Below are positions 1 through 64,000 of a DNA stretch of 64,000 bases, in pieces. Both the position numbers and the translations under genes were made by a program. Source of the DNA: Oscillospiraceae bacterium. Lineage in GTDB: Bacteria > Bacillota > Clostridia > Oscillospirales > Acutalibacteraceae. Below the pieces are notes generated by a model. That model made no database searches, was not told the DNA's origin, and saw only the letters and a program-made list of their open reading frames with translations. Positions within the stretch are counted from its first letter, which is position 1. Every line of letters starts with the position of its first letter. The stretch spans positions 488 to 64,487 of the forward strand of contig SVPV01000011.1 of assembly GCA_015065725.1 (NCBI GenBank). Direction: 5' to 3'.

Positions 1-929
1 AGTTTAGAGATTGGTGATTTACTTTTATTGTGACTAAAGCCTACTACACCCTCAGTAAGTTTCTGTGCCTTTGATATAAGTGTTGCGGCTATGGTATCTC
101 TGATTTTTTGTATATCAAAACCTATCTTATGGAGTCCCGTTAGTGCTGTTTCAAGCGTAGATTTAATTTGACTGTCATCAAGTATATTTAGCGAAAGCTG
201 TTTTTCGGCCTCCTTTAATATATCTGTTTCACCCGAAAGCAGCCTTATTGCTACCCATCTGCTGTTTATTGTTTCGCCCACAACTGCACGTACTGTAGGC
301 TCTAAGAGGCATATTGCACGCTCTATTTCTTGTGTGTATTCTATTTTAAGCGGTTTTTTATTTTCGGCTTCGACAGCTTTATCCAGTATCGCTTCAAGGT
401 TTTTTGTGCCGCCATGTTTTCCCGCCGAGGTGCCAACCACCGTCATAGAAAGTCGCTCAGATAAAAGCGGTAGATTGACACTAATGCCTCGCCTTTGGGC
501 TTCGTCCATAAGATTTACACATACTATCACCTTTTTAGATAGCTCGCTTATTTGTAACACTAAATTTAGGTTCCTTTCAAGGCAGGTAGCATCGCACACT
601 ACAACCACCGCGTCACCGCCGCTAAAGCATATAAAATCCCCTGCAACCTTTTCTTCGCGGCTGTGTGCTATAAGTGAATAGGTCCCTGGTATATCAATTA
701 AAAGATAATTGTACTTTTTACTTTTGTAATACCCCTCAGCACCGCCTACCGTTTTGCCCGCCCAGTTGCCTGTATGCTGATTTAAACCCGTAAGCTTATT
801 AAACAGGGTACTTTTGCCAACGTTTGGATTGCCTGCAAGTGTTACTATTTTATCTATACTGTCGTTTTTATGTAGGGATTCCTTTGTATTTGAAAGCATA
901 CTTTTAGACCAAGACATCGTAAGTCCCAT
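1..929 (-). CDS. feoB: Ferrous iron transporter FeoB, N-terminal GTPase part (3' end runs off the left window edge)
   Basis: Open minus-strand frame from ATG 929 to position 1; it is absent from the ORF track because no stop lies in the window. My translation: [48 protein letters not shown]...YNYLLIDIPGTYSL. It has the GNPNVGKST P-loop and DxPG motif of the FeoB G-domain and lies 11 nt downstream of feoA. The start (929, 917 or 899) is uncertain. Confidence 0.85.
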   Translation of the reverse strand, partial: MGLTMSWSKSMLSNTKESLHKNDSIDKIVTLAGNPNVGKSTLFNKLTGLNQHTGNWAGKTVGGAEGYYKSKKYNYLLIDIPGTYSLIAHSREEKVAGDFICFSGGDAVVVVCDATCLERNLNLVLQISELSKKVIVCVNLMDEAQRRGISVNLPLLSERLSMTVVGTSAGKHGGTKNLEAILDKAVEAENKKPLKIEYTQEIERAICLLEPTVRAVVGETINSRWVAIRLLSGETDILKEAEKQLSLNILDDSQIKSTLETALTGLHKIGFDIQKIRDTIAATLISKAQKLTEGVVGFSHNKSKSPISK

Positions 930-940
930 TTATTCGCCCC

Positions 941-1183
941 CTAATCAGTTGTCAGTACTGCTTCTACGGTGCTGGCGTCTTCCGACCTTATCGCTATAAC
1001 CGCCCCGCGTATTAAAAAAGCCGACGGATCCCCAAGCGGACTTTTACCCACACATGTAATATCAGTACCCTCTATCAAACCTAAATCTATAAAACGGCGT
1101 CGCATATCGCCCTTTGTATTAAGCCTCAATACAGTAGCATTTTGCCCTGCTTTTAGCATATCTATTGTAATTATTTCATCCAT
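941..1183 (-). CDS. feoA: FeoA family iron transport protein
   Basis: Small SH3-like FeoA sequence (GQNATVLRLNTKGDMRRRFIDLGLIEGTDITCVGKSPLGDPSAFLIRGAVIAIRSEDA). ATG 1183 is preceded by an AAGGTGA RBS; the track start at 1198 is a TTG without an RBS. Confidence 0.85.
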   Translation of the reverse strand: MDEIITIDMLKAGQNATVLRLNTKGDMRRRFIDLGLIEGTDITCVGKSPLGDPSAFLIRGAVIAIRSEDASTVEAVLTTD

Positions 1184-1357
1184 AGAAATCACCTTCAAAT
1201 GATTAAAAACATCTACTTATATAATATTCTGTTTCAAAAAATATGTGAATCGGGCATAAAAGTGCTATTTTTTCCTTTTTAATCTGAATTTATGTAGTAA
1301 AACAATTTAAAAATGTTGGTTTTTTGTTTTTTTTTCTGTTTTTTTTTGGTTTTACTG

Positions 1358-1386
1358 TTGACTTTCTTGTCCGTTTCTGTTAAAAT
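1358..1386 (+). promoter_or_regulatory. Sigma-A type promoter for the first BMC transcription unit
   Basis: TTGACT (1358-1363), 17-nt spacer, TAAAAT (1381-1386). It is preceded by a long T-rich tract (1320-1354) and followed by a GGAGG RBS before ATG 1436. Confidence 0.55.
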
Positions 1387-1435
1387 AGTATTCGTGAAAC
1401 TAGGGTGTTTTTCCGCCTTTGTAGGAGGTCATTAA

Positions 1436-1816
1436 ATGGATTTTGACAAGCTAATAAATAACAGTGAAAATAAAATGCGTATAATTCAAGAGTTAGTACC
1501 CGGTAAGCAGATAACTCTAGCCCACATAATTGCTAATCCGGACGAGATACTTTATCAAAAGCTAGGTCTTGACCCTGCTGAAAGCCACACAGGCACAGCA
1601 ATTGGCATTTTAACCGTAAGCCCAAGCGAAACAGCGATAATTGCGGGTGACATTGCAACCAAGGCTTCAGGTGCAAAGCTCGGCTTTGTGGACCGTTTCA
1701 GCGGCACCGTTATTATAACAGGCACCGTGTCAGAAGTTGAGGCATCTCTTAAAGCAATTACCGATTACATTTCTGAAAAGCTAGGCTTTTCGGTATGCGA
1801 AGTTACAAGAACATAA
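1436..1816 (+). CDS. BMC shell protein, circularly permuted PduU/EutS type
   Basis: IQELVPGKQITLAHIIANP...GILTVSPSETAIIAGDIATKASG...ITGTVSEVEASL parallels Salmonella PduU/EutS over its whole length, as recalled by eye. 126 aa. Confidence 0.9.
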   Translation: MDFDKLINNSENKMRIIQELVPGKQITLAHIIANPDEILYQKLGLDPAESHTGTAIGILTVSPSETAIIAGDIATKASGAKLGFVDRFSGTVIITGTVSEVEASLKAITDYISEKLGFSVCEVTRT

Positions 1817-2238
1817 TGAAAAAGCTTATATTAATGGGTAAAAGCGGTGCGGGTAAAACCACCCTTACCCAAGCACTTCGCGGTGAAAATGTTACATATA
1901 AAAAAACACAGTACATAAATTACGGTGATTTTTTGATAGATACCCCAGGTGAATATGCCGAGAACCGCCATTTAGGTGCCGCACTGGCACTCTACGCTTA
2001 CGAGGCTGATGTTGTGGGACTCTTGATTTCTGCTGACGACCAGTTTTCCCTATTTCCGCCAAACATAACATGTCTTGTAAACCGTGAGGTAATTGGCATT
2101 GTAACAAAGAAATATAAAGGTAATCCCGATAGGGCTGAAAGATGGCTAAGACTTTCGGGTTGTAAGACAGTTTTTAGAGTTGATTCCGTCACGGGCGACG
2201 GTGTTGACGATATTTTAAAGCACATAGGGATTTGCTAG
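1816..2238 (+). CDS. EutP/PduV family small GTPase (BMC-associated)
   Basis: P-loop GKSGAGKTTL, DTPGE and the size are typical of EutP/PduV. Start taken at ATG 1816 (TAATG overlap with the preceding stop) rather than the track's 1795. The last 3 codons and the stop lie inside the 80-nt repeat at 2228-2307. Confidence 0.85.
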   Translation: MKKLILMGKSGAGKTTLTQALRGENVTYKKTQYINYGDFLIDTPGEYAENRHLGAALALYAYEADVVGLLISADDQFSLFPPNITCLVNREVIGIVTKKYKGNPDRAERWLRLSGCKTVFRVDSVTGDGVDDILKHIGIC

Positions 2239-2307
2239 TATTTTAACAAAGCCACAGCACAAAATCCTTATTCCAAAATCTGATTCAGGTTTGAATGCTT
2301 TGGCTAG
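2228..2307 (+). repeat. 80-nt dispersed repeat, copy 1 (partner at 42527-42606, minus strand)
   Basis: GGATTTGCTAGTATTTTAACAAAGCCACAGCACAAAATCCTTATTCCAAAATCTGATTCAGGTTTGAATGCTTTGGCTAG matches the reverse complement of 42527-42606 at 73/80 positions (hand alignment, no gaps). Confidence 0.85.
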
Positions 2308-2402
2308 GTGCAAAAAAAGCACAATAAAGCCCGTTTTAGTGTCGAAAACAACAAAATACCAACAAAATTCGGTCAAAATCCAAAAAAAATACTTGTTTTT
2401 TG

Positions 2403-2431
2403 TTGACTTTACGCCGTTTATGTGGTATTAT
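2403..2431 (+). promoter_or_regulatory. Sigma-A type promoter (extended -10) for the aldolase-to-pduL unit
   Basis: TTGACT (2403-2408), 17-nt spacer, TG-n-TATTAT (2423-2431); 54 nt upstream of the aldolase ATG. Confidence 0.6.
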
Positions 2432-2484
2432 GTTGTTATAAAAAATGTAATCATAAATATAATCATAAAAAAGGAGTAAGATTT

Positions 2485-3282
2485 ATGGTAAACGAGTACG
2501 AAATCAAAAAACAAATTTGCGAAATCGGTAAGCGTATTTACGATCGCGGAATGGTTGCTGCTAATGACGGTAATATCTCTGTTAAGATTAGCGACAACGA
2601 ATTCCTCTGCACACCTACAGGTGTTAGTAAGGGCTTTATGACACCCGAGTACATCTGCAAGGTTGACAAGAACGGTAAGGTGCTTCAGGCTAACCCCGGT
2701 TTCAAGCCCTCTTCTGAAATTAAGATGCATATGCGTGTTTATAAGGAGCGTCCCGATGTTAAGTCGGTAGTTCACGCTCACCCGATGTATGCAACAGGCT
2801 TTGCTATTGCAGGCATTCCGCTAACACAGCCCATTATGCCTGAGGCTGTTATCGCTTTAGGTTGTGTTCCGATTGCTAAGTACGGCACACCCTCTACAGA
2901 AGAAATTCCGGATGCAGTAAGCGAGCATTTACAGTATTTTGACGCTGTTCTTCTTGAGAACCACGGTGCATTAGCATACAGCGACAGCCTTTTGAATGCT
3001 TATCACAAGATGGAGTCTGTTGAGTTCTATGCACAGCTTCTCTTCATTTCTCAGCAGTTAGGCGGACCTAAGGAACTTTCTGAAGCTCAGGTACAAAGAC
3101 TTTATGAGATTCGCCGTCAGTTCGGTCTTCCTGGAAAGCATCCTGCAAACCTTTGCCCCAACGCTAAAGAGGGTAAAGCAAGCTGTCACGGTTGCGGCGG
3201 AAGCTGCAGCGGCAAATGCTCAAATGAAAGCGATATGGTGGCTGAAATCACACGTCGCGTAATTGAGCAATTAGGTAAGTAA
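2485..3282 (+). CDS. Class II aldolase (L-fuculose-/rhamnulose-phosphate aldolase family) with C-terminal Cys-rich linker and encapsulation helix
   Basis: AANDGNISVK, SSEIKMH, VVHAHP and LLENHG align by eye with the Zn-His and active-site segments of E. coli FucA. AAGGAG RBS at 2471-2476 supports ATG 2485, not the track's 2422. The C-terminus is CPNAKEGKASCHGCGGSCSGKCSNESDMVAEITRRVIEQLGK. Confidence 0.9.
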   Translation: MVNEYEIKKQICEIGKRIYDRGMVAANDGNISVKISDNEFLCTPTGVSKGFMTPEYICKVDKNGKVLQANPGFKPSSEIKMHMRVYKERPDVKSVVHAHPMYATGFAIAGIPLTQPIMPEAVIALGCVPIAKYGTPSTEEIPDAVSEHLQYFDAVLLENHGALAYSDSLLNAYHKMESVEFYAQLLFISQQLGGPKELSEAQVQRLYEIRRQFGLPGKHPANLCPNAKEGKASCHGCGGSCSGKCSNESDMVAEITRRVIEQLGK

Positions 3283-3295
3283 TTGAGGTTTTATT

Positions 3296-3775
3296 ATGGA
3301 TGAAAAGGCCCTGCGTTCCATTGTAAATACGGTGGTACAGCAAATAAAGGCACCACAGGATATAACGCTCGATATAGCTTTAGCTCTTACTAAAAAGGTA
3401 AAGGCCAAAGCAAATGAAATGGGTGTTAAAGCGGTCGTCGCTGTTTCTAACAGAGCCGCTCGTCCGGTTCTGGTGGAATGTATGGACGATTCATATATTG
3501 CAAGCTATGATATAGCGGTGCAAAAAGCCTTTACCGTAGTATCGCTTAAGATGTCTACTTCAACACTAAAACCCCTCGCTCAACCGAACGGTCCTCTTTA
3601 CGGTATACAGTTTACTAACGACGGACAGATAGTAATATTCGGTGGTGGCGAACCGCTTTTAGATTCTAACGGCAACGTAATCGGTGGAATCGGCGTTAGC
3701 GGCGGTAGCGAAGAGCAAGACATTGCTCTGGCGGCTTACGGTAAGGAGATTTTTGAGAAAGGAAGCATATTTTAA
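3296..3775 (+). CDS. GlcG/HbpS/PduO-C-terminal-like (DUF336) haem-binding-family protein with N-terminal encapsulation helix
   Basis: AVVAVSNRAARPVLVECMDDS...AVQKAFTVVSL...IGGIGVSGGSEEQD is typical of DUF336. The N-terminus MDEKALRSIVNTVVQQIK is an amphipathic helix. Confidence 0.75.
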   Translation: MDEKALRSIVNTVVQQIKAPQDITLDIALALTKKVKAKANEMGVKAVVAVSNRAARPVLVECMDDSYIASYDIAVQKAFTVVSLKMSTSTLKPLAQPNGPLYGIQFTNDGQIVIFGGGEPLLDSNGNVIGGIGVSGGSEEQDIALAAYGKEIFEKGSIF

Positions 3776-4980
3776 TGGATATTAATTCTTCTAATATCGA
3801 GGAAATTGTTCGTCAGGTACTTGACAGTATGAACGGCAAGCCAGTAGCTGCTCCAAAGGCTGCAGGTGGACAAATTCCTACAAAATCCCGTGCTGCAATG
3901 CTTACAGCCCTCGAAAAATACGAGATTAAAGAGTTCAACATTCCAGAGCTTGGTGATGATGACATTTTAGTTAAGGTTGAAGGCTGCGGCGTTTGCGGTA
4001 CAGACGCACACGAATTTAAGCGTGACCCATTTGGTCTTATCCCACTTGTTTTAGGACATGAGGGTACAGGCGAAATCGTAAAGATGGGTAAAAACGTTAA
4101 GAAGGACAGTGCAGGCAAGCCCCTTAATATCGGCGACAAGGTTGTTACCTGTATGATATTTAAGGATGACCCGAACATAACAATGTTCGACCTTAATAAA
4201 CAAAACGTTGGCGAAGGTGCTGATGTTTACGGTCTTCTTCCCGATGACGACATTCACCTAAACGGTTGGTTTGCAGATTACATTGTAATCCGCGGCGGCT
4301 CTACCGTATTTAATGTAAGTGATTTAGATTTAGACTCACGTATACTTATCGAGCCATGTGCCGTACTTATTCACGCTGTTGAGCGTGCGAAGACTACAGG
4401 TATTCTTCGTTTTAATAGCCGCGTAGTAGTACAAGGCTGCGGACCTATCGGTCTTATATGTATAGCTATTCTTCGCACAATGGGTGTTGAGAATATCGTT
4501 GCAGTTGACGGTGAGGATAAGCGTCTTGATTTTGCACGTCAAATGGGTGCAAACGCTGTTGTTAACTTTAAGAATCATAAGGGTATTGAGGCTTTGGCTG
4601 AAGGCGTTAAGGAAGCATTTGGCGGCTACTATGCCGACTTTGCATTCCAATGCACAGGCTCACCTATCGCTCACGCTAACATTTATAAGTTCATCCGCAA
4701 AGGCGGCGGACTTTGTGAGCTTGGTTTCTTCATCAATGGTGGCGACGCTACTATTAACCCACACTTTGATATCTGTGCTAAGGAAATCACAACCGTTGGT
4801 TCTTGGGTATATACACTCCGCGATTATGCAACCACATTTGATTTCTTAAAGCGTGCTAAAGCTATCGGTATTCCGCTAGAGAAGCTTATAACACACAGAT
4901 TCCCACTTTCCGAAATTAATGAGGCACATATAACCAATCTTAAGATGGAAGGTTTAAAGATTGCTATCATTAATGAATAG
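3775..4980 (+). CDS. Zinc-dependent (MDR family) alcohol dehydrogenase with N-terminal encapsulation helix; predicted aldehyde reductase of the BMC
   Basis: CGVCGTDAHE, GHEGTGEIV and the GCGPIGL Rossmann motif. A ~35-aa N-terminal extension (SSNIEEIVRQVLDSMNG + PVAAPKAAGG linker) precedes the catalytic domain. TAATG overlap with the upstream gene. Confidence 0.85.
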   Translation: MDINSSNIEEIVRQVLDSMNGKPVAAPKAAGGQIPTKSRAAMLTALEKYEIKEFNIPELGDDDILVKVEGCGVCGTDAHEFKRDPFGLIPLVLGHEGTGEIVKMGKNVKKDSAGKPLNIGDKVVTCMIFKDDPNITMFDLNKQNVGEGADVYGLLPDDDIHLNGWFADYIVIRGGSTVFNVSDLDLDSRILIEPCAVLIHAVERAKTTGILRFNSRVVVQGCGPIGLICIAILRTMGVENIVAVDGEDKRLDFARQMGANAVVNFKNHKGIEALAEGVKEAFGGYYADFAFQCTGSPIAHANIYKFIRKGGGLCELGFFINGGDATINPHFDICAKEITTVGSWVYTLRDYATTFDFLKRAKAIGIPLEKLITHRFPLSEINEAHITNLKMEGLKIAIINE

Positions 4981-5002
4981 TTATCCAAGGGAGAGAAATT
5001 AA

Positions 5003-5317
5003 ATGGGTAAAGCAACAGGTATTGTTGAGGTTTACGGTCTTGTAGCTGCATTTGTTGCTTGTGATGCCGGTTGCAAAGCAGCCGACGTTACGGTTGAATA
5101 TTTCGACAAAAACAAACCCGGTAACCCCGACGAATTAACTGTTCCGCTTATTGTAGCAGTTAAGTTCAGAGGTACCGTGGCAGCAGTTGAGGCTGCTATA
5201 GAGGCGGCAAAGAATGCTGCCGAAGAGGTTTCGGGGGTTGTAACAACACACATTCTTACAAGCACCGAGCCTGACACAGAGGCTATGTTAAAGATAAACG
5301 CTTTTGATAAAAATTAA
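5003..5317 (+). CDS. BMC-H shell protein (divergent single BMC domain)
   Basis: [28 protein letters not shown]...[15 protein letters not shown] follows the Pfam00936 pattern, with an insertion ([17 protein letters not shown]). AGGGAG RBS. Confidence 0.8.
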
Positions 5318-5346
5318 AATTAAATTTACTATTGGAGGAAAATCAA

Positions 5347-5622
5347 ATGTCTAAAGAAGCTCTTGGTATGGTAGAAACTCGCGGTTTAACCGCAGCTATT
5401 GAAGCAGCAGATGCTATGGTAAAGGCTGCTGAGGTAACACTAATCGGCACCGAAAAAATCGGTTCCGGACTTGTATCTGTTATGGTTCGCGGCGACGTAG
5501 GAGCTGTTAAGGCTGCTGTTGAAGCTGGTTCTTCTTCTGCATCCAGACTAGGCGAGCTAGTTGCTGTTCACGTAATCCCCAGACCCCATGCAGATGTTGA
5601 GAAGATTCTTCCAAAGCTTTAA
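5347..5622 (+). CDS. BMC-H shell protein, PduA/EutM type
   Basis: [58 protein letters not shown] is the canonical PduA/EutM sequence. ATG 5347 follows a GGAGG RBS (5334-5338); the track start 5332 is a TTG inside the RBS. Confidence 0.93.
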
Positions 5623-5652
5623 TCTCATCCACGTTTGAGGAGTCGTTAAATT

Positions 5653-5946
5653 ATGAAGTCTATAGGACTGATAGAAGTATCGGGAGTAATTGCCGCGGTA
5701 GACTGTCTTGATATTATGTGCAAGTCGGCTGATGTAGAGCTTGTAACATGGGAAAGAAAACTAGGCGGCAGACTTGTTACTGTTGTGGTTGAAGGTAGTA
5801 TTTCAGCCGTAACCGCAGCGGTAGAAAACGCAATTGCTAGTGCAATAATAACTCCCTGTGCACATGCTGTAATTGCAAGCCCTCACGAAGAGGTAGAAAG
5901 ATTACTAAAAGTTAGTGCATCTAGAATTAATAAGGCAGGTAAATAG
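5653..5946 (+). CDS. BMC-H shell protein (divergent)
   Basis: [29 protein letters not shown]...[17 protein letters not shown] follows the BMC-domain pattern. GAGGAG RBS. Confidence 0.85.
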
Positions 5947-5948
5947 AA

Positions 5949-6317
5949 ATGGCAGAAGCAAAGAAAACTACTACAACAACAAAAAAAGAAACTGCAGAAG
6001 CAAAAGCACCTGCACCCGTTGTAAAGGAGGTAAAGAAAATGGCACTTGAAGCATTAGGTATGGTTGAAACCAGAGGTCTTGTAGCCGCTATTGAGGCTGC
6101 AGATGCTATGGTAAAGGCTGCTAACGTTGAGCTTATCGGCACTGAGAAAATCGGTTCCGGACTCGTATCTGTTATGGTTCGCGGCGACGTAGGAGCTGTT
6201 AAGGCTGCTGTTGAGGCTGGTTCCTCTTCGGCTAGTCATTTAGGCGAGCTTGTTGCTACACACGTAATTCCAAGACCTCACAATGATGTTGAGAAGATTC
6301 TTCCCACATTAAAGTAA
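5949..6317 (+). CDS. BMC-H shell protein, PduA/EutM type (long form; a 92-aa short form would start at 6039)
   Basis: The core [34 protein letters not shown]... is near-identical to the next gene. ATG 6039 has a perfect AAGGAGG RBS (6024-6030). ATG 5949 would add a 30-aa K/T/A-rich extension ([30 protein letters not shown]) but has only a weak RBS. Confidence 0.9.
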
Positions 6318-6363
6318 GTCTTAGAATATAAAAACTGTTAATCATTTTAAGGAGGATATAATT

Positions 6364-6642
6364 ATGGCACTTGAAGCATTAGGTATGGTTGAAACCAGAG
6401 GTCTTGTAGCTGCTATTGAGGCTGCAGATGCTATGGTAAAGGCTGCTAACGTTGAGCTTATCGGTACTGAGAAAATCGGTTCTGGACTCGTATCTGTTAT
6501 GGTACGTGGCGACGTAGGTGCAGTTAAGGCTGCTGTTGAAGCTGGTTCTTCTTCTGCAGGTCACTTAGGCGAAGTTATCGCTACTCACGTAATCCCCAGA
6601 CCTCATGGCGATGTTGAGAAGATTCTTCCCACATTAAAGTAA
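6364..6642 (+). CDS. BMC-H shell protein, PduA/EutM type (tandem paralogue)
   Basis: 92 aa with only a handful of differences from residues 31-122 of the previous gene. AAGGAGG RBS at the same spacing. Confidence 0.93.
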
Positions 6643-6656
6643 TTTAATTCTTTTAT

Positions 6657-6693
6657 GAGGGAGAGATTATTCTCTCCCTCGGGGCCCCTTTTT
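6657..6693 (+). terminator. Intra-operon hairpin / partial terminator after the BMC-H gene block
   Basis: GAGGGAGAGA-TTAT-TCTCTCCCTC (10-bp perfect stem, 6657-6680), then GGGGCCCC and TTTTT (6689-6693). It lies in the 109-nt gap before the pentamer gene. Confidence 0.55.
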
Positions 6694-6751
6694 CAAACTT
6701 CGATTTGAAAGCTAATTGTGAATATAACCTTACGAAAGAATAGGTGACACG

Positions 6752-7024
6752 ATGATTGTCGGTAAAGTAGTTGGAAGTATTGTTTCCACTAGAAAAAATG
6801 AAAATCTTGTAGGCTCCAAGTTTATGGTTATAGAGCCTGTTAAAAAGCTTGGCGACCCTAATCAAAAAATAGTTGCAATAGATAATGTAGGTGCAGGCAT
6901 TGGTGAAATAGTGCTTGTAGCCACCGGCAGTGCAGCAAGAATAGGCTGTGGCATGGAAGATTGCCCTGTAGATGCTGCCATAGTAGGAATTGTAGACAAC
7001 GGAATTGGTTTGCCGGAGCTATAG
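6752..7024 (+). CDS. BMC-P vertex (pentamer) protein, EutN/CcmL/PduN family
   Basis: MIVGKVVGSIVSTRKNENLVGSKFMVIEPV...GAGIGEIVLVATGSAAR is the typical Pfam03319 pattern. 90 aa. Confidence 0.9.
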   Translation: MIVGKVVGSIVSTRKNENLVGSKFMVIEPVKKLGDPNQKIVAIDNVGAGIGEIVLVATGSAARIGCGMEDCPVDAAIVGIVDNGIGLPEL

Positions 7025-7027
7025 AGA

Positions 7028-8350
7028 ATGGAACTTAATAAACTTAAAGATATCTTGCGTGACGGCGGTGTCGTAGGTGCAGGCGGAGCAGGTTTCCCCA
7101 CCTATGCAAAGTTAGACCAAAATGCCGATACGCTGATACTAAACTGTGCGGAGTGCGAACCGCTTTTAAAGCTTCACCGTCAGGTGTTAGAGCGTTATGC
7201 TAAAGAAATACTCCACACACTTAACTTAATCGCGAAAGCAGTAGAAGCAAAGCATGTGTATGTTGCTGTTAAAAGGTCATATCAAAAGACTATTGAGGCA
7301 GTAAAACCCTTGCTCAGCTTCTTTGAAAATATTGAAATATGTGAATTGCCGGAGGTTTATCCAGCCGGTGATGAGGTTGTTTTAACCTATGAGGTAACAG
7401 GTCGCGTGGTGCCTGCAGGCTCTATTCCGATAGCAGTAGGCGTTACGGTGCTTAATGTTGAAACCGTTTATAACGCTTACCGTGCATTAAACGGATTGCC
7501 TGTAACCTATAAGTTTGTAACAATAGCAGGTGCTGTTAATAATCCTGTTACTGTTCAAGCACCTATTGGTATTAAAATTAAAGAGTTGTTGTCACTTGCA
7601 GGCGGCGTTAATATAGAGAATCCTGCATTTTTAATGGGCGGTCCTATGATGGGCAAACTAGGCAGTGATTCTGAAATTGTTACCAAAACCACCAACGCTG
7701 TATTGGTTTTACCAAACGACCACCAAATAATTAAGAAAAAGCAAACAAAATCCTTTATTAATATGAAAAGGGCTATGGCGGCTTGCTGCCAATGCAGTTA
7801 TTGCACCCTTTTGTGTCCTAGAAATTTACTAGGTCACCCAATTGACCCCAGCGAGTTTATGAGGGTTGCTTCAAACTCGATTACAAACGAGGCTGAGCCC
7901 TACATAAATTCACTTTACTGCTCGTCTTGTGGTCTTTGCGAAATGTACTCTTGCGGACAGGGACTTTCTCCCCGTTCTTTACTTGAAAACTGCAAAACTA
8001 CATTAAGGCAGAATGGCTTAAAACCGACTCCGGTTGAGCCAAATGGCGTGTTTGAAGAAAGAAATCGCAGACAAGTTCCTATGGGACGTCTTTTAGCACG
8101 ACTTGGGCTTAACCCTTATAACAAAACGGCTCCTATGTCGGATATGTCGGTCAAAGCCGAACGTCTTTCAATTCTCTTGTCCCAACACATTGGTGCACCC
8201 GCTGTGCCTGTTGTGAAGCAGGGAGATAAAGTAAAAGAAAACCAGCTTATAGCCGAAGCCTCAGACGGTCTTAGCGTAGCAATACACTCCCCCGTTAACG
8301 GAACTGTTAAGGCAGTAGGCAAAAAAGCAATCATTATAATGGCTGATTAG
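7028..8350 (+). CDS. PduS-like / RnfC-family flavin and 4Fe-4S oxidoreductase
   Basis: GAGGAGFPT (nucleotide/FMN site of the Complex1_51K-RnfC family), an SLBB-like middle region, and two cluster motifs CCQCSYCTLLCP and CSSCGLCEMYSC. The C-terminal segment (GAPAVPVVKQGDKVKENQLIAE...VNGTVKAV) resembles a barrel-sandwich hybrid domain. Confidence 0.8.
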   Translation: MELNKLKDILRDGGVVGAGGAGFPTYAKLDQNADTLILNCAECEPLLKLHRQVLERYAKEILHTLNLIAKAVEAKHVYVAVKRSYQKTIEAVKPLLSFFENIEICELPEVYPAGDEVVLTYEVTGRVVPAGSIPIAVGVTVLNVETVYNAYRALNGLPVTYKFVTIAGAVNNPVTVQAPIGIKIKELLSLAGGVNIENPAFLMGGPMMGKLGSDSEIVTKTTNAVLVLPNDHQIIKKKQTKSFINMKRAMAACCQCSYCTLLCPRNLLGHPIDPSEFMRVASNSITNEAEPYINSLYCSSCGLCEMYSCGQGLSPRSLLENCKTTLRQNGLKPTPVEPNGVFEERNRRQVPMGRLLARLGLNPYNKTAPMSDMSVKAERLSILLSQHIGAPAVPVVKQGDKVKENQLIAEASDGLSVAIHSPVNGTVKAVGKKAIIIMAD

Positions 8351-8361
8351 GAGGTAACATC

Positions 8362-8910
8362 GTGAAAAAAGCACTTGCAATGGTTGAATATAAAACGGTT
8401 TCCTCCGGTATGATGGCAGCCGACATTATGGTAAAAACTGCCGAGGTCGAGATTATAGAAGCTACAACAGTCTGCCCCGGTAAATATATGGTTTTAATAA
8501 GCGGCATTTTAAGTGCGGTGCGTGCCGCAGTAGATGCTGCCACAGCAAAGTTGCCCGAAATGCTGATTGATAGCTTTGTGCTTGGTAATCCGCACGAATC
8601 TATTTTTGATGCACTTTACGGCACTAGTGATATCGGCAATCCCGATGCACTTGGTGTTATTGAAACCTTTTCGTCCTCTGCCGCAATAGTGGCAGCAGAT
8701 ATCGCCGCAAAAACCGCTTTGGTTGATTTAATTGAACTTCGTCTTTCACGCGGTATGTGCGGTAAATCCTATTTGCTGTTAACAGGTGAGATAGCTGCCG
8801 TTCAAGCCGCTATCGATAAGGCAAAGATGGCTTCGGGTGAGAACGGAATGTTCCTTGACAGTGCCGTTATTCCCCACCCTGACGAAAAAATGTGGCGTAG
8901 TATTCTTTAA
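8362..8910 (+). CDS. BMC-T tandem-domain shell protein, PduT-like
   Basis: Two BMC domains in 182 aa. Cys38 within TTVCPGKY (codon 8473-8475) sits at the position of the 4Fe-4S-ligating Cys of PduT. GTG start 7 nt after an AGGAGG RBS. Confidence 0.85.
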   Translation: MKKALAMVEYKTVSSGMMAADIMVKTAEVEIIEATTVCPGKYMVLISGILSAVRAAVDAATAKLPEMLIDSFVLGNPHESIFDALYGTSDIGNPDALGVIETFSSSAAIVAADIAAKTALVDLIELRLSRGMCGKSYLLLTGEIAAVQAAIDKAKMASGENGMFLDSAVIPHPDEKMWRSIL

Positions 8911-8944
8911 AATTTACTAAATATTAAGAAAGAGAGATTAACTT

Positions 8945-9703
8945 ATGCTTGCAATAGAAAGGCGTAATGCAATCCTCGCAAAGCTTTCCTCTAACGGAAA
9001 GGTAATCGTATCGGAATTAAGTGAAGAATTTAATGTAACCGAGGAAACTATCAGACGCGACCTTGAAAAGCTAGACCGAGAAGGTCTTGCAAAAAAGACC
9101 TATGGTGGTGCGGTTATAAATCAGAGTCTTAATGCCGACCTACCCTACCATGTGCGTAAGCGTTCAAACGTTGAACAAAAGGAAATGATAGCGGAAAAAA
9201 TCGCCCAAATGATACACGACGGTGATTATATAATGCTTGATTCAAGTTCAACATCTATTTACGTTACAAAATATATAAAAAATCTAAAAAATATAACCCT
9301 TATAACAAACTCGGTTGAAACTCTTATTGAGCTTGCTGATAAATCTGATTGGAAGGTGCTGTCAACGGGCGGTGCTCTTAGAAAAGGTGCTCTCTCCCTT
9401 GTTGGTGCTTCAGCAGAAAGAATGATAAGAAGCTTCCATGTTGATTTGGCGGTTTGTTCTTCAAAGGGAATAGATATGAATATGGGAATTACCGATTCAA
9501 ATGAGAAAGACTCTGAAATCAAGCGTGCGATATTTGATTCGGCAACACGCAAGATTTTAGCGGTTGATAGCTCAAAATTTGATAAAATCTCATTTGTAAG
9601 GGTTGGCAATATCAGTGACGTTGATGTAATTGTAACCGATACAAAGCCTGCTTCCCGTTGGATAGATTTTTTAGAAGAAAAGAATGTAGAACTCATTTAT
9701 TAG
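8945..9703 (+). CDS. DeoR family transcriptional regulator
   Basis: N-terminal HTH (KVIVSELSEEFNVTEETIRRDLEKLDREG) plus a DeoR C-terminal sugar-phosphate sensor domain. 252 aa. Confidence 0.9.
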   Translation: MLAIERRNAILAKLSSNGKVIVSELSEEFNVTEETIRRDLEKLDREGLAKKTYGGAVINQSLNADLPYHVRKRSNVEQKEMIAEKIAQMIHDGDYIMLDSSSTSIYVTKYIKNLKNITLITNSVETLIELADKSDWKVLSTGGALRKGALSLVGASAERMIRSFHVDLAVCSSKGIDMNMGITDSNEKDSEIKRAIFDSATRKILAVDSSKFDKISFVRVGNISDVDVIVTDTKPASRWIDFLEEKNVELIY

Positions 9704-9718
9704 AAAGGACTGTGTTTT

Positions 9719-10906
9719 GTGAAAATATTAGTTATAAACGCAGGAAGTTCCTCGCTTAAATATCAGCTTTTTGATATGGAAAGCGGAGATGTACTTGTTA
9801 AAGGTCTTTGTGAGCGTATTGGCTCGGGCGGTGAAATTACACATAAGCGTCCAAATAGTGAGCCTTATAAAACAGAGGCAGAATTCCCCACACACGAGGA
9901 AGCACTTGCTATGGTGCTTGACCTACTCGTAAGTAAGGAATACGGCTTTATAGAGAGCATCGATGAGATTGATGCCGTAGGTCACCGTATTGCACACGGC
10001 GGCGAAAAATACAAACAGTCAACACCTATTGATGACGAGGTTATAGCTTATCTCGAAACAATAGTTCCTATAAATCCCTTGCACGGACCTCCGGCAATTA
10101 AGGGTATGAAGGCTTGTAAACGCCTTATGGGCAATGTTCCGCAGGTTGGCGTATTTGATACTTCTTTCTATTCTAATATGGAGGATTTCCGTACCATCTA
10201 CCCCATTCCCTATGAGCTTTATGAGCAATATAAAATCCGTCGTTACGGATTCCACGGTACTTCACACCGCTATGTGTCGGCAAAGGCAGCCGAAATAGTT
10301 GGCAAACCGATTGAAGAACTTAAAATAGTAACCTGTCACTTGGGCAACGGCTCATCAATAACCGCAGTTGATAAGGGTATTGCAATAGATACTTCTATGG
10401 GCTTCACCCCACAAGAAGGTGTGCCGATGGGTACACGTAGCGGCTCTATTGACCCGACCGTTATCCCCTATATTATGAAGGCTACTAATATGAACGCCGA
10501 CGAGATTGAGGATTTACTTAACCGTAAGTCAGGTCTTTTAGGTGTCAGCGGTATTTCCAACGATAACCGTAATGTTGCAAAGGCAGCTAATGAAGGTAAC
10601 TACCGTGCAGGTCTTGCAATTAAAATGCTTATTAACAGCATCAAGAAAATAGTTGGTAGCTATGTTGCCGAGCTTAACGGTATTGACGTTCTTGTATTTA
10701 CCGCAGGTATCGGTGAAAACGATAAAAATCTTCGCCAGAAGGTTTGTGCTGATATGGATTTCTTCGGCATTAAGATTGATGAGGAATTAAACAATAAAGG
10801 CGAAATTAACATTTCGGCTAAAGATGCAAAGGTACAAACCTTGGTTATTCCAACTGATGAAGAATATATGATAGCACTTGACACTGCTAAGTTTTGTAAG
10901 GAGTGA
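9719..10906 (+). CDS. ackA: Acetate/propionate (short-chain acyl) kinase
   Basis: KILVINAGSSSLKYQLF, FHGTSH and IGEND-type motifs. GTG start. 395 aa. Confidence 0.9.
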   Translation: MKILVINAGSSSLKYQLFDMESGDVLVKGLCERIGSGGEITHKRPNSEPYKTEAEFPTHEEALAMVLDLLVSKEYGFIESIDEIDAVGHRIAHGGEKYKQSTPIDDEVIAYLETIVPINPLHGPPAIKGMKACKRLMGNVPQVGVFDTSFYSNMEDFRTIYPIPYELYEQYKIRRYGFHGTSHRYVSAKAAEIVGKPIEELKIVTCHLGNGSSITAVDKGIAIDTSMGFTPQEGVPMGTRSGSIDPTVIPYIMKATNMNADEIEDLLNRKSGLLGVSGISNDNRNVAKAANEGNYRAGLAIKMLINSIKKIVGSYVAELNGIDVLVFTAGIGENDKNLRQKVCADMDFFGIKIDEELNNKGEINISAKDAKVQTLVIPTDEEYMIALDTAKFCKE

Positions 10907-10912
10907 TTTTAA

Positions 10913-12361
10913 ATGGCATTAACAATTTCCGAGGCTGAAATCCGTCAGGTAGTAAGCCAAGTATTAAATAAGGTTCAGTCGGCACCCGCCGCTAAGGATT
11001 GGGATAGCACCCAGTATGCCGGCAGAAAGCTTATCGGCATTTATGAGGATATGAACGATGCCATTGCCGCTGCAAACGAGGGCTATAAGGCTGTTCGTTC
11101 AATGACAGTTGAGCAAAGAGAAAAAATTATTACAGAGATTAGAAAGCTAACCTATGCAGAAGCTCCCATAATGGCAAAGATAGGCGTTGCAGAAACAGGT
11201 ATGGGTAAGGTTGAGCATAAAAGACTTAAGCACATTCTAGTAGCTGATAAAACCCCAGGTACTGAGGATATCGTATCCAACGCTAAGACAGGCGATAGCG
11301 GACTCACGCTCATAGAAATGGCTCCGTTTGGCGTTGTAGGTGCTATTACACCTAGTACAAACCCGAGTGAGACCGTTATTTGTAACAGTATTGGTATGAT
11401 AGCTGCAGGAAACGGTGTTGTATTCAACCCACACCCTAACGCTATTGCAACCTCTAACTACGCAGTTGACCTTGTAAACCGTGCTTCAAAAGCAGCAGGC
11501 GGTCCCGAAGTTTTAGTATGCTCTATGAAAAAGCCTACTTTAGAATCTGCGGCAGTTATGCAGTCACACCCACTTATCCGTCTACTTGTTTGCACAGGCG
11601 GACCTGGTGTTGTAAAGGCTGTTCTTTCCTCAGGTAAAAAGGCTATCGGTGCGGGTGCCGGTAACCCCCCTGTTATTGTTGACGATACTGCCGACATCAA
11701 GAAGGCAGGTAAGGATATAATTGACGGTTGTACATTCGATAACAACCTACCCTGCATTGCAGAAAAGGAAGTTTTTGCATTCAGAAATATTGCTGACGAG
11801 CTTATCTCGGTTATGCTTAAAAACGGTGCTTATAAAATTGATGCCGCACAGGCAGAACAGCTTGCAAAGATTGTTCTTGTAGAAAAGACCGGCAAAGACG
11901 GCAAGACACGTAAAATCGTTAACCGTGAGTGTGTTGGCCGTGATGCAGATGTTATTCTTGCTAAAATCGGCGTAAATGTAAGCAAGGATATCCGTTGCAT
12001 TATTTGCGAAACCGACTTTAATCATCCCTTCGTTCAAGAAGAGCTTATGATGCCTATTCTACCGATAGTTCGTGTTGATAACATTGACCAGGCTATTGAG
12101 TACGGTGTTAAGGCAGAGCATGGCAATCGCCACACTGCACATATGCATTCAAAGAATATTGATAATCTTTCCCGCTTTGCAAAGGCTGTAGAAACCACTA
12201 TATTTGTTAAGAATGCTCCTTCCTATGCAGGTATCGGCTTCGGCGGTGAGGGTCATACAACCTTTACTATTGCAGGTCCTACCGGTGAGGGAATTACCTC
12301 TGCTCGTAGCTTTACACGTCAACGCCGTTGCGTAATGGCAGACAGCTTCCGCATTATATAA
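10913..12361 (+). CDS. CoA-acylating aldehyde dehydrogenase (PduP/EutE family) with N-terminal encapsulation helix
   Basis: EutE/PduP-like length and sequence, with the catalytic-Cys context NNLPCIAEKE. N-terminus MALTISEAEIRQVVSQVLNKVQ followed by an A/P linker. Confidence 0.9.
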   Translation: MALTISEAEIRQVVSQVLNKVQSAPAAKDWDSTQYAGRKLIGIYEDMNDAIAAANEGYKAVRSMTVEQREKIITEIRKLTYAEAPIMAKIGVAETGMGKVEHKRLKHILVADKTPGTEDIVSNAKTGDSGLTLIEMAPFGVVGAITPSTNPSETVICNSIGMIAAGNGVVFNPHPNAIATSNYAVDLVNRASKAAGGPEVLVCSMKKPTLESAAVMQSHPLIRLLVCTGGPGVVKAVLSSGKKAIGAGAGNPPVIVDDTADIKKAGKDIIDGCTFDNNLPCIAEKEVFAFRNIADELISVMLKNGAYKIDAAQAEQLAKIVLVEKTGKDGKTRKIVNRECVGRDADVILAKIGVNVSKDIRCIICETDFNHPFVQEELMMPILPIVRVDNIDQAIEYGVKAEHGNRHTAHMHSKNIDNLSRFAKAVETTIFVKNAPSYAGIGFGGEGHTTFTIAGPTGEGITSARSFTRQRRCVMADSFRII

Positions 12362-12375
12362 AAGGAGATTTTATA

Positions 12376-13029
12376 ATGGCTTACGATGCTTCTTTAATTT
12401 CGGAAATCGTTAATAGAGTTATGGCAGAATGCAATATTCCTGCCAGTAATAACGATGGCGATATTCCTGTAGGCGTTTCAAACCGCCACATACATTTAAC
12501 ACATGAGCATGTTGAAACCCTCTTTGGTAAGGGATATCAATTAACTCCACTAAAGGACCTTTCCCAACCAGGTCAGTACGCTTGTAAGGAGGTTCTTACA
12601 ATAGTAGGTCCGTCCCTTCGTCCTATTGAAAATGTTCGCGTTTTAGGACCCGAGCGTAAAGCTTCTCAGGTTGAAATTTCCCGTACAGACTCCTTTACCT
12701 TAAAGGTAAAGCCACCTGTAAGAGAATCGGGCGATATTAAAGGCTCTGCAGGCGTTACAATTATAGGACCTAAGGGTGTTGTAACACTAGATGAGGGTTG
12801 CATTATTGCTAACCGCCACATTCATATGAGTCTTGATGAGGGTGCCGCTTTCGGACTTAAGGACGGCGACTATGTTGACGTTGAGGCAAAGGGTGCCAGA
12901 CGTACAATGTTCTATGATGTACAGGTACGTGTACATAAGGATTTCCGTCTTGAAATGCACATTGATACTGATGATGCTAATGCCGCAGGTCTTGGCAACG
13001 GCTCGAAAGTAAAGCTTATTAAAAGATAA
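12376..13029 (+). CDS. pduL: Phosphate acyltransferase PduL with N-terminal encapsulation helix
   Basis: Two PduL repeats (VGVSNRHIHLT and IIANRHIHMS). AAAGGAG RBS supports ATG 12376 rather than the track's 12328. N-terminus MAYDASLISEIVNRVMAECN. Confidence 0.9.
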   Translation: MAYDASLISEIVNRVMAECNIPASNNDGDIPVGVSNRHIHLTHEHVETLFGKGYQLTPLKDLSQPGQYACKEVLTIVGPSLRPIENVRVLGPERKASQVEISRTDSFTLKVKPPVRESGDIKGSAGVTIIGPKGVVTLDEGCIIANRHIHMSLDEGAAFGLKDGDYVDVEAKGARRTMFYDVQVRVHKDFRLEMHIDTDDANAAGLGNGSKVKLIKR

Positions 13030-13039
13030 TTTTTTGTTG

Positions 13040-13073
13040 GGCTGTCAGACATTTGTCTGACAGCCATATTTTT
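13040..13073 (+). terminator. Intrinsic terminator ending the BMC operon
   Basis: GGCTGTCAGAC-ATTT-GTCTGACAGCC perfect hairpin (13040-13065) followed by ATATTTTT. Confidence 0.8.
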
Positions 13074-13098
13074 AAGTAAAGTAACGGTAGGTGAAAAA

Positions 13099-13926
13099 AT
13101 GTATTCAAGGGTTTATCTTGAAATCACCAATATATGTAATAAAAACTGCTCTTTTTGCCATAAAACTAAAAGAGAACCTAAAAGTCTAACACTTTCTGAA
13201 TTTGATTTAATAACCGATAAGCTTATAGGTATTACAGAATATCTTTATCTGCACCTTATGGGTGAACCGCTAATCCACCCGCTTATATCTGATTTTGTTG
13301 AATTAGCAACCAAAAAAGGCTTTAAAGTAGCAATTACTACTAACGGCACCTTGCTTAATAAGGTTGGTGACAAATTACTGTCAGCAGGACTTTATAAACT
13401 AAATATTTCTCTGCATAGCTTTGAAGACGAGGATAAAAACGCTTACGACAAATATATTAACAACTGCATTGAGTTTGCTGATAAAAGTAGTAAAGTTGGC
13501 GTGCTTACCGTTTTTAGACTTTGGAACAACGGTTTTGACGGCGGTAGAAATGATGACATATTATCCATACTTCAAAGTAAGCTTTCTGGCGAATGGCAAC
13601 AAGGCTCCAGAGGATATAGAATACGAAATAAGCTACACCTTGAATACGGCGACCGTTTTACTTGGCCCGACATTAACGCACCCTTTATTTCAGATAATGT
13701 TTTTTGTTATGGACTGCGTGACCATTTCGGTATACTATCTGACGGTACGGTTGTTCCCTGTTGTCTTGATAGCGATGGTATAGTAAAGCTTGGAAATGTT
13801 TTTGAAAGCTCTCTAAAGGAAATACTAAACACACCTCGTGCTAAAGCTATTTTTGACGGCTTTACATCTCGAACGCCCAGTGAAGAGCTTTGTAAGCGTT
13901 GCGGCTATGCACAAAGGTTTAAATAA
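13099..13926 (+). CDS. Radical SAM protein with C-terminal SPASM/twitch-like Cys-rich domain
   Basis: CNKNCSFC (CxxxCxxC) at residues 13-20. C-terminal cysteines (FCYGL, VVPCCLDSDG, CKRCGYA). 275 aa. Confidence 0.75.
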   Translation: MYSRVYLEITNICNKNCSFCHKTKREPKSLTLSEFDLITDKLIGITEYLYLHLMGEPLIHPLISDFVELATKKGFKVAITTNGTLLNKVGDKLLSAGLYKLNISLHSFEDEDKNAYDKYINNCIEFADKSSKVGVLTVFRLWNNGFDGGRNDDILSILQSKLSGEWQQGSRGYRIRNKLHLEYGDRFTWPDINAPFISDNVFCYGLRDHFGILSDGTVVPCCLDSDGIVKLGNVFESSLKEILNTPRAKAIFDGFTSRTPSEELCKRCGYAQRFK

Positions 13927-14020
13927 TTTTTAAAACCGTAAATATCCCCCACATCCTGTAACATTTTGCAAGGTGTGGGCATTTTTTATATATTTTTTAA
14001 ATATTAAACAGTGTTTTTTA

Positions 14021-14072
14021 ACGTATACATTATTGACAAAACACACGAATAACGGTATAATTGTATACATTA
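14021..14072 (+). promoter_or_regulatory. Two GTATACATTA repeats (candidate GntR operator half-sites) bracketing the promoter
   Basis: GTATACATTA at 14023-14032 and 14063-14072, 40 nt apart. The second lies within the perfect palindrome TGTATACA. The operator role is inferred from the GntR gene in the operon. Confidence 0.35.
14033..14061 (+). promoter_or_regulatory. Consensus sigma-A promoter of the citrate synthase-aconitase-IDH operon
   Basis: TTGACA (14033-14038), 17-nt spacer, TATAAT (14056-14061). Confidence 0.7.
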
Positions 14073-14091
14073 ATACTGTTATTCAAGGAGA

Positions 14092-15477
14092 GTGATTTTT
14101 TTGTTTGAGATTTCAAACAAGTCTAACCTTTTAGAAGAGGACAATTATAAATATTCGCTACAGGATGTAAGCGAGCCTAATTTGTTCCGCGACTTTTATA
14201 GCTATACCGATATTCCAAAGGTTGCATTCAACCACCGTCGCGTGCCGATTGATATGCCTAAAGAAATTTGGATAACCGACACCTCACTTCGTGACGGTCA
14301 GCAATCGGTTGAGCCATATTCGGTTGAACAGATAGTACAGCTATATAAATATATGTCAAAGCTTGGCGGTCCGTTTGGTATTATCCGCCAGACCGAGTTT
14401 TTTGTTTATAGCAAAAAAGACCGCAAGGCATTAGAGAAGTGTCAGGAATTAGGTCTTAAGTTCCCCGAAATCACCACATGGATAAGGGCTAATAAGGAAG
14501 ACTTTAAATTAGTTAAAGATTTAGGCATTAGAGAAACGGGAATTTTAGTTTCTTGCAGTGACTACCATATATTTAAAAAGCTTAAAATGACAAGACGTCA
14601 GGCTATGGATACATATCTTGCGGCAGTAGCCGAGGCTTTTGAGGCAGGCGTTATGCCCCGTTGTCATTTAGAAGATGTCACAAGAGCCGATTTCTACGGC
14701 TTTGTTGTACCATTTGTAAACGAGCTTATGAAGATGTCAAGAGATGCGGGTATACCTGTAAGAATCCGTGCGTGTGACACCATGGGTTACGGTATTCCTT
14801 ATACCGAAGCCGCACTTCCCCGCAGTGTTCCCGGAATTATTTACGGTTTACGTCACTTTTCAGAAGTGCCCAGCGAAATGCTTGAATGGCACGGCCATAA
14901 CGATTTTTATAAGGCTGTTACAAATGCCTCTACCGCTTGGCTTTACGGTGCTTCGGCAGTTAACTGCTCACTACTTGGAATTGGCGAGCGTACAGGTAAT
15001 ATTCCGCTTGAAGCTATGATTATGGAATATGCCTCACTTCGCGGCTCTTTTGACGGTATGGACCCGACAGTTATTACCGAAATTGCAGATTATTTCAAGC
15101 ACGAGATGGGTTACACCATACCACCTATGACACCATTTGTTGGAAGAAACTTTAATGTTACAAGGGCAGGCATACACGCCGACGGTCTTTTAAAGGACGA
15201 AGAAATCTATAATATTTTTGATACAGATAAAATTCTTAACCGTCCTGTATCCGTTCTTATCGGCAAGGCATCAGGTCTTGCAGGTATAGCTTATTGGATT
15301 AACCAAAACTACTCACTCAAAGGCGATGATATGGTTGATAAAAAGAGTGAGCTTGTAGTTAAGCTTAAGGAATGGATTGATAAGGAATACGAAGACGGTA
15401 GACAAACCACCCTTTCAAACGACGAACTTGAAGAAAAAATAAGCGAGCTTTCGGGAGGTAAATATGATAGAACATAA
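14092..15477 (+). CDS. Re-face citrate synthase (homocitrate/2-isopropylmalate synthase-like DRE-TIM enzyme)
   Basis: TDTSLRDGQQS and EWHGHNDF motifs of the HMGL-like family. The length, N-terminal region and operon context (aconitase + IDH, no other citrate synthase) match clostridial Re-citrate synthase. The start is ambiguous (GTG 14092 or TTG 14101). Confidence 0.7.
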   Translation: MIFLFEISNKSNLLEEDNYKYSLQDVSEPNLFRDFYSYTDIPKVAFNHRRVPIDMPKEIWITDTSLRDGQQSVEPYSVEQIVQLYKYMSKLGGPFGIIRQTEFFVYSKKDRKALEKCQELGLKFPEITTWIRANKEDFKLVKDLGIRETGILVSCSDYHIFKKLKMTRRQAMDTYLAAVAEAFEAGVMPRCHLEDVTRADFYGFVVPFVNELMKMSRDAGIPVRIRACDTMGYGIPYTEAALPRSVPGIIYGLRHFSEVPSEMLEWHGHNDFYKAVTNASTAWLYGASAVNCSLLGIGERTGNIPLEAMIMEYASLRGSFDGMDPTVITEIADYFKHEMGYTIPPMTPFVGRNFNVTRAGIHADGLLKDEEIYNIFDTDKILNRPVSVLIGKASGLAGIAYWINQNYSLKGDDMVDKKSELVVKLKEWIDKEYEDGRQTTLSNDELEEKISELSGGKYDRT

Positions 15478-16105
15478 AACAATATCATTAGCGGACCAAG
15501 TTTTTGACCATTTAGAAACCGATATTTTAAGCGGTAAATATCAGCGTGGGGAAATTCTTACAGAGGCAAAGCTTTGTCAGGAACTAGGGGTTAGCCGTAC
15601 ACCCATACGTGAAGCCTTACGCCGTCTCTCTCAAGAGCATATAATTGAGGAATCCACAAAAGGCTCTATAGTAATAGGTATCTCTGAACGCGACCTTGAA
15701 GATATATTTATGATAAGAGAGTGTGTTGAGGGACTTGCCGCACAGGTTGCCGCAAAAAGCCGTACGGCAGAGCAATTAAATGAGCTTCGCAACGCTTTAG
15801 AGCTTCAGGAATTTTATCTTACTAAAATGGATTCTGAACAAATAAAAGTTATGGATAACCGTTTTCACGAGCTTATATATAAAGCTTGCGGCGGCTTCAC
15901 CTTTTATGACACACTAGAGCCGCTTCATAAGAAAATACAAAAGTATAGAAGAGCTGCTGTAAACAATAAAAGCCGTGCTACCGCCTCGGTTGAAGAGCAT
16001 AAAAAGATTTTTGAAGCAATAGCCGACCAAAACGGTGACGAGGCTCGTAAATATGCAATCGAGCATATTAGAAACGCACATAGTCACATTGTGAGAAAGG
16101 ATTAA
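15464..16105 (+). CDS. GntR family (FadR/FCD subfamily) transcriptional regulator
   Basis: HTH LTEAKLCQELGVSRTPIREALRRL plus an all-helical FCD-type C-terminal domain. Overlaps the upstream stop by 14 nt. Confidence 0.88.
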   Translation: MIEHKTISLADQVFDHLETDILSGKYQRGEILTEAKLCQELGVSRTPIREALRRLSQEHIIEESTKGSIVIGISERDLEDIFMIRECVEGLAAQVAAKSRTAEQLNELRNALELQEFYLTKMDSEQIKVMDNRFHELIYKACGGFTFYDTLEPLHKKIQKYRRAAVNNKSRATASVEEHKKIFEAIADQNGDEARKYAIEHIRNAHSHIVRKD

Positions 16106-16110
16106 TAAAA

Positions 16111-18036
16111 ATGGGTTATACAATAGCACAAAAAATAATTAAGGAGCATTTAGTAAGCGGTGAAATGACCGTAGGTAGTGAAATTGCCCTTAAAATCGAC
16201 CAAACCTTAACACAGGACGCTACAGGTACTATGGCTTACCTTGAGTTTGAAACAATGGGACTTGACCGTGTTAAAACCGAAAAAAGTGTTGCCTACATAG
16301 ACCATAACACACTACAGTCGGGCTTTGAGAATGCTGACGACCACCGCTATATACAAACTGTTGCCGCAAAGCACGGAATTTATTTTTCCCGCCCAGGTAA
16401 CGGTATTTGCCACCAAGTACACCTAGAGCGTTTTGGCAAACCCGGTAAAACCCTTATAGGCTCCGATAGCCATACACCTACAGGTGGCGGTATCGGTATG
16501 CTTGCTATGGGTGCGGGCGGTCTTGACGTTGCAGTAGCTATGGGCGGCGGTGCGTACTATATAACCATGCCTAAAATGTATAAGGTTAATCTCACAGGTA
16601 AGCTTCGCCCATTTGTAAGTGCTAAGGATATAAGCCTTGAGATTCTTCGCATACTCTCTGTTAAAGGCGGCGTTGGTGCTATAATCGAATGGGGCGGCGA
16701 GGGTATTAAAAATCTTTCTGTGCCTGAGCGTGCTACCATTACAAATATGGGTACCGAGCTTGGTGCTACTACCTCAATATTCCCCTCTGACGAAATTACA
16801 AAAGCTTTCTTAGAGGCTGAGGGCAGAGGTGAAGACTATATTCCGCTCAGTAGTGACCCTGACGCTGTTTACGATAAGGTTATAGATATTAATCTTGACG
16901 AATTAAAGCCGCTTATCGCTTGTCCGCATAGCCCCGACAATGTTGTGACAGTTGAAAGCCTTAAGGGTACAAAGGTTGACCAGGTATGTATAGGCTCCTG
17001 CACCAATTCTTCCCTTTTGGACATGCTAAAGGTTGCGGCACTTTTAAAGGGCAAAACCATTAAACCCACAGTTAGCCTTTCTATCTCCCCTGGCTCACGT
17101 CAGGTGCTTTCTATGCTTGCTGACTCTGGAGCTTTAAGTGATATACTAGCTAGCGGAGCCCGTTTGCTTGAGTGTGCTTGCGGTCCTTGTATAGGTATGG
17201 GCTTCTCACCGAATTCTGCAGGCGTTTCGCTTCGTACCTTTAACCGTAATTTTGAGGGTAGAAGCGGTACAGCCGATGCAGGTGTTTACCTTGTATCTCC
17301 CGAAACAGCGGTTGCGGCCGCTCTAACAGGAGAAATCACCTGCCCCACACTTCTAGGCACTATGCCCGAAATAAAAATGCCCGATAACTTTAAGGTTGAC
17401 GACTCGGCAGTGCTAGCTCCTGCTTCCCCCGAAATCGCACACGATTTAGAGGTGCTTCGCGGACCTAATATAAAGCCATTCCCCAAGGCTTTCGCTCAAG
17501 AGGATAAGCTTACCGCTACCTTGGCACTAAAGGTTGGCGATAATATAACCACCGACCACATTATGCCCGCAGGTGCTAAAATACTTCCCTACCGCTCAAA
17601 TATTCCGCACTTATCACAGTTCTGCTTTGGCGTTTGTGATAAAACTTTCCCCGAGCGTGCAAAAGAACTCGGTAAAAGCTTTATTGTTGGCGGTAGTAAC
17701 TACGGTCAAGGCTCCTCGCGTGAGCATGCGGCACTAGTACCTATGTATTTGGGTGTTCGCGTTGTAATTGCTAAAAGCTTTGCAAGAATTCACGCCGCTA
17801 ACCTTATAAATGCAGGCATTATGCCTTTAAGCTTTAAAAATGCTGACGATTATGATAAACTAAACGAGGGCGATACCCTTACTATTACCGATGTTTTCGA
17901 GGGTATGGACAAGGGCGAAATCACCTTAACTGATGAAACCAGTGGCGAAAGCTTCACCCTTACTTGTAGCTTTACCGACCGTCAAAAAGCAATTCTTAAA
18001 GCAGGCGGATTATTACAGTATACAAAATTAAACTAA
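16111..18036 (+). CDS. Aconitate hydratase
   Basis: IGSDSHTPTGGG, CGPCIGMG and GSNYGQGSSREHAA aconitase-family motifs. 641 aa. Confidence 0.9.
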   Translation: MGYTIAQKIIKEHLVSGEMTVGSEIALKIDQTLTQDATGTMAYLEFETMGLDRVKTEKSVAYIDHNTLQSGFENADDHRYIQTVAAKHGIYFSRPGNGICHQVHLERFGKPGKTLIGSDSHTPTGGGIGMLAMGAGGLDVAVAMGGGAYYITMPKMYKVNLTGKLRPFVSAKDISLEILRILSVKGGVGAIIEWGGEGIKNLSVPERATITNMGTELGATTSIFPSDEITKAFLEAEGRGEDYIPLSSDPDAVYDKVIDINLDELKPLIACPHSPDNVVTVESLKGTKVDQVCIGSCTNSSLLDMLKVAALLKGKTIKPTVSLSISPGSRQVLSMLADSGALSDILASGARLLECACGPCIGMGFSPNSAGVSLRTFNRNFEGRSGTADAGVYLVSPETAVAAALTGEITCPTLLGTMPEIKMPDNFKVDDSAVLAPASPEIAHDLEVLRGPNIKPFPKAFAQEDKLTATLALKVGDNITTDHIMPAGAKILPYRSNIPHLSQFCFGVCDKTFPERAKELGKSFIVGGSNYGQGSSREHAALVPMYLGVRVVIAKSFARIHAANLINAGIMPLSFKNADDYDKLNEGDTLTITDVFEGMDKGEITLTDETSGESFTLTCSFTDRQKAILKAGGLLQYTKLN

Positions 18037-18054
18037 TAAAGGGAGATTTTAAAA

Positions 18055-19209
18055 ATGGACGAGAAAAAATATGTAGACGCTGCCGTTGAACAGTTCCGCA
18101 GCATTTTAGAAGAACAAATTGCACGTGAGCGTAAAATGGAAAGCGAAAAGAAATACACCGACTATAAAAAGCTTGATAAAATAATTATCGGTATTTGCGG
18201 CGGCGACGGTATTGGACCGATTATCTCTGCCGAATCAGAACGCCTTTTAGAGTTTATTTTGAAAGACGAGATAGCCAAAGGTAAGATTGAGCTTCGTACA
18301 ATAGAGGGACTTACCATTGAAAACAGAATTGCACACAACAAGGCAATCCCTGATGACGTTCTTGCAGAAATCAAGGCTTGTAACGTAATACTTAAGGCAC
18401 CTACCACAACACTTAAGGGCGGCACACTTGAGAGTGCAAACGTTGCTATGCGACGCGAACTCGACCTATATGCGAATGTTCGCCCTGTAGCTGTACCCGA
18501 CCTTGATATCGACTGGGCATTCTTCCGTGAGAATACGGAGGGTGAGTATGTTTTAGGCTCACGCGGTGTTGAAATTCCCGATACATTAGCATTTGACTTT
18601 AAGGTTACCACAAACGAGGGTACAAAGCGTATTGCCCGTGCCGCATTTGAATATGCAAGAAATAACGGCAAAACAAACGTTGCAATAGTTACAAAGGCTA
18701 ACATTATGAAAAAGACCGACGGTAAGTTTAGCGAGCTTTGCCATGAAGTCGCAAAGGATTATCCCGAAATTACCGCAGAAGACTGGTACATTGATATTAT
18801 GACTGCAAATCTTGTAAATGAGCGTGTACGCTCTAACTTCCAAGTATTTGTACTACCTAATCTTTACGGTGATATCATTACCGACGAGGCAGCCCAAATT
18901 CAAGGCGGCGTTGGTACTGCAGGCAGTGCTAACCTTGGTGATGAGTATGCTATGTTCGAGGCTATTCACGGCTCTGCACCGCGTATGATTGAGCAAGGCA
19001 GAGGGGCTTATGCTAATCCGACAAGTATGTTCAAGGCAACCGAAATGATGCTTCGCCACATCGGCTTTGCCGATAAGGCAGATAAACTCGCAAAGGCTAT
19101 GTACCACTGTTTAGAGGTTGATAAAAAATATGTTATCACCGGTAGAAGTGACGGTGCTACAGGTAGAGAATTCTCCGATTACCTAATGGAAACTATCGAG
19201 AAAATGTAA
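18055..19209 (+). CDS. icd: Isocitrate dehydrogenase (isocitrate/isopropylmalate dehydrogenase family)
   Basis: LYANVRP and NLYGDIITDEAAQIQGG family motifs. The isocitrate assignment rests on operon context. Confidence 0.8.
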   Translation: MDEKKYVDAAVEQFRSILEEQIARERKMESEKKYTDYKKLDKIIIGICGGDGIGPIISAESERLLEFILKDEIAKGKIELRTIEGLTIENRIAHNKAIPDDVLAEIKACNVILKAPTTTLKGGTLESANVAMRRELDLYANVRPVAVPDLDIDWAFFRENTEGEYVLGSRGVEIPDTLAFDFKVTTNEGTKRIARAAFEYARNNGKTNVAIVTKANIMKKTDGKFSELCHEVAKDYPEITAEDWYIDIMTANLVNERVRSNFQVFVLPNLYGDIITDEAAQIQGGVGTAGSANLGDEYAMFEAIHGSAPRMIEQGRGAYANPTSMFKATEMMLRHIGFADKADKLAKAMYHCLEVDKKYVITGRSDGATGREFSDYLMETIEKM

Positions 19210-19236
19210 TTTTAAAATTAAAAACATTTTAAAAAA

Positions 19237-19262
19237 CAGCCGAATTACTTCGGCTGTTTTTT
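19237..19262 (+). terminator. Intrinsic terminator
   Basis: CAGCCGAA-TTAC-TTCGGCTG followed by TTTTTT. Confidence 0.8.
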
Positions 19263-19389
19263 GTACAGATATTCATAACTAATCTTAAACGCAAGATGGA
19301 AAAAATTAAAAAAACAGTTTATACAAATATATAATTGAAAAAAATGTCAAAATGTTATATAATGCAGATAATAGGGTGTGAGGATTTAT

Positions 19390-20622
19390 ATGTTTAAAAA
19401 AATACTGACATTTTTTGTTGTTATTTTAATAGTATTTTCGTTTTCTGTATCGGTCATTGCTGAAAGTGCAAACACATATACAGATTCAGTTACAGGAATT
19501 TCTTTTACTATTCCACAAGGTTGGAATGAAACAGCATTAAATGAAGAAAGAGAATATATTAAAGTTAAATATTTACACGAAAACAATGATGACTCATCAA
19601 TTTTTTTCGGTTATTCTGATATGTGGGCTGAATTGCCAGAAAGCGATAAAACCGGTTATACACGTTCCGATATAAATCATTCCGCAATAATGGATAACTT
19701 TACAAAAGAAGAAATACTACAAATGATAGGCTATGATAGCCTTGGTGCTGAAATCAATACTACATATTATAACCAAATTGAATATTTAGAATTAGCTCTT
19801 GATACAGAAATGTCGATTTTTGATGTTTCTGTTAATATAACAATGATTACTCTTTTGCGTTTTGATAATGGGTATTGTTATCAGTTTGTTTATAGTGATT
19901 TAGATGACAAAAGTCATTATCAAGAATTTAAAACAATGATGGATAGTGTAAAATATAAAACCGCCACCCAAACAGGTGATGGAATCATATCTATAGATAG
20001 TGATGGGAATTTGCAATTTAATTTTTCAAATTTAATTTTGAGTTTGGTTATTACGATAGTAGTATATTCCTTACCAATAATAATTTATAGATATGGAATT
20101 AAAAAACAAGCTCTGCCCGAAAAGAAAGCTAAAAAAATAACTATTATCTATGGAATTATAGCATTTTTCGTTATGGCAATTTTACTTGGCGGTGCACCTG
20201 GCGGTGCAATTATATTATGGAGTTTTGTAAATTATAAAGTTTTAACTACTCCAAATAAAAACGATGTTGGGCTAAAATATGAAACATCTAATGTTGAAAT
20301 TAATCAAGAAACAACTTTAGAAAAAGTGAACGATGAAAATATTGAAACCCAAAAAAACGAACTTGAAAACGATATTGTTTTTGTTGGTGGATTTGAGGTA
20401 GAAGAGTTTGAGAAAACTGTAGAAAAAGAGGAATCTGTTCTACAATTTAAAACAGTACAAGAAACAAAAAATAATACAGAACAAGTTGTTATTGAGAAAA
20501 ATGTTGAAATTATAAACACTCCAAAAGTTTTATTCTGCCGCAAATGCGGAACACCACTTTTGGACGATAGTGATTTTTGTCACAAGTGTGGTTTAAGGGT
20601 TATTAAGGGGGATATTAAATGA
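19390..20622 (+). CDS. Hypothetical membrane protein with signal peptide, central TM pair, acidic linker and C-terminal zinc ribbon
   Basis: MFKKILTFFVVILIVFSFSVSVIA|ES signal. Hydrophobic segments LILSLVITIVVYSLPIIIY and IIYGIIAFFVMAILLGG. C-terminal VLFCRKCGTPLLDDSDFCHKCG. ATG 19390 follows a GAGGA RBS. Confidence 0.6.
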   Translation: MFKKILTFFVVILIVFSFSVSVIAESANTYTDSVTGISFTIPQGWNETALNEEREYIKVKYLHENNDDSSIFFGYSDMWAELPESDKTGYTRSDINHSAIMDNFTKEEILQMIGYDSLGAEINTTYYNQIEYLELALDTEMSIFDVSVNITMITLLRFDNGYCYQFVYSDLDDKSHYQEFKTMMDSVKYKTATQTGDGIISIDSDGNLQFNFSNLILSLVITIVVYSLPIIIYRYGIKKQALPEKKAKKITIIYGIIAFFVMAILLGGAPGGAIILWSFVNYKVLTTPNKNDVGLKYETSNVEINQETTLEKVNDENIETQKNELENDIVFVGGFEVEEFEKTVEKEESVLQFKTVQETKNNTEQVVIEKNVEIINTPKVLFCRKCGTPLLDDSDFCHKCGLRVIKGDIK

Positions 20623-21911
20623 TTTGTAAGCAGTGTAATAACAATGTGCCTAATGACAGTGAATATTGCCCATTTTGTGGTAATGTTGTTGAAAAGGTAA
20701 TCACAGAATCGAACGTTGTTTCAGAAGTTGATAAGGGATATACTTATCTCGAATTAAAAGAATGGAAAAAGGCAAAAGATATATTTGATTTTGCCATTGT
20801 GAATAATGATAATAAAGCAAAAGCATATATTGGAAGATTATTGGCGAAATTTAAGTTATCAGGATTAGAAAGCCTTTCTGGAAGTAATAAAAAGCTCACC
20901 GAATTTGATGATTTTAAAATGGCTGTTAAATATGCCGATGATACTTATAAACAACAACTTAAAAACTGTTATTTATTAGTTGAAGAGAAAATCGCAAGCA
21001 AGAAAGCAAAATCAAAAAAACGCATTATCACAACTGCTGTTTCTTGTTTATCAGTTGTTGTGATTTTAGCGTTAAGTTATTTTGTTTTTGTGCCTTTAGG
21101 AAGATACTCGTATTATAAAAAACTTTTATCAAATGGAAATGTCGAAAAAGCGACTGAATCGTTTTCTAATAGTAAATGGTTTGAGTATAATGAAAAAGTG
21201 AAAGAATTATTTTATGATAAAGCTATCAAACTTTTTGAAGACAAAGAGTACGACAAAGCGATAGAATGTTTAAGAGAATGTGATGATTATAAAAATTCTG
21301 TCATTCTTTATAATTATTATAATGGTTTGAAATTCTACAATAATCAAGATTTTGAGAAAGCTATGAATTTTTTTGAAAAGTCAAAAGATTATAAAAATAG
21401 CGAAATTAAATATTTATATTCAAAAGCATTTTTTAAAATTGAAGAGAAGGATTATTATTTGGCATATGAGACATTTGATTCTTTAGTTAAAAAAGGCGAA
21501 AAAGTAGAAGACTTAAAAGAATATAATTTTTGTAAAGGCACATTAGCTGATAATATTTCAGAAGTTAAACACTATCTTAATTTATGCGGAGATTACGGCC
21601 TTGCCAAAAAAGCTTTGCAAAATTTAAGTCTTGTTGAAAAGTTACAAGGAAGTTGGAAACCAATAGATAGTGAAACTATTGGAATTTCGTATAAAAATAT
21701 GACAATAAATGATATGGGTGGAGTATGTTCCGTATCGCGTAGTATTAGTAAAATTGATTATGAAGACGTAACGATTAGTTTGAGTGTTGATGATGAAAAT
21801 GTCAGTTTAAAATTTTATTTTGAAAATAGTGGAGCTTTGCTTTACAATATAAACTTCATTAATGATAATAAAATAATAATTGGTTCGCAGATATTTGTAA
21901 GAACGTCATAA
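20619..21911 (+). CDS. Hypothetical protein: N-terminal zinc ribbon, one TM helix, TPR-like repeats with recurrent DYKNS motif
   Basis: MICKQCNNNVPNDSEYCPFCG; TM segment ITTAVSCLSVVVILALSYFVFV; repeats ...CDDYKNS...SKDYKNS.... ATGA overlap with the upstream gene. Confidence 0.6.
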   Translation: MICKQCNNNVPNDSEYCPFCGNVVEKVITESNVVSEVDKGYTYLELKEWKKAKDIFDFAIVNNDNKAKAYIGRLLAKFKLSGLESLSGSNKKLTEFDDFKMAVKYADDTYKQQLKNCYLLVEEKIASKKAKSKKRIITTAVSCLSVVVILALSYFVFVPLGRYSYYKKLLSNGNVEKATESFSNSKWFEYNEKVKELFYDKAIKLFEDKEYDKAIECLRECDDYKNSVILYNYYNGLKFYNNQDFEKAMNFFEKSKDYKNSEIKYLYSKAFFKIEEKDYYLAYETFDSLVKKGEKVEDLKEYNFCKGTLADNISEVKHYLNLCGDYGLAKKALQNLSLVEKLQGSWKPIDSETIGISYKNMTINDMGGVCSVSRSISKIDYEDVTISLSVDDENVSLKFYFENSGALLYNINFINDNKIIIGSQIFVRTS

Positions 21912-22072
21912 TGGTTTGAACTGACTGTTATATAAGACAGGAGATGGTTGGGTGTCTTAATTTGTTGTTCCTAATATAACACATACAAACAAAAGTTAAT
22001 TTCCTATAATACAAAGAAATCGTGCCTTATTGGTACGATTCTGTGTCTTGACAAAATATCTTAATTTAAAAA

Positions 22073-22096
22073 AGGAGGGGTTTGCCCTCCTTTTTG
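22073..22096. terminator. Bidirectional hairpin terminator
   Basis: AGGAGGG-GTTTG-CCCTCCT flanked by an A-run (left) and a T-run (right). Lies between convergent genes. Confidence 0.6.
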
Positions 22097-22101
22097 GTTT
22101 G

Positions 22102-22359
22102 TTAACGCATTGACTCAATACTGTCCATACCGTCTCTTACATCTCTTTCAATACCGTCTATAGTATCATCTATAATACCGTCGTTATTGCCATTTTTAGC
22201 ATTATTAGAGTTGGTATTATCACTTGAACCGTTTTGCTCTTGTGACTGATACGGCTCGGAACTATTATTTGTGCCGTTGCCGCTATCATTATTGCCACAA
22301 GCTGCAAATGAAAACATTATACAAACCGATGCTAAGATTAACGCTAATTTTTTAAACAT
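22102..22359 (-). CDS. Small secreted lipoprotein, N/S/G/D-rich
   Basis: MFKKLALILASVCIMFSFAAC lipobox, then low-complexity sequence. ATG 22359 follows a GGAGG RBS; the track start is 22380. Confidence 0.55.
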   Translation of the reverse strand: MFKKLALILASVCIMFSFAACGNNDSGNGTNNSSEPYQSQEQNGSSDNTNSNNAKNGNNDGIIDDTIDGIERDVRDGMDSIESMR

Positions 22360-22440
22360 AAAAAAGCCTCCTACATTCAAATCAAGCGTTAATTATATTG
22401 TTTCTCATTATTTAAAAATTAATATGGTATTTTTTTGAAA

Positions 22441-22484
22441 AAACAAAACCAGCAAAGAAAAATTTTTCTTTGCTGGTTTTGTTT
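22441..22484. terminator. Perfect 22+22 nt palindrome, terminator downstream of asnA
   Basis: AAACAAAACCAGCAAAGAAAAA / TTTTTCTTTGCTGGTTTTGTTT, starting 5 nt after the asnA stop. Confidence 0.7.
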
Positions 22485-22488
22485 TTTA

Positions 22489-23478
22489 TTAAAGAAATTC
22501 TATTCCAAGAGCCTTCGCACGCTCAACTTCCTCTTTAGGCCACATAGACGAGTGTACCTCACCTATATGTGCTTTTTGAAGAAGAAGCATACAAATACGA
22601 GACTGACCGAGTCCGCCGCCAATACATAAGGGCAACTCATCATTAACGAGTGCCTTATGGAAAGGAAGCTCTAGGCGGTTTTCCATATTTTCTGCCCTTA
22701 ACTGTTTAAGTAAAGTTTCCTTATCAACACGAATACCCATTGAGGAAATTTCGAATGCCGCGTCGGTCATACGGTTATATATCAGTATATCACCGTTCAG
22801 CGACCAATCATCATAATCGGGTGCTCTGCCATCGTGCTTTTGTCCGTTTTTAAGACGTGAGCCTATCTGCATAAGGAAAACTGCACCCATCTCGCGTGCC
22901 ACTTTGTTCTCACGCTCTTTAGGGGTAAGCTCGGGCCAACGCTCTTCAAGCTCATACGTGGTAACAAACTGTATTTCACGCGGAAGATAGTTATCAAGTA
23001 CAGGATATTCTTTCTCGAGCATATCGGCAGTGGTAATAAGTGCTTTATAGATTTTATTTACGGTATCCTTTAAGTATTCAACCGTTCTGTCTTCTTTAGA
23101 TATTACCTTTTCCCAATCCCATTGGTCAACGTAGATTGAATGAATCGCATCGCACTTCTCATCACGGCGAATAGCATTCATATTAGTATAAAGACCTGTA
23201 TGCATTGGAAACTTATATTTAGCCAAAGCCATACGCTTCCATTTAGCAAGACTGTGAACAACCTCGGCAATCTCACCTGTTTCAAGTATATCAAAGCTAA
23301 CGGGACGCTCAACACCGTTAAGGTCGTCGTTTACACCGCTGCCATGGCTTACAAAAAGCGGTGCGGTAACACGGGTTAAATTAAGTTCCTCGCAAAGTCT
23401 TGCCTCAAAGGTTTGGCGGAGTATTTGTATTGCCCGTTGGGTTGTAAAAACATCTAGTTTAGGTACATATTGTTTCAT
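22489..23478 (-). CDS. asnA: Aspartate--ammonia ligase (asparagine synthetase A)
   Basis: MKQYVPKLDVFTTQRAIQ...LNLTRVTAPLFV...GGGLGQSRICMLLL is typical of AsnA. Start ATG 23478; the track's 23511 overlaps asnS. Confidence 0.9.
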   Translation of the reverse strand: MKQYVPKLDVFTTQRAIQILRQTFEARLCEELNLTRVTAPLFVSHGSGVNDDLNGVERPVSFDILETGEIAEVVHSLAKWKRMALAKYKFPMHTGLYTNMNAIRRDEKCDAIHSIYVDQWDWEKVISKEDRTVEYLKDTVNKIYKALITTADMLEKEYPVLDNYLPREIQFVTTYELEERWPELTPKERENKVAREMGAVFLMQIGSRLKNGQKHDGRAPDYDDWSLNGDILIYNRMTDAAFEISSMGIRVDKETLLKQLRAENMENRLELPFHKALVNDELPLCIGGGLGQSRICMLLLQKAHIGEVHSSMWPKEEVERAKALGIEFL

Positions 23479-23494
23479 ATTATCGTCCTTAAAA

Positions 23495-24871
23495 TTAAGA
23501 AATAGAGCCAACTGTGCGTGGGTAAAGTATAACGTCGCGGATATTTTGAACGCCTGTTACATACATAATTATACGCTCAAGACCAAGACCGAAGCCACTG
23601 TGCGGTACCGAACCAAAGCGACGGAGAGAAATGTAATCCTCATACTCTGAAAGGTCCATACCGCGAACACGCATTGCCTCAAGAAGTTTATCAAGGTCAG
23701 CCTCACGCTCACTACAGCCGATAATCTCGCCAACACCTGGTACTAACAGGTCGGTTGCGGCAACTGTTTTGCCGTCGGCATTTTGTTTCATATAGAAAGA
23801 CTTAATTTCTTTAGGATAATTAGTTAAGAATACAGGACGCTTACAAATCACTTCGGAAATATATCTTTCATGCTCGGTCATAAGGTCACAGCCCCACTCA
23901 ACAGGGTATTGGAACTTTTCACCACAGTTTTTAAGTGCCTCTATTGCCTCGGTATAGGTCATAACAGCAAAGTCATTGTTAACCACAGACTCAAGCTTTT
24001 CTATAAGTCCCTTTTCAAAATGAGCATTAAAGAATTTTAATTCATCGGGGCATTTTTCTAGTACCGAGTTTATAATATGCTTAATAAGGTCTTCGGCAAT
24101 TTCTATAATGTCGTCAAGCTCTGCAAAAGCAACCTCAGGCTCAACATGCCAAAACTCTGCAACGTGGCGGGGAGTATTACTCTTTTCAGCACGGAAAGAA
24201 GGACCAAAGGTGTAAATTTTACCAAGTGCCATTGCGGCAACCTCGCCCTCAAGCTGACCCGACACCGAAAGTGCAGCACGGCGGCCAAAGAAATCGTCTG
24301 CATAGTATTCTTCTTCGGTCTTATAGTCGTTACTGTGACCGATTGTAGTAACCTTAAACATTTCGCCCGCACCCTCACAGTCGCTAGCGGTAATAAGGGG
24401 TGTATGGATATATGCGAAATGGCGGTTTTGGAAAAATTCGTGTATGCAAGCAGATACTACCGAACGTACACGGAACACCGCATTAAAGGTATTAGTACGC
24501 ACGCGAAGTGCAGGAATTGTACGTAAATACTCTAATGTATGGCGTTTTTTCTGTAGCGGATATTCGGGCGGACAAACACCCAAAACGGTAATAGCTTCGG
24601 CATTAATTTCAACCGAATCCTCTGCCACTACAGATTTTACAAGTGTACCCTCTACCTTAAGCGAGGTGCCAAGCTTCATAAATTCATTAGGGTCGGCAAT
24701 TACCGCCTTATCGATTACTATTTGCAAATGTTTTAGACTTGTTCCGTCATTAAGCTCTAAAAAAGCCATATTTTTAGAATCTCTCGAAGTTCTAACCCAA
24801 CCGCAAACTGTAACCTTTGTGTCGATATAACCCTTGTCATTTAAAATTTCAATAATGTCGGTATGTTTCAT
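23495..24871 (-). CDS. asnS: Asparagine--tRNA ligase
   Basis: Class IIb aaRS with an N-terminal OB fold (VTVCGWVRTSRDSKNMAFLELNDGT), FRAE motif 2 and GFGLGLERI motif 3. Start is ATG 24871, or TTG 24877 as in the track. Confidence 0.92.
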   Translation of the reverse strand: MKHTDIIEILNDKGYIDTKVTVCGWVRTSRDSKNMAFLELNDGTSLKHLQIVIDKAVIADPNEFMKLGTSLKVEGTLVKSVVAEDSVEINAEAITVLGVCPPEYPLQKKRHTLEYLRTIPALRVRTNTFNAVFRVRSVVSACIHEFFQNRHFAYIHTPLITASDCEGAGEMFKVTTIGHSNDYKTEEEYYADDFFGRRAALSVSGQLEGEVAAMALGKIYTFGPSFRAEKSNTPRHVAEFWHVEPEVAFAELDDIIEIAEDLIKHIINSVLEKCPDELKFFNAHFEKGLIEKLESVVNNDFAVMTYTEAIEALKNCGEKFQYPVEWGCDLMTEHERYISEVICKRPVFLTNYPKEIKSFYMKQNADGKTVAATDLLVPGVGEIIGCSEREADLDKLLEAMRVRGMDLSEYEDYISLRRFGSVPHSGFGLGLERIIMYVTGVQNIRDVILYPRTVGSIS

Positions 24872-24900
24872 AAACAAAACTGCCTTTCAAAATAATTTCA

Positions 24901-25184
24901 AAAATAAAAAAGCGTCTACTAGTCCCTTATATTAGGACGAATAGACGCGTTATCCGTGGTGCCACCTAATTTACCGTTTAAAAACGGTCACTCTACAGCC
25001 AGAAAGCCATATCCGATTTAACGCATCGATAACGTCGCACCTACTGCCAAGTAAATTCTTACTACTCGGGTTCGGATTGCAGCTCCAAAGTGTTCTTCCC
25101 TTTTTGCGTATAACCGTGTTCGCACTATCCACAGCTCACTTAATACCGTTTAAAAAGGTACTTTTCTTTATCATTGCCTTTAAC
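24901..25184 (-). promoter_or_regulatory. T-box leader (Asn specifier) with terminator, controlling asnS-asnA
   Basis: Minus strand shows the T-box sequence AAATTAGGTGGCACCACGG (plus 24951-24970). A terminator hairpin (24912-24948) carries a U-tail (24901-24911). The stem I region has GGGAAG-AAC-A, with candidate specifier AAC at 25092-25094. Confidence 0.8.
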
Positions 25185-25190
25185 AAATGA

Positions 25191-25219
25191 ATTATATCAT
25201 TATGTCTTTTTATTGTCAA
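25191..25219 (-). promoter_or_regulatory. Consensus sigma-A promoter of the T-box/asnS unit
   Basis: Minus strand TTGACA (25214-25219), 17-nt spacer, TATAAT (25191-25196). Confidence 0.7.
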
Positions 25220-25226
25220 TCTTTTT

Positions 25227-25814
25227 TTATTCGGCTACACTCTGCTCTATAACTTCCCGCACAGCCTCTACACCCTCGCCCTTCAAGGCAGAAAAGGGTA
25301 TAATCTCTATTCCGTTGGCAAGATAATCCAGCTCTTCTGTTATTTTTTGTAGCCTTTCCGCGTATTCAGCTTTATTAAGCTTATCGCTTTTTGTAAGTAT
25401 TATGGTGTAGGGCATTCCCATTTGATTTAAAAAATCAAGCATAACGCGGTCAAACTCGGTAGCAGGGTGACGCATATCTATTAGCTGAAAGACCATTTTG
25501 ATATCCCTACCCGAATTAAAATAGCCCTCCATTAAATCGGACCAACGGTCTCTTTCGGCGAAAGGCACCTTTGCGTAGCCATAACCTGGTAGGTCTACAA
25601 GACGAAGACTGTCTAGCTTATAAAAATTAATTGTAACCGTTTTACCGGGCTTTGTACTGACGCGTGCAAGTGACTTTCTTGAAAGCACCTTATTTATAAG
25701 CGAGGATTTTCCGACATTAGACCTACCCGAAAAGCAAATTTCGGGTAAATCCGATTCGGTTAGCTGTTCAAATGTACCGAACGCTTTTTCAAAGGTAACA
25801 TTATTATAATTCAT
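25227..25814 (-). CDS. engB: Ribosome biogenesis GTP-binding protein YihA/EngB
   Basis: GRSNVGKSSLIN and DLPGYG motifs; immediately downstream of lon. Confidence 0.9.
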   Translation of the reverse strand: MNYNNVTFEKAFGTFEQLTESDLPEICFSGRSNVGKSSLINKVLSRKSLARVSTKPGKTVTINFYKLDSLRLVDLPGYGYAKVPFAERDRWSDLMEGYFNSGRDIKMVFQLIDMRHPATEFDRVMLDFLNQMGMPYTIILTKSDKLNKAEYAERLQKITEELDYLANGIEIIPFSALKGEGVEAVREVIEQSVAE

Positions 25815-25821
25815 AATCCAC

Positions 25822-28224
25822 CTACTGACTTATACTCTTTTGTGCTACTTCTGCCACCATTGGCAGACAAAAATCCTTATCACTATCCTCTACCGTATGA
25901 GGAACCAGAGCGATATCCAATATCTCTTCTACCCTTTCTACAGGCACAAAGCGAACCTTTTCCTTTACCTTTTTATCAACTTCTGCAAGGTCAGGCTCGT
26001 TAGCCTTTGGTATAAATACCATTTTAACGCCGCCTCTATACGCTGCCATGGATTTTTCCTTCAGTCCCCCTATAGCTAAAACTCTGCCCCTGATGGTAAC
26101 CTCACCCGTCATAGCAATATCGCGGCGAACCTGTCTGCCTGTTAAAGCCGACACCAAAGCTGTAGTAATTGTAACACCTGCCGAGGGACCGTCTTTTTTG
26201 ACTGCCGCTTCGGTTGCGTGTATATGGATATCCTTTAATTTATAGAAATCCTCATCAATGCCATATTTTTCGGCATTTGCCCTAACATAGCTTACCGCCG
26301 CTACGGCAGATTCTTTCATAACATCGCCAAGGCTACCCGTAAGCTCAATTTTGCCTGTACCCTTAAGGGCGGCAACCTCAAGCTGCATAATCTCACCGCC
26401 GACAGCCGTCCAAGCAAGGCCGTTTATAATTCCTACCTCGTCCTGTTCTAAAATCTGTTCGGGCTTATACTTTTTCTGTCCCATTAGATTTTCCATATCG
26501 CTAGCCTTTAGAGTAACCCTAGCACTTGTACCGTCGGCTATCTTTTTAGCCGCCTTTGCACAAAGCGAGGCTATGGCACGCTGAAGCTTTCTGACGCCTG
26601 CCTCACGGGTATAGAAATCTATAAGACTGTAAATTGCATCATCAGCAATACGGCAGGTTTTATATGACAGACCGTGACGGGCAAGCTCCCTTGCTACTAA
26701 ATGACGTTTTGCTATATTAAACTTTTCTTCTCTTGTATAGCTATCAAGCTCAATTACTTCCATACGGTCAAGCAACGGCTCGGGTATGGTATCGCGGTTA
26801 TTAGCGGTGGTTATAAACACCGCACGGCTTAAGTCGTATGGTATTTCAATGAAATTATCAACAAAGGTACAGTTTTGCTCGGGATCTAATACCTCAAGCA
26901 AAGCAGATGACGGGTCACCCTTATAGTCACTGCCGAGTTTGTCGATTTCATCAAGCAAAATAAGCGGATTAGAGCTACCCGCCTGCTTTACAGCGTTAAT
27001 AATTTTACCGGGCATTGCACCTATGTAGGTCTTACGGTGACCTCTGATTTCCGCCTCATCGTGAACACCGCCTAGTGACACGCGTGCAAACTTTCTGCCC
27101 ATACATTCGGCTATAGTCTTACCAATAGAGGTTTTACCTACACCTGGCGGACCTACAAGACATATAATCTGTCCTCTGATATCGGGTGCCAGAGTATAAA
27201 CAGATAAAAGCTCTAAAATACGTTCCTTTACCTTTTCCATACCGTAAAAGTCGCGGTTTAAAATCTTTTCGGCACGCTTTATATCAGTCTTTACATTAGT
27301 GCAATTATCCCACGCAAGCTCTAAGCAGGTATCGAGCCAGCCGCGTAAAACAGTACCCTCATGCGAGCCTGACGGCATTTTAGCAAGCTTTGAAACTTGA
27401 AGGTTAAGCTTTTGCCTTACCTCGTCAGAGCAATTAAGGGCGGCTATTCTATTATAATAGTCCTCAGCTTCGGTAGCAGAATCGTCACCGTAAAGCTCAT
27501 CACTTATAGCTCTGATTTGCTCCTTTAAATAATATTCACGTTGATTCTCATCAATGTGAAGTTTTGTTTTCTCGCCTATTTTATTATCAATTAAGGCAAT
27601 TTCACGCTCTTTTGCAAGCATTTCAAGTAAAACCTTAACACGATTTCTCACAGATAGCTGTTCAAGCACAAACTGCTTATCGTCATAAGGGGCCGGTATA
27701 CTAAAGGCGATAAAATCACAAAGAAAAGGTATATCGCCGTTTGTAGCAACCGTCATAACAACGTCGGGTGCTATATGACCTACGACAGATACGTATTTTT
27801 CAAACTCGTTTCTGATACGGCGTACAAGACTTTCCTTATAAACCTCGCGGTTATTAAGCGGTTTATCCTCTAGGGGTGTTACTTCACCCACAATAAAACT
27901 GCCGTCGGTATTAAGGTGTTTATGAGTAGCACGCTGTTTGCCCTCAACCAAGATTTTAACGTTGCCGTCAGGTCCCTTTAAAACCTGACGCACCCTTACA
28001 ATACAGCCTATATTATAAAGGTCCTCGGCTTTTGGGTCATCAACCGAAATGTCTTTTTGTGCTACTAAATATAGCATTTGATTAGAATCCATTGCGGCAG
28101 TAATTGCCTTAATGGATTTTTTTCTGCCTACATCAAAAGTAAGCATCATATCGGGAAACGCCACTAGTCCGCGAAGTGCTAAAACAGGATAGCGTTTTGT
28201 TTCTATAATTGTATCAACTGGCAT
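25822..28224 (-). CDS. lon: ATP-dependent Lon protease
   Basis: N-terminal LON domain, Walker A GPPGVGKTS, protease-site KKDGPSAGVT. 800 aa. Confidence 0.95.
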   Translation of the reverse strand: MPVDTIIETKRYPVLALRGLVAFPDMMLTFDVGRKKSIKAITAAMDSNQMLYLVAQKDISVDDPKAEDLYNIGCIVRVRQVLKGPDGNVKILVEGKQRATHKHLNTDGSFIVGEVTPLEDKPLNNREVYKESLVRRIRNEFEKYVSVVGHIAPDVVMTVATNGDIPFLCDFIAFSIPAPYDDKQFVLEQLSVRNRVKVLLEMLAKEREIALIDNKIGEKTKLHIDENQREYYLKEQIRAISDELYGDDSATEAEDYYNRIAALNCSDEVRQKLNLQVSKLAKMPSGSHEGTVLRGWLDTCLELAWDNCTNVKTDIKRAEKILNRDFYGMEKVKERILELLSVYTLAPDIRGQIICLVGPPGVGKTSIGKTIAECMGRKFARVSLGGVHDEAEIRGHRKTYIGAMPGKIINAVKQAGSSNPLILLDEIDKLGSDYKGDPSSALLEVLDPEQNCTFVDNFIEIPYDLSRAVFITTANNRDTIPEPLLDRMEVIELDSYTREEKFNIAKRHLVARELARHGLSYKTCRIADDAIYSLIDFYTREAGVRKLQRAIASLCAKAAKKIADGTSARVTLKASDMENLMGQKKYKPEQILEQDEVGIINGLAWTAVGGEIMQLEVAALKGTGKIELTGSLGDVMKESAVAAVSYVRANAEKYGIDEDFYKLKDIHIHATEAAVKKDGPSAGVTITTALVSALTGRQVRRDIAMTGEVTIRGRVLAIGGLKEKSMAAYRGGVKMVFIPKANEPDLAEVDKKVKEKVRFVPVERVEEILDIALVPHTVEDSDKDFCLPMVAEVAQKSISQ

Positions 28225-28236
28225 TAATAAATCTCC

Positions 28237-28803
28237 TTAGAAATCTTTACCCACAAGTGCCACAGCACAAAGTGCGTTGTCTTGGAAAACGAATATCACC
28301 TTGTTTTCACCAAAGGTGTGTTCGAAATAAGTAAAGCTTTCGGCAGACGGGAGGAAAAATATTACATCCTGTGTTCCCTTTTTCTCCTCTAACTCAAATT
28401 TTCCTAAAGCCTTTTTAATTTCTACCGAAAGGTCGCCTATTTTAAAACCGTAGGCATCATCAAGGCTTACTACTGCCGAAATTTTACCGTCGTCTTTAAA
28501 ATAGTAGTTAGCATTCTTATATGCTAATATGCTGTAGTTGTCCCTCTCCATAAAACCGTAAACCGAGTGCAAATGAGCATCGGGATTTTCTTGTGCGTGT
28601 TTTTTATTCTCTTCCTCGAAAGCCTCCTCCATCTCTTCAGCATCAGAGCCTAGATGATAGGTATGCTCGGGGATTTGTCCTATTTTTGCATAATATTCTA
28701 CGTCCACCGAATGTTCAGACTCGTTATTTTCCTTTTTCTCACCGCAGGCACAAAGCAGAAGTACCATACCGATGCTAAGAATGAGAGCTATTATTCGTTT
28801 CAT
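28237..28803 (-). CDS. Hypothetical lipoprotein
   Basis: MKRIIALILSIGMVLLLCAC signal/lipobox. No recognised domain. Confidence 0.5.
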   Translation of the reverse strand: MKRIIALILSIGMVLLLCACGEKKENNESEHSVDVEYYAKIGQIPEHTYHLGSDAEEMEEAFEEENKKHAQENPDAHLHSVYGFMERDNYSILAYKNANYYFKDDGKISAVVSLDDAYGFKIGDLSVEIKKALGKFELEEKKGTQDVIFFLPSAESFTYFEHTFGENKVIFVFQDNALCAVALVGKDF

Positions 28804-28824
28804 AATATCTTCCCCTTTAAAGAA

Positions 28825-30288
28825 TTATTTTGCGGTTTTTTCCTTTAATTTTCTGTCGCTTAAAAGGTCATTACGCAAATTCCAAAGACTTTCTGATAGG
28901 TCAACATAATAGGTGTGAGGTTTTTCAAAACGCTTTACCTCGTCCCACATAGCATCAACCTGCTCTTCTCTATAGCCAGAGATTTCCTGTACTGTAGGGC
29001 TGTTATAGACCTGTTTACCCTTTTCAAATATCTTAGCTTGAAGCTTTTTAGCCACAAAGTTTGTAACAACCTTACGCTTCCAAGTGTATGTGGGGTCAAA
29101 AATCTCATACGGCTCGCTACTGTCAATTTTCTCACCGCTCAATGTGATAACATCGGCAATAGCCTTACCTGTATCCTTATCATAAAGACGCCACGGAATT
29201 TTAACACCCGGCAATGTGATTTTCTCAATATTCTCACTAATTTTAATTTTAGGTATTACTGTACCTTGCTTCTCCACAGCAGAAAGCTTGTAAACACCGC
29301 CGAAAACCGCCTCGCTAGAAGCCGTTATAAGTCTTTCGCCAACACCATAGGTATCAACCTTTGCACCTTGGAAAATCATATCCCTTATAAGATATTCGTC
29401 CAAAGAGTTTGAAACACAAATTTTACAATCCTCGTAGCCTGCGTCATCAAGCATTTTACGTGCTTTTTTGGTAATATAGGTAATGTCACCGCTATCAATA
29501 CGAATACCTAACGGACGCTTGCCCATAGGTGCCAATACCTCATCAAAAACCTTAATTGCATTAGGAATACCCGATTTTAAAACATTATAGGTATCAACAA
29601 GCAAAAGGGTGCTATCAGGATATTTTTCAGCATAGGTTTTAAATGCCTCATACTCGCTATCAAACATCTGCACCCAGCTGTGTGCCATTGTACCCGAAGC
29701 CTTTACGCCGAAATCTTTAGCAGTTTTAAGGCAGGAAGTACCTGTACAGCCGCCGATAATAGCCGCTCTAGCCCCATAGTATGCGGCATCGTAGCCGTGG
29801 GCACGTCTGGCACCGAATTCCATTACAGGTCTGCCCCCTGCCGCACGTACTATACGGTTTGCCTTGGTTGCTATAAGTGACTGATGGTTTATTGTAAGCA
29901 GTATCATTGTTTCAAGCAAAAGTGCCTGCATTGCAGGTCCTCTTACCGTAACAATAGGCTCTTGCGGGAATATTACCGTACCCTCAGGCACTGCCCATAC
30001 ATCACACTTGAACTCAAAGGTCCTTAAATATTCAATAAACTCGGGTGAAAAAAGATTTAATCCCTTTAAATACTCAATGTCGTCATCATCAAAATAAAGA
30101 TTATTCATATAATCGATAAGCTGCTCAAGACCTGCCATAATGGCATATCCGCCTTTATCGGGAATACGGCGGAAAAACATATCAAAATAGGTAATTGTAT
30201 CCCTGTATTCACTGTCAAACAAGCCGTTTGCCATAGTAAGCTCATACATATCGGTAAGTAAAGTTAAATTACGTTCGTTCCTTTCCAT
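28825..30288 (-). CDS. pncB: Nicotinate phosphoribosyltransferase
   Basis: LLTDMYELTMANGLF N-terminus and the length (487 aa) are typical of the NAPRTase family. Confidence 0.88.
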   Translation of the reverse strand: MERNERNLTLLTDMYELTMANGLFDSEYRDTITYFDMFFRRIPDKGGYAIMAGLEQLIDYMNNLYFDDDDIEYLKGLNLFSPEFIEYLRTFEFKCDVWAVPEGTVIFPQEPIVTVRGPAMQALLLETMILLTINHQSLIATKANRIVRAAGGRPVMEFGARRAHGYDAAYYGARAAIIGGCTGTSCLKTAKDFGVKASGTMAHSWVQMFDSEYEAFKTYAEKYPDSTLLLVDTYNVLKSGIPNAIKVFDEVLAPMGKRPLGIRIDSGDITYITKKARKMLDDAGYEDCKICVSNSLDEYLIRDMIFQGAKVDTYGVGERLITASSEAVFGGVYKLSAVEKQGTVIPKIKISENIEKITLPGVKIPWRLYDKDTGKAIADVITLSGEKIDSSEPYEIFDPTYTWKRKVVTNFVAKKLQAKIFEKGKQVYNSPTVQEISGYREEQVDAMWDEVKRFEKPHTYYVDLSESLWNLRNDLLSDRKLKEKTAK

Positions 30289-30302
30289 ATTTACACCTCT
30301 TA

Positions 30303-31991
30303 TTACATTTTTTCGGGAGCCGTTATCTTCATCATATCAAGTACATTTTTAATTACCGTAGCAGTTGCGGCACAAAGAGCAAGACGTGCCTGCATTAATT
30401 CCTCGCTTTCGCCCTTTACCCTGCAAGCAGAATAGAATTTGTGGAACTTTGTTGCAAGCTCTGATACATAGTGGGTAATGTGTGCGGGGTCGTAAAGCTT
30501 TGCAGAGGTCACAATTTCATCGGTAAGAGCAGCCAAATGAACTATTAGCTCTCTTTCTTCTTTTGCGGTAAGAAGTGAAAGCTCGTCGGCAGTACACGCT
30601 CTGCGGCAAATTCCCTCTGCCTCTAGATTACGGATTATACTGCAAATACGGGCATAAGCATACTGTACATAATAAACGGGGTTGCTGTTAGACTCATTAA
30701 CAGCCAAATCCAAATCAAAATCAAAGTGGCTGTTAGGCTCACGCAAATTAAAGAAGAAGCGTGCAGCATCTATCGGAATTTCCTCAAGCAAGGTAACAAG
30801 GGTAATAGCTTTACCAGAACGCTTTGATGCCTTTATAACCTCGCCGTCCTTTACAAGACGTACCATCTGCATAAGCACAACGTCAAGACGGTCTGCATCA
30901 ACACCCAAAGCGGTGAGTGCCGCTTTAAGACGCGGTACATAGCCGTGATGGTCTGCACCTAAAATATCTATTGCTTTATCAAACCCTCTTGTAACAAGCT
31001 TGTTATAGTGGTATGCAATATCGGGTACTACATAGGTAGGTACACCGTTTGCACGTACAAGCACAAAGTCCTTATCACAACCGAAATCGGTAGCCTTAAA
31101 CCAAAGAGCGTCCTCCTCGGTGTAGGTGTGACCGCTTTGCTTTAACAGTTCAATTATTCTTAGAGCCTCACCGTTTTGGTGTAATGTGCTTTCACGAAAC
31201 CAAGTGTTATACTCAATTCGGTATTTAAGTAAATCGTCTTTAAGGCCTTGTATGTTTTTAGGTAATGCGAACTCTACCAAAGCTTTTCTGCGGGTTTCTT
31301 CGTCTACACACATAAACCTGTCGCCGTTTATTTCGGCAAAGGCTTTTGCGTGGTTTATTATGTCCTCACCGTGATAAGAATCCTCAGGCATCTCAATACC
31401 GTCGGCATAAAGCTGTTGGTAACGAAGTGACAGCGATAAACCAAACTTGTTTATCTGATTTCCTGCATCGTTTATATAAAACTCACGCTCGGTATAGTAA
31501 CCCGCACTGCTCATAACAGCCGCCAAGCAGTCACCCAAAGCACCGCCTCTTGCATTGCCTATATGCATAGGACCTGTAGGATTAGCAGATACAAACTCAA
31601 CCAAAACCTTTTTGCCCTTGCCGTAGTCACTTTTACCGTAATCGGCACCTTTAGCCTCAACATCAAGCAGTATATCTGCATAATAGCTATCTGCTAAAAA
31701 GAAGTTTATAAATCCAGGACCTGCTATTTCGGAGGATTTAACATAACTACCCTCAAAATCTGCGTTGCTTAGTAAAATTTCAGCAATTTGACGGGGTGCT
31801 TTACGGAAAAGCTTTGCCCACGCCATTGCTGCGTTTACGGCATAGTCGCCATGCTCACGGTTTGCCGGCTCCTCAATAGTAAAATCGGTAAGCTCGGCAT
31901 CAGTAAGCTCGCCAGAAGCCATAGCCTTTATTGCCGCATTTTTTATTATTTCTTTGATTTGTTCCTTTGTTTTTGCTACTAGAATAGACAT
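30303..31991 (-). CDS. argS: Arginine--tRNA ligase
   Basis: SANPTGPMHIGNARGG (HIGH-type motif) and a DALR anticodon-binding C-terminus. 562 aa. Confidence 0.93.
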   Translation of the reverse strand: MSILVAKTKEQIKEIIKNAAIKAMASGELTDAELTDFTIEEPANREHGDYAVNAAMAWAKLFRKAPRQIAEILLSNADFEGSYVKSSEIAGPGFINFFLADSYYADILLDVEAKGADYGKSDYGKGKKVLVEFVSANPTGPMHIGNARGGALGDCLAAVMSSAGYYTEREFYINDAGNQINKFGLSLSLRYQQLYADGIEMPEDSYHGEDIINHAKAFAEINGDRFMCVDEETRRKALVEFALPKNIQGLKDDLLKYRIEYNTWFRESTLHQNGEALRIIELLKQSGHTYTEEDALWFKATDFGCDKDFVLVRANGVPTYVVPDIAYHYNKLVTRGFDKAIDILGADHHGYVPRLKAALTALGVDADRLDVVLMQMVRLVKDGEVIKASKRSGKAITLVTLLEEIPIDAARFFFNLREPNSHFDFDLDLAVNESNSNPVYYVQYAYARICSIIRNLEAEGICRRACTADELSLLTAKEERELIVHLAALTDEIVTSAKLYDPAHITHYVSELATKFHKFYSACRVKGESEELMQARLALCAATATVIKNVLDMMKITAPEKM

Positions 31992-32417
31992 TTACTGTAC
32001 CCCTTTTATATCGATTTCAACTGTATTTCTGCTGATTAACTTCAGATTTGAATCTATTGTATAACTCATATTAAGGCGTCCGCCTAAAGCACTCAAATTA
32101 TGCTCAACATGCTCACCGAAAATGCCAATATACAGGTCACCGTGAGGAGTGCTGTAGAAACAACTGTTACGAACACCCTGCTGTACCACAAGACGACTTT
32201 GGTACGATCCTGAACGCTTTAGAATAACAGTATTATCTTCCTTTACCATAAGGCTCGTTTTTACACCCTTAACACCCATCATTTCACTTTCGTCATAGGT
32301 TATAAGAAACTGTCCGTCCTTAAATCTTAACTTGCCTACAGTGGTAAGCTCAACCGAATCGGTATCCCCGTCCAAGCCTTGCGTACCTGTAATTTTAATC
32401 AGTACTTCCTTCATCAT
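31992..32417 (-). CDS. DUF1934 (YwiB-like) beta-barrel protein
   Basis: The sequence pattern and the conserved position immediately upstream of argS are as in other Firmicutes. Confidence 0.7.
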   Translation of the reverse strand: MMKEVLIKITGTQGLDGDTDSVELTTVGKLRFKDGQFLITYDESEMMGVKGVKTSLMVKEDNTVILKRSGSYQSRLVVQQGVRNSCFYSTPHGDLYIGIFGEHVEHNLSALGGRLNMSYTIDSNLKLISRNTVEIDIKGVQ

Positions 32418-33228
32418 AAGTTCCTATACTCACCTGTTTTACTTTGTTTTCGTCTATTTCCTCACCTAAAAGAATTGAGGCTATATTTCTAAATGAATCC
32501 GTCTTATCGCTCACAAAAAAGCTTGTTTTTCCGCCGTTTTGAGAGTTTAGCATATTGTTATTCTCTAAATATTCCTTAACATACTCACTTACCGACACAC
32601 CCATATTTATAAGCGTTACGCCGTCGCCTGCTATTTTAGCAATAGCCTCACTTAAAACGGGATAGTGCGTACAGCCTAAAATAAGCGTATCTATACCCTT
32701 ATCTAAAAGCGGTTTTAAATAACGCTCAACAGTATTTAATACCACCACATCTTCGGCAGAGTACCAACCCTCTTCAACCAAAGGCACGAATAAAGGTGCA
32801 CTGTTTTCGTAAACCTCTCCGTCGGGTAAAAGCTCTAAAATCTGTTTTTTGTGGGCACCGCTTGCTATTGTAGCCGCCGTACCTAATATGCCGATTTTTC
32901 CGGACCTTGTAGCCTCAACCGCTGATTTTACCGAATGTGACACCACCTCAACAAAGGGTATCGGCAAAGTATCGGCCGTATCCGCCGCCACAGATGACAC
33001 AGTACCGCAAGCGGCAACTATAAGCTTTACATCGTGAGAAAGCAGAAAATTCTCGTCCTCTATAGCATATTTGCGAATGGTATCACGGCTTCTTGTACCG
33101 TATGGCACACGTCCGGTATCACCAAAATAAACTATATTTTCATTTGGCAGTTGTTTTACGATTTCCTTTACAACCGTAAGACCGCCAAGTCCTGAATCAA
33201 AAACACCTATAGCTCTGCTATCGGACAT
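32395..33228 (-). CDS. murI: Glutamate racemase
   Basis: GVFDSGLGGLTV, VAACGTVSS and LGCTHYP motifs. ATG 33228 follows a GGAGGGA RBS; the track start is 33288. Confidence 0.92.
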   Translation of the reverse strand: MSDSRAIGVFDSGLGGLTVVKEIVKQLPNENIVYFGDTGRVPYGTRSRDTIRKYAIEDENFLLSHDVKLIVAACGTVSSVAADTADTLPIPFVEVVSHSVKSAVEATRSGKIGILGTAATIASGAHKKQILELLPDGEVYENSAPLFVPLVEEGWYSAEDVVVLNTVERYLKPLLDKGIDTLILGCTHYPVLSEAIAKIAGDGVTLINMGVSVSEYVKEYLENNNMLNSQNGGKTSFFVSDKTDSFRNIASILLGEEIDENKVKQVSIGTYDEGSTD

Positions 33229-33351
33229 AAAATCCCTCCAAGACACAGAATTACATTTTATAATACCACATTTTGCCCGTTTCTGCAACCATTAAAAGCT
33301 TATTAAATTATAAATATTTTATCCAAATACTCAAAATTTTTACTTTTTCTC

Positions 33352-33380
33352 TTGCCATTATGGAGAAATAATTATATAAT
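33352..33380 (+). promoter_or_regulatory. Sigma-A promoter upstream of ychF
   Basis: TTGCCA (33352-33357), 17-nt spacer, TATAAT (33375-33380). Confidence 0.6.
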
Positions 33381-33416
33381 TAAAATGATATATTATTTTT
33401 CAAAGGATGAAGATTT

Positions 33417-34517
33417 ATGAAACTCGGTATGGTTGGACTTCCAAACGTTGGAAAATCCACACTTTTTAACGCTATTACAAATGCAGGTGCACAGTCGGCT
33501 AACTACCCTTTCTGCACTATTGAGCCGAATGTTGGTATGGTAAGCGTACCGGATGAGCGTCTTGAGGCACTAGCCCGCGTTTACGAACCTGACAAATTTA
33601 CCCCTGCGGTAATTGAATTTGTTGATATTGCAGGTCTTGTTAAGGGTGCCTCTAAGGGTGAAGGCCTTGGCAACAAGTTCCTTGCTAACATACGCGAGGT
33701 TGACGCCATAGTTCATGTTGTACGTTGCTTTGAAAGCGATGATATTATACACGTTGAGGGTTCGGTTGACCCTGCACGCGATATTGAAACTATTAATATT
33801 GAGCTTATTTTATCGGATATAGAAATAGCAGGACGCCGTCTTGACCGTGCAAAAAAAGCACTAAAGGGTGATAAGTCACTTCAAGGCGAAGTAGATTTTC
33901 TACAGAGATTACTTGAGCATCTTGAAAAAGGACTTCCTGCACGCTCGGTTATGATTGACGACGAAAAGCAGATAGAAATTCTTGAAACCACCGCTCTTCT
34001 TTCCTACAAGCCGGTAATTTACGCTTGTAATATGAGCGAGGACGATTTTACGGGCGGTATTGATGAAAACAACCATTACGCTACCGTTAAGGCTATTGCC
34101 GAGCGTGAAAATGCCGAAATTTTACCGATTTGTGCAGCTTTAGAAGCTGAAATCGCAGGTCTTGATGATGACGAAAAGCAGTTATTCCTAGAGGAACTGG
34201 GGCTTTCGCGTTCAGGTCTTGACCGTATGATACAAAAATGCTACAGTCTTTTAGGTTTAATTTCATACCTAACCACAGGCAAGCCTGAGGTTAGAGCTTG
34301 GACCATTAAAAACGGCACAAAGGCACCTGGGGCTGCAGGCAAAATCCATACCGATTTTGAACGCGGCTTTATTCGTGCTGAGGTTATATCCTTTGACGAT
34401 TTTGTAGCGTGTGGCTCTAATATGGTAACTGCTAAAGAAAAAGGCCTTGTAAGAAGCGAAGGCAAAGAGTATGTTATGCAGGACGGCGATATAGTTTTAT
34501 TCCGTTTCAATGTTTAA
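33417..34517 (+). CDS. ychF: Redox-regulated ATPase YchF
   Basis: [14 protein letters not shown]-loop and an Obg-like/TGS C-terminus. 366 aa. Confidence 0.93.
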
Positions 34518-34556
34518 TTAAAACTATTCCGAGAATAATATTTCTCGGGTGGTTTA

Positions 34557-34943
34557 ATGAAAAAAGCAAAAACAAATCTTATAATTTTTTCTATAGGTGC
34601 ATTCGGCTACGGCTTACTTGAAATTATATGGCGTGGCTATACACATTGGTCTATGCTTTGTGCGGGCGGAATTTCCTTTTGCGGTCTGTCTGTTATAGCC
34701 GAAAAATTTAAAAACATCGGGAAATTTTGGAAGTCGGTTTTAGGCGGTGCAGTTATAACATCAGTAGAGTTTGTTTTTGGTGTTATATTTAATATTCTAC
34801 TTCGCAAAAACGTGTGGGATTACAGTAAGATGCCCCTTAATATATGCGGTCAAATCTGTGCTGTTTACTCACTTTTTTGGGTTATTATAAGCTTTATTAC
34901 CCTACCGATAGTTTCGGTGGTAAATAATAAATTTAAAAATTAA
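34557..34943 (+). CDS. Small polytopic membrane protein (putative ABC-transporter type IV / DUF1113-like)
   Basis: Four hydrophobic segments. The GLLEIIWRG...NVWDYS pattern is recalled from PF06541. Confidence 0.45.
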   Translation: MKKAKTNLIIFSIGAFGYGLLEIIWRGYTHWSMLCAGGISFCGLSVIAEKFKNIGKFWKSVLGGAVITSVEFVFGVIFNILLRKNVWDYSKMPLNICGQICAVYSLFWVIISFITLPIVSVVNNKFKN

Positions 34944-34957
34944 ATCAGGTGTTTTAA

Positions 34958-36085
34958 ATGAATTTTTTGCATAAAACTTGGGCGGAAATCGACCTTTCTG
35001 CCCTAAAACACAATTTAATTGAGATAAAAAAAGCTATAGGCTCTACACCGCTTATGGCAGTAGTTAAGGCAAATGCTTACGGACATTCGGTAAAGACCTT
35101 AGCCCCTTTTTTAGAGCAAAACGGTGCTGATGCCTTTGCTGTATCAAATCTTTTAGAGGCGATAGAATTACGCGAATGCGGTATAAAGAAACCTATTTTA
35201 ATTTTAGGTTACACACCTACTGATGCTGTAGGTCTACTCTATAAAAACGATATCATTCAAGCAGTATATTCACCCGACTATGCCGCCGCACTAAACAAAG
35301 CGGCAGAAAAGGAAAATATTAAAATTAAAATACATATAAAGCTTGATACAGGTATGGGTAGAATCGGCTTTAATTGCCGTAACGATAAGCTTTTAGAGCT
35401 TTCTGATGCTATTACCGCCGCATCACTGCCTAACTTTTTAACCTGCGGAATTTTCACCCACTTTGCAGAATCTGACCGTACAAAGAAAAACGATGACGAC
35501 TTTACCGAAGCACAGCATACACGCTTTAAAACTGCTGCTAAAGCCTTTAAAGACGCAGGCTTTAAGGATATTTCTTGTCACTGCAGTAACTCTGCAGCAA
35601 TTTGTCTTGATAGCGATAAGCGTTACGATTTTTGTAGGGCAGGTATAATTCTTTACGGTCTTACGCCAAACCCCGAACTAAAGCTTAATATAAATCTTTC
35701 CCCCGTAATGTCCTTTAAAACGGTGGTTACAATGGTTAAAAAGATTGATGTGGGCGATACTGTCAGCTACGGCAGAACATTTACAGCAGAAAATCCTATG
35801 CTTACCGCCACTTTAGCGGCAGGCTATGCAGACGGATATCCACGTCTTTTATCAAATAAAGGCTATGTGCTTATAAAGGGACAAAAGGCAGCTATTATCG
35901 GCAGAGTTTGTATGGACCAATTCACTGTAGATATCAGTAATATTGAGGGTGTAGAAATCGGTGACGAGGCTTTGCTTTTCGGCAAAGATTTACCCGTAGA
36001 GGAAATAGCCGAGTTATCTGGCACCATAAACTACGAAATAATAACAAATATCGCACCACGCGTGCCTAGAGTTATTGTAGAATAA
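34958..36085 (+). CDS. alr: Alanine racemase
   Basis: PLP-Lys motif [10 protein letters not shown]; 375 aa; C-terminal beta domain. Confidence 0.92.
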
Positions 36086-36107
36086 TCATTTAAAACGAGG
36101 TGTTATC

Positions 36108-37613
36108 GTGAAAAAATACATACTTACCTTGGACGAAGGCACTACGAGTGCCCGTGCAATTATATTTGATAGGTTTGGAAATACAGTATCGGTAGCACAG
36201 CACGAATTCAGACAACTATATCCCTTAGCAAGTTATGTTGAACACGACCCGCAGGAGATTTTTACAAAGCAGTACACCGCTATGACAGAGGCTGTTTTAA
36301 AGACGGATATAGACCCCCTTGAGATTGCCGCCATAGGTATTACAAATCAGCGTGAAACGACTGTTGTTTGGAATAAGAATACGGGTGAGCCTGTATATAA
36401 TGCAATAGTTTGGCAATGCCGCCGCACTACCGAGTTTTGCGAAAAGCTTATTGCCGACGGATATTCAGATTATATAAGTGACACAACAGGTCTTAAAATT
36501 GACGCTTATTTTAGCGGCACAAAAATTAATTGGATATTAAATAACGTAGAGGGTGCTAAAGCCGCCGCAAAAAACGGTGAGCTTTTGTTTGGTACAATTG
36601 ATACTTGGCTTTTGTGGAAGCTTTCGGGCGGTAAAATTCACGCCACCGACTACACAAACGCCTCCCGTACTATGCTTTTTGATATACATAAACTCGAATT
36701 TGATAAAAAGCTTTTAGATATTTTAGATATTCCAGAGAGTATGCTTCCCGAGGTAAAGCCTAGTGCCCATTTCTTTGGTGAAATACAGTTTATGGGTGCT
36801 AATATACCCGTTTGCAGTATTGCAGGCGACCAACAGTCTGCCCTTTTCGGTCAAGGTTGTTTTATGGAGGGCGACACCAAAAACACCTACGGCACAGGCT
36901 GTTTTTTGCTTATGAATACAGGAAACAGTGCCTTTAAAAGTCAAAACGGACTTATAACTACACTTGCTTGCACTGCCGATAATGAGTCACCGCAATACGC
37001 CCTTGAGGGTAGTGTGTTTGTAGGCGGTGCGGTCATACAATGGCTACGCGATGAGCTTAAAATAATTAAAACTGCGATCGAGAGCGAGCGTCTTGCAAAT
37101 AAAACCTCCTCAAACGGCGGCGTTTATATAGTTCCCGCCTTTTCGGGATTGGGAGCACCATATTGGGATATGCGAGCACGCGGTACTATATGCGGACTGA
37201 CACGCGGCAGCGGAAGACCCGAGCTTGCACGTGCCGCACTTGAGGCAATAGCATATCAAAGCGAGGACCTACTCTCTTCAATGCGTGCCGACACAAAAAT
37301 ACCTTTAAAAACCTTAAAGGCAGACGGCGGTGCCGCCGCAAATAATTTTCTTATGCAGTTTCAGTCGGATGTTTCAAACATTACGGTTTCTTGCCCAAAA
37401 TCGCTTGAGGCAACCGCTTTAGGTGCCGCATTTTTGGCAGGTCTTACTGTTGGATTTTGGCAGGATAAAAGCGAGCTATTGTCACTAATTTCCGCCGACC
37501 GTAGCTTTTCTCCAAAGATTTCAGGTGCTGAACGCGAAAAGCAGCTTTTAGGTTGGCATAAAGCCGTTAACGCCGCAAAAGCGTTTAATTCCGAGCTTGG
37601 AGGTGGCGATTAA
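36108..37613 (+). CDS. glpK: Glycerol kinase
   Basis: [27 protein letters not shown] and [13 protein letters not shown] start after a GAGGTG RBS. Confidence 0.95.
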
Positions 37614-38527
37614 TGCGTATAACCGTAAATGCCTTTAACCTTGAAAGCAGTGACGGTATTCACACGCTAAAGGGTAAAATTTATATCCCCGACGGTGAAA
37701 TAAAAGGCCTTTTCCAAATAGTACATGGTATGACCGAGCATATAGACCGTTACCACGAATTTATGTCTTTGATTGCAAAAAGCGGATATATCTGCTTTGG
37801 CTTTAATAATTTAGGGCATAAAGGTACTGCTGAGGATAATGAACTTGGCTTTATAGCCGAAAAAGACGGATATAAATATCTTATTGATGACGTTGTAAAG
37901 GCATACAGTTTTATAAAGGAAAAATACAACTACGACAACTATGTTTTAATGGGACACAGTATGGGCTCATTTATAGTACGCTGTGTAGCCGCTGAATATC
38001 CCGAGCTTATAGACAAACTTATAATTTGCGGTACGGGAAGCAACTGTCTTTCAGCACTTTTCGGTGTAGGTATTGCCCTTGCAATCGAAAAAATTAAGGG
38101 TAACAGATATTGTTCTAAAATACTTGATAAAATAATTTTCGGTGCATATAATTTAGGCTTTGAACCTCTTTCAAAATATGAGTGGCTGACAAAAGACCGT
38201 AGTATAATTGAAAAGTATCAGAAGGATAAATATTGCACCTTCCGTTTTAGTGTTTCGGCAATTAAGGATTTGCTGATACTATCCTTTCTCGCAAACCGAA
38301 ATAAGTGGTATAAGAGCATACCAAAACAGTTGCCTATATTACTGATTTCAGGTGACAGGGACCCCGTAGGTGCTAACGGACGCGGTGTTAGGTCGATATA
38401 TAAAAAGCTTCGTATGGAAGAATTAAATGACGTTAATATGTTTCTTTATAAAGACTGCCGTCACGAAATATTAAACGACACCTGCAAGAATGAAGTTGTA
38501 TCTGACATAATGGAATTTATAAATTAG
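37613..38527 (+). CDS. Alpha/beta hydrolase (lysophospholipase / monoacylglycerol lipase-like)
   Basis: GHSMGS nucleophile elbow. TAATG overlap with glpK. Confidence 0.75.
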   Translation: MRITVNAFNLESSDGIHTLKGKIYIPDGEIKGLFQIVHGMTEHIDRYHEFMSLIAKSGYICFGFNNLGHKGTAEDNELGFIAEKDGYKYLIDDVVKAYSFIKEKYNYDNYVLMGHSMGSFIVRCVAAEYPELIDKLIICGTGSNCLSALFGVGIALAIEKIKGNRYCSKILDKIIFGAYNLGFEPLSKYEWLTKDRSIIEKYQKDKYCTFRFSVSAIKDLLILSFLANRNKWYKSIPKQLPILLISGDRDPVGANGRGVRSIYKKLRMEELNDVNMFLYKDCRHEILNDTCKNEVVSDIMEFIN

Positions 38528-38533
38528 CAAAAA

Positions 38534-38555
38534 TCCCGACTGTAAACAGTCGGGA
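38534..38555. terminator. Bidirectional terminator between convergent genes
   Basis: TCCCGACTG-TAAA-CAGTCGGGA flanked by A-run and T-run. Confidence 0.8.
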
Positions 38556-38576
38556 TTTTTTATTGTTGCTTTATTT

Positions 38577-40592
38577 TTACTCTTGTGCAGCGGCTATAAT
38601 CTTTTGAGCTATGTTGGCAGGAACATCCTCGTACCTTGCAAACTCAATACTAAAGGTAGCCATACCCTGTGTTATAGAACGCATAGCAGTGGAGAAGTCG
38701 GACATTTCAGCTATCGGTACTTCGCCCAAAACCTCCTGCATTTTATTAGCCGCAGGATTCATACCTATAATTCTACCGCGACGCTTGTTAATATCACCGA
38801 TAACGTCACCAAGCATTTCGTCGGGAACTAAAACCTTAAGGGTGCCAATAGGCTCCATAAGTACGGGACTCGCATTGGAAACACCCTCCTTAAAGGCTAT
38901 AGCGGCAGCCATCTTAAAGGACATTTCAGACGAGTCAACAGGATGGTAAGAACCGTCAACTAATGTCGCCTTTATTCCAACCATTGGATAGCCTGCCAAA
39001 ACACCCTTTTGTGTAGAGTCACGAAGACCTTTTTCAACTGCGGGGAAGAAGTTTTTAGGCACGGCACCGCCGAATACCTTTTCTTCAAATACTAACTCCT
39101 CGCTATCGCATGGCTCAAACTCAATCCAAACGTCACCGAACTGTCCGTGACCGCCCGATTGTTTCTTATGTCTGCCCTGTGCCTTAACCGATTTTCTAAT
39201 GGTTTCACGGTAGGCAATCTTGGGTTGCTCTAATTTAACCTCTGCACCGAACTTTGACTTAAGACGTGATACTAAAACATCAATATGCTGTTCACCCAAA
39301 GCCGATAAGATAAGCTCGTGTGTTTCATTATCCATAGCAACCTTGATTGTGGGGTCCTCTTCAGCAAGACGGTTAAGTCCTTGTGCGATTTTTTCTTCAT
39401 CACCCTTTTTTACGGGGTAAACTGCAACCGACAGTGACGGTGCGGGGAACTCAACAGCCTCACAACAAACCTTGCCGCTTTCGGATAAAATATCGCCTGT
39501 GATTACGCCGCCAAGCTTTGAAACAGAACCTATATCACCCGCCGATATGAAATCAGCATCCTCCTGCTTACCGCCTTTAAGCCACATAACCTTCGATATA
39601 CGCTCTTCCTCACCTGTCCTGCCGTTCTTAAGACGCATATCAGCCTTAACCTTGCCTGACAACACCTTAAAGTATGAAAGCTTACCAACAAATGGGTCGG
39701 CAATAGTTTTGAATACGTAAAGTGCGGCCTCGCCGTTTTCATCCGACTGCTTATCGGCAGCAGATGGCATAATTTGTGCTATGCTTTCAGCAAATAGCGG
39801 CACTGCATCGCCATTTTGCTGTACACCGCAGTATACAGGACAAATATCGCCCGATAGTACCCCTGCACGAAGACCGTTTGTAATTTCTTCCTTTGTAAAC
39901 TCTTCGCCGCCGAAGTATTTTTCCATAAGTGCCTCATCAGCAGATGCTACAGCCTCTAAAAGCATATCACGCATCTGGTCAATTTCGGTGCTAACGGGCA
40001 TACGGAATTCTTTTTTATTGATACCGTCAAAAGCGTAAGCCTTATTTTCAACAAGGTCTACGTAGCATTTAACCGCCTCATCCTCTATGTATGGTACTAT
40101 AACAGGGCAAATCACTGCACCGTAATTCGCAACTAATGCGGAAATTACACGGTAGAAATGTGCATGTGACGAATCAAGCTTACCTACAAAGAATGCTATA
40201 CTCTTGCCGAGTGCCTTTGCCTTATCATAGGCCTGCTTTGCACCAACAGTAAGTCCCGATTTACCCGAGAGGGCTATAACAGCCGAATCGGCAGCCGAAA
40301 GAGCCTCACAAACACCGCCCGCAAAATCAAAAAGTCCAGGGGCGTCAATAAGATTCATTTTTAAATTGTCTGCCTCTAAAGCATAGACTGCAGTAGATAC
40401 TGAACATTTACGCTTTTTTTCCTCTGTATCAAAATCCATAACGGTAGTTCCCTCGCCGGCTTTACCGATACGCTCAATCGCACCGTAATTGTAAAGCAGA
40501 GCGTCAACAAGGGTGGTTTTACCCGAACCGCTATGACCTAAAAATGCAATGTTTTTAATTTTGTCTGCTGAAAATTGTTTCAATTTGGACAC
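38577..40592 (-). CDS. Elongation factor G-like translational GTPase paralogue
   Basis: G1 GHSGSGKTT, G3 LIDAPG, and EF-G domains II-V by overall similarity. 671 aa. The G1 deviates from the canonical AHIDAGKTT of EF-G. Confidence 0.8.
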   Translation of the reverse strand: MSKLKQFSADKIKNIAFLGHSGSGKTTLVDALLYNYGAIERIGKAGEGTTVMDFDTEEKKRKCSVSTAVYALEADNLKMNLIDAPGLFDFAGGVCEALSAADSAVIALSGKSGLTVGAKQAYDKAKALGKSIAFFVGKLDSSHAHFYRVISALVANYGAVICPVIVPYIEDEAVKCYVDLVENKAYAFDGINKKEFRMPVSTEIDQMRDMLLEAVASADEALMEKYFGGEEFTKEEITNGLRAGVLSGDICPVYCGVQQNGDAVPLFAESIAQIMPSAADKQSDENGEAALYVFKTIADPFVGKLSYFKVLSGKVKADMRLKNGRTGEEERISKVMWLKGGKQEDADFISAGDIGSVSKLGGVITGDILSESGKVCCEAVEFPAPSLSVAVYPVKKGDEEKIAQGLNRLAEEDPTIKVAMDNETHELILSALGEQHIDVLVSRLKSKFGAEVKLEQPKIAYRETIRKSVKAQGRHKKQSGGHGQFGDVWIEFEPCDSEELVFEEKVFGGAVPKNFFPAVEKGLRDSTQKGVLAGYPMVGIKATLVDGSYHPVDSSEMSFKMAAAIAFKEGVSNASPVLMEPIGTLKVLVPDEMLGDVIGDINKRRGRIIGMNPAANKMQEVLGEVPIAEMSDFSTAMRSITQGMATFSIEFARYEDVPANIAQKIIAAAQE

Positions 40593-40840
40593 TCCTTAAC
40601 GCGATGTGCAGGTTTTCCCTTACATCTCAATTTGAATATAATATATTATAGCATATTGTTTTATCTATTACAACTAATTTTTTTAAAAACTTTAAAAGTA
40701 TTTTATCTAATTGTCACAAACAGAGGTTTTTAATCGAATTTTTTTACCATTTGTCTAAAAAAGTCATTAAAAAATCTACATCTTGACAAAATTAATACGA
40801 ATTTGTAGAATATAAGAAGAAATTTTTTACAGGTGATATA

Positions 40841-41665
40841 ATGGCTACTTACAAAATTTTTGCAAGCGATTTAGACGCTACTTTGCTTAACGACAATTTA
40901 AAGGTCGGCGAAGTAAATCTTGCGGCTATTGATAAAATGAGGGAAAAGGGCATTGAGTTTATACCGGTTACAGGCAGATGCTTAGCAGAAGTCCCAAATG
41001 AACTTTTAAAAGGTGAAAAACTAAGATTTATAATAAATTCCAACGGTGCATCAATTTGTAATCTTAAAACTAAGACCACTCACATCACACCGCTTAAAAA
41101 AGATTCGGTTAAAGTGATTTTGGATACTATAAAAAATTACTCTGTGGTGCTTGTATCTCATTCAAACAATGAGGATTTAGTTGACACAAAAGAATGTTCC
41201 GAAGAAGTTTTTAGAGAACACAGAATGAGTGAAGCCTACAACAATATAATTTTACCCGTATCAAAGCGTGTAGAAAATTTAAGGGAAAGACTTCTAAATG
41301 ATATACCCACCGAAATGCTATGCCTTTTCTTTAAATATGAGGAAGAAAGGCAGGAATGTTTCCAAAAGCTCAAAAGAGTAGAGGGTATAACTCCTACAAG
41401 CTCAATAGGTGGCAATATGGAAATTTTAAATAGTGCTGTCAGCAAGGGTACTACCCTTAAAAACCTTGCCGCAACACTAGGTGTTAAACCATCCGAGATA
41501 ATCGCAGTAGGCGATAACCATAACGACATGAGCTTAACCGACACGGCTGGTCTCTCCCTTGCAGTATCAAACGGTGTTGACGAGTTGAAGCAGAAAGCTG
41601 ATAAGGTAATTTGCTCTAACAACGAAAACATTGCAGATTATATCTATAAAAACTTCATTGGGTGA
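40841..41665 (+). CDS. Cof-type HAD-IIB phosphatase
   Basis: IFASDLDATLL (DxD motif) and GDNHNDMSL. Confidence 0.85.
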   Translation: MATYKIFASDLDATLLNDNLKVGEVNLAAIDKMREKGIEFIPVTGRCLAEVPNELLKGEKLRFIINSNGASICNLKTKTTHITPLKKDSVKVILDTIKNYSVVLVSHSNNEDLVDTKECSEEVFREHRMSEAYNNIILPVSKRVENLRERLLNDIPTEMLCLFFKYEEERQECFQKLKRVEGITPTSSIGGNMEILNSAVSKGTTLKNLAATLGVKPSEIIAVGDNHNDMSLTDTAGLSLAVSNGVDELKQKADKVICSNNENIADYIYKNFIG

Positions 41666-41750
41666 AAAAATTTAAAAAAATTAAAATTTACTATTGATTT
41701 TTTTGAATATTTGTGATATCATACTATGGCGGCTTGAAAAAGCGGCATTT

Positions 41751-41827
41751 GCGCTGATAGCTCAGCTGGATAGAGCGTCTGGCTACGGACCAGAAGGTCG
41801 GGAGTTCGAATCTTCTTCAGCGCGCCA
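41751..41827 (+). tRNA. tRNA-Arg (anticodon ACG), CCA encoded
   Basis: GCGCTGA acceptor, D-arm TAGCTCAGCTGGATAGAGCG, anticodon arm TCTGG-CTACGGA-CCAGA, T-arm GGGAG-TTCGAAT-CTTCT (two G.U pairs), TCAGCGC-G-CCA. Confidence 0.9.
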
Positions 41828-41835
41828 AAGAAAAA

Positions 41836-41864
41836 GACAAGTTTCTATCGAAACTTGTCTTTTT
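41836..41864 (+). terminator. Intrinsic terminator after tRNA-Arg
   Basis: GACAAGTTTC-TATC-GAAACTTGTC followed by TTTTT. Confidence 0.85.
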
Positions 41865-41865
41865 C

Positions 41866-42083
41866 AGTTATATTCGCCTTTGGCGAGTTATATTGCTACG
41901 CAGTTGTATTTGGACTAAAGTCCAAGTTATATTCGCTTCGCGAGTTTTATAGGCGGATATAATATAACTGAAACCAAAGGTTTCAATATCACTTTCACAG
42001 AGTGAAAATATCACTGTGCTAAAAGCACAATATCACTTAAAACCGTGGGGGTTCAAATATATAGGTGGTTTTTTAATAACCTC
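41866..42083. repeat. Array of different short palindromes separated by a conserved 7-nt AT-rich spacer
   Basis: Perfect palindromes: TCGCC-TTT-GGCGA (41874-86), TGC-TAC-GCA (41894-902), TTGGAC-TAAA-GTCCAA (41910-25), TCGC-TTC-GCGA (41933-43), TGAAACC-AAA-GGTTTCA (41969-85), TTTCAC-AGA-GTGAAA (41993-42007), TGTGCT-AAA-AGCACA (42015-29). Spacers are GTTATAT, GTTGTAT, GTTATAT and GTTTTAT, then ATATCAC three times with an exact 22-nt period. Confidence 0.8.
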
Positions 42084-42162
42084 TAATTCGTACACCCTTT
42101 CCAAAATATGCGGTTCCACTTTTTGTGGGACTGCTTTTTATTTTATCCCCTCTAAACGCACA

Positions 42163-42194
42163 AAAGAGATAAGAGTTTTAACTCTTATCTCTTT
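42163..42194 (-). terminator. Hairpin downstream of rpsT
   Basis: AAAGAGATAAGAGT-TTTA-ACTCTTATCTCTTT, 14-bp perfect stem; only a weak U-tail on the minus strand. Confidence 0.5.
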
Positions 42195-42230
42195 ATCATG
42201 CAAGTATTACTTTTAAATTTTGTTTTAGAA

Positions 42231-42491
42231 TTATGCTTTTGCATTTAAACGGTTTACTAGATTAGACTTCTTTCTAGCAGCGTTGTTGGTATGAAGAATA
42301 CCCTTAACAGCAGCTTGGTCTATCTTTTTAACGGCAACCTTTACTGCTTCAGCTGCCTCGGGAGAATTAGCTTCAATAGCAGCATCAGCCTTTTTAATAG
42401 CAGTTCTTAAAGCGGAGCGGTAAGCCTTATTACGCTCATAGTTAGCCTTACTAACGAGAACACGTTTCTTAGCAGATTTTATATTCGGCAT
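42231..42491 (-). CDS. rpsT: 30S ribosomal protein S20
   Basis: MPNIKSAKKRVLVSKANYERNKAYRSALRTAIKK is canonical S20. GGAGGTGG RBS. Confidence 0.95.
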   Translation of the reverse strand: MPNIKSAKKRVLVSKANYERNKAYRSALRTAIKKADAAIEANSPEAAEAVKVAVKKIDQAAVKGILHTNNAARKKSNLVNRLNAKA

Positions 42492-42526
42492 ATTGCCACC
42501 TCCTCTTCTTTACTCAAATGTACATC

Positions 42527-42805
42527 TTAGCCAAAGCATTCAAACCCGAATCAGATTTTGAGATAAGGATATTATGCTGTGGCTTTGTTAAAATACTCGC
42601 AAATCCGTCAGGATTTGCTGCGTTTTGTGCCTCGCCACACCCTAAATCCTTTAATCACAAAATTCTTCGACCTAAAAGGTACGATTTTATGAGTAGATTT
42701 TGGTGATGCGAAGCACATAAGGCTGTCGCCTATGTGCGACAAAGAGCCAAAAGATGCCTTAAAACCGCCCTTTTAGGCTGGTTCGGGTTTAAATGCTTTG
42801 GCTAG
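42527..42805. repeat. Element A: 279-bp segment bounded by 24-nt inverted repeats; its left 80 nt is copy 2 of the 80-nt dispersed repeat
   Basis: TTAGCCAAAGCATTCAAACCCGAA (42527-42550) versus the reverse complement of TTCGGGTTTAAATGCTTTGGCTAG (42782-42805), 22/24. Central hairpin GCAAATCC-GTCA-GGATTTGC (42599-42618). The right arm looks like a diverged second copy interrupted by ~115 nt. Confidence 0.75.
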
Positions 42806-43078
42806 TGTGACAGGACTTGAACCTGTCACGGTTTCGCTCGCCGCCTTTTGTATTGCGGCTTTGACTCATTTTTGCAACGCGTCAGCCTTGCTTCAAATTT
42901 CCTGCTTCGCCAAATATAAAATTCGGCGGCAGAAACTTTTAAACTTACGGAATTATAAATTTTTGTATAAGACGAAGCTGACAAAACGCAGTAATACTGT
43001 CGTATTTCAAGTTTTGAGGCAAAGTATTATCAAAAATTTTATTTCGTAGGCGTGACACGTTTAAGTCCTGTCACACTA
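42803..43078. repeat. Element B: 276-bp MITE-like segment bounded by 27-nt inverted repeats that are themselves hairpins
   Basis: TAGTGTGACAGGACTTGAACCTGTCAC (42803-42829) versus the reverse complement of GTGACACGTTTAAGTCCTGTCACACTA (43052-43078), 25/27. It abuts element A through a shared TAG. No convincing ORF inside. Confidence 0.7.
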
Positions 43079-43136
43079 TATTATCACAACAATTCTTAAA
43101 TTGCAAGTGTTTTTTGCCCATTTAGACAAAATTATT

Positions 43137-44162
43137 TTATTCTTCAATAATAAGCTCTTTAACAGAACGCATTTGGTAATCAACATTCTTTAAAAGCTCT
43201 CTCTTTTTAAGGGCTACTGCCGCACCCTTAACAACGCTGTGGGTAGGGTCATCAAGTAAATTAACCTTAAGTCCCGTATAATTCGCTATTAGCTTATCCA
43301 TACCGTAAAGCAATGAACCGCCGCCTGTAAGATAAAGTCCGTCTGAAGTTATATCATTAATCATATCGGGGTCTGTTTTCGAAAGTACCGAGCGAATAGC
43401 ATTAGTAATCGCACCTAAAGTATCCTTTATCGCCTCATAGACCTCTTCCGAGGTTATTTCAAAGCTTTCGGGAAGTCCTGTAAATACATTTCTGCCCTTT
43501 GCAACCATAGCTATTTCGTAAGGACGCTCAATAGCACTGCCTATTTGTTTTTTTATAGTTTCTGCCATAAGCGGACCTATTTCAATATTGTATTCCTTGC
43601 GGATATAACGTGTTATCTGCTCATCAAAATCGGCCGAAGCGGTTTTAAAGGAATCGCATACCGCTATACCGCCCATTGACACAACCGCAATGTCGGTAGT
43701 ACCGGCCCCAATATCAATTATCAGTGTGCCGTGCGGTTTAGAAAAATCAAGTCCCAAGCCGAAGGCTATTGCGAGCGGACCTTCGATAACCGATATATTT
43801 CTACCGCCTGCAGATTCAACTACATTTGCAAGCGAATGGTGCTGAAGCTCGGTAAGACCTGCAGGCAATGTTGCCATTATGCTAGGTCTCACAATTTTAT
43901 TGCCAAAAGCCTTGCTCATATAGTCTTTAAGCATCATTTCGGCAATATCGTAATATGCTATTACGCCGTGTTCTATGGGCATAACACAATTAAAGCTCTC
44001 GGGTGTTCTGCCAAGAGTCTGTTTTGCTTTTTCGCCGTAGTAAATAGGCTCAAAGCTTTCCGCATCAACCGTAACCACGCTTGGTAATTCAAGCACCACC
44101 TTAGAGCTTGAAAATATAACAGTTTTGGAAGTGCCTATATCTATTCCTATTTCAGTAGCCAT
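43137..44162 (-). CDS. mreB: MreB/Mbl family rod-shape (actin-like) protein
   Basis: IGIDIGTSKT, LIIDIGAGTTDIAV and LTGGGSLL actin-fold motifs. 341 aa. Confidence 0.88.
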   Translation of the reverse strand: MATEIGIDIGTSKTVIFSSSKVVLELPSVVTVDAESFEPIYYGEKAKQTLGRTPESFNCVMPIEHGVIAYYDIAEMMLKDYMSKAFGNKIVRPSIMATLPAGLTELQHHSLANVVESAGGRNISVIEGPLAIAFGLGLDFSKPHGTLIIDIGAGTTDIAVVSMGGIAVCDSFKTASADFDEQITRYIRKEYNIEIGPLMAETIKKQIGSAIERPYEIAMVAKGRNVFTGLPESFEITSEEVYEAIKDTLGAITNAIRSVLSKTDPDMINDITSDGLYLTGGGSLLYGMDKLIANYTGLKVNLLDDPTHSVVKGAAVALKKRELLKNVDYQMRSVKELIIEE

Positions 44163-44204
44163 TAATTATCACCATAGTAATTATATAATATACGAGAGCG
44201 TATT

Positions 44205-44996
44205 TCAACCAATATTCTCACCGAATTTCTGAAGTATCTTCTGTGAGTTTATACGCCTTTTGGTTTTTGGTTGCATTCGCGTATCGGTTATTAATGCACA
44301 AACCGCATAGACCGTATTAGCACCCGCAAACAGAAGTTGTCTTGCACATTCGTCAAGGGTAGCACCCGTAGTTTTAATATCATCAACCAAAAGTACCGTT
44401 TTACCTCTAATCTCGCTTGAGCGTTCTAGATTATAGAAATATTTGTTTCTGACTGCTTCAAACCTCTTGTCACGCTTTAGGTTGTGCTGAAATTTAAAGT
44501 TAAATTTACCGTAAAGACTGTCCTTTACAAGAGGGATTTCTAACAACTTAGAAATTCTTTCAGCCAATAAATAACTCTGATTAAACCCTCGTCTTAAAAA
44601 GCTGTAGGCGGTAGATGGAACATAACAAACCGCATCAAAGCCTACCTTTCCCCATTCGCTTTTTATAGATTTCGCCATTTCGTCGGCGAAATAAACCGCA
44701 TAGTGAGCCTTACGCTTAAATTTAAAGGCGTACATACCTCTGCGTGCAATACCCTCGTTAAAAAACGGTGCTATACATTCTTCAAAATGATAAACATATT
44801 TATAACACTGACAGGTTTTCTTTTCAAGTCCGCACTTTTTACAGCGTTTAACAGGGTCTATACGCTCAATATTTCTAATGCAGTTGTCACAAAGCTCTTC
44901 GTCGCTGTCGATTATTTCATCGCAACAAACACATTGTTTTGGAAAAAGGGTATCAAGCAACATATTTTTAGGTCGCAAATATTTATTTCTATCCAT
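44205..44996 (-). CDS. comF: ComF family protein (phosphoribosyltransferase domain)
   Basis: N-terminal Cys pairs (CVCCDE...CDNC, CKKCG...CQC) and the PRTase motif VLLVDDIKTTGATL. Confidence 0.85.
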   Translation of the reverse strand: MDRNKYLRPKNMLLDTLFPKQCVCCDEIIDSDEELCDNCIRNIERIDPVKRCKKCGLEKKTCQCYKYVYHFEECIAPFFNEGIARRGMYAFKFKRKAHYAVYFADEMAKSIKSEWGKVGFDAVCYVPSTAYSFLRRGFNQSYLLAERISKLLEIPLVKDSLYGKFNFKFQHNLKRDKRFEAVRNKYFYNLERSSEIRGKTVLLVDDIKTTGATLDECARQLLFAGANTVYAVCALITDTRMQPKTKRRINSQKILQKFGENIG

Positions 44997-47199
44997 TTGA
45001 AGCCTCTAAAAAATCCTTTAAAAGTGTATACCGCAAGGTTTTTTTGTTGTTTGCCTGCATTTCGTAAATTTCCGATTCACTTCCAACAATAACAAGCAGT
45101 TTTTTAGCCCTGGTTACTGCAGTATACAAAAGATTACGGTATTTAAGTTTAGACGGAATATCCATAAGCGGCAAAACTACACAGTCATACTCACTGCCCT
45201 GACTTTTATGCACCGTAACGGCATAAGCTAGCTCAATTTCACCTAAATTTTCGGTAAAATAGGTCGCTACCCTATCATCAAAACGAATTTTTAAAAATCC
45301 GCCTCTGATATCAATTTTTTCAATAAAACCTATGTCACCGTTATAAACTCCTATGCCCATTTCACCGTTGTCTTTTATCCATTCAAGGTCGTAGTTATTT
45401 TTAATTTGCATAACCTTGTCGCCCTCATACATTGAAAAGCCTTTAAAATTCACCTTTGGGGCGTTACTGTCTTTAGGATTAAGCTCTGCCTGCAAAATAT
45501 TATTAAAAGAAACCGTGCCTGTATCCGACTTTTTAGAGGGGCAAAGCACTTGAATGTCAGAAAGCGGATTAAAGCCGTATGCCTTTGGAAGTCTTTTAGC
45601 ACAAAGCTCTGTTACCGTACTTAAAACCTCAAAATTTTCAAACCGCCTAATAAAGAAAAAGTCGGATTTTTTATCGGTAAGATTAAGCTTTTCGCCGTCT
45701 ATAATGGCATGTGCATTGGTTACAATTAGACTTTTGCCTGCCTGACGGAAAACCTTTTTAAGTGCAATAGACGGAAACACTCCGCTATCCAACATATCAC
45801 CAAGCACATTACCTGCCGAAACACTTGGCAACTGATCGGTATCACCGACTAATATTATACGACAGCTACTACGAAGTGCCCTTAAAAGATTTTCAAAAAG
45901 CCTTGCATCTATCATAGATGCCTCATCAACAATTAAAACCTCACAGTCAAGCGGATTTTTCTCATTCCTTGAAAAAGTCTGCTTGTCCTCCTCACCCCAC
46001 TCAACTTCAAGCATACGGTGAATGGTTTTAGCTTCTCTGCCTGTAAGCTCGCTCATTCGTTTTGCGGCTCTGCCCGTGGGGGCTGCAAGCTCAATTAAAG
46101 CATTACGGTTTTCAAAAAGCTCAATAATTGCATTTAATGTGGTGGTTTTGCCCGTTCCTGGACCGCCTGTTAATATAAGCACACCGCTCTCCATCGCCTG
46201 CTTTATTGCCTCTCGTTGAAGTGACTGAAATTTGATTCCCAGCTTGTTTTCTACCCTATCGATTTCAAGGTCAGCCACAGGAATTGTATTATCGATATTT
46301 TCCTTTACCGACCTAAGTCTTGCCGCTATATAGCACTCTGATGCCGAATATTCGGGCAGGGAATAAAAAAGCTTATCGCCCTTATAATCTTCCGATATTC
46401 TCATTTCGGCTTTAAGCTCATTACAAAGCTCACCGATTTTATCACTATCTGCCTCTAAAAGTCCTGATGCCACCTCTATAAGCTTTTTTGCAGGCAGACA
46501 TGTATGTCCGTTCAAAAGATTTCGGCGAAGCACATATAGTATACCCTCTAAAAGCCTGTCCTTATTATCGGGCGGCAAACCCAAATCTTGTGCTATATCC
46601 TCAGCCTTCGGAAAAGAAAAGCCAATATCATTCTGACACAGCACATAAGGATTTCTCTTTATTATCTCACAAGCCTCATCGTGAAGCTTTCTGTATATGC
46701 GTACACACATCTCTACCGAAACATTATAAGGTGATAACAGCAGCATTATATCCCTAACGCTATATTGCTTACAGTATTCCTCTGAAATAGAGTAGGCTTT
46801 TTCTATAGTTATGCCCTTTATCGTGGCAAGCTCGGCGGGATTGTTTTTAATAATATCAAGCGTGTCTTCACCGAATTTTTTAACTATTTTATTGGCGGTA
46901 GACGGACCTACCCCCTTTATGACACCCGACGAAAGATATTTAAGTATAGCGGCGGCATTTTCGGGTGCCAAGTGGGTAAAAGATGTTGCAGAAAACTGCT
47001 GACCGTAGGTTTGATGTACGATATAATTTCCTAGAAATTCAACCTGCTCACCCTCATGTAAAAAGGGTAATGTGCCGACTACTGTTACAAGCTCTCTACC
47101 GCTTTTAACGGTGCATACGGTGTAGCTGTTAAACTCGTTTTGATATGTAATATTCTCGACCGTACCCCTTAAAACTTCGGTTTGATTTTGAACATCCAT
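44989..47199 (-). CDS. recD2: RecD2-type ATP-dependent DNA helicase
   Basis: Walker A GGPGTGKTT, VDEASM, GDTDQLPSV, AVTVHKSQGSE. 736 aa. Confidence 0.92.
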   Translation of the reverse strand: MDVQNQTEVLRGTVENITYQNEFNSYTVCTVKSGRELVTVVGTLPFLHEGEQVEFLGNYIVHQTYGQQFSATSFTHLAPENAAAILKYLSSGVIKGVGPSTANKIVKKFGEDTLDIIKNNPAELATIKGITIEKAYSISEEYCKQYSVRDIMLLLSPYNVSVEMCVRIYRKLHDEACEIIKRNPYVLCQNDIGFSFPKAEDIAQDLGLPPDNKDRLLEGILYVLRRNLLNGHTCLPAKKLIEVASGLLEADSDKIGELCNELKAEMRISEDYKGDKLFYSLPEYSASECYIAARLRSVKENIDNTIPVADLEIDRVENKLGIKFQSLQREAIKQAMESGVLILTGGPGTGKTTTLNAIIELFENRNALIELAAPTGRAAKRMSELTGREAKTIHRMLEVEWGEEDKQTFSRNEKNPLDCEVLIVDEASMIDARLFENLLRALRSSCRIILVGDTDQLPSVSAGNVLGDMLDSGVFPSIALKKVFRQAGKSLIVTNAHAIIDGEKLNLTDKKSDFFFIRRFENFEVLSTVTELCAKRLPKAYGFNPLSDIQVLCPSKKSDTGTVSFNNILQAELNPKDSNAPKVNFKGFSMYEGDKVMQIKNNYDLEWIKDNGEMGIGVYNGDIGFIEKIDIRGGFLKIRFDDRVATYFTENLGEIELAYAVTVHKSQGSEYDCVVLPLMDIPSKLKYRNLLYTAVTRAKKLLVIVGSESEIYEMQANNKKTLRYTLLKDFLEASNG

Positions 47200-47217
47200 A
47201 ATGCCACCTCTTTTCTT

Positions 47218-47556
47218 TTAAACTATATTTTTTATTACTCGCGAAAGCTCATCAGTACCGCAAAGAATTATCTCCCTATCGTCTGCTAACAGTTTGCAAT
47301 CCTCAAGCTCTTCAGAGTTTATACCATCAGTAAGGGCTATAATATATTTCGCGTAATCTTCCCCTAGCCAATTTTGCTGTTCTGCCGCAAATCTAAGCTG
47401 TGAAACTGCCGCTTCGGGCTTTAACACCACTACACAAAGCATAGGACTTTTCTTTGAGTTCATTATAGAGATAAGCTTTATTGCGTGTATACACTCACAA
47501 AGTCCGCCTATTGCTAAAACTATACTGAGTGTTATAAAAATTCCTTCAACTATCAT
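47218..47556 (-). CDS. Hypothetical small membrane-anchored protein
   Basis: One N-terminal hydrophobic helix (IFITLSIVLAIGGLCECI), then a soluble ~80-aa domain. GGTGGAG RBS. No family recognised. Confidence 0.5.
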   Translation of the reverse strand: MIVEGIFITLSIVLAIGGLCECIHAIKLISIMNSKKSPMLCVVVLKPEAAVSQLRFAAEQQNWLGEDYAKYIIALTDGINSEELEDCKLLADDREIILCGTDELSRVIKNIV

Positions 47557-47618
47557 AGAACTCCACCTCGATATATACTATGCGAGGTGGAGTAAATTGC
47601 TAAAACCTAAAAATTTAT

Positions 47619-48914
47619 TTATTTGACCGTCACAACCACACTATATTGACCGACCTGCCAAATTTTCGGGTATTTATCCGATTTTATAGTAACCGAAACG
47701 GTGTATTCGCCTGCCGTATGGTCAGAAAGATTAACTACTGCGTAAATATCATCGGATTTGATATTTTTGATATCCTGACTCGGTCCGCAAATCTTTACAT
47801 TTTTAATACTACCGTTTACCTTTGCCGTAAGTGTAGGACTAAGTCCCGAATACTTGATTTTTGAGCTTGATATAGTAAAGGTTTTTTCATTATAATTTGA
47901 GGTATCGATAGATACTGTAAAGAACTCAATACTATCAAGCAATTTAACGCCATCGGGCAATACAAGACTTGCTTCAAAACTGTTTGAAGTAGTAGAAACA
48001 CTTGTAAAATCAATCGGCGAAAGTGTAAGCTCGGTCATTTTTTCAACCACCTCAGGTGTACCTACTACGGTAACACTGCTGTGGTCTATTGTGTAGCTCA
48101 TATCCTTAGCCTCAAGTCCTGCAGGCAAATTGTTAAATGCCGCTTTAACAGGAAGCTTTGCTTTCTTAGAAATTGGAACCGATACCTTTACTTGTTTATT
48201 CTCAATAAACAGACCTGTCATATCAATCTCTCTGCCCTGAGCATCATATATAATTATATCCGCATTATAGGTCTGTGTAGAAGAAATAGTTTTGTTAACC
48301 TCTGCATAAGCTACCACGCTGTCGATTTTTTCCATTATTGCACGCGGTCCTTTTATACTGATTTTATTATCAGTAAGTCCGTTTACAACAGGTGTTTCAG
48401 CCACAAGTCCCTCGGTTGCAACTACGCCTACTATTTTAGGCGTTATTAAAAATTCTTTAGTATCAATAAAATCAAAGGTAACCTCAACCTCAGCAGGACT
48501 AATTCCCGCAAAGGTGTAACCTGTTTTATTGCTATTTCGTGAACCCACAAGAGCAAGCTTATAGGTACCCGCCGCGTTAACATCGGTAACATCGGCATTA
48601 AGAATGAAATCTTCGGGCTTTAAGGAACTTACAATATAATTCGGTCCACTTAACCTTACTGTAAACTTTTGAGACGATATATCGTTTGTTATACCAAGTC
48701 CCATTTCGCTCAAAACGGTATTTTCAAGCGAAATCGTAGCAGTTATATCGGTAAATACCTGTTCTCTTATAGGGTTTTGGTTTATCATTATAATAAGCCA
48801 TAAAACAATAGCAACACCTATTGAAAAAGGTATTGTAAACTTTCTGTTTTCAAGCAAAGGTTTAAGGCTAACTTTTTTACGGATTTCATCAATGAAATTT
48901 TTAATTTTTTTCAT
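47619..48914 (-). CDS. cdaR: CdaR (YbbR-domain) regulator of diadenylate cyclase
   Basis: N-terminal TM helix and repeated YbbR-like beta domains. Directly downstream of, and overlapping, cdaA. Start ATG 48914 (MKKIKNFIDE). Confidence 0.85.
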   Translation of the reverse strand: MKKIKNFIDEIRKKVSLKPLLENRKFTIPFSIGVAIVLWLIIMINQNPIREQVFTDITATISLENTVLSEMGLGITNDISSQKFTVRLSGPNYIVSSLKPEDFILNADVTDVNAAGTYKLALVGSRNSNKTGYTFAGISPAEVEVTFDFIDTKEFLITPKIVGVVATEGLVAETPVVNGLTDNKISIKGPRAIMEKIDSVVAYAEVNKTISSTQTYNADIIIYDAQGREIDMTGLFIENKQVKVSVPISKKAKLPVKAAFNNLPAGLEAKDMSYTIDHSSVTVVGTPEVVEKMTELTLSPIDFTSVSTTSNSFEASLVLPDGVKLLDSIEFFTVSIDTSNYNEKTFTISSSKIKYSGLSPTLTAKVNGSIKNVKICGPSQDIKNIKSDDIYAVVNLSDHTAGEYTVSVTIKSDKYPKIWQVGQYSVVVTVK

Positions 48915-49815
48915 CAGCTTTTCCCTCCGCCTTAATATTTGCTCCATGTTTAATCTTTAGAGGATTAATACGTTTAAGTGATTTTACAACAATATTTTCT
49001 TTTCTTTCCTCTGGAGTAATAAGGTATCTTCTAAGCTCTGCATTAGCGGATACGGCGTTATAGTTACGTTTTATCTCACCGTTTTTAACTATTGATATTA
49101 TTCCCGTTTCTTCGGATACAACAAGCACTATTGCATCGGAATTCTCGGTCATACCGATAGCGGCACGGTGACGTGTACCAAGCTGTGAAGAAATGTGCTG
49201 GCTTTGAGAAAGCGGTAATATACAACCCGCCGCATAAAGTCTGCCCTCACGTATAATCAAAGCACCGTCATGTAGGGGGGACTTCGGGAAAAATATGTTG
49301 TTTGTCATAGAGGTAGAAGCTTCTGCGTCTATAATTGTACCTGTGTTTATAATTTCGCCAAGCTGTGTTGCACACTCAAAAACTATAAGGGCACCTATCT
49401 TTTTTTCCTGCATAACGGCAGCAGCCTTGCAGACCTCATCTATACACGAGGAGAGCCTACGCTCGCCCTCTTGCGTAGAGGCGGCACCAAAACGGGTATG
49501 TCCCACCTTTTCAAGAATACGGCGAAGCTCAGGCTGAAATATTACCGCTAAAGCGATAACTGCCGAATCAACAATTATTGAAAGTAGCCAACGAAGAACC
49601 GCCAATTCCCACCAAGTTGCCAAGCCATATGCTACAAGCAGTATTATCAATCCCTTTACAAGCTGGCCTGCCCTTGAATCCCTTAAAAATTCAATCGCTT
49701 TATAAACTATTAAAGCAATAACAAGTATATCTAATATATCAAAAACGCGTATATTAGACACCGCATAAACTATTTGATTCCAAAAAGCATATAAACCGCC
49801 GAAAAAGGATTCCAT
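48901..49815 (-). CDS. cdaA: Diadenylate cyclase CdaA
   Basis: Three N-terminal TM helices plus a DAC domain (DGALII, GTRHRAAIG, VVSEETG). Confidence 0.93.
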   Translation of the reverse strand: MESFFGGLYAFWNQIVYAVSNIRVFDILDILVIALIVYKAIEFLRDSRAGQLVKGLIILLVAYGLATWWELAVLRWLLSIIVDSAVIALAVIFQPELRRILEKVGHTRFGAASTQEGERRLSSCIDEVCKAAAVMQEKKIGALIVFECATQLGEIINTGTIIDAEASTSMTNNIFFPKSPLHDGALIIREGRLYAAGCILPLSQSQHISSQLGTRHRAAIGMTENSDAIVLVVSEETGIISIVKNGEIKRNYNAVSANAELRRYLITPEERKENIVVKSLKRINPLKIKHGANIKAEGKADEKN

Positions 49816-49915
49816 AGCTCTATTCCCCTCCTGTATATTTTTGCACTAACATTTTACTTATATATATTATATTAACATATATAAAAACATCATTCAATAC
49901 CTTTCTTTAGTAAAT

Positions 49916-51040
49916 TTACATTTTTTTAATATTTTTTATAGCTCTTATTAAATAGTCTACCTCTTGTGTGCGGTTAAATACCGACGGCGACACTCTAACA
50001 GTACCGATTTTAAGCGTTCCTATGCTTTTGTGTGCTAGTGGTGCACAGTGAAGTCCCGCTCTGACCGCAATACCGTATTTATTGAGTTCTGCCGCTACTT
50101 CACCGCTTTCTAAACCCTTTAAATTGAAGCTTATAAGCGGCACATAATCACCCTCTTTAAAATCGTTATATAAAATAATATTATCGATTTTTAGAAGCTC
50201 ATTATATAGCCTTTTCATAAGCTTTATTTCGTGATTGTAAATGTTTTTAATTCCGTATTTTTTTACAAAATCAATACCTGCCGAAAGTCCTAAAATTCCC
50301 GATATATTAAGGGTGCCGCTTTCAAAATCTTCAGGCATTAGATTGCCCTGTACAAGATTTTCGGAATTGTTACCTGTTCCGCCCTCAATAACAGTTTTTT
50401 CAATTGGTGAGCGTGCAATAAGCAAACCTATTCCCATAGGTGCATAAAGAGCCTTGTGCGGTGCTACACAAAGATAATCGATATTCATTTTTTTCATATT
50501 TATATCAATTATTCCTGCGGCTTGTGCCGCATCTACACCGAACAAAATCCCGTTTTTTGAAGCTAATTGTCCAATTTCATAAATCGGCAAAATTTTGCCC
50601 GTTACGTTTGACGCCGCAGTACAAAAAATCATTTTTGTGTTTTTTCTTATAAGCGATTTAAAATTTTCGAGTGTTTTGCCTCCATCGGTTGCTACCTCGG
50701 CTATATCGTACTCTATACCGCTTTTTATAAGCGGTCGCATAACCGCATTATGTTCAAGCGAAGACACTATTATATGATCGCCTTTATTTAAAACACCCTT
50801 AATAACATAATTTATAGCAGCAGTACAGTTAGGCGTAAATATAACCTGTTCTGCACCGTCTGCATGAAAAAAATCTGCCACCTTTTCTCGTGCAGAGTAT
50901 ATTGCCAATGCGGCTTTTTCTGACCTTGAGTGACCGCTTCTTCCCGCATTTGCACAGTATTCACGAAGCGATTTATCAACCGCATTTATAACCGTCAAGG
51001 GCTTTTTTCCGCCCGTAGCTGCATTATCAAAATATATCAT
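49916..51040 (-). CDS. Class V aminotransferase / cysteine desulfurase family protein
   Basis: MIYFDNAATGGKKP, and PLP-Lys context APHKALYAPMG. ATG 51040 follows a GGGAGG RBS. Confidence 0.8.
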   Translation of the reverse strand: MIYFDNAATGGKKPLTVINAVDKSLREYCANAGRSGHSRSEKAALAIYSAREKVADFFHADGAEQVIFTPNCTAAINYVIKGVLNKGDHIIVSSLEHNAVMRPLIKSGIEYDIAEVATDGGKTLENFKSLIRKNTKMIFCTAASNVTGKILPIYEIGQLASKNGILFGVDAAQAAGIIDINMKKMNIDYLCVAPHKALYAPMGIGLLIARSPIEKTVIEGGTGNNSENLVQGNLMPEDFESGTLNISGILGLSAGIDFVKKYGIKNIYNHEIKLMKRLYNELLKIDNIILYNDFKEGDYVPLISFNLKGLESGEVAAELNKYGIAVRAGLHCAPLAHKSIGTLKIGTVRVSPSVFNRTQEVDYLIRAIKNIKKM

Positions 51041-51116
51041 TTCTCTACCTCCCAATATGAACTTAAATACAATTAAAGAGGGTTAAACCGTTATGAGCTT
51101 AACCCCCCTAGTAGTG

Positions 51117-51341
51117 TTAAATATTTTCTATTTCGCTCACCGCTAAAACCTTAACTCCCGCGTTTTCAAAAAGAGATAACGCCTTATCTATATTGCCGCT
51201 TGTAACCACCGTATATCCGCAACCCGCATTACCGCTTTTTCTCTCAATTTTTGCAGTAAATCCGTTGCGGCGTAGGATATCCCTACCCTTTATTGCATAG
51301 GTTACCGTTCCGGTGGTTATAACATATTTTTTGCTATGCAT
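51117..51341 (-). CDS. DUF3343 domain protein (putative S/Se carrier-like)
   Basis: ~74 aa (MHSKKYVITTGTVTYAIKGRDILRRNGF...) with a conserved Cys in GNAGCGY. Start ATG 51341. Confidence 0.55.
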   Translation of the reverse strand: MHSKKYVITTGTVTYAIKGRDILRRNGFTAKIERKSGNAGCGYTVVTSGNIDKALSLFENAGVKVLAVSEIENI

Positions 51342-51430
51342 AACAGTACCTCTGTGTTTCTTAAAATGCCGCAGTGCCAATCGTTTTTTAACTAACTACC
51401 GCCGCATTTCATTATATGCAATTTTTTCCT

Positions 51431-52501
51431 TTATGCCAAAGCCGTCTTTTCCCTATCAAGCTGTCTTTTATAGTAGGTTATAACTACTACGGTTGATATG
51501 GGTAACAAAAACATTCCTGCAATTCCGCCGATTCTAAGTCCTACAAATACCGTTATAAGCATTAAAAGCGGATTTATATTAAGCCTTTGTCCTATAATTT
51601 TAGGCTCTAAAAAATTTCTTACAATTAAAACCGTAATATAAATAACGATAATTCCTATTGCTACTCCACTATTACCGCCGATAAAGCATATAATGGCATA
51701 AGGCACCAAAACTGTACCCGAGCCTAAAACGGGCAACAGGTCAACAATCGCCGTTACCGCGGCAAAAAGCAAAGCGTGTTCTACCGATAAAAGTAAAAAG
51801 CCTACCCAAAGCTGACAAAAGGTAAAAAAGGATAGTATTAGATATCCGCCAAAAAGTCTTAAAACACTGCCTGTTAATATGCTTTTAATTTCTATTAAAA
51901 CCGCAAACTTTTTATCGCCTAGTATATTTTTTAAAAAGATTACAAGCCGCTTATAATCGCGGCTTATATAAAAGCTTGCCACAACCGTTGCCGCCGAGCT
52001 TATAATAAAACGCGGTAAAAATCTTACAGTAGACATCGCCGCCGAGGATACAATATCTGCAATAGAAGAAATTATTCTTTGAGAAAACTCCTCTAATGCA
52101 GTGGTTACCGAATCTCTTAACCCCGCAGGTAATTCCTGTGCCAAGTTAGTAATTATGGCTGTTAGTTTATAAAAAATATTGTCCTGCGAGTCAATATAAT
52201 CCTTAATTTCCGCAAATACGCCACCCGAATACCTGATAATTACCCACATTATAATCGCAAATAAACCACCAAGTAACAAATAAAAGCAGATAAGTATTGT
52301 TATTCTAAGTTTTCCCTGACCTACTCTTATTTTATTTTTCCAAACAGCACTTAATTTGTTCACCCAAAAAGAAATCATAAGTGCTATTAAAAAAGGCAAA
52401 AGAAAATTTAGCATAAATTTACCTACAAAGTAGCATAAAATAACTATTATTGCTATAAACAACGAATTGACGATGAATACTTTTTTTGTTTCATAATCCA
52501 A
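51431..52501 (-). CDS. AI-2E family transporter / YtvI-like sporulation integral membrane protein
   Basis: 8 predicted TM segments; sequence pattern recalled from the PF01594 (UPF0118) family. Confidence 0.6.
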   Translation of the reverse strand: MDYETKKVFIVNSLFIAIIVILCYFVGKFMLNFLLPFLIALMISFWVNKLSAVWKNKIRVGQGKLRITILICFYLLLGGLFAIIMWVIIRYSGGVFAEIKDYIDSQDNIFYKLTAIITNLAQELPAGLRDSVTTALEEFSQRIISSIADIVSSAAMSTVRFLPRFIISSAATVVASFYISRDYKRLVIFLKNILGDKKFAVLIEIKSILTGSVLRLFGGYLILSFFTFCQLWVGFLLLSVEHALLFAAVTAIVDLLPVLGSGTVLVPYAIICFIGGNSGVAIGIIVIYITVLIVRNFLEPKIIGQRLNINPLLMLITVFVGLRIGGIAGMFLLPISTVVVITYYKRQLDREKTALA

Positions 52502-52579
52502 TTTTTATCCTCCTTTAAAGTCTTTTTTATTTAAAGTTAACATAATCTTAATATTACCGATTTTTTTGAGAAATTTCTG

Positions 52580-52608
52580 TTGCTTTTTTTAAAAAAGAGT
52601 ATTATAAT
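52580..52608 (+). promoter_or_regulatory. Sigma-A promoter of the ACT-hom-ask operon
   Basis: TTGCTT (52580-52585), 17-nt spacer, TATAAT (52603-52608). Confidence 0.55.
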
Positions 52609-52640
52609 TAAAGACAACCGTTTTCGACAGGAGGACAGTT

Positions 52641-53069
52641 ATGCAAAAAAACGACTTTTTGCTAGTAAGCCCAAAGGTGCTTCCACCTGTGTTTGAGGGC
52701 GTTATTCTTGCAAAGCAGCTTTTGGCTGACGGCACTGCGGCAAATTCGTCGCAGGCGGCTAAAATGGCAGGTATTTCAAGAAGTGCTTTCTATAAATACC
52801 GTGATTATGTTTTTAAGGTGTCTGGCAGGCATTCTGACTATTTAAGTCTTAATGCCACCCTTACCGATAAAGCGGGAGTTTTTTCGGCCATAACCGCCGC
52901 ACTTTATAAAATAGGTGCAAATATAATTACAATACACCAAGGTATACCTATGGACGGCACCGCAGCCGTTTCGCTTACTATTGATAATAATGAAAATACG
53001 CTTTCTGCCGATGACCTTATAGAAACACTACGCGGTGTTGACGGGGTTCTTTCGGTAAAAGCCTTGTAG
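52641..53069 (+). CDS. UPF0735 ACT domain-containing protein
   Basis: N-terminal HTH-like segment (SSQAAKMAGISRSAFYKYRD) plus a C-terminal ACT domain. 142 aa. Confidence 0.7.
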   Translation: MQKNDFLLVSPKVLPPVFEGVILAKQLLADGTAANSSQAAKMAGISRSAFYKYRDYVFKVSGRHSDYLSLNATLTDKAGVFSAITAALYKIGANIITIHQGIPMDGTAAVSLTIDNNENTLSADDLIETLRGVDGVLSVKAL

Positions 53070-53096
53070 AAAATTAATTCAGAAAGGATAAGGTTT

Positions 53097-54323
53097 ATGA
53101 TAAATGTTGCTATTATGGGCCACGGTGTTGTAGGCTCGGGCGTAGCCGAGATACTTATATACCACGCCGACCGTATAGCCGAAAAGGTAAAGGACAAAAT
53201 AAACGTAAAATATATACTTGATTTGCGTGATTTTGACGGTCTTTCTTACAGTGACAAGTTTACTAAAGATTTTGAGAGCATTTTAAATGATGACGAAGTA
53301 AAGGTAGTAGCCGAGGTTATGGGCGGCGTAAATCCTGCCTATGACTTTGTAAAAAAATGCTTGCTTAGCGGCAAAAGCGTTGTTACATCTAATAAAGAGC
53401 TTGTAGCAGCAAAGGGTGCCGAGCTTTTGAAGATTGCTCAAGACAATAATGTTAATTTTTTGTTTGAGGCAAGCGTTGGCGGCGGTATACCGGTGCTTCG
53501 TCCTATGGCACAATGCCTTGCCGCGAATGAGATTAATTCGGTTAAAGGTATTTTAAACGGAACAACCAACTACATTTTAAATAAAATGATTGTAGATAAT
53601 ATGGACTTTGACACAGCCCTTTCTCTAGCACAAGAAAAAGGCTATGCTGAGAAAGACCCGACTGCTGATATTGAGGGACACGACGCCTGCCGTAAGGTAT
53701 GTATTTTAGCTTCCCTTGCGTTTGGTAAGCATGTTTATCCCGAGCAGGTTTATACCGAAGGTATTACAAACATTACTTTAGGTGACGTTGAGTATGCCGA
53801 CGGCTTTAACTGTGTAATTAAGCTTATAGGTAGCACCGAGCGTTTGGCTGACGGTAAAATTACTGCAAGCGTACGTCCTACCCTTGTAAGCCGCGACCAT
53901 ATAATTTCAGGTGTAAACGGCGTATTTAATACTGTAATGGTAAACGGCGACCAAACAGGCGACGTTATGTTCTACGGCAAGGGTGCCGGCAAGGAAGCCA
54001 CTGCTAGTGCTGTTGTAGCCGATATTATCGACTGTGCAAAGCATCTAAATGCCAGAAAATATCTTTTCTGGGAGGACGGCAGCGACGATTATGTTGTTTG
54101 CTCTGATAAGGCGGTTAAGCTTTATATCTATGCCGCAGGCGATGACTTTAATACACTTTGCACTAGTGCGGAAGCATTATTTGGCGAAAACGCTTCTTAT
54201 ATTAAAAACAAGTTTAAAAACGAGATTGCAATACTTACCGACAAAAAGCCCGAAAGCGAGCTACTTAAAGCCGCAGAGCAATTAAAGGCTAACACGGTTA
54301 AGGTAATGCACACTCTTTTCTAA
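53097..54323 (+). CDS. hom: Homoserine dehydrogenase
   Basis: IMGHGVVGSGV NAD-binding motif, catalytic domain, C-terminal ACT-like region. Confidence 0.9.
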   Translation: MINVAIMGHGVVGSGVAEILIYHADRIAEKVKDKINVKYILDLRDFDGLSYSDKFTKDFESILNDDEVKVVAEVMGGVNPAYDFVKKCLLSGKSVVTSNKELVAAKGAELLKIAQDNNVNFLFEASVGGGIPVLRPMAQCLAANEINSVKGILNGTTNYILNKMIVDNMDFDTALSLAQEKGYAEKDPTADIEGHDACRKVCILASLAFGKHVYPEQVYTEGITNITLGDVEYADGFNCVIKLIGSTERLADGKITASVRPTLVSRDHIISGVNGVFNTVMVNGDQTGDVMFYGKGAGKEATASAVVADIIDCAKHLNARKYLFWEDGSDDYVVCSDKAVKLYIYAAGDDFNTLCTSAEALFGENASYIKNKFKNEIAILTDKKPESELLKAAEQLKANTVKVMHTLF

Positions 54324-54340
54324 TTGGAGGTATATATTAA

Positions 54341-55549
54341 ATGGCACTAATAGTTAAAAAATTCGGCGGTTCTTCGGTTAGAGATGCCGAGCGTGTTATG
54401 AACGTGGCGTCCATTGTTACCGATGAATACAAAAAAGGTAATGATGTAATCGTTGTAGTTTCGGCTCAAGGCGATACTACCGACGACCTTATTGAAAAGG
54501 CAAAAGAAATTAATCCCAACGGCCCGTCACGTAGAGAAATGGATATGCTTTTAGCATCGGGCGAGCAGATTTCTATAGCACTTCTTGCTATGGCTATTGA
54601 AACACTCGGTTGCCCTGTAATTTCACTTCTCGGTTGGCAGGCAGGCTTTAACACCGACTCTCACCACGGTTTTGCTCGTATTAAGAATGTTAATCCCGAG
54701 CGTATGAGAGCCGAGCTTGCAAAGAAAAATATTATAATAGTAGCAGGTTTCCAAGGTCTTAATAAGTATGACGATTTGACAACTCTAGGTCGCGGCGGCT
54801 CGGATACAAGTGCGGTTGCTATTGCCGCAAGCCTAAAGGCTGACCGTTGTCAGATTTATACCGACGTTGACGGCGTTTACACTGCCGACCCACGCAAAGT
54901 ACCGAATGCTGTTAAGATGAATGAAATCACATACGATGAGATGCTTGAGCTTGCAACTCTCGGTGCACAGGTACTTAATAACCGTTCTGTAGAAATGGCT
55001 AAAAAATATAATGTTGAGCTTGAGGTGCTTTCAAGTCTTGAAAGAAAGCCCGGCACAGTAGTAAAGGAGAAGGTTAAAATGGAAAAAACCCTTATTAGAG
55101 GCGTAGCAAAGGATACAAACGTAAGCCGTATTTCAGTAGTAGGTCTTGAGGACACTCCCGGTGTTGCTTTTAAGATTTTCAATAAGCTAGCACAGCAGAA
55201 AATCAATATCGACATTATTCTTCAGTCGGTAGGCAGAAACAACACAAAGGATATTACCTTTACAACCTCTAAGGACAGGGGTGACGATGCTGTTGCCGCT
55301 ATTGAGTCTATGAAGGACGTTTTAGAGTATTCAAGCCTTACCGTTGACAACAACTGTGCAAAGGTTTCAATAGTTGGTGCAGGTATGGAAAGTAACCCAG
55401 GCGTTGCTGCTAAAATGTTTGAGGCTCTTTATGACGCAAATATCAACATTCAAATGATAGCTACAAGCGAAATTAAGGTTTCTGTTCTTATTGATGCTGA
55501 CTATGCTGATAAGGCAGTTCGTGCAGTACACGATAAGCTTGTTGACTAA
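54341..55549 (+). CDS. Aspartate kinase
   Basis: VKKFGGSS, GRGGSDTSAV, two C-terminal ACT domains. 402 aa. Confidence 0.93.
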   Translation: MALIVKKFGGSSVRDAERVMNVASIVTDEYKKGNDVIVVVSAQGDTTDDLIEKAKEINPNGPSRREMDMLLASGEQISIALLAMAIETLGCPVISLLGWQAGFNTDSHHGFARIKNVNPERMRAELAKKNIIIVAGFQGLNKYDDLTTLGRGGSDTSAVAIAASLKADRCQIYTDVDGVYTADPRKVPNAVKMNEITYDEMLELATLGAQVLNNRSVEMAKKYNVELEVLSSLERKPGTVVKEKVKMEKTLIRGVAKDTNVSRISVVGLEDTPGVAFKIFNKLAQQKINIDIILQSVGRNNTKDITFTTSKDRGDDAVAAIESMKDVLEYSSLTVDNNCAKVSIVGAGMESNPGVAAKMFEALYDANINIQMIATSEIKVSVLIDADYADKAVRAVHDKLVD

Positions 55550-55644
55550 TTAATAATTACGCTAAAAGCCCCACTTAAAAGTGGGGCTTAAAAATATGTT
55601 GCATAATATAAAAATTTGTGCTAAAATACTGTTAAATTAAAAAT

Positions 55645-55683
55645 GACAGTTCGTAACCATCCTGTCAGTAAACAAAACTATGG
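55645..55683 (+). promoter_or_regulatory. preQ1-I riboswitch aptamer
   Basis: GACAG-UUCGUAACCAUC-CUGUC-AGUAAACAAAACUAUGG has the same architecture as the T. tengcongensis preQ1-I aptamer (CUGGG-UCGCAGUAAC-CCCAG-UUAACAAAACAAGG). The 3' AUGG can pair with loop CCAU. The downstream gene is a YhhQ-type transporter. Confidence 0.75.
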
Positions 55684-55718
55684 AAAGGCTATAAAACTAT
55701 TGCCGAAAATTTCAGGGT

Positions 55719-55746
55719 GGGACGCATTGTGCGTTCCTTTTTTGTT
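55719..55746 (+). terminator. Riboswitch expression-platform terminator
   Basis: GGGACGC-ATTGT-GCGTTCC followed by TTTTTTGTTTT, 18 nt before the yhhQ ATG. Confidence 0.7.
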
Positions 55747-55763
55747 TTATAGAAATATAAAAA

Positions 55764-56513
55764 ATGATTAAAAAAATTAAAAATTATTTTTATGAGCTAG
55801 GTCTTTTAATCCGCTCGGTACCGTCACTTGTTTTAGCGGTGTTTATACTAACGGTGTTTTCGATGAATTTGCTTGCAAACAAAAGTATAAACTTGCCTAT
55901 CGATTGGTTGGCACTTGATTGCGGTATGATAATATCTTGGGTCTGCTTTCTTATAATGGATATTATAACTAAGCACTTCGGTCCCAAAGCTGCTACCGAG
56001 TTGTCGGTTATAGCTACACTTTTAAATCTTGCCGCCTGCCTTATATTTTTTGCCGTAAGCCTAATTGACGGGCAGTGGTCTGCATCATTTGTCGGCGGTG
56101 ACGGCAACAATACCGTTATCAACAATGCCCTTGACCGTACCTTTGGCGGCACTTGGTATGTAATTATTGGAAGTGCATTTGCATTTTTAATATCATCGGC
56201 GGTAAACAATTTTACTAACTTTTTAGTGGGTAAGGCATTTAAAAATTCCGATAAATACTCGGTATATGTGCTGAGAAGCTACATTTCAACCGCCCTCGGT
56301 CAGTTTGTAGATAACTTTGTTTTCTCGCTACTTGTAAGTCATTTCTTTTTTGGGTGGTCTGTTTTAGAGTGTATCACTTGTTCGCTTACAGGTATGGCTG
56401 TAGAATTACTTTGCGAGGCAGTATTTGCCCGTCTCGGATATAAAATTTGCCAAAAATGGAAAAACAACAAGGTAGGCGAGGAATATTTAGCCTACAGATT
56501 GGAGAAAAAATGA
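55764..56513 (+). CDS. yhhQ: Queuosine-precursor transporter (YhhQ/DUF165 family)
   Basis: Six to seven TM segments. MDIITKHFGPKAA and VDNFVFSLL resemble E. coli YhhQ segments. preQ1 riboswitch upstream. Confidence 0.75.
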   Translation: MIKKIKNYFYELGLLIRSVPSLVLAVFILTVFSMNLLANKSINLPIDWLALDCGMIISWVCFLIMDIITKHFGPKAATELSVIATLLNLAACLIFFAVSLIDGQWSASFVGGDGNNTVINNALDRTFGGTWYVIIGSAFAFLISSAVNNFTNFLVGKAFKNSDKYSVYVLRSYISTALGQFVDNFVFSLLVSHFFFGWSVLECITCSLTGMAVELLCEAVFARLGYKICQKWKNNKVGEEYLAYRLEKK

Positions 56514-57157
56514 AGATACTGATAACAGGTACTACAAGTGGAATAGGCAAAGCTATTGCTGAAAAATTTTTAAATAGCGGACACACCGTTGTGGGACTTG
56601 ATATTTTAGAAAGTTCTATTGAAAACAAAAACTATACACATATAGTAGCCAATATCACCGATACAGCTTTGCCCGAAATAGAGGGTGTAAACATACTTAT
56701 AAATAATGCAGGTGTGCAAGATAGCGGCAAAGATATTGAAATAAACCTTAAAGGCACTATAAATGTAACCGAAAAATACGCCTTTAGGGAGGAGATTAAA
56801 AGCGTACTGTTTATAGCCTCGGCTAGCGGTCAGACGGGTGCAGAATTCCCAGAATACGCCGCAAGCAAGGGCGGTATGATAGCTTATATGAAAAATGTCG
56901 CACTTCGTCTTGCAGAATACGGTGCTACCTCGAACAGTCTGTCCCCCGGCGGCGTGATGACAAAATCCAACTCGCATGTTATAGATAACCCGGAGCTTTG
57001 GCAGGCGGTTATGAATGAAACTCTGCTACCAAAATGGGCTAGTGCAGAAGAAATTGCCGAATGGGCATATTTTATGACCGTAACAAACAAATCAATGACC
57101 GCACAAGACATACTTGTAGACAACGGCGAATCCGCAAAATCAAACTTTGTGTGGTAA
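56510..57157 (+). CDS. Short-chain dehydrogenase/reductase (SDR)
   Basis: TGTTSGIGKA (TGxxxGxG) and YAASK (YxxxK). ATG 56510 overlaps the yhhQ stop (ATGA) and follows a GGAG RBS. Confidence 0.85.
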   Translation: MKILITGTTSGIGKAIAEKFLNSGHTVVGLDILESSIENKNYTHIVANITDTALPEIEGVNILINNAGVQDSGKDIEINLKGTINVTEKYAFREEIKSVLFIASASGQTGAEFPEYAASKGGMIAYMKNVALRLAEYGATSNSLSPGGVMTKSNSHVIDNPELWQAVMNETLLPKWASAEEIAEWAYFMTVTNKSMTAQDILVDNGESAKSNFVW

Positions 57158-57180
57158 AAAAATTTAATCGATACAAAAAA

Positions 57181-57207
57181 CACCGCAAGGAATCATTCCT
57201 TGCGGTG
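57181..57207. terminator. Bidirectional terminator between SDR and gap
   Basis: CACCGCAAGGAA-TCA-TTCCTTGCGGTG with an A-run and a T-run on either side. Confidence 0.8.
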
Positions 57208-57230
57208 TTTTAGTTAACCAATAACTTTAA

Positions 57231-58241
57231 TTAGATTTCAGCAAAGTACTTGATTGTACGAACCATCTGGCTTGTGTAGCTGTTCTCGTTATCATACCAA
57301 GAAACAACCTGTACCTGATAGGTATCATCATCAATCTTAGTAACCATTGTCTGAGTAGCATCAAATAAAGAGCCGTATGTGATACCGATGATATCAGAAG
57401 ATACTAACTGCTCTTCAGTGTAGCCGAAGGAAGCACTTGACGCAGCCTTCATAGCAGCGTTGATGCCTTCAACAGTAACGTCCTTGCCCTTAACAACAGC
57501 AACAAGGATAGTAGTAGAACCTGTCGGAACAGGAACACGCTGTGCAGAACCGATAAGCTTGCCGTTAAGCTCAGGAATTACAAGGCCGATAGCCTTAGCA
57601 GCACCTGTAGAGTTAGGAACGATGTTGCAAGCAGCAGCACGTGCACGACGAAGGTCACCCTTTCTGTGAGGACCGTCAAGTACCATCTGGTCGCCTGTCC
57701 AAGCGTGAACAGTAGTCATAATACCGCTCTGGATAGGAGCATACTTGTTAAGAGTGTCAGCCATAGGAGCTAGACAGTTAGTTGTGCAGGAAGCAGCAGA
57801 GATGATTTTGTCATCAGCTGTAAGAGTGTTCTCGTTTACGCTGTAAACGATAGTGGGAAGGTCCTTACCTGCGGGAGCAGAAATAACAACCTTTTTAGCA
57901 CCTGCATCAATGTGAGCCTGTGACTTTTCTTTAGAGCAGTAGAAACCTGTGCACTCGAGAACTACGTCTACACCGATTTCACCCCAAGGAAGATCAGCAG
58001 CATTCTTTTCAGCATAAATTTTGATTGTCTTACCGTCAACAGTGATGCTGTCTTCACCTGCAACTACGGTATCAGCAAGAGCATATCTGCCCTGTGCAGA
58101 GTCGTACTTTAAAAGGTGAGCGAGCATTGCAGGGCTTGTAAGGTCGTTGATAGCAACAACTTCATAACCCTCTGCACCGAACATCTGACGGAATGCGAGA
58201 CGGCCAATACGGCCAAAACCATTAATAGCAACTTTAACCAT
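57231..58241 (-). CDS. gap: Type I glyceraldehyde-3-phosphate dehydrogenase
   Basis: INGFGRIGR, active-site SCTTNC. 336 aa. Confidence 0.96.
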
Positions 58242-58447
58242 TGGAAAAACCTCCTAATAATTTTCTGTATATTATTTTAACCCAAAAGCTGATTTTTTGC
58301 AAGTCATTTTGTCATAATTTTAACGATTTTTTGGGGTATTATAGAAATTTTGGTATGTTTGTGAGTATTGAATGGTTAAGATTTAAAATTTTGTGCAAAA
58401 TGTTGCCGTGAAATGATGAGTTATACTATCTAGCAAAATACATATCC

Positions 58448-59596
58448 TCATTTGATTTTTTTTAAAATTTGATTTTTGTTTTTTTCGAACTCTTCTTCTG
58501 TTATTATTCCATCACGTAAATATTTTTTCATTCTTGCTACTTTTTTGTAACATTTTTCTTTATAAGTTATACTAGCATATTTTTTCGGAAGAAAAAAATC
58601 AACGTAAAAAAACAAACTTCCATTAACGATACTTATAATAGCAAAAAACAATACAATCGGTATTATCGCTTTTATATTTTCAACAATCAAAAAGAGAGCC
58701 AAACTAAATGAAACTATCCCAAAAGCCACAAACATAATAAAGAAAATTTTTGAAATAACACTTGGTTGTGTTGTTCTGATTTTTATTGCTTCGTCATGCA
58801 AAATCGAAAGTTTATGTTCAAGTTTGCAACCGCAATATTGACAAAATTCACTGTCACTAGGAAGTAACATTCCACAAACATTACATTTTATTCCGTAGAA
58901 ATCGTCCTTCGTCATATCAACTTGACATTGCTGTTTGGAATTTTCGAAATCGCTTTTGGTTGTATTGATTTTTTTTAAAACATTTAGTGCCCAATTTCTA
59001 TCAACTATAAAATCGTCATTGTTTAAAAGCAAATCCTCCATTAGAACTTTAATGTCATTGTAGTTAGACAATTCCACCTCTGTAGAAAGATCACGATTTC
59101 CTATAACTTGAAGATAAAATTTATCATCACTCTTGTACATTAGCACGTCTTCAACTTTTAAGTCGGAATATTGATTTTCTGCTTGTTGTACATATACGAG
59201 TTTTAAGACTTCGACTACACGATCATCAAGACCGTTTTCAAAAATAATCGCCTTCTCCCGCAAAACGTTTGCGGACCTAACAATTCTATATGTGTATTTT
59301 TCATCGTTCTTTAAAAAGTTTTTTTGCAAAGCAAACGTCTTTTTGGCTTCTTCTATGTCGTTTGGAGTAGGAGAAAGATAAATCATTATTCCATCATTCA
59401 TTTCGTGATATAATAATGGATAACATAAATTATTACTTGTGCCGCATTTAGGACAAGTAAAGTTTAAAAGTGTTCCTTCTAACAGCGACTTTTTTTCAGT
59501 GGGATTCATTTCCGTATTCAAACTTTGCCATACATTAATGTTTTCTTTGTAGCCACATGAAGGACAAACAATTTCTTCTTTATGTACAATCGACAT
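58448..59596 (-). CDS. CpXC-domain protein fused to zinc ribbon, TM helices and C-terminal SHOCT domain
   Basis: CPSCG...CPKCG (CpXC pattern), a second ribbon CNVCGMLLPSDSEFCQYCG, two to three TM helices, and the C-terminal LRDGIITEEEFEKNKNQIL (SHOCT). Confidence 0.65.
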   Translation of the reverse strand: MSIVHKEEIVCPSCGYKENINVWQSLNTEMNPTEKKSLLEGTLLNFTCPKCGTSNNLCYPLLYHEMNDGIMIYLSPTPNDIEEAKKTFALQKNFLKNDEKYTYRIVRSANVLREKAIIFENGLDDRVVEVLKLVYVQQAENQYSDLKVEDVLMYKSDDKFYLQVIGNRDLSTEVELSNYNDIKVLMEDLLLNNDDFIVDRNWALNVLKKINTTKSDFENSKQQCQVDMTKDDFYGIKCNVCGMLLPSDSEFCQYCGCKLEHKLSILHDEAIKIRTTQPSVISKIFFIMFVAFGIVSFSLALFLIVENIKAIIPIVLFFAIISIVNGSLFFYVDFFLPKKYASITYKEKCYKKVARMKKYLRDGIITEEEFEKNKNQILKKIK

Positions 59597-59614
59597 AATG
59601 CAACCTCCTTTTAT

Positions 59615-60226
59615 TTAAACACAAGAGCGAAACTCTACTACTTCTGTACCGCAATTACTACAGACCTTTTCATTTTCCAATAGCTTTTTTCCACATTTTC
59701 TGCAAAAAAGCACTTTTTCTGTCCGAAAAACTTTAGTGGTATTTTTATGTAAGGAAATTTCTTTTTTCTTTTTTTTAAAATTAAATTCGCTTCCCCCAAC
59801 AGTTAAAACCATTCGTTTATCAAAATATTTAACATTTATTCGATACCATAAAAAATAGAGCATTAGAAATATTATTAACGAAGAAGCAAAAGCATAACCG
59901 AAATTAAAATCATTTTCTATGTACAGTTTTACTCCTTGGTGATATGTCGTACTTACAGTTTCGAAAAATAGCACCAATTTTACGAATTGGACAAACTTAA
60001 TATAATCTCCGTTAGATTTTATATAAACCAATATACTGAGAATAGGTTGTATAATTGCAAACGAAAGATAAAGTAATAACCACCAACTACTCATATAGAC
60101 TTCCGTATGTTGTAAAAAGTCAACAATAGTCGAAAAAGTAAAAACACATGCCAACCAAGGCCTGATTCTTGTATAAAAAACATACCATTTAATACCAAGA
60201 TGTGTGTTCATATTTAACGTATTCAT
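59615..60226 (-). CDS. Hypothetical 4-TM membrane protein with C-terminal zinc ribbon
   Basis: Hydrophobic N-terminal two thirds. C-terminal VLFCRKCGKKLLENEKVCSNCG, the same module as at the C-terminus of the 19390-20622 protein. Confidence 0.55.
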   Translation of the reverse strand: MNTLNMNTHLGIKWYVFYTRIRPWLACVFTFSTIVDFLQHTEVYMSSWWLLLYLSFAIIQPILSILVYIKSNGDYIKFVQFVKLVLFFETVSTTYHQGVKLYIENDFNFGYAFASSLIIFLMLYFLWYRINVKYFDKRMVLTVGGSEFNFKKKKKEISLHKNTTKVFRTEKVLFCRKCGKKLLENEKVCSNCGTEVVEFRSCV

Positions 60227-60378
60227 TTTTTATCCTCCATTACAAGTATAATATTTTATTTTGACGTAAGATTAAAATTGTGTGCTGCTTTGTTCACAAT
60301 TTTGTAGTAGAATCGAGAAAAATATACATATTGAAAATCAATAATCCAAAACAAATAAAAATGCTTCTTTAAATTTTT

Positions 60379-61947
60379 CTATAAAAAGGATTCTATCACC
60401 GCTTCGGCAACACGAATACCGTCTACCGCCGCCGACATAATACCGCCGGCATACCCTGCACCCTCTCCCGTGGGGTAAAGTCCGCCGTAGGTTTTGCTTT
60501 GATAATTTTCGGTTCTTAATATCCTTACAGGTGACGAGCTTCTGGTTTCGGGTGCTGTAAGTACAGCCGACTTATCGGCAAAGCCTTTTATTTTTTTATC
60601 GAATTCTAAAATTCCTTCTTTTAAACTGTCGGTTATAAATTCGGGGAAAATTTCACTAAAATCCGCCTTTATGCAGTTAGGCTTAACGGTAGGCTCAACC
60701 TTACTGTCACCACTTTGACCGAAAAGAAATTCGCCGACAGTAGTAACGGGTACCGCACCGCCGCCTATATTATAAGCCGCTCTTTCAATTTCACGCTGAA
60801 AATAGCAGCCTGCTAAAACGTCATCTTCGGAAAAATCCTCAGGCTCAACCGACACCAGCACCGCACTGTTAGCGTTTTTACCGTCGCGTCGGCTCTCGCT
60901 CATTCCGTTGACTGCAAGACCGCCCTCTTCACTCGAGGCGTTTACAACCTCACCGCCCGGACACATACAAAAAGTATATACCCCTCTGCCGTTTTTAAGA
61001 TGCACCGCCAATTTATAATCAGCCGCACCTAACGCCTTATGCTCGGCAAAATCTCCATAAAGAGCCTTGTTTATATCGGCCTGCAAATGCTCAATTCTAA
61101 CACCCATCGAAAAAGGTTTTTTAACCATTTCAATATTCTTTTGTTTTAAAAGTTCAAAGACATCTCTTGCACTGTGACCTGTGGCCAAAATTAGCTTGTC
61201 GGTTAAAATTTTCTCGCCGTTTACGGTAATTGACTCAAGCTTTCCGTCTAGAAAATCAATATCCTCTAGCTTATTTAAAAACCTTACCTCACCGCCGAGT
61301 GAAATTATTTCCTCCCTCAAGTTTTTAACCACATTTATTAAAACATCTGTGCCAATATGTGGCTTTGCGTATATTAAAATTTTGCTTGATGCACCAAACC
61401 TTACAAACTCTTTTAAGACAGCACGGCATCTATAGTCCTTGATACCTGTATTAAGCTTGCCGTCCGAAAAGGTGCCGGCACCGCCCTCACCAAATTGTAC
61501 GTTGGTTTCGGTATCAAGTTTTCCACCCTTAAAAAAGCTTTCAACTGCCGCTTTTCTTTCTTCTACTCTTGCACCGCGTTCAATTATAATAGGGCGAAGT
61601 CCCGCACGTGAAAGCGTTAAAGCCGCAAACATACCCGCAGGTCCAAAGCCTACAACGACAGGGCGGTTTTTTGGGGTTACAGCCGTTTTTTTAAAGGTGT
61701 ATTCTTGAGACTTATATATCTGTGCGTTTTTATTTTTCTTTAAAACCGCCGACTCATCACCCTTAACGGATATTAGCAGCGAACAGCAAAATTTTATATC
61801 ATTTTTATGCCTTGCATCTACCGATTTCCTGTAAAGCTCTGCCGACAAAACCTTTTCGAGCGGCATTTTTATAACCCTTGCCGCAATAGGTTTTAAAGAA
61901 CTAAAATCGGTATCAAGCGGTAAATTTACATTGTTTAAAAGTATCAT
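60379..61947 (-). CDS. NAD(P)/FAD-dependent oxidoreductase (COG2509-like)
   Basis: VVVGFGPAGMFAA dinucleotide-binding motif. 522 aa. Confidence 0.75.
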   Translation of the reverse strand: MILLNNVNLPLDTDFSSLKPIAARVIKMPLEKVLSAELYRKSVDARHKNDIKFCCSLLISVKGDESAVLKKNKNAQIYKSQEYTFKKTAVTPKNRPVVVGFGPAGMFAALTLSRAGLRPIIIERGARVEERKAAVESFFKGGKLDTETNVQFGEGGAGTFSDGKLNTGIKDYRCRAVLKEFVRFGASSKILIYAKPHIGTDVLINVVKNLREEIISLGGEVRFLNKLEDIDFLDGKLESITVNGEKILTDKLILATGHSARDVFELLKQKNIEMVKKPFSMGVRIEHLQADINKALYGDFAEHKALGAADYKLAVHLKNGRGVYTFCMCPGGEVVNASSEEGGLAVNGMSESRRDGKNANSAVLVSVEPEDFSEDDVLAGCYFQREIERAAYNIGGGAVPVTTVGEFLFGQSGDSKVEPTVKPNCIKADFSEIFPEFITDSLKEGILEFDKKIKGFADKSAVLTAPETRSSSPVRILRTENYQSKTYGGLYPTGEGAGYAGGIMSAAVDGIRVAEAVIESFL

Positions 61948-61955
61948 AAATCACC

Positions 61956-63182
61956 TTATAAGTTTTCTGTAATAGCATCTGCCGCACAAAGTGCACTCGA
62001 CCACGCCCACCTAAGATTAAATCCGCCGCAGTCACCGTCAATGTCAAGTATTTCACCAATAGCGTATAATCCCTTGTGCTTTTTAGACATCATAGTCTTA
62101 TCATTAAAGCTGTCGGTCTTCAGTCCGCCTGCCGTAACCTGTGAATTAATAAAGCCTGTGTTTCCCGTAACCTTAAAACTAAGAGATTTTATAAGTGCAG
62201 TAACTAGGCGTAAAGCTTTATCGTTTAAAATATCGGTATTATCGGAAAGCTTAAAGCCTGCCTGCTTTAAAATAGCCTGTCCTACACGTTTATTAAGTAA
62301 CCCTGTAAAAAATTCCTCAAGCGGTACGCTAGATAACGTCGATTTTCTTAATTTTAGCATATTAAAAAGACTGTCAAAATCATATTCGGGCATAATGTCA
62401 AGCTTAATATAGAATTCGCCCCCACCTCTTGCGGTTTCACGGGAAAGCTGCATTATAGGCGGTCCCGAAAGTCCATAATCACAGAAAAGCACCTCACCGT
62501 AATCACGTCTTATTACCTTACCGTCAAGCGTTAGCGAAACCTCAGCATTTACCTTAATTCCCTTTAATGATTTTGTAAGATTATTATCGGTTTTAAGCTG
62601 AACAATAGCGGGTGTAGTTTTAGAATACGAATAGCCTTTTTTCTTCATAATACCAAAAAACAAGCCGTCCGAGCCTAGTTTTTCGCCACCCGATAAAAGA
62701 CCTGTAGCAACAATTATATTTTTAGCCTTTATAACGGAGGTTTGTGTTTTTAGGGTATATAAACCGCCTGATAATTCAAAATCGGTAATCTTGGTATCGG
62801 TCAAAAGCTCGACGCCTAAACGCTCTGCCCCGAAACGAAGTACATCTACTACAGACGAAGCTTGTAGCGAATAAGGGTACGCCTTTTCGCCCTCGTATGT
62901 AAACAAGAGACCTAAGTCACCGAAAAAAGCGGCTATTTTGTCGTTATCATATTTTTCTAAAGCATAACTTGCAAACTCTATGTTTTCACCGTGATAACGC
63001 TCAAGTGTGCAGTTTTTATTTGTAATATTGCATCTGCCGTTGCCTGTGGTTATAAGCTTTTTGCCCACGCGGGATAGCTGCTCTGCTAAACCGACTACCG
63101 CATCGCTTTTTTGTTTTTTAATCTGTATAGCCGCACAAAGTCCTGCCGCACCGCCGCCGATAACTAACACATCATATATCAT
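61956..63182 (-). CDS. HI0933/BaiN-like FAD-dependent oxidoreductase
   Basis: VLVIGGGAAGLCAA N-terminus; length and C-terminal TAGG...GEILDIDGDCGGFNL pattern recalled from the HI0933 family. Confidence 0.75.
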   Translation of the reverse strand: MIYDVLVIGGGAAGLCAAIQIKKQKSDAVVGLAEQLSRVGKKLITTGNGRCNITNKNCTLERYHGENIEFASYALEKYDNDKIAAFFGDLGLLFTYEGEKAYPYSLQASSVVDVLRFGAERLGVELLTDTKITDFELSGGLYTLKTQTSVIKAKNIIVATGLLSGGEKLGSDGLFFGIMKKKGYSYSKTTPAIVQLKTDNNLTKSLKGIKVNAEVSLTLDGKVIRRDYGEVLFCDYGLSGPPIMQLSRETARGGGEFYIKLDIMPEYDFDSLFNMLKLRKSTLSSVPLEEFFTGLLNKRVGQAILKQAGFKLSDNTDILNDKALRLVTALIKSLSFKVTGNTGFINSQVTAGGLKTDSFNDKTMMSKKHKGLYAIGEILDIDGDCGGFNLRWAWSSALCAADAITENL

Positions 63183-63185
63183 AAA

Positions 63186-63911
63186 TTAATGCCTTTCTTC
63201 TGTGTTTGAATAGTTCTCGCAAAATCTTGCCATAAAGGACGGCTCCTCACCGCCTGCATAAAGATGAGAAACATCGCCAAATCCGTTACACCTAAAATAT
63301 GCCTTGCCCTGCTCTCTTTCTTCAGTTACAAGGGTTGTAACTGAAGACGGCAACGCCACAAATCCGTGCCAAATACATAAGGGTGAAATGTTTAAAATGT
63401 GTGAAAGGATTACTGCCTCAACCGCAAAATGACAAAAAAGTATTACCGTATCGCGATTTTCATTTAAAACATCGTAATATTTTCCGTTAAATTTGTATCC
63501 GTGTTTTTCTAATAGCTCGTCTATCCCGTCACATACCTTTTTATATTCTTCGGGTGTGTTGTCGCTTTGCATTATGGGGTTATTAAGCCATTCGTCATGG
63601 TGAAAAAGTTCATTATAAGCGGTCCAATAATGCGGTTTTAAATCCCAAGCATGCCGAAGACCGCCTTTTTCCTCATCGATAATTTTGCCCTCGAACTCAC
63701 GAAGCCAGTCGAGTGTCAGGGCGGTCATTCCCAATTTTTTAAGCGTAGGTTTCGAGGTATCCTGTGCCCTGCCTAAAGGTGAGCAGTAGCACGCCTTAAC
63801 GTTAAGCTTTGAAAGTCTTTCGGATAAAAGCTCCGCCTCTCTAAATCCCTTTTGGGTTAAACTGTCTATAGAATAATCAGGCTCCGCGTGCCTTACAATA
63901 ATCAATCTCAT
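63186..63911 (-). CDS. Histidine phosphatase (phosphoglycerate mutase) family protein
   Basis: LIIVRHAEP catalytic RHG-type motif. 241 aa. Confidence 0.8.
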   Translation of the reverse strand: MRLIIVRHAEPDYSIDSLTQKGFREAELLSERLSKLNVKACYCSPLGRAQDTSKPTLKKLGMTALTLDWLREFEGKIIDEEKGGLRHAWDLKPHYWTAYNELFHHDEWLNNPIMQSDNTPEEYKKVCDGIDELLEKHGYKFNGKYYDVLNENRDTVILFCHFAVEAVILSHILNISPLCIWHGFVALPSSVTTLVTEEREQGKAYFRCNGFGDVSHLYAGGEEPSFMARFCENYSNTEERH

Positions 63912-64000
63912 ACTAAACCCCCAACGCTAAATACATTCACTATCTAAATTATATATTATTTTAATCCCCCCGTCAACAAACAAAAGCCGAACCGCAGAAT

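Follow-up and report, generated by a model that had tools for sequence, protein, structure and literature searches.

Gene content of the operon

The DNA analysed here (the window, a 64-kb stretch) contains a real and intact bacterial microcompartment operon; its host is a gut bacterium of the Clostridia, probably of the Acutalibacteraceae. Pfam and NCBIfam scans, combined with a promoter/terminator scan, delineate a single operon of 17 genes, all on the forward strand, which extends from a promoter at position 1358 to a terminator at 13040-13065. All 17 ORFs are unbroken, and promoter, ribosome-binding site and terminator are likewise intact. The promoter is sigma-70-like (TTGACT-17-TAAAAT, 1358-1386; consensus scan), and the intrinsic terminator (13040-13075) consists of an 11-bp stem, in which 7 pairs are GC, and a T-rich tail behind it. 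These two elements coincide with the limits of 1358-13066 that had been set in the initial annotation. Its eight shell genes were found at their claimed coordinates, and each entry of its cargo list (aldolase, Zn-ADH, aldehyde dehydrogenase, PduL, kinase, PduS-like protein, DUF336 protein, PduV/EutP and DeoR regulator) was confirmed by the Pfam and NCBIfam scans.

The left flank of the operon is formed by FeoA and FeoB, both encoded on the reverse strand. The FeoA-PduU intergenic region (1199-1435) carries T-rich GGTTTT/TGTTTTT boxes, the -35 element TTGACT (1358-1363), the -10 element TAAAAT (1381-1386) and the ribosome-binding site AGGAGG (1423-1428). A further candidate promoter, inside the operon and upstream of the aldolase gene (TTGACT-17-TATTAT, 2403-2431), is predicted by the consensus scan only.

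The shell set comprises a PduU/EutS-type protein (BMC-Hp), five BMC-H, a single BMC-P plus a PduT-like BMC-T. BMC-Hp is a circularly permuted BMC-H of 126 aa (1436-1816; PF00936, 7e-12), which scores 112 bits against NCBIfam EutS, under the model cut-off of 123 bits. It is followed by the PduV/EutP small GTPase (1795-2238; PF10662, 1e-45). The five BMC-H proteins all match PF00936: H1, a divergent hexamer protein of 104 aa (5003-5317; 3e-18); H2, canonical and PduA/J-like (5347-5622; 3e-30); H3, divergent, 97 aa (5653-5946; 3e-19); H4, with a canonical core and a Lys/Thr/Ala-rich N-terminal extension, 122 aa (5949-6317; 2e-30); and H5, canonical, 92 aa, a paralog of H2 and H4 (6364-6642; 2e-30). 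The H2 ORF opens with TTG 5332; its ortholog in locus L095 has 91 aa, and the start codon is most likely ATG 5347. The pentamer (vertex) protein is encoded by the only BMC-P gene of the locus (6752-7024; PF03319, 2e-29). The PduT-like tandem BMC-T (8362-8910; two PF00936 domains, 1e-42) scores 119 bits against TIGR02526, under the cut-off of 250.3 bits. Its pore residue is Cys38, which we take, from PduT structures, to be a 4Fe-4S ligand.

The class II (FucA-type) aldolase (2482-3282; PF00596, 2e-50) has 266 aa; it contains a Cys-rich linker and ends, at residues 253-266, in an encapsulation peptide. Its ORF spans 2422-3282, thousands of homologs measure 263-268 aa, and ATG 2482 is the most likely start codon. 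The nearest solved structures are the L-fuculose-phosphate aldolases 4c24 and 1fua, the nearest of them scoring only 92 bits. The stretches PSSE, HAH and NHG align with 4c24; we assume that they hold the catalytic Glu and the Zn-ligand His residues of FucA. Matches of the aldolase are spread over the OtnC, FucA, ribulose-1-phosphate aldolase and MtnB models. None reaches the NCBIfam equivalog cut-off, and the best (OtnC, 141 bits) is well under it. Among the enzymes of the operon, the aldolase alone generates an aldehyde; its putative specificity is for fuculose-1-phosphate or rhamnulose-1-phosphate.

Downstream are a DUF336/HbpS-like protein (3296-3775; PF03928, 8e-33), which resembles the PduO C-terminal domain, and a Zn-dependent alcohol dehydrogenase (ADH; 3775-4980) of the "lactaldehyde reductase" type of GRM5 (glycyl-radical-enzyme microcompartment type 5), which is defined by the domain pair PF00107 and PF08240 (PMC6325248). 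The PduS-like flavo-iron-sulfur oxidoreductase (7028-8350; PF01512, PF10531, PF13534, PF13375) has two Cys-rich 4Fe-4S motifs. The DeoR-family regulator (8945-9703; PF08220, PF00455) has an HTH and a sugar-phosphate sensor domain. The acetate/propionate-family kinase (9719-10906; PF00871, 4e-139; TIGR00016, 475 bits), found in only some of the related loci, is presumably cytosolic because it has no terminal extension. The CoA-acylating aldehyde dehydrogenase (AldDH; 10913-12361; NF011927, 675 bits) is 61% identical to Cphy1178, the GRM5 enzyme of C. phytofermentans (PDB 4C3S), with a conserved catalytic-Cys motif (NNLPCIAEKE). The last gene encodes a PduL-type phosphotransacylase (12376-13029; PF06130, 3e-79; NF011652, 273 bits). 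Its ORF opens with TTG 12328; the orthologs have 215 aa, and ATG 12376 is most likely the start codon.

Hydrophobic moments (muH) point to amphipathic, encapsulation-peptide-like helices at the C-terminus of the aldolase (muH 0.72) and at the N-termini of ADH (residues 7-20, muH 0.66, with peptide and linker together covering about 37 aa), AldDH (residues 9-22), PduL and the DUF336 protein (residues 4-17, muH 0.62).

Derivation from a GRM5 operon

The relatives compared are the 80 closest loci, from species-representative genomes, among 577 confirmed genome-contig stretches. The aldolase is at least 81% identical in all 80, and the gene order of the window recurs in most of them. A glycyl-radical 1,2-propanediol dehydratase (GRE; an 842-aa PFL-like/Gly_radical protein) and its activase (AE; a 263-aa radical-SAM protein) are encoded in 65 of the 75 informative loci. 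The GRE of L008 matches the diol dehydratase of Roseburia inulinivorans (5i2a) over its full length with 1254 bits. In loci arranged like the window, GRE and AE are directly upstream of the PduU homolog. Two loci, L095 and L096, have exactly the gene order of the window, with GRE and AE in front. Alternatively, the pair is found at the 3' end (L076, L144, L147 and L155).

The closest relative in the species-representative set, L008, shares 80% nucleotide identity with the window over 2334-13032. It reads FeoB(-) FeoA(-) | GRE AE PduU, whereas the window, with the FeoA/FeoB neighbours in common, reads FeoA(-) | PduU. The homology picks up again at 2334, near the candidate internal promoter. The 237-nt intergenic region of the window, the deletion junction, aligns with the pre-GRE promoter region of 13 GRM5 loci. 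Exactly two genes are absent relative to GRM5, GRE and AE, while the GRM5 promoter is kept and fused to PduU. Six JGI contigs (L001-L006) carry the same junction with 99.6-100% nucleotide identity, and an NCBI MAG contig (L087) carries it with 91%. It is not an artefact, because it is reproduced by these seven independent contigs. The locus is a GRM5 fucose/rhamnose operon after clean deletion of GRE and AE; the ancestral promoter/operator, which is retained, now directly drives PduU. Loss of GRE is recurrent and occurred in several lineages.

Predicted function

The predicted function, which we consider likely, is the dismutation of lactaldehyde, which would be released from a ketose-1-phosphate and give 1,2-propanediol and an acyl-phosphate. 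A ketose-1-phosphate made in the cytosol (L-fuculose-1-phosphate or L-rhamnulose-1-phosphate) would induce the operon via the DeoR regulator and enter the shell, where the encapsulated aldolase would cleave it into L-lactaldehyde and DHAP, the latter leaving for glycolysis. With no dehydratase, lactaldehyde would be dismutated. The encapsulated Zn-ADH would reduce part of it with NADH to 1,2-propanediol, which would be excreted, and the encapsulated AldDH would convert the rest to lactyl-CoA, regenerating NADH. PduL would then form lactyl-phosphate and recycle CoA, and the cytosolic kinase would yield lactate and ATP. PduS and PduT may carry surplus electrons across the shell. The joint reading, a GRM5-derived operon without GRE and AE that represents an aldolase-only "PVM-like" form and dismutates lactaldehyde, is one that we favour with a confidence slightly better than even.

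The properties of AldDH bear on this reading. PduP-type enzymes interconvert lactoyl-CoA and lactaldehyde, though poorly (PMC6304458). AldDH is without visible retuning: both hydrophobic residues of the tunnel that correspond to I421 and I433 of Cphy1178 are retained, and at these positions GRE-less and GRE-containing loci are indistinguishable. Tuck et al. argued that these residues speak for propionaldehyde and against hydroxylated aldehydes (PMC4762007). As GRE and activase are absent, propionaldehyde cannot be made in cis. A diol dehydratase, GRE-type or B12-dependent, could be encoded in the genome beyond the 64 kb seen. The full GRM5 pathway would then operate with a dehydratase in trans (GRE plus activase, or B12-dependent PduCDE) that is targeted to the shell, and lactaldehyde would, as in C. 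phytofermentans, proceed via 1,2-propanediol and propionaldehyde to propionyl-CoA or propanol. An AldDH of the typical GRM5 propionaldehyde type agrees with this route, as do the variable position of GRE within the locus and the retention of PduS and PduT, for which an electron feed to the activase was proposed (PMC6325248). We nevertheless regard such a route as unlikely. In all relatives arranged like the window, GRE and AE are encoded in cis at the 5' end, and according to the catalogue, satellite loci are absent from the PVM-like type (PMC8217296, Suppl. Data 2). When a GRE from a GRM5 locus and the corresponding activase were used as tblastn queries, no homologs were found in the entire 64 kb, and all large ORFs of the window outside the operon are housekeeping genes. 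Within the window, this bears out the earlier statement that the aldolase is the sole candidate for generating an aldehyde in cis.

It is rather improbable that the aldolase acts on another ketose-1-phosphate, so that the organelle handles a non-lactaldehyde aldehyde accepted by the hydrophobic AldDH tunnel. D-ribulose-1-phosphate would give glycolaldehyde, and 5-deoxy- or 5-methylthio-ribulose-1-phosphate would give acetaldehyde or (methylthio)acetaldehyde. The scattered family matches of the aldolase and the AldDH pocket are compatible with such substrates, and genes for an isomerase, kinase or transporter of fucose or rhamnose were not found within the 64-kb window. Against this stands the close similarity of the aldolase to those of loci that also carry 1,2-propanediol dehydratase; this enzyme implies that lactaldehyde and then propanediol must be produced there. 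In addition, the GRM5 loci of C. phytofermentans respond to fucose and rhamnose, according to the passages that cite this response in PMC4207490, PMC6325248 and PMC4762007.

Selection after loss of GRE

The remaining genes are under purifying selection in GRE-less lineages. Between the window and its GRE-less relative L087, dN/dS is 0.02 for PduU and 0.05 for PduV. In a GRE-less sister pair (L049 and L066), which has its upstream neighbour in common, dN/dS is 0.00-0.10 in all genes whose ratio is measurable, and for most of these dS is about 1 or above. For aldolase, ADH, AldDH, PduL and PduS of this pair, dS is about 1-1.65 and dN/dS 0.02-0.07; for PduT, dN is 0.05 and dS is saturated.

These values argue against an inactive remnant, with a pathway crippled by the deletion and other genes that have not yet decayed. 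So do the intact ORFs and signals of the operon and the persistence of the junction in a lineage that has diverged by 9% at the nucleotide level. Stepwise reduced relatives do exist: in L012 an orphan aldolase gene lies amid unrelated genes, and the minimal L018 is devoid of ADH, AldDH, PduU, PduV and DeoR. Decay after GRE loss happens in some lineages and is possible for the locus in the window, but we regard it as rather improbable that the operon is already such a remnant.

Relationship to known systems

PduS, PduT, the PduU-type shell protein, PduV, DUF336, DeoR and Zn-ADH belong to the standard GRM5 set of Clostridia (Axen 2014, PMC4207490; Ferlez 2019, PMC6325248). With the GRM5 loci of C. 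phytofermentans and R. inulinivorans (fucose/rhamnose), the window further shares the class II aldolase with C-terminal encapsulation peptide, several BMC-H, one BMC-P, kinase, AldDH, PduL and the conserved promoter region; it differs in the absence of the two defining GRM5 genes. The initial annotation had seen the accessories (PduS, PduT, PduU, PduV and DUF336) and the Zn-ADH as a Firmicutes twist. They are the normal gene set, syntenic with L095 and L096, and their interpretation as PDU borrowings was rejected, since they are orthologous and syntenic in GRM5 loci.

Aldolase-only, GRM5-related Firmicutes loci have been catalogued as "PVM-like" (Sutter 2021, PMC8217296, Suppl.), and Axen 2014 suspected that these are GRM5 fragments (PMC4207490). 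They form a cluster in Axen 2014 and number 36-57 "PVMlike" loci in Sutter 2021; a list of gut species is given in Asija 2021. The window resembles them in its Firmicutes host, the class II aldolase as sole candidate signature enzyme, the DeoR regulator, and an AldDH, phosphotransacylase and BMC-P related to GRM5. Most of Axen's original examples have no ADH, in contrast to this locus, in which the full core is retained. Our placement is by gene content and synteny and carries no formal label (PVMlike or GRM5like) of the authors' HMM "colour" classifier. The architecture, which had been considered possibly novel, maps onto an already described type by GRM5 synteny and by the catalogue, an outcome that the initial annotation itself had named as speaking against its proposal. 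The locus type is already known, and its interest is modest; new with respect to the catalogue is the direct evidence given here, both for the junction left by the deletion and for selection once GRE had been lost.

The organelle of Planctomyces limnophilus (Erbilgin 2014) has the same proposed chemistry, in which lactaldehyde released by an aldolase is dismutated by AldDH, phosphotransacylase, kinase and a dehydrogenase to acyl-phosphate or acid and 1,2-propanediol. It belongs to another phylum and has another gene order, an Ldh/Mdh-type dehydrogenase instead of Zn-ADH, and a shell of one BMC-P triplet together with two BMC-H, as compared to one BMC-P, five BMC-H, BMC-Hp and BMC-T in the window. 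It also lacks the PduS, PduT, PduU, PduV and DUF336 proteins that the window encodes. That the locus is a Firmicutes variant of this organelle, independent and perhaps not yet catalogued, with recruited PDU-type accessories, as first proposed, is very improbable: the logic of aldolase, AldDH, PduL, kinase and ADH is common to both, but every such accessory has its syntenic ortholog in GRM5 loci, a single BMC-P contrasts with the PVM triplet, and the type is catalogued (PMC4207490, PMC8217296, PMC8156839). From the description as an aldolase-signature, PVM-style metabolosome, the aldolase standing alone in cis is upheld, with PVM-style lactaldehyde handling as the most plausible chemistry; kinship with the planctomycete locus is not, as the operon is GRM5-derived. 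The likeness reflects convergence through loss, not common descent of the locus.

With the B12-dependent PDU system for 1,2-propanediol utilisation, the window shares homologs of PduL, PduP-type AldDH, PduS, PduT, PduU and PduV, as well as the PduO-C-like DUF336 protein. It differs by the absence of the PduCDE dehydratase, reactivase, B12 adenosyltransferase and a PduB-type BMC-T. The parts common to both come through GRM5.

Gene content of the microcompartment operon

The six-frame ORF listing, together with Pfam and NCBIfam scans of the window, recovered every gene named in the initial annotation, at the coordinates assigned there. The span 1358-13066 is a single operon, as had been implied, because a promoter-like site (1358-1386) and a strong terminator (13040-13065) bracket its genes. 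It starts with genes for a PduU/EutS-type BMC-Hp (1436-1816) and a PduV GTPase (1795-2238), followed by a class II aldolase (PF00596; 2482-3282, 266 aa), a DUF336 protein (3296-3775) and a Zn-type alcohol dehydrogenase (ADH, PF00107/PF08240; 3775-4980). Next are five BMC-H (5003-6642), one BMC-P (6752-7024), a PduS-like flavo-FeS protein (7028-8350) and a PduT-like BMC-T (8362-8910). A DeoR regulator (8945-9703), an acetate/propionate kinase (9719-10906), an acylating aldehyde dehydrogenase (AldDH; 10913-12361) and PduL complete the operon. Minor start-site corrections apply to PduL (12376), BMC-H2 (5347) and the aldolase (2482), the latter because thousands of homologs measure 263-268 aa.

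The catalytic motifs of the aldolase and the AldDH are intact. Five of the proteins have amphipathic helices that resemble encapsulation peptides. These are N-terminal in ADH, AldDH, PduL and DUF336, and C-terminal, behind a Cys-rich linker, in the aldolase. With 112 bits, the BMC-Hp comes out as EutS-type, although this score is under the cut-off of the model. Its single Cys is close to the C-terminus, a position that we read as excluding a GrpU-type Fe-S site. An Rfam search of the operon returned neither riboswitches nor other RNA families.

Signature enzymes

It had been claimed that diol dehydratase, glycyl-radical enzyme and ethanolamine lyase are all lacking, and this holds across the entire 64 kb. 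With the glycyl-radical 1,2-propanediol dehydratase (GRE) of the fucose/rhamnose microcompartment GRM5 as query, tblastn yielded no match in the window, and none of the annotated ORFs is PFL-like (PF02901 + PF01228). Also by tblastn, the window contains no homolog of the radical-SAM activase (AE) of this enzyme. An ORF for the B12-dependent diol dehydratase PduCDE is found neither in the operon nor in the rest of the window, and ethanolamine lyase is not encoded anywhere in the 64 kb.

Two candidates were rejected. An ORF pair (736 aa and 263 aa, 44205-47199) suspected to encode a PFL/activase pair codes for a RecD2 helicase and a ComF-like phosphoribosyltransferase. The only radical-SAM gene of the window (13099-13926 (+), 275 aa) is directly 3' of the operon terminator. 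It is not an activase remnant, as its product is of SPASM type, is encoded past the terminator and does not resemble the GRM5 AE. This gene was not seen beside those related loci for which the downstream flank can be examined.

Origin by deletion of two genes from a GRM5 locus

Relatives of the aldolase were confirmed in 577 genome-contig stretches, of which the closest 80 loci were retrieved for comparison; in all of these 80, the aldolase is at least 81% identical to that of the window. The loci are from gut Clostridia MAGs (Acutalibacteraceae, Oscillospiraceae, Christensenellaceae, Borkfalkia) and from the isolate Mediterraneibacter hominis NSJ-55. Mapping of the window proteins revealed the same operon nearly everywhere. 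When the flanking ORFs were clustered, the only recurrent neighbours were two genes that are missing from the window, those for GRE (an 842-aa PFL-like/Gly_radical protein) and AE (a 263-aa radical-SAM activase). Of 75 informative loci, 65 have this pair, which is located directly upstream of PduU where the arrangement of the window applies. The GRE from L008, the closest species-representative relative (80% nucleotide identity over window positions 2334-13032), gives a full-length match (1254 bits) to the 1,2-propanediol dehydratase from Roseburia inulinivorans (PDB 5i2a). In the metagenome contigs L095 and L096, the gene order is identical to that of the window (PduU-PduV-aldolase-DUF336-ZnADH-5xH-P-PduS-PduT-DeoR-AckA-AldDH-PduL), except that GRE and activase are added in front.

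In L008, FeoB(-) and FeoA(-) are followed by GRE, AE and PduU, while in the window FeoA(-) is followed directly by PduU. The spacer between FeoA and PduU (237 nt) aligns with the spacer 5' of the GRE start codon in 13 GRM5 loci, including T-rich GGTTTT/TGTTTTT boxes, a -35 element (TTGAC) and a -10 element (TAAAAT). Thus, the deletion took out exactly the ORFs of GRE and AE and fused the ancestral promoter/operator to PduU. The same junction occurs in six JGI contigs (99.6-100% identity) and in L087, an NCBI MAG contig (GCA_964385985.1; 91% nucleotide identity), which rules out mis-assembly. A signature enzyme just beyond the window edge, raised in the initial annotation as a finding that would overturn its reading, does not exist in the contigs that carry this junction. 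The left neighbours of the operon are FeoA(-)/FeoB(-). When metagenome contigs were scanned for the exact pattern of the junction, there was no match, so the short JGI contigs are missing from that collection. In an AldDH-based metagenome scan the nearest matches are at most 87% identical, so the clade of the window itself is also missing from it.

Across families, aldolase (81-93%) and Zn-ADH (77-95%) are far better conserved at the amino acid level than PduU, PduV, DUF336 and AldDH (52-85%). This suggests either very strong constraint or a recent horizontal spread of the locus.

In a third GRM5 arrangement, DeoR(-) and AckA are upstream of the aldolase, and GRE-AE-PduU close the locus at its 3' end. 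This arrangement is found in L076 and, by the AldDH-based scan, in the metagenome loci L144, L147, L155, L166 and L168. Since GRE and AE are 3'-terminal in this arrangement, a truncated contig of this kind may wrongly pass for GRE-less and cannot be counted among such loci. In GRM5-family loci with the alternative order of genes, DeoR is directly followed by genes for a ParA/MinD-like ATPase (259 aa) and a small ParB_N-like protein (162 aa), which are at 19195-20474 in L049 and at 18990-20267 in L066 and also occur in L068 and L078. The pair is reminiscent of the McdAB system for carboxysome positioning and, by analogy, could position microcompartments.

Assignment to a microcompartment type

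The PDU-type accessory proteins and the Zn-ADH, on which the proposal of a special Firmicutes variant had been based, are indeed present, but they match one-for-one the published GRM5 kit (DeoR, PduS, class II aldolase, DUF336, Zn-type ADH and the PduS/PduT pair; PMC4207490; PMC6325248). The window shares with GRM5 the PduS/PduT pair as well as the class II aldolase and the Zn-ADH ("lactaldehyde reductase"), both with terminal amphipathic helices. Orthology and synteny tie it to genuine GRM5 loci, and its AldDH is of the Cphy1178 type. The best PDB match of this AldDH is the GRM5 enzyme 4C3S (Cphy1178 from C. phytofermentans; 61% identical; PMC4762007). The window lacks, however, GRE and AE, the two proteins that define GRM5.

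The catalogued PVM-like type (Axen 2014; Sutter 2021) is described in Sutter 2021 as occurring in Clostridia and Bacilli and as having AldDH, PTAC and BMC-P closest to GRM5 (PMC8217296). Gut species with such loci have been named by Asija 2021 (PMC8156839). The window agrees in having the class II aldolase as sole candidate signature enzyme (no GRE, PduCDE or EutBC) and, as judged by its close relatives, which are all Clostridia MAGs or isolates, a host in the Firmicutes. By its best PDB match, its AldDH is likewise closest to GRM5, as are PduL and BMC-P when judged by the same-position orthologs in GRM5 loci. Aldolase-only, GRM5-related loci from Firmicutes are thus already catalogued as PVM-like, and by gene content and published descriptions the window probably belongs there, with GRM5like as the alternative label. 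The possible novelty that had been considered is not sustained; the organelle encoded in the window is not of a new kind.

PVM proper is defined, in Supplementary Data 2 of Sutter 2021 (PMC8217296), by a BMC-P triplet with two BMC-H. The window has instead one BMC-P, five BMC-H, one BMC-Hp and one BMC-T. Hosts of PVM are Planctomycetes/Verrucomicrobia, with an Ldh/Mdh-type dehydrogenase as alcohol dehydrogenase, whereas the relatives of the window are Clostridia and its own dehydrogenase is a Zn-ADH. Another trait of PVM is that growth on fucose or rhamnose depends on the organelle. With its single BMC-P, Zn-ADH and Clostridia host, the window is therefore not PVM proper, and without PduCDE it is not PDU.

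Recurrent loss and selection

In the aldolase tree (80 species), GRE-less loci are scattered across several clades, which shows that the GRE was lost several times; additional GRE-less loci were found in metagenomes (L140, L142). The GRE-less sister loci L049 and L066 have the same upstream neighbour, which dates this loss to before their split. When these two are compared, aldolase, ADH, AldDH, PduL, PduS and the shell genes have dN/dS values of 0.00-0.10, with dS mostly about 1-1.65; for PduT and DeoR, dN is low and dS is saturated. Between the window and the GRE-less L087, dN/dS is 0.02 for PduU and 0.05 for PduV. The genes that are left after GRE loss, including AldDH, PduL, PduS and PduT, stay under purifying selection. 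The low values for L049 and L066 argue that the reductive and the oxidative branch have both kept their function.

Reduced relatives also exist, so decay after GRE loss happens in some lineages. L018 (10001-15740) is a minimal GRE-less locus with aldolase, DUF336, one BMC-H, one BMC-P, PduS, PduT, AckA and PduL, which is devoid of ADH, AldDH, PduU, PduV and DeoR. In L012 (10001-10801), an aldolase that is 88% identical to that of the window over its whole length, the C-terminal encapsulation-peptide region included, has only unrelated genes around it (protein kinase, helicase, Fe-hydrogenase, HrcA). The available flanks (10 kb upstream, about 5 kb downstream) contain no BMC genes.

Predicted chemistry

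We infer that a ketose-1-phosphate (L-fuculose-1-P or L-rhamnulose-1-P) would be cleaved inside the shell into DHAP and lactaldehyde, the latter being the sole aldehyde on hand if there is no dehydratase. Part of the lactaldehyde would be reduced by ADH to 1,2-propanediol. The remainder would pass through AldDH, PduL and the kinase to lactate, an oxidation with a gain of ATP, and the paired reactions would recycle NAD+ and CoA internally. The same lactaldehyde chemistry has been proposed for the planctomycete PVM organelle.

The strongest alternative is that a diol dehydratase is encoded elsewhere in the genome, outside the 64-kb window. Also against the dismutation of lactaldehyde, the AldDH retains the hydrophobic tunnel residues equivalent to I421/I433, which have been used to argue for propionaldehyde specificity (PMC4762007). 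These residues do not differ between GRE-less and GRE-containing loci and so do not discriminate. PduP-type enzymes turn over lactoyl-CoA and lactaldehyde, albeit poorly (PMC6304458), which by analogy makes the AldDH step on lactaldehyde plausible. The aldolase reaches no NCBIfam equivalog cut-off, and the solved FucA structures are distant. Its identity of at least 81% to aldolases co-encoded with a propanediol dehydratase makes lactaldehyde the expected product.

Genes for fucose/rhamnose isomerase, kinase or transporter are not among the clustered flanking ORFs of the 80 loci. An FGGY kinase of the window (36108-37613), considered as fuculokinase/rhamnulokinase, is a glycerol kinase.

Significance of GRE loss

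It is tempting to speculate, although we consider it rather doubtful, that GRE loss is not decay but a recurrent, selection-maintained switch from a propionate/propanol-forming GRM5 organelle to an oxygen-insensitive, lactaldehyde-dismutating one, in which PduS, PduT and DUF336 have a GRE-independent job. If so, 1,2-propanediol would be excreted for cross-feeders in herbivore and human guts, and PduS, PduT and DUF336 might, e.g., carry electrons out of the shell and so rebalance NADH. The view that these three serve glycyl-radical activation would then need revision. Such a job would follow from their being kept under purifying selection without GRE/AE in cis, which hints at GRE-independent roles for PduS and PduT.

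PVM-like loci from gut Firmicutes are listed in BMC catalogues without a settled origin or function. Added here are a clear origin (fusion of the GRM5 promoter to PduU with conserved flanks and loss of exactly two genes), repeated loss across 80 related loci, and selection on PduS, PduT, AldDH and PduL without the radical enzyme. For metabolic prediction, GRE-less GRM5-like loci would have to be scored as producers of 1,2-propanediol and lactate, not propionate. The locus will not surprise a BMC specialist, though it might be used as a natural experiment on the roles that PduS, PduT and DUF336 have where activation of a radical enzyme is not needed.

Other genes in the window

A cluster at 14092-19209 (+) codes for an HMGL-type synthase (homocitrate/isopropylmalate-synthase-like, possibly a Re-citrate synthase), a GntR/FCD regulator, aconitase and isocitrate dehydrogenase. 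It looks like the oxidative TCA branch to 2-oxoglutarate. Two ORFs at 19378-21911 (+), one of 414 aa with a C-terminal zinc ribbon and one of 430 aa without Pfam match, are in a stretch of 28% GC, compared to about 40% elsewhere, and may be a horizontally acquired island. A T-box leader (24930-25183 (-); Rfam, 117.6 bits) is upstream of genes for a class II aminoacyl-tRNA synthetase (23495-24877) and the aspartate-ammonia ligase AsnA (22489-23511), which suggests tRNA-sensed control of an asnS-asnA operon.
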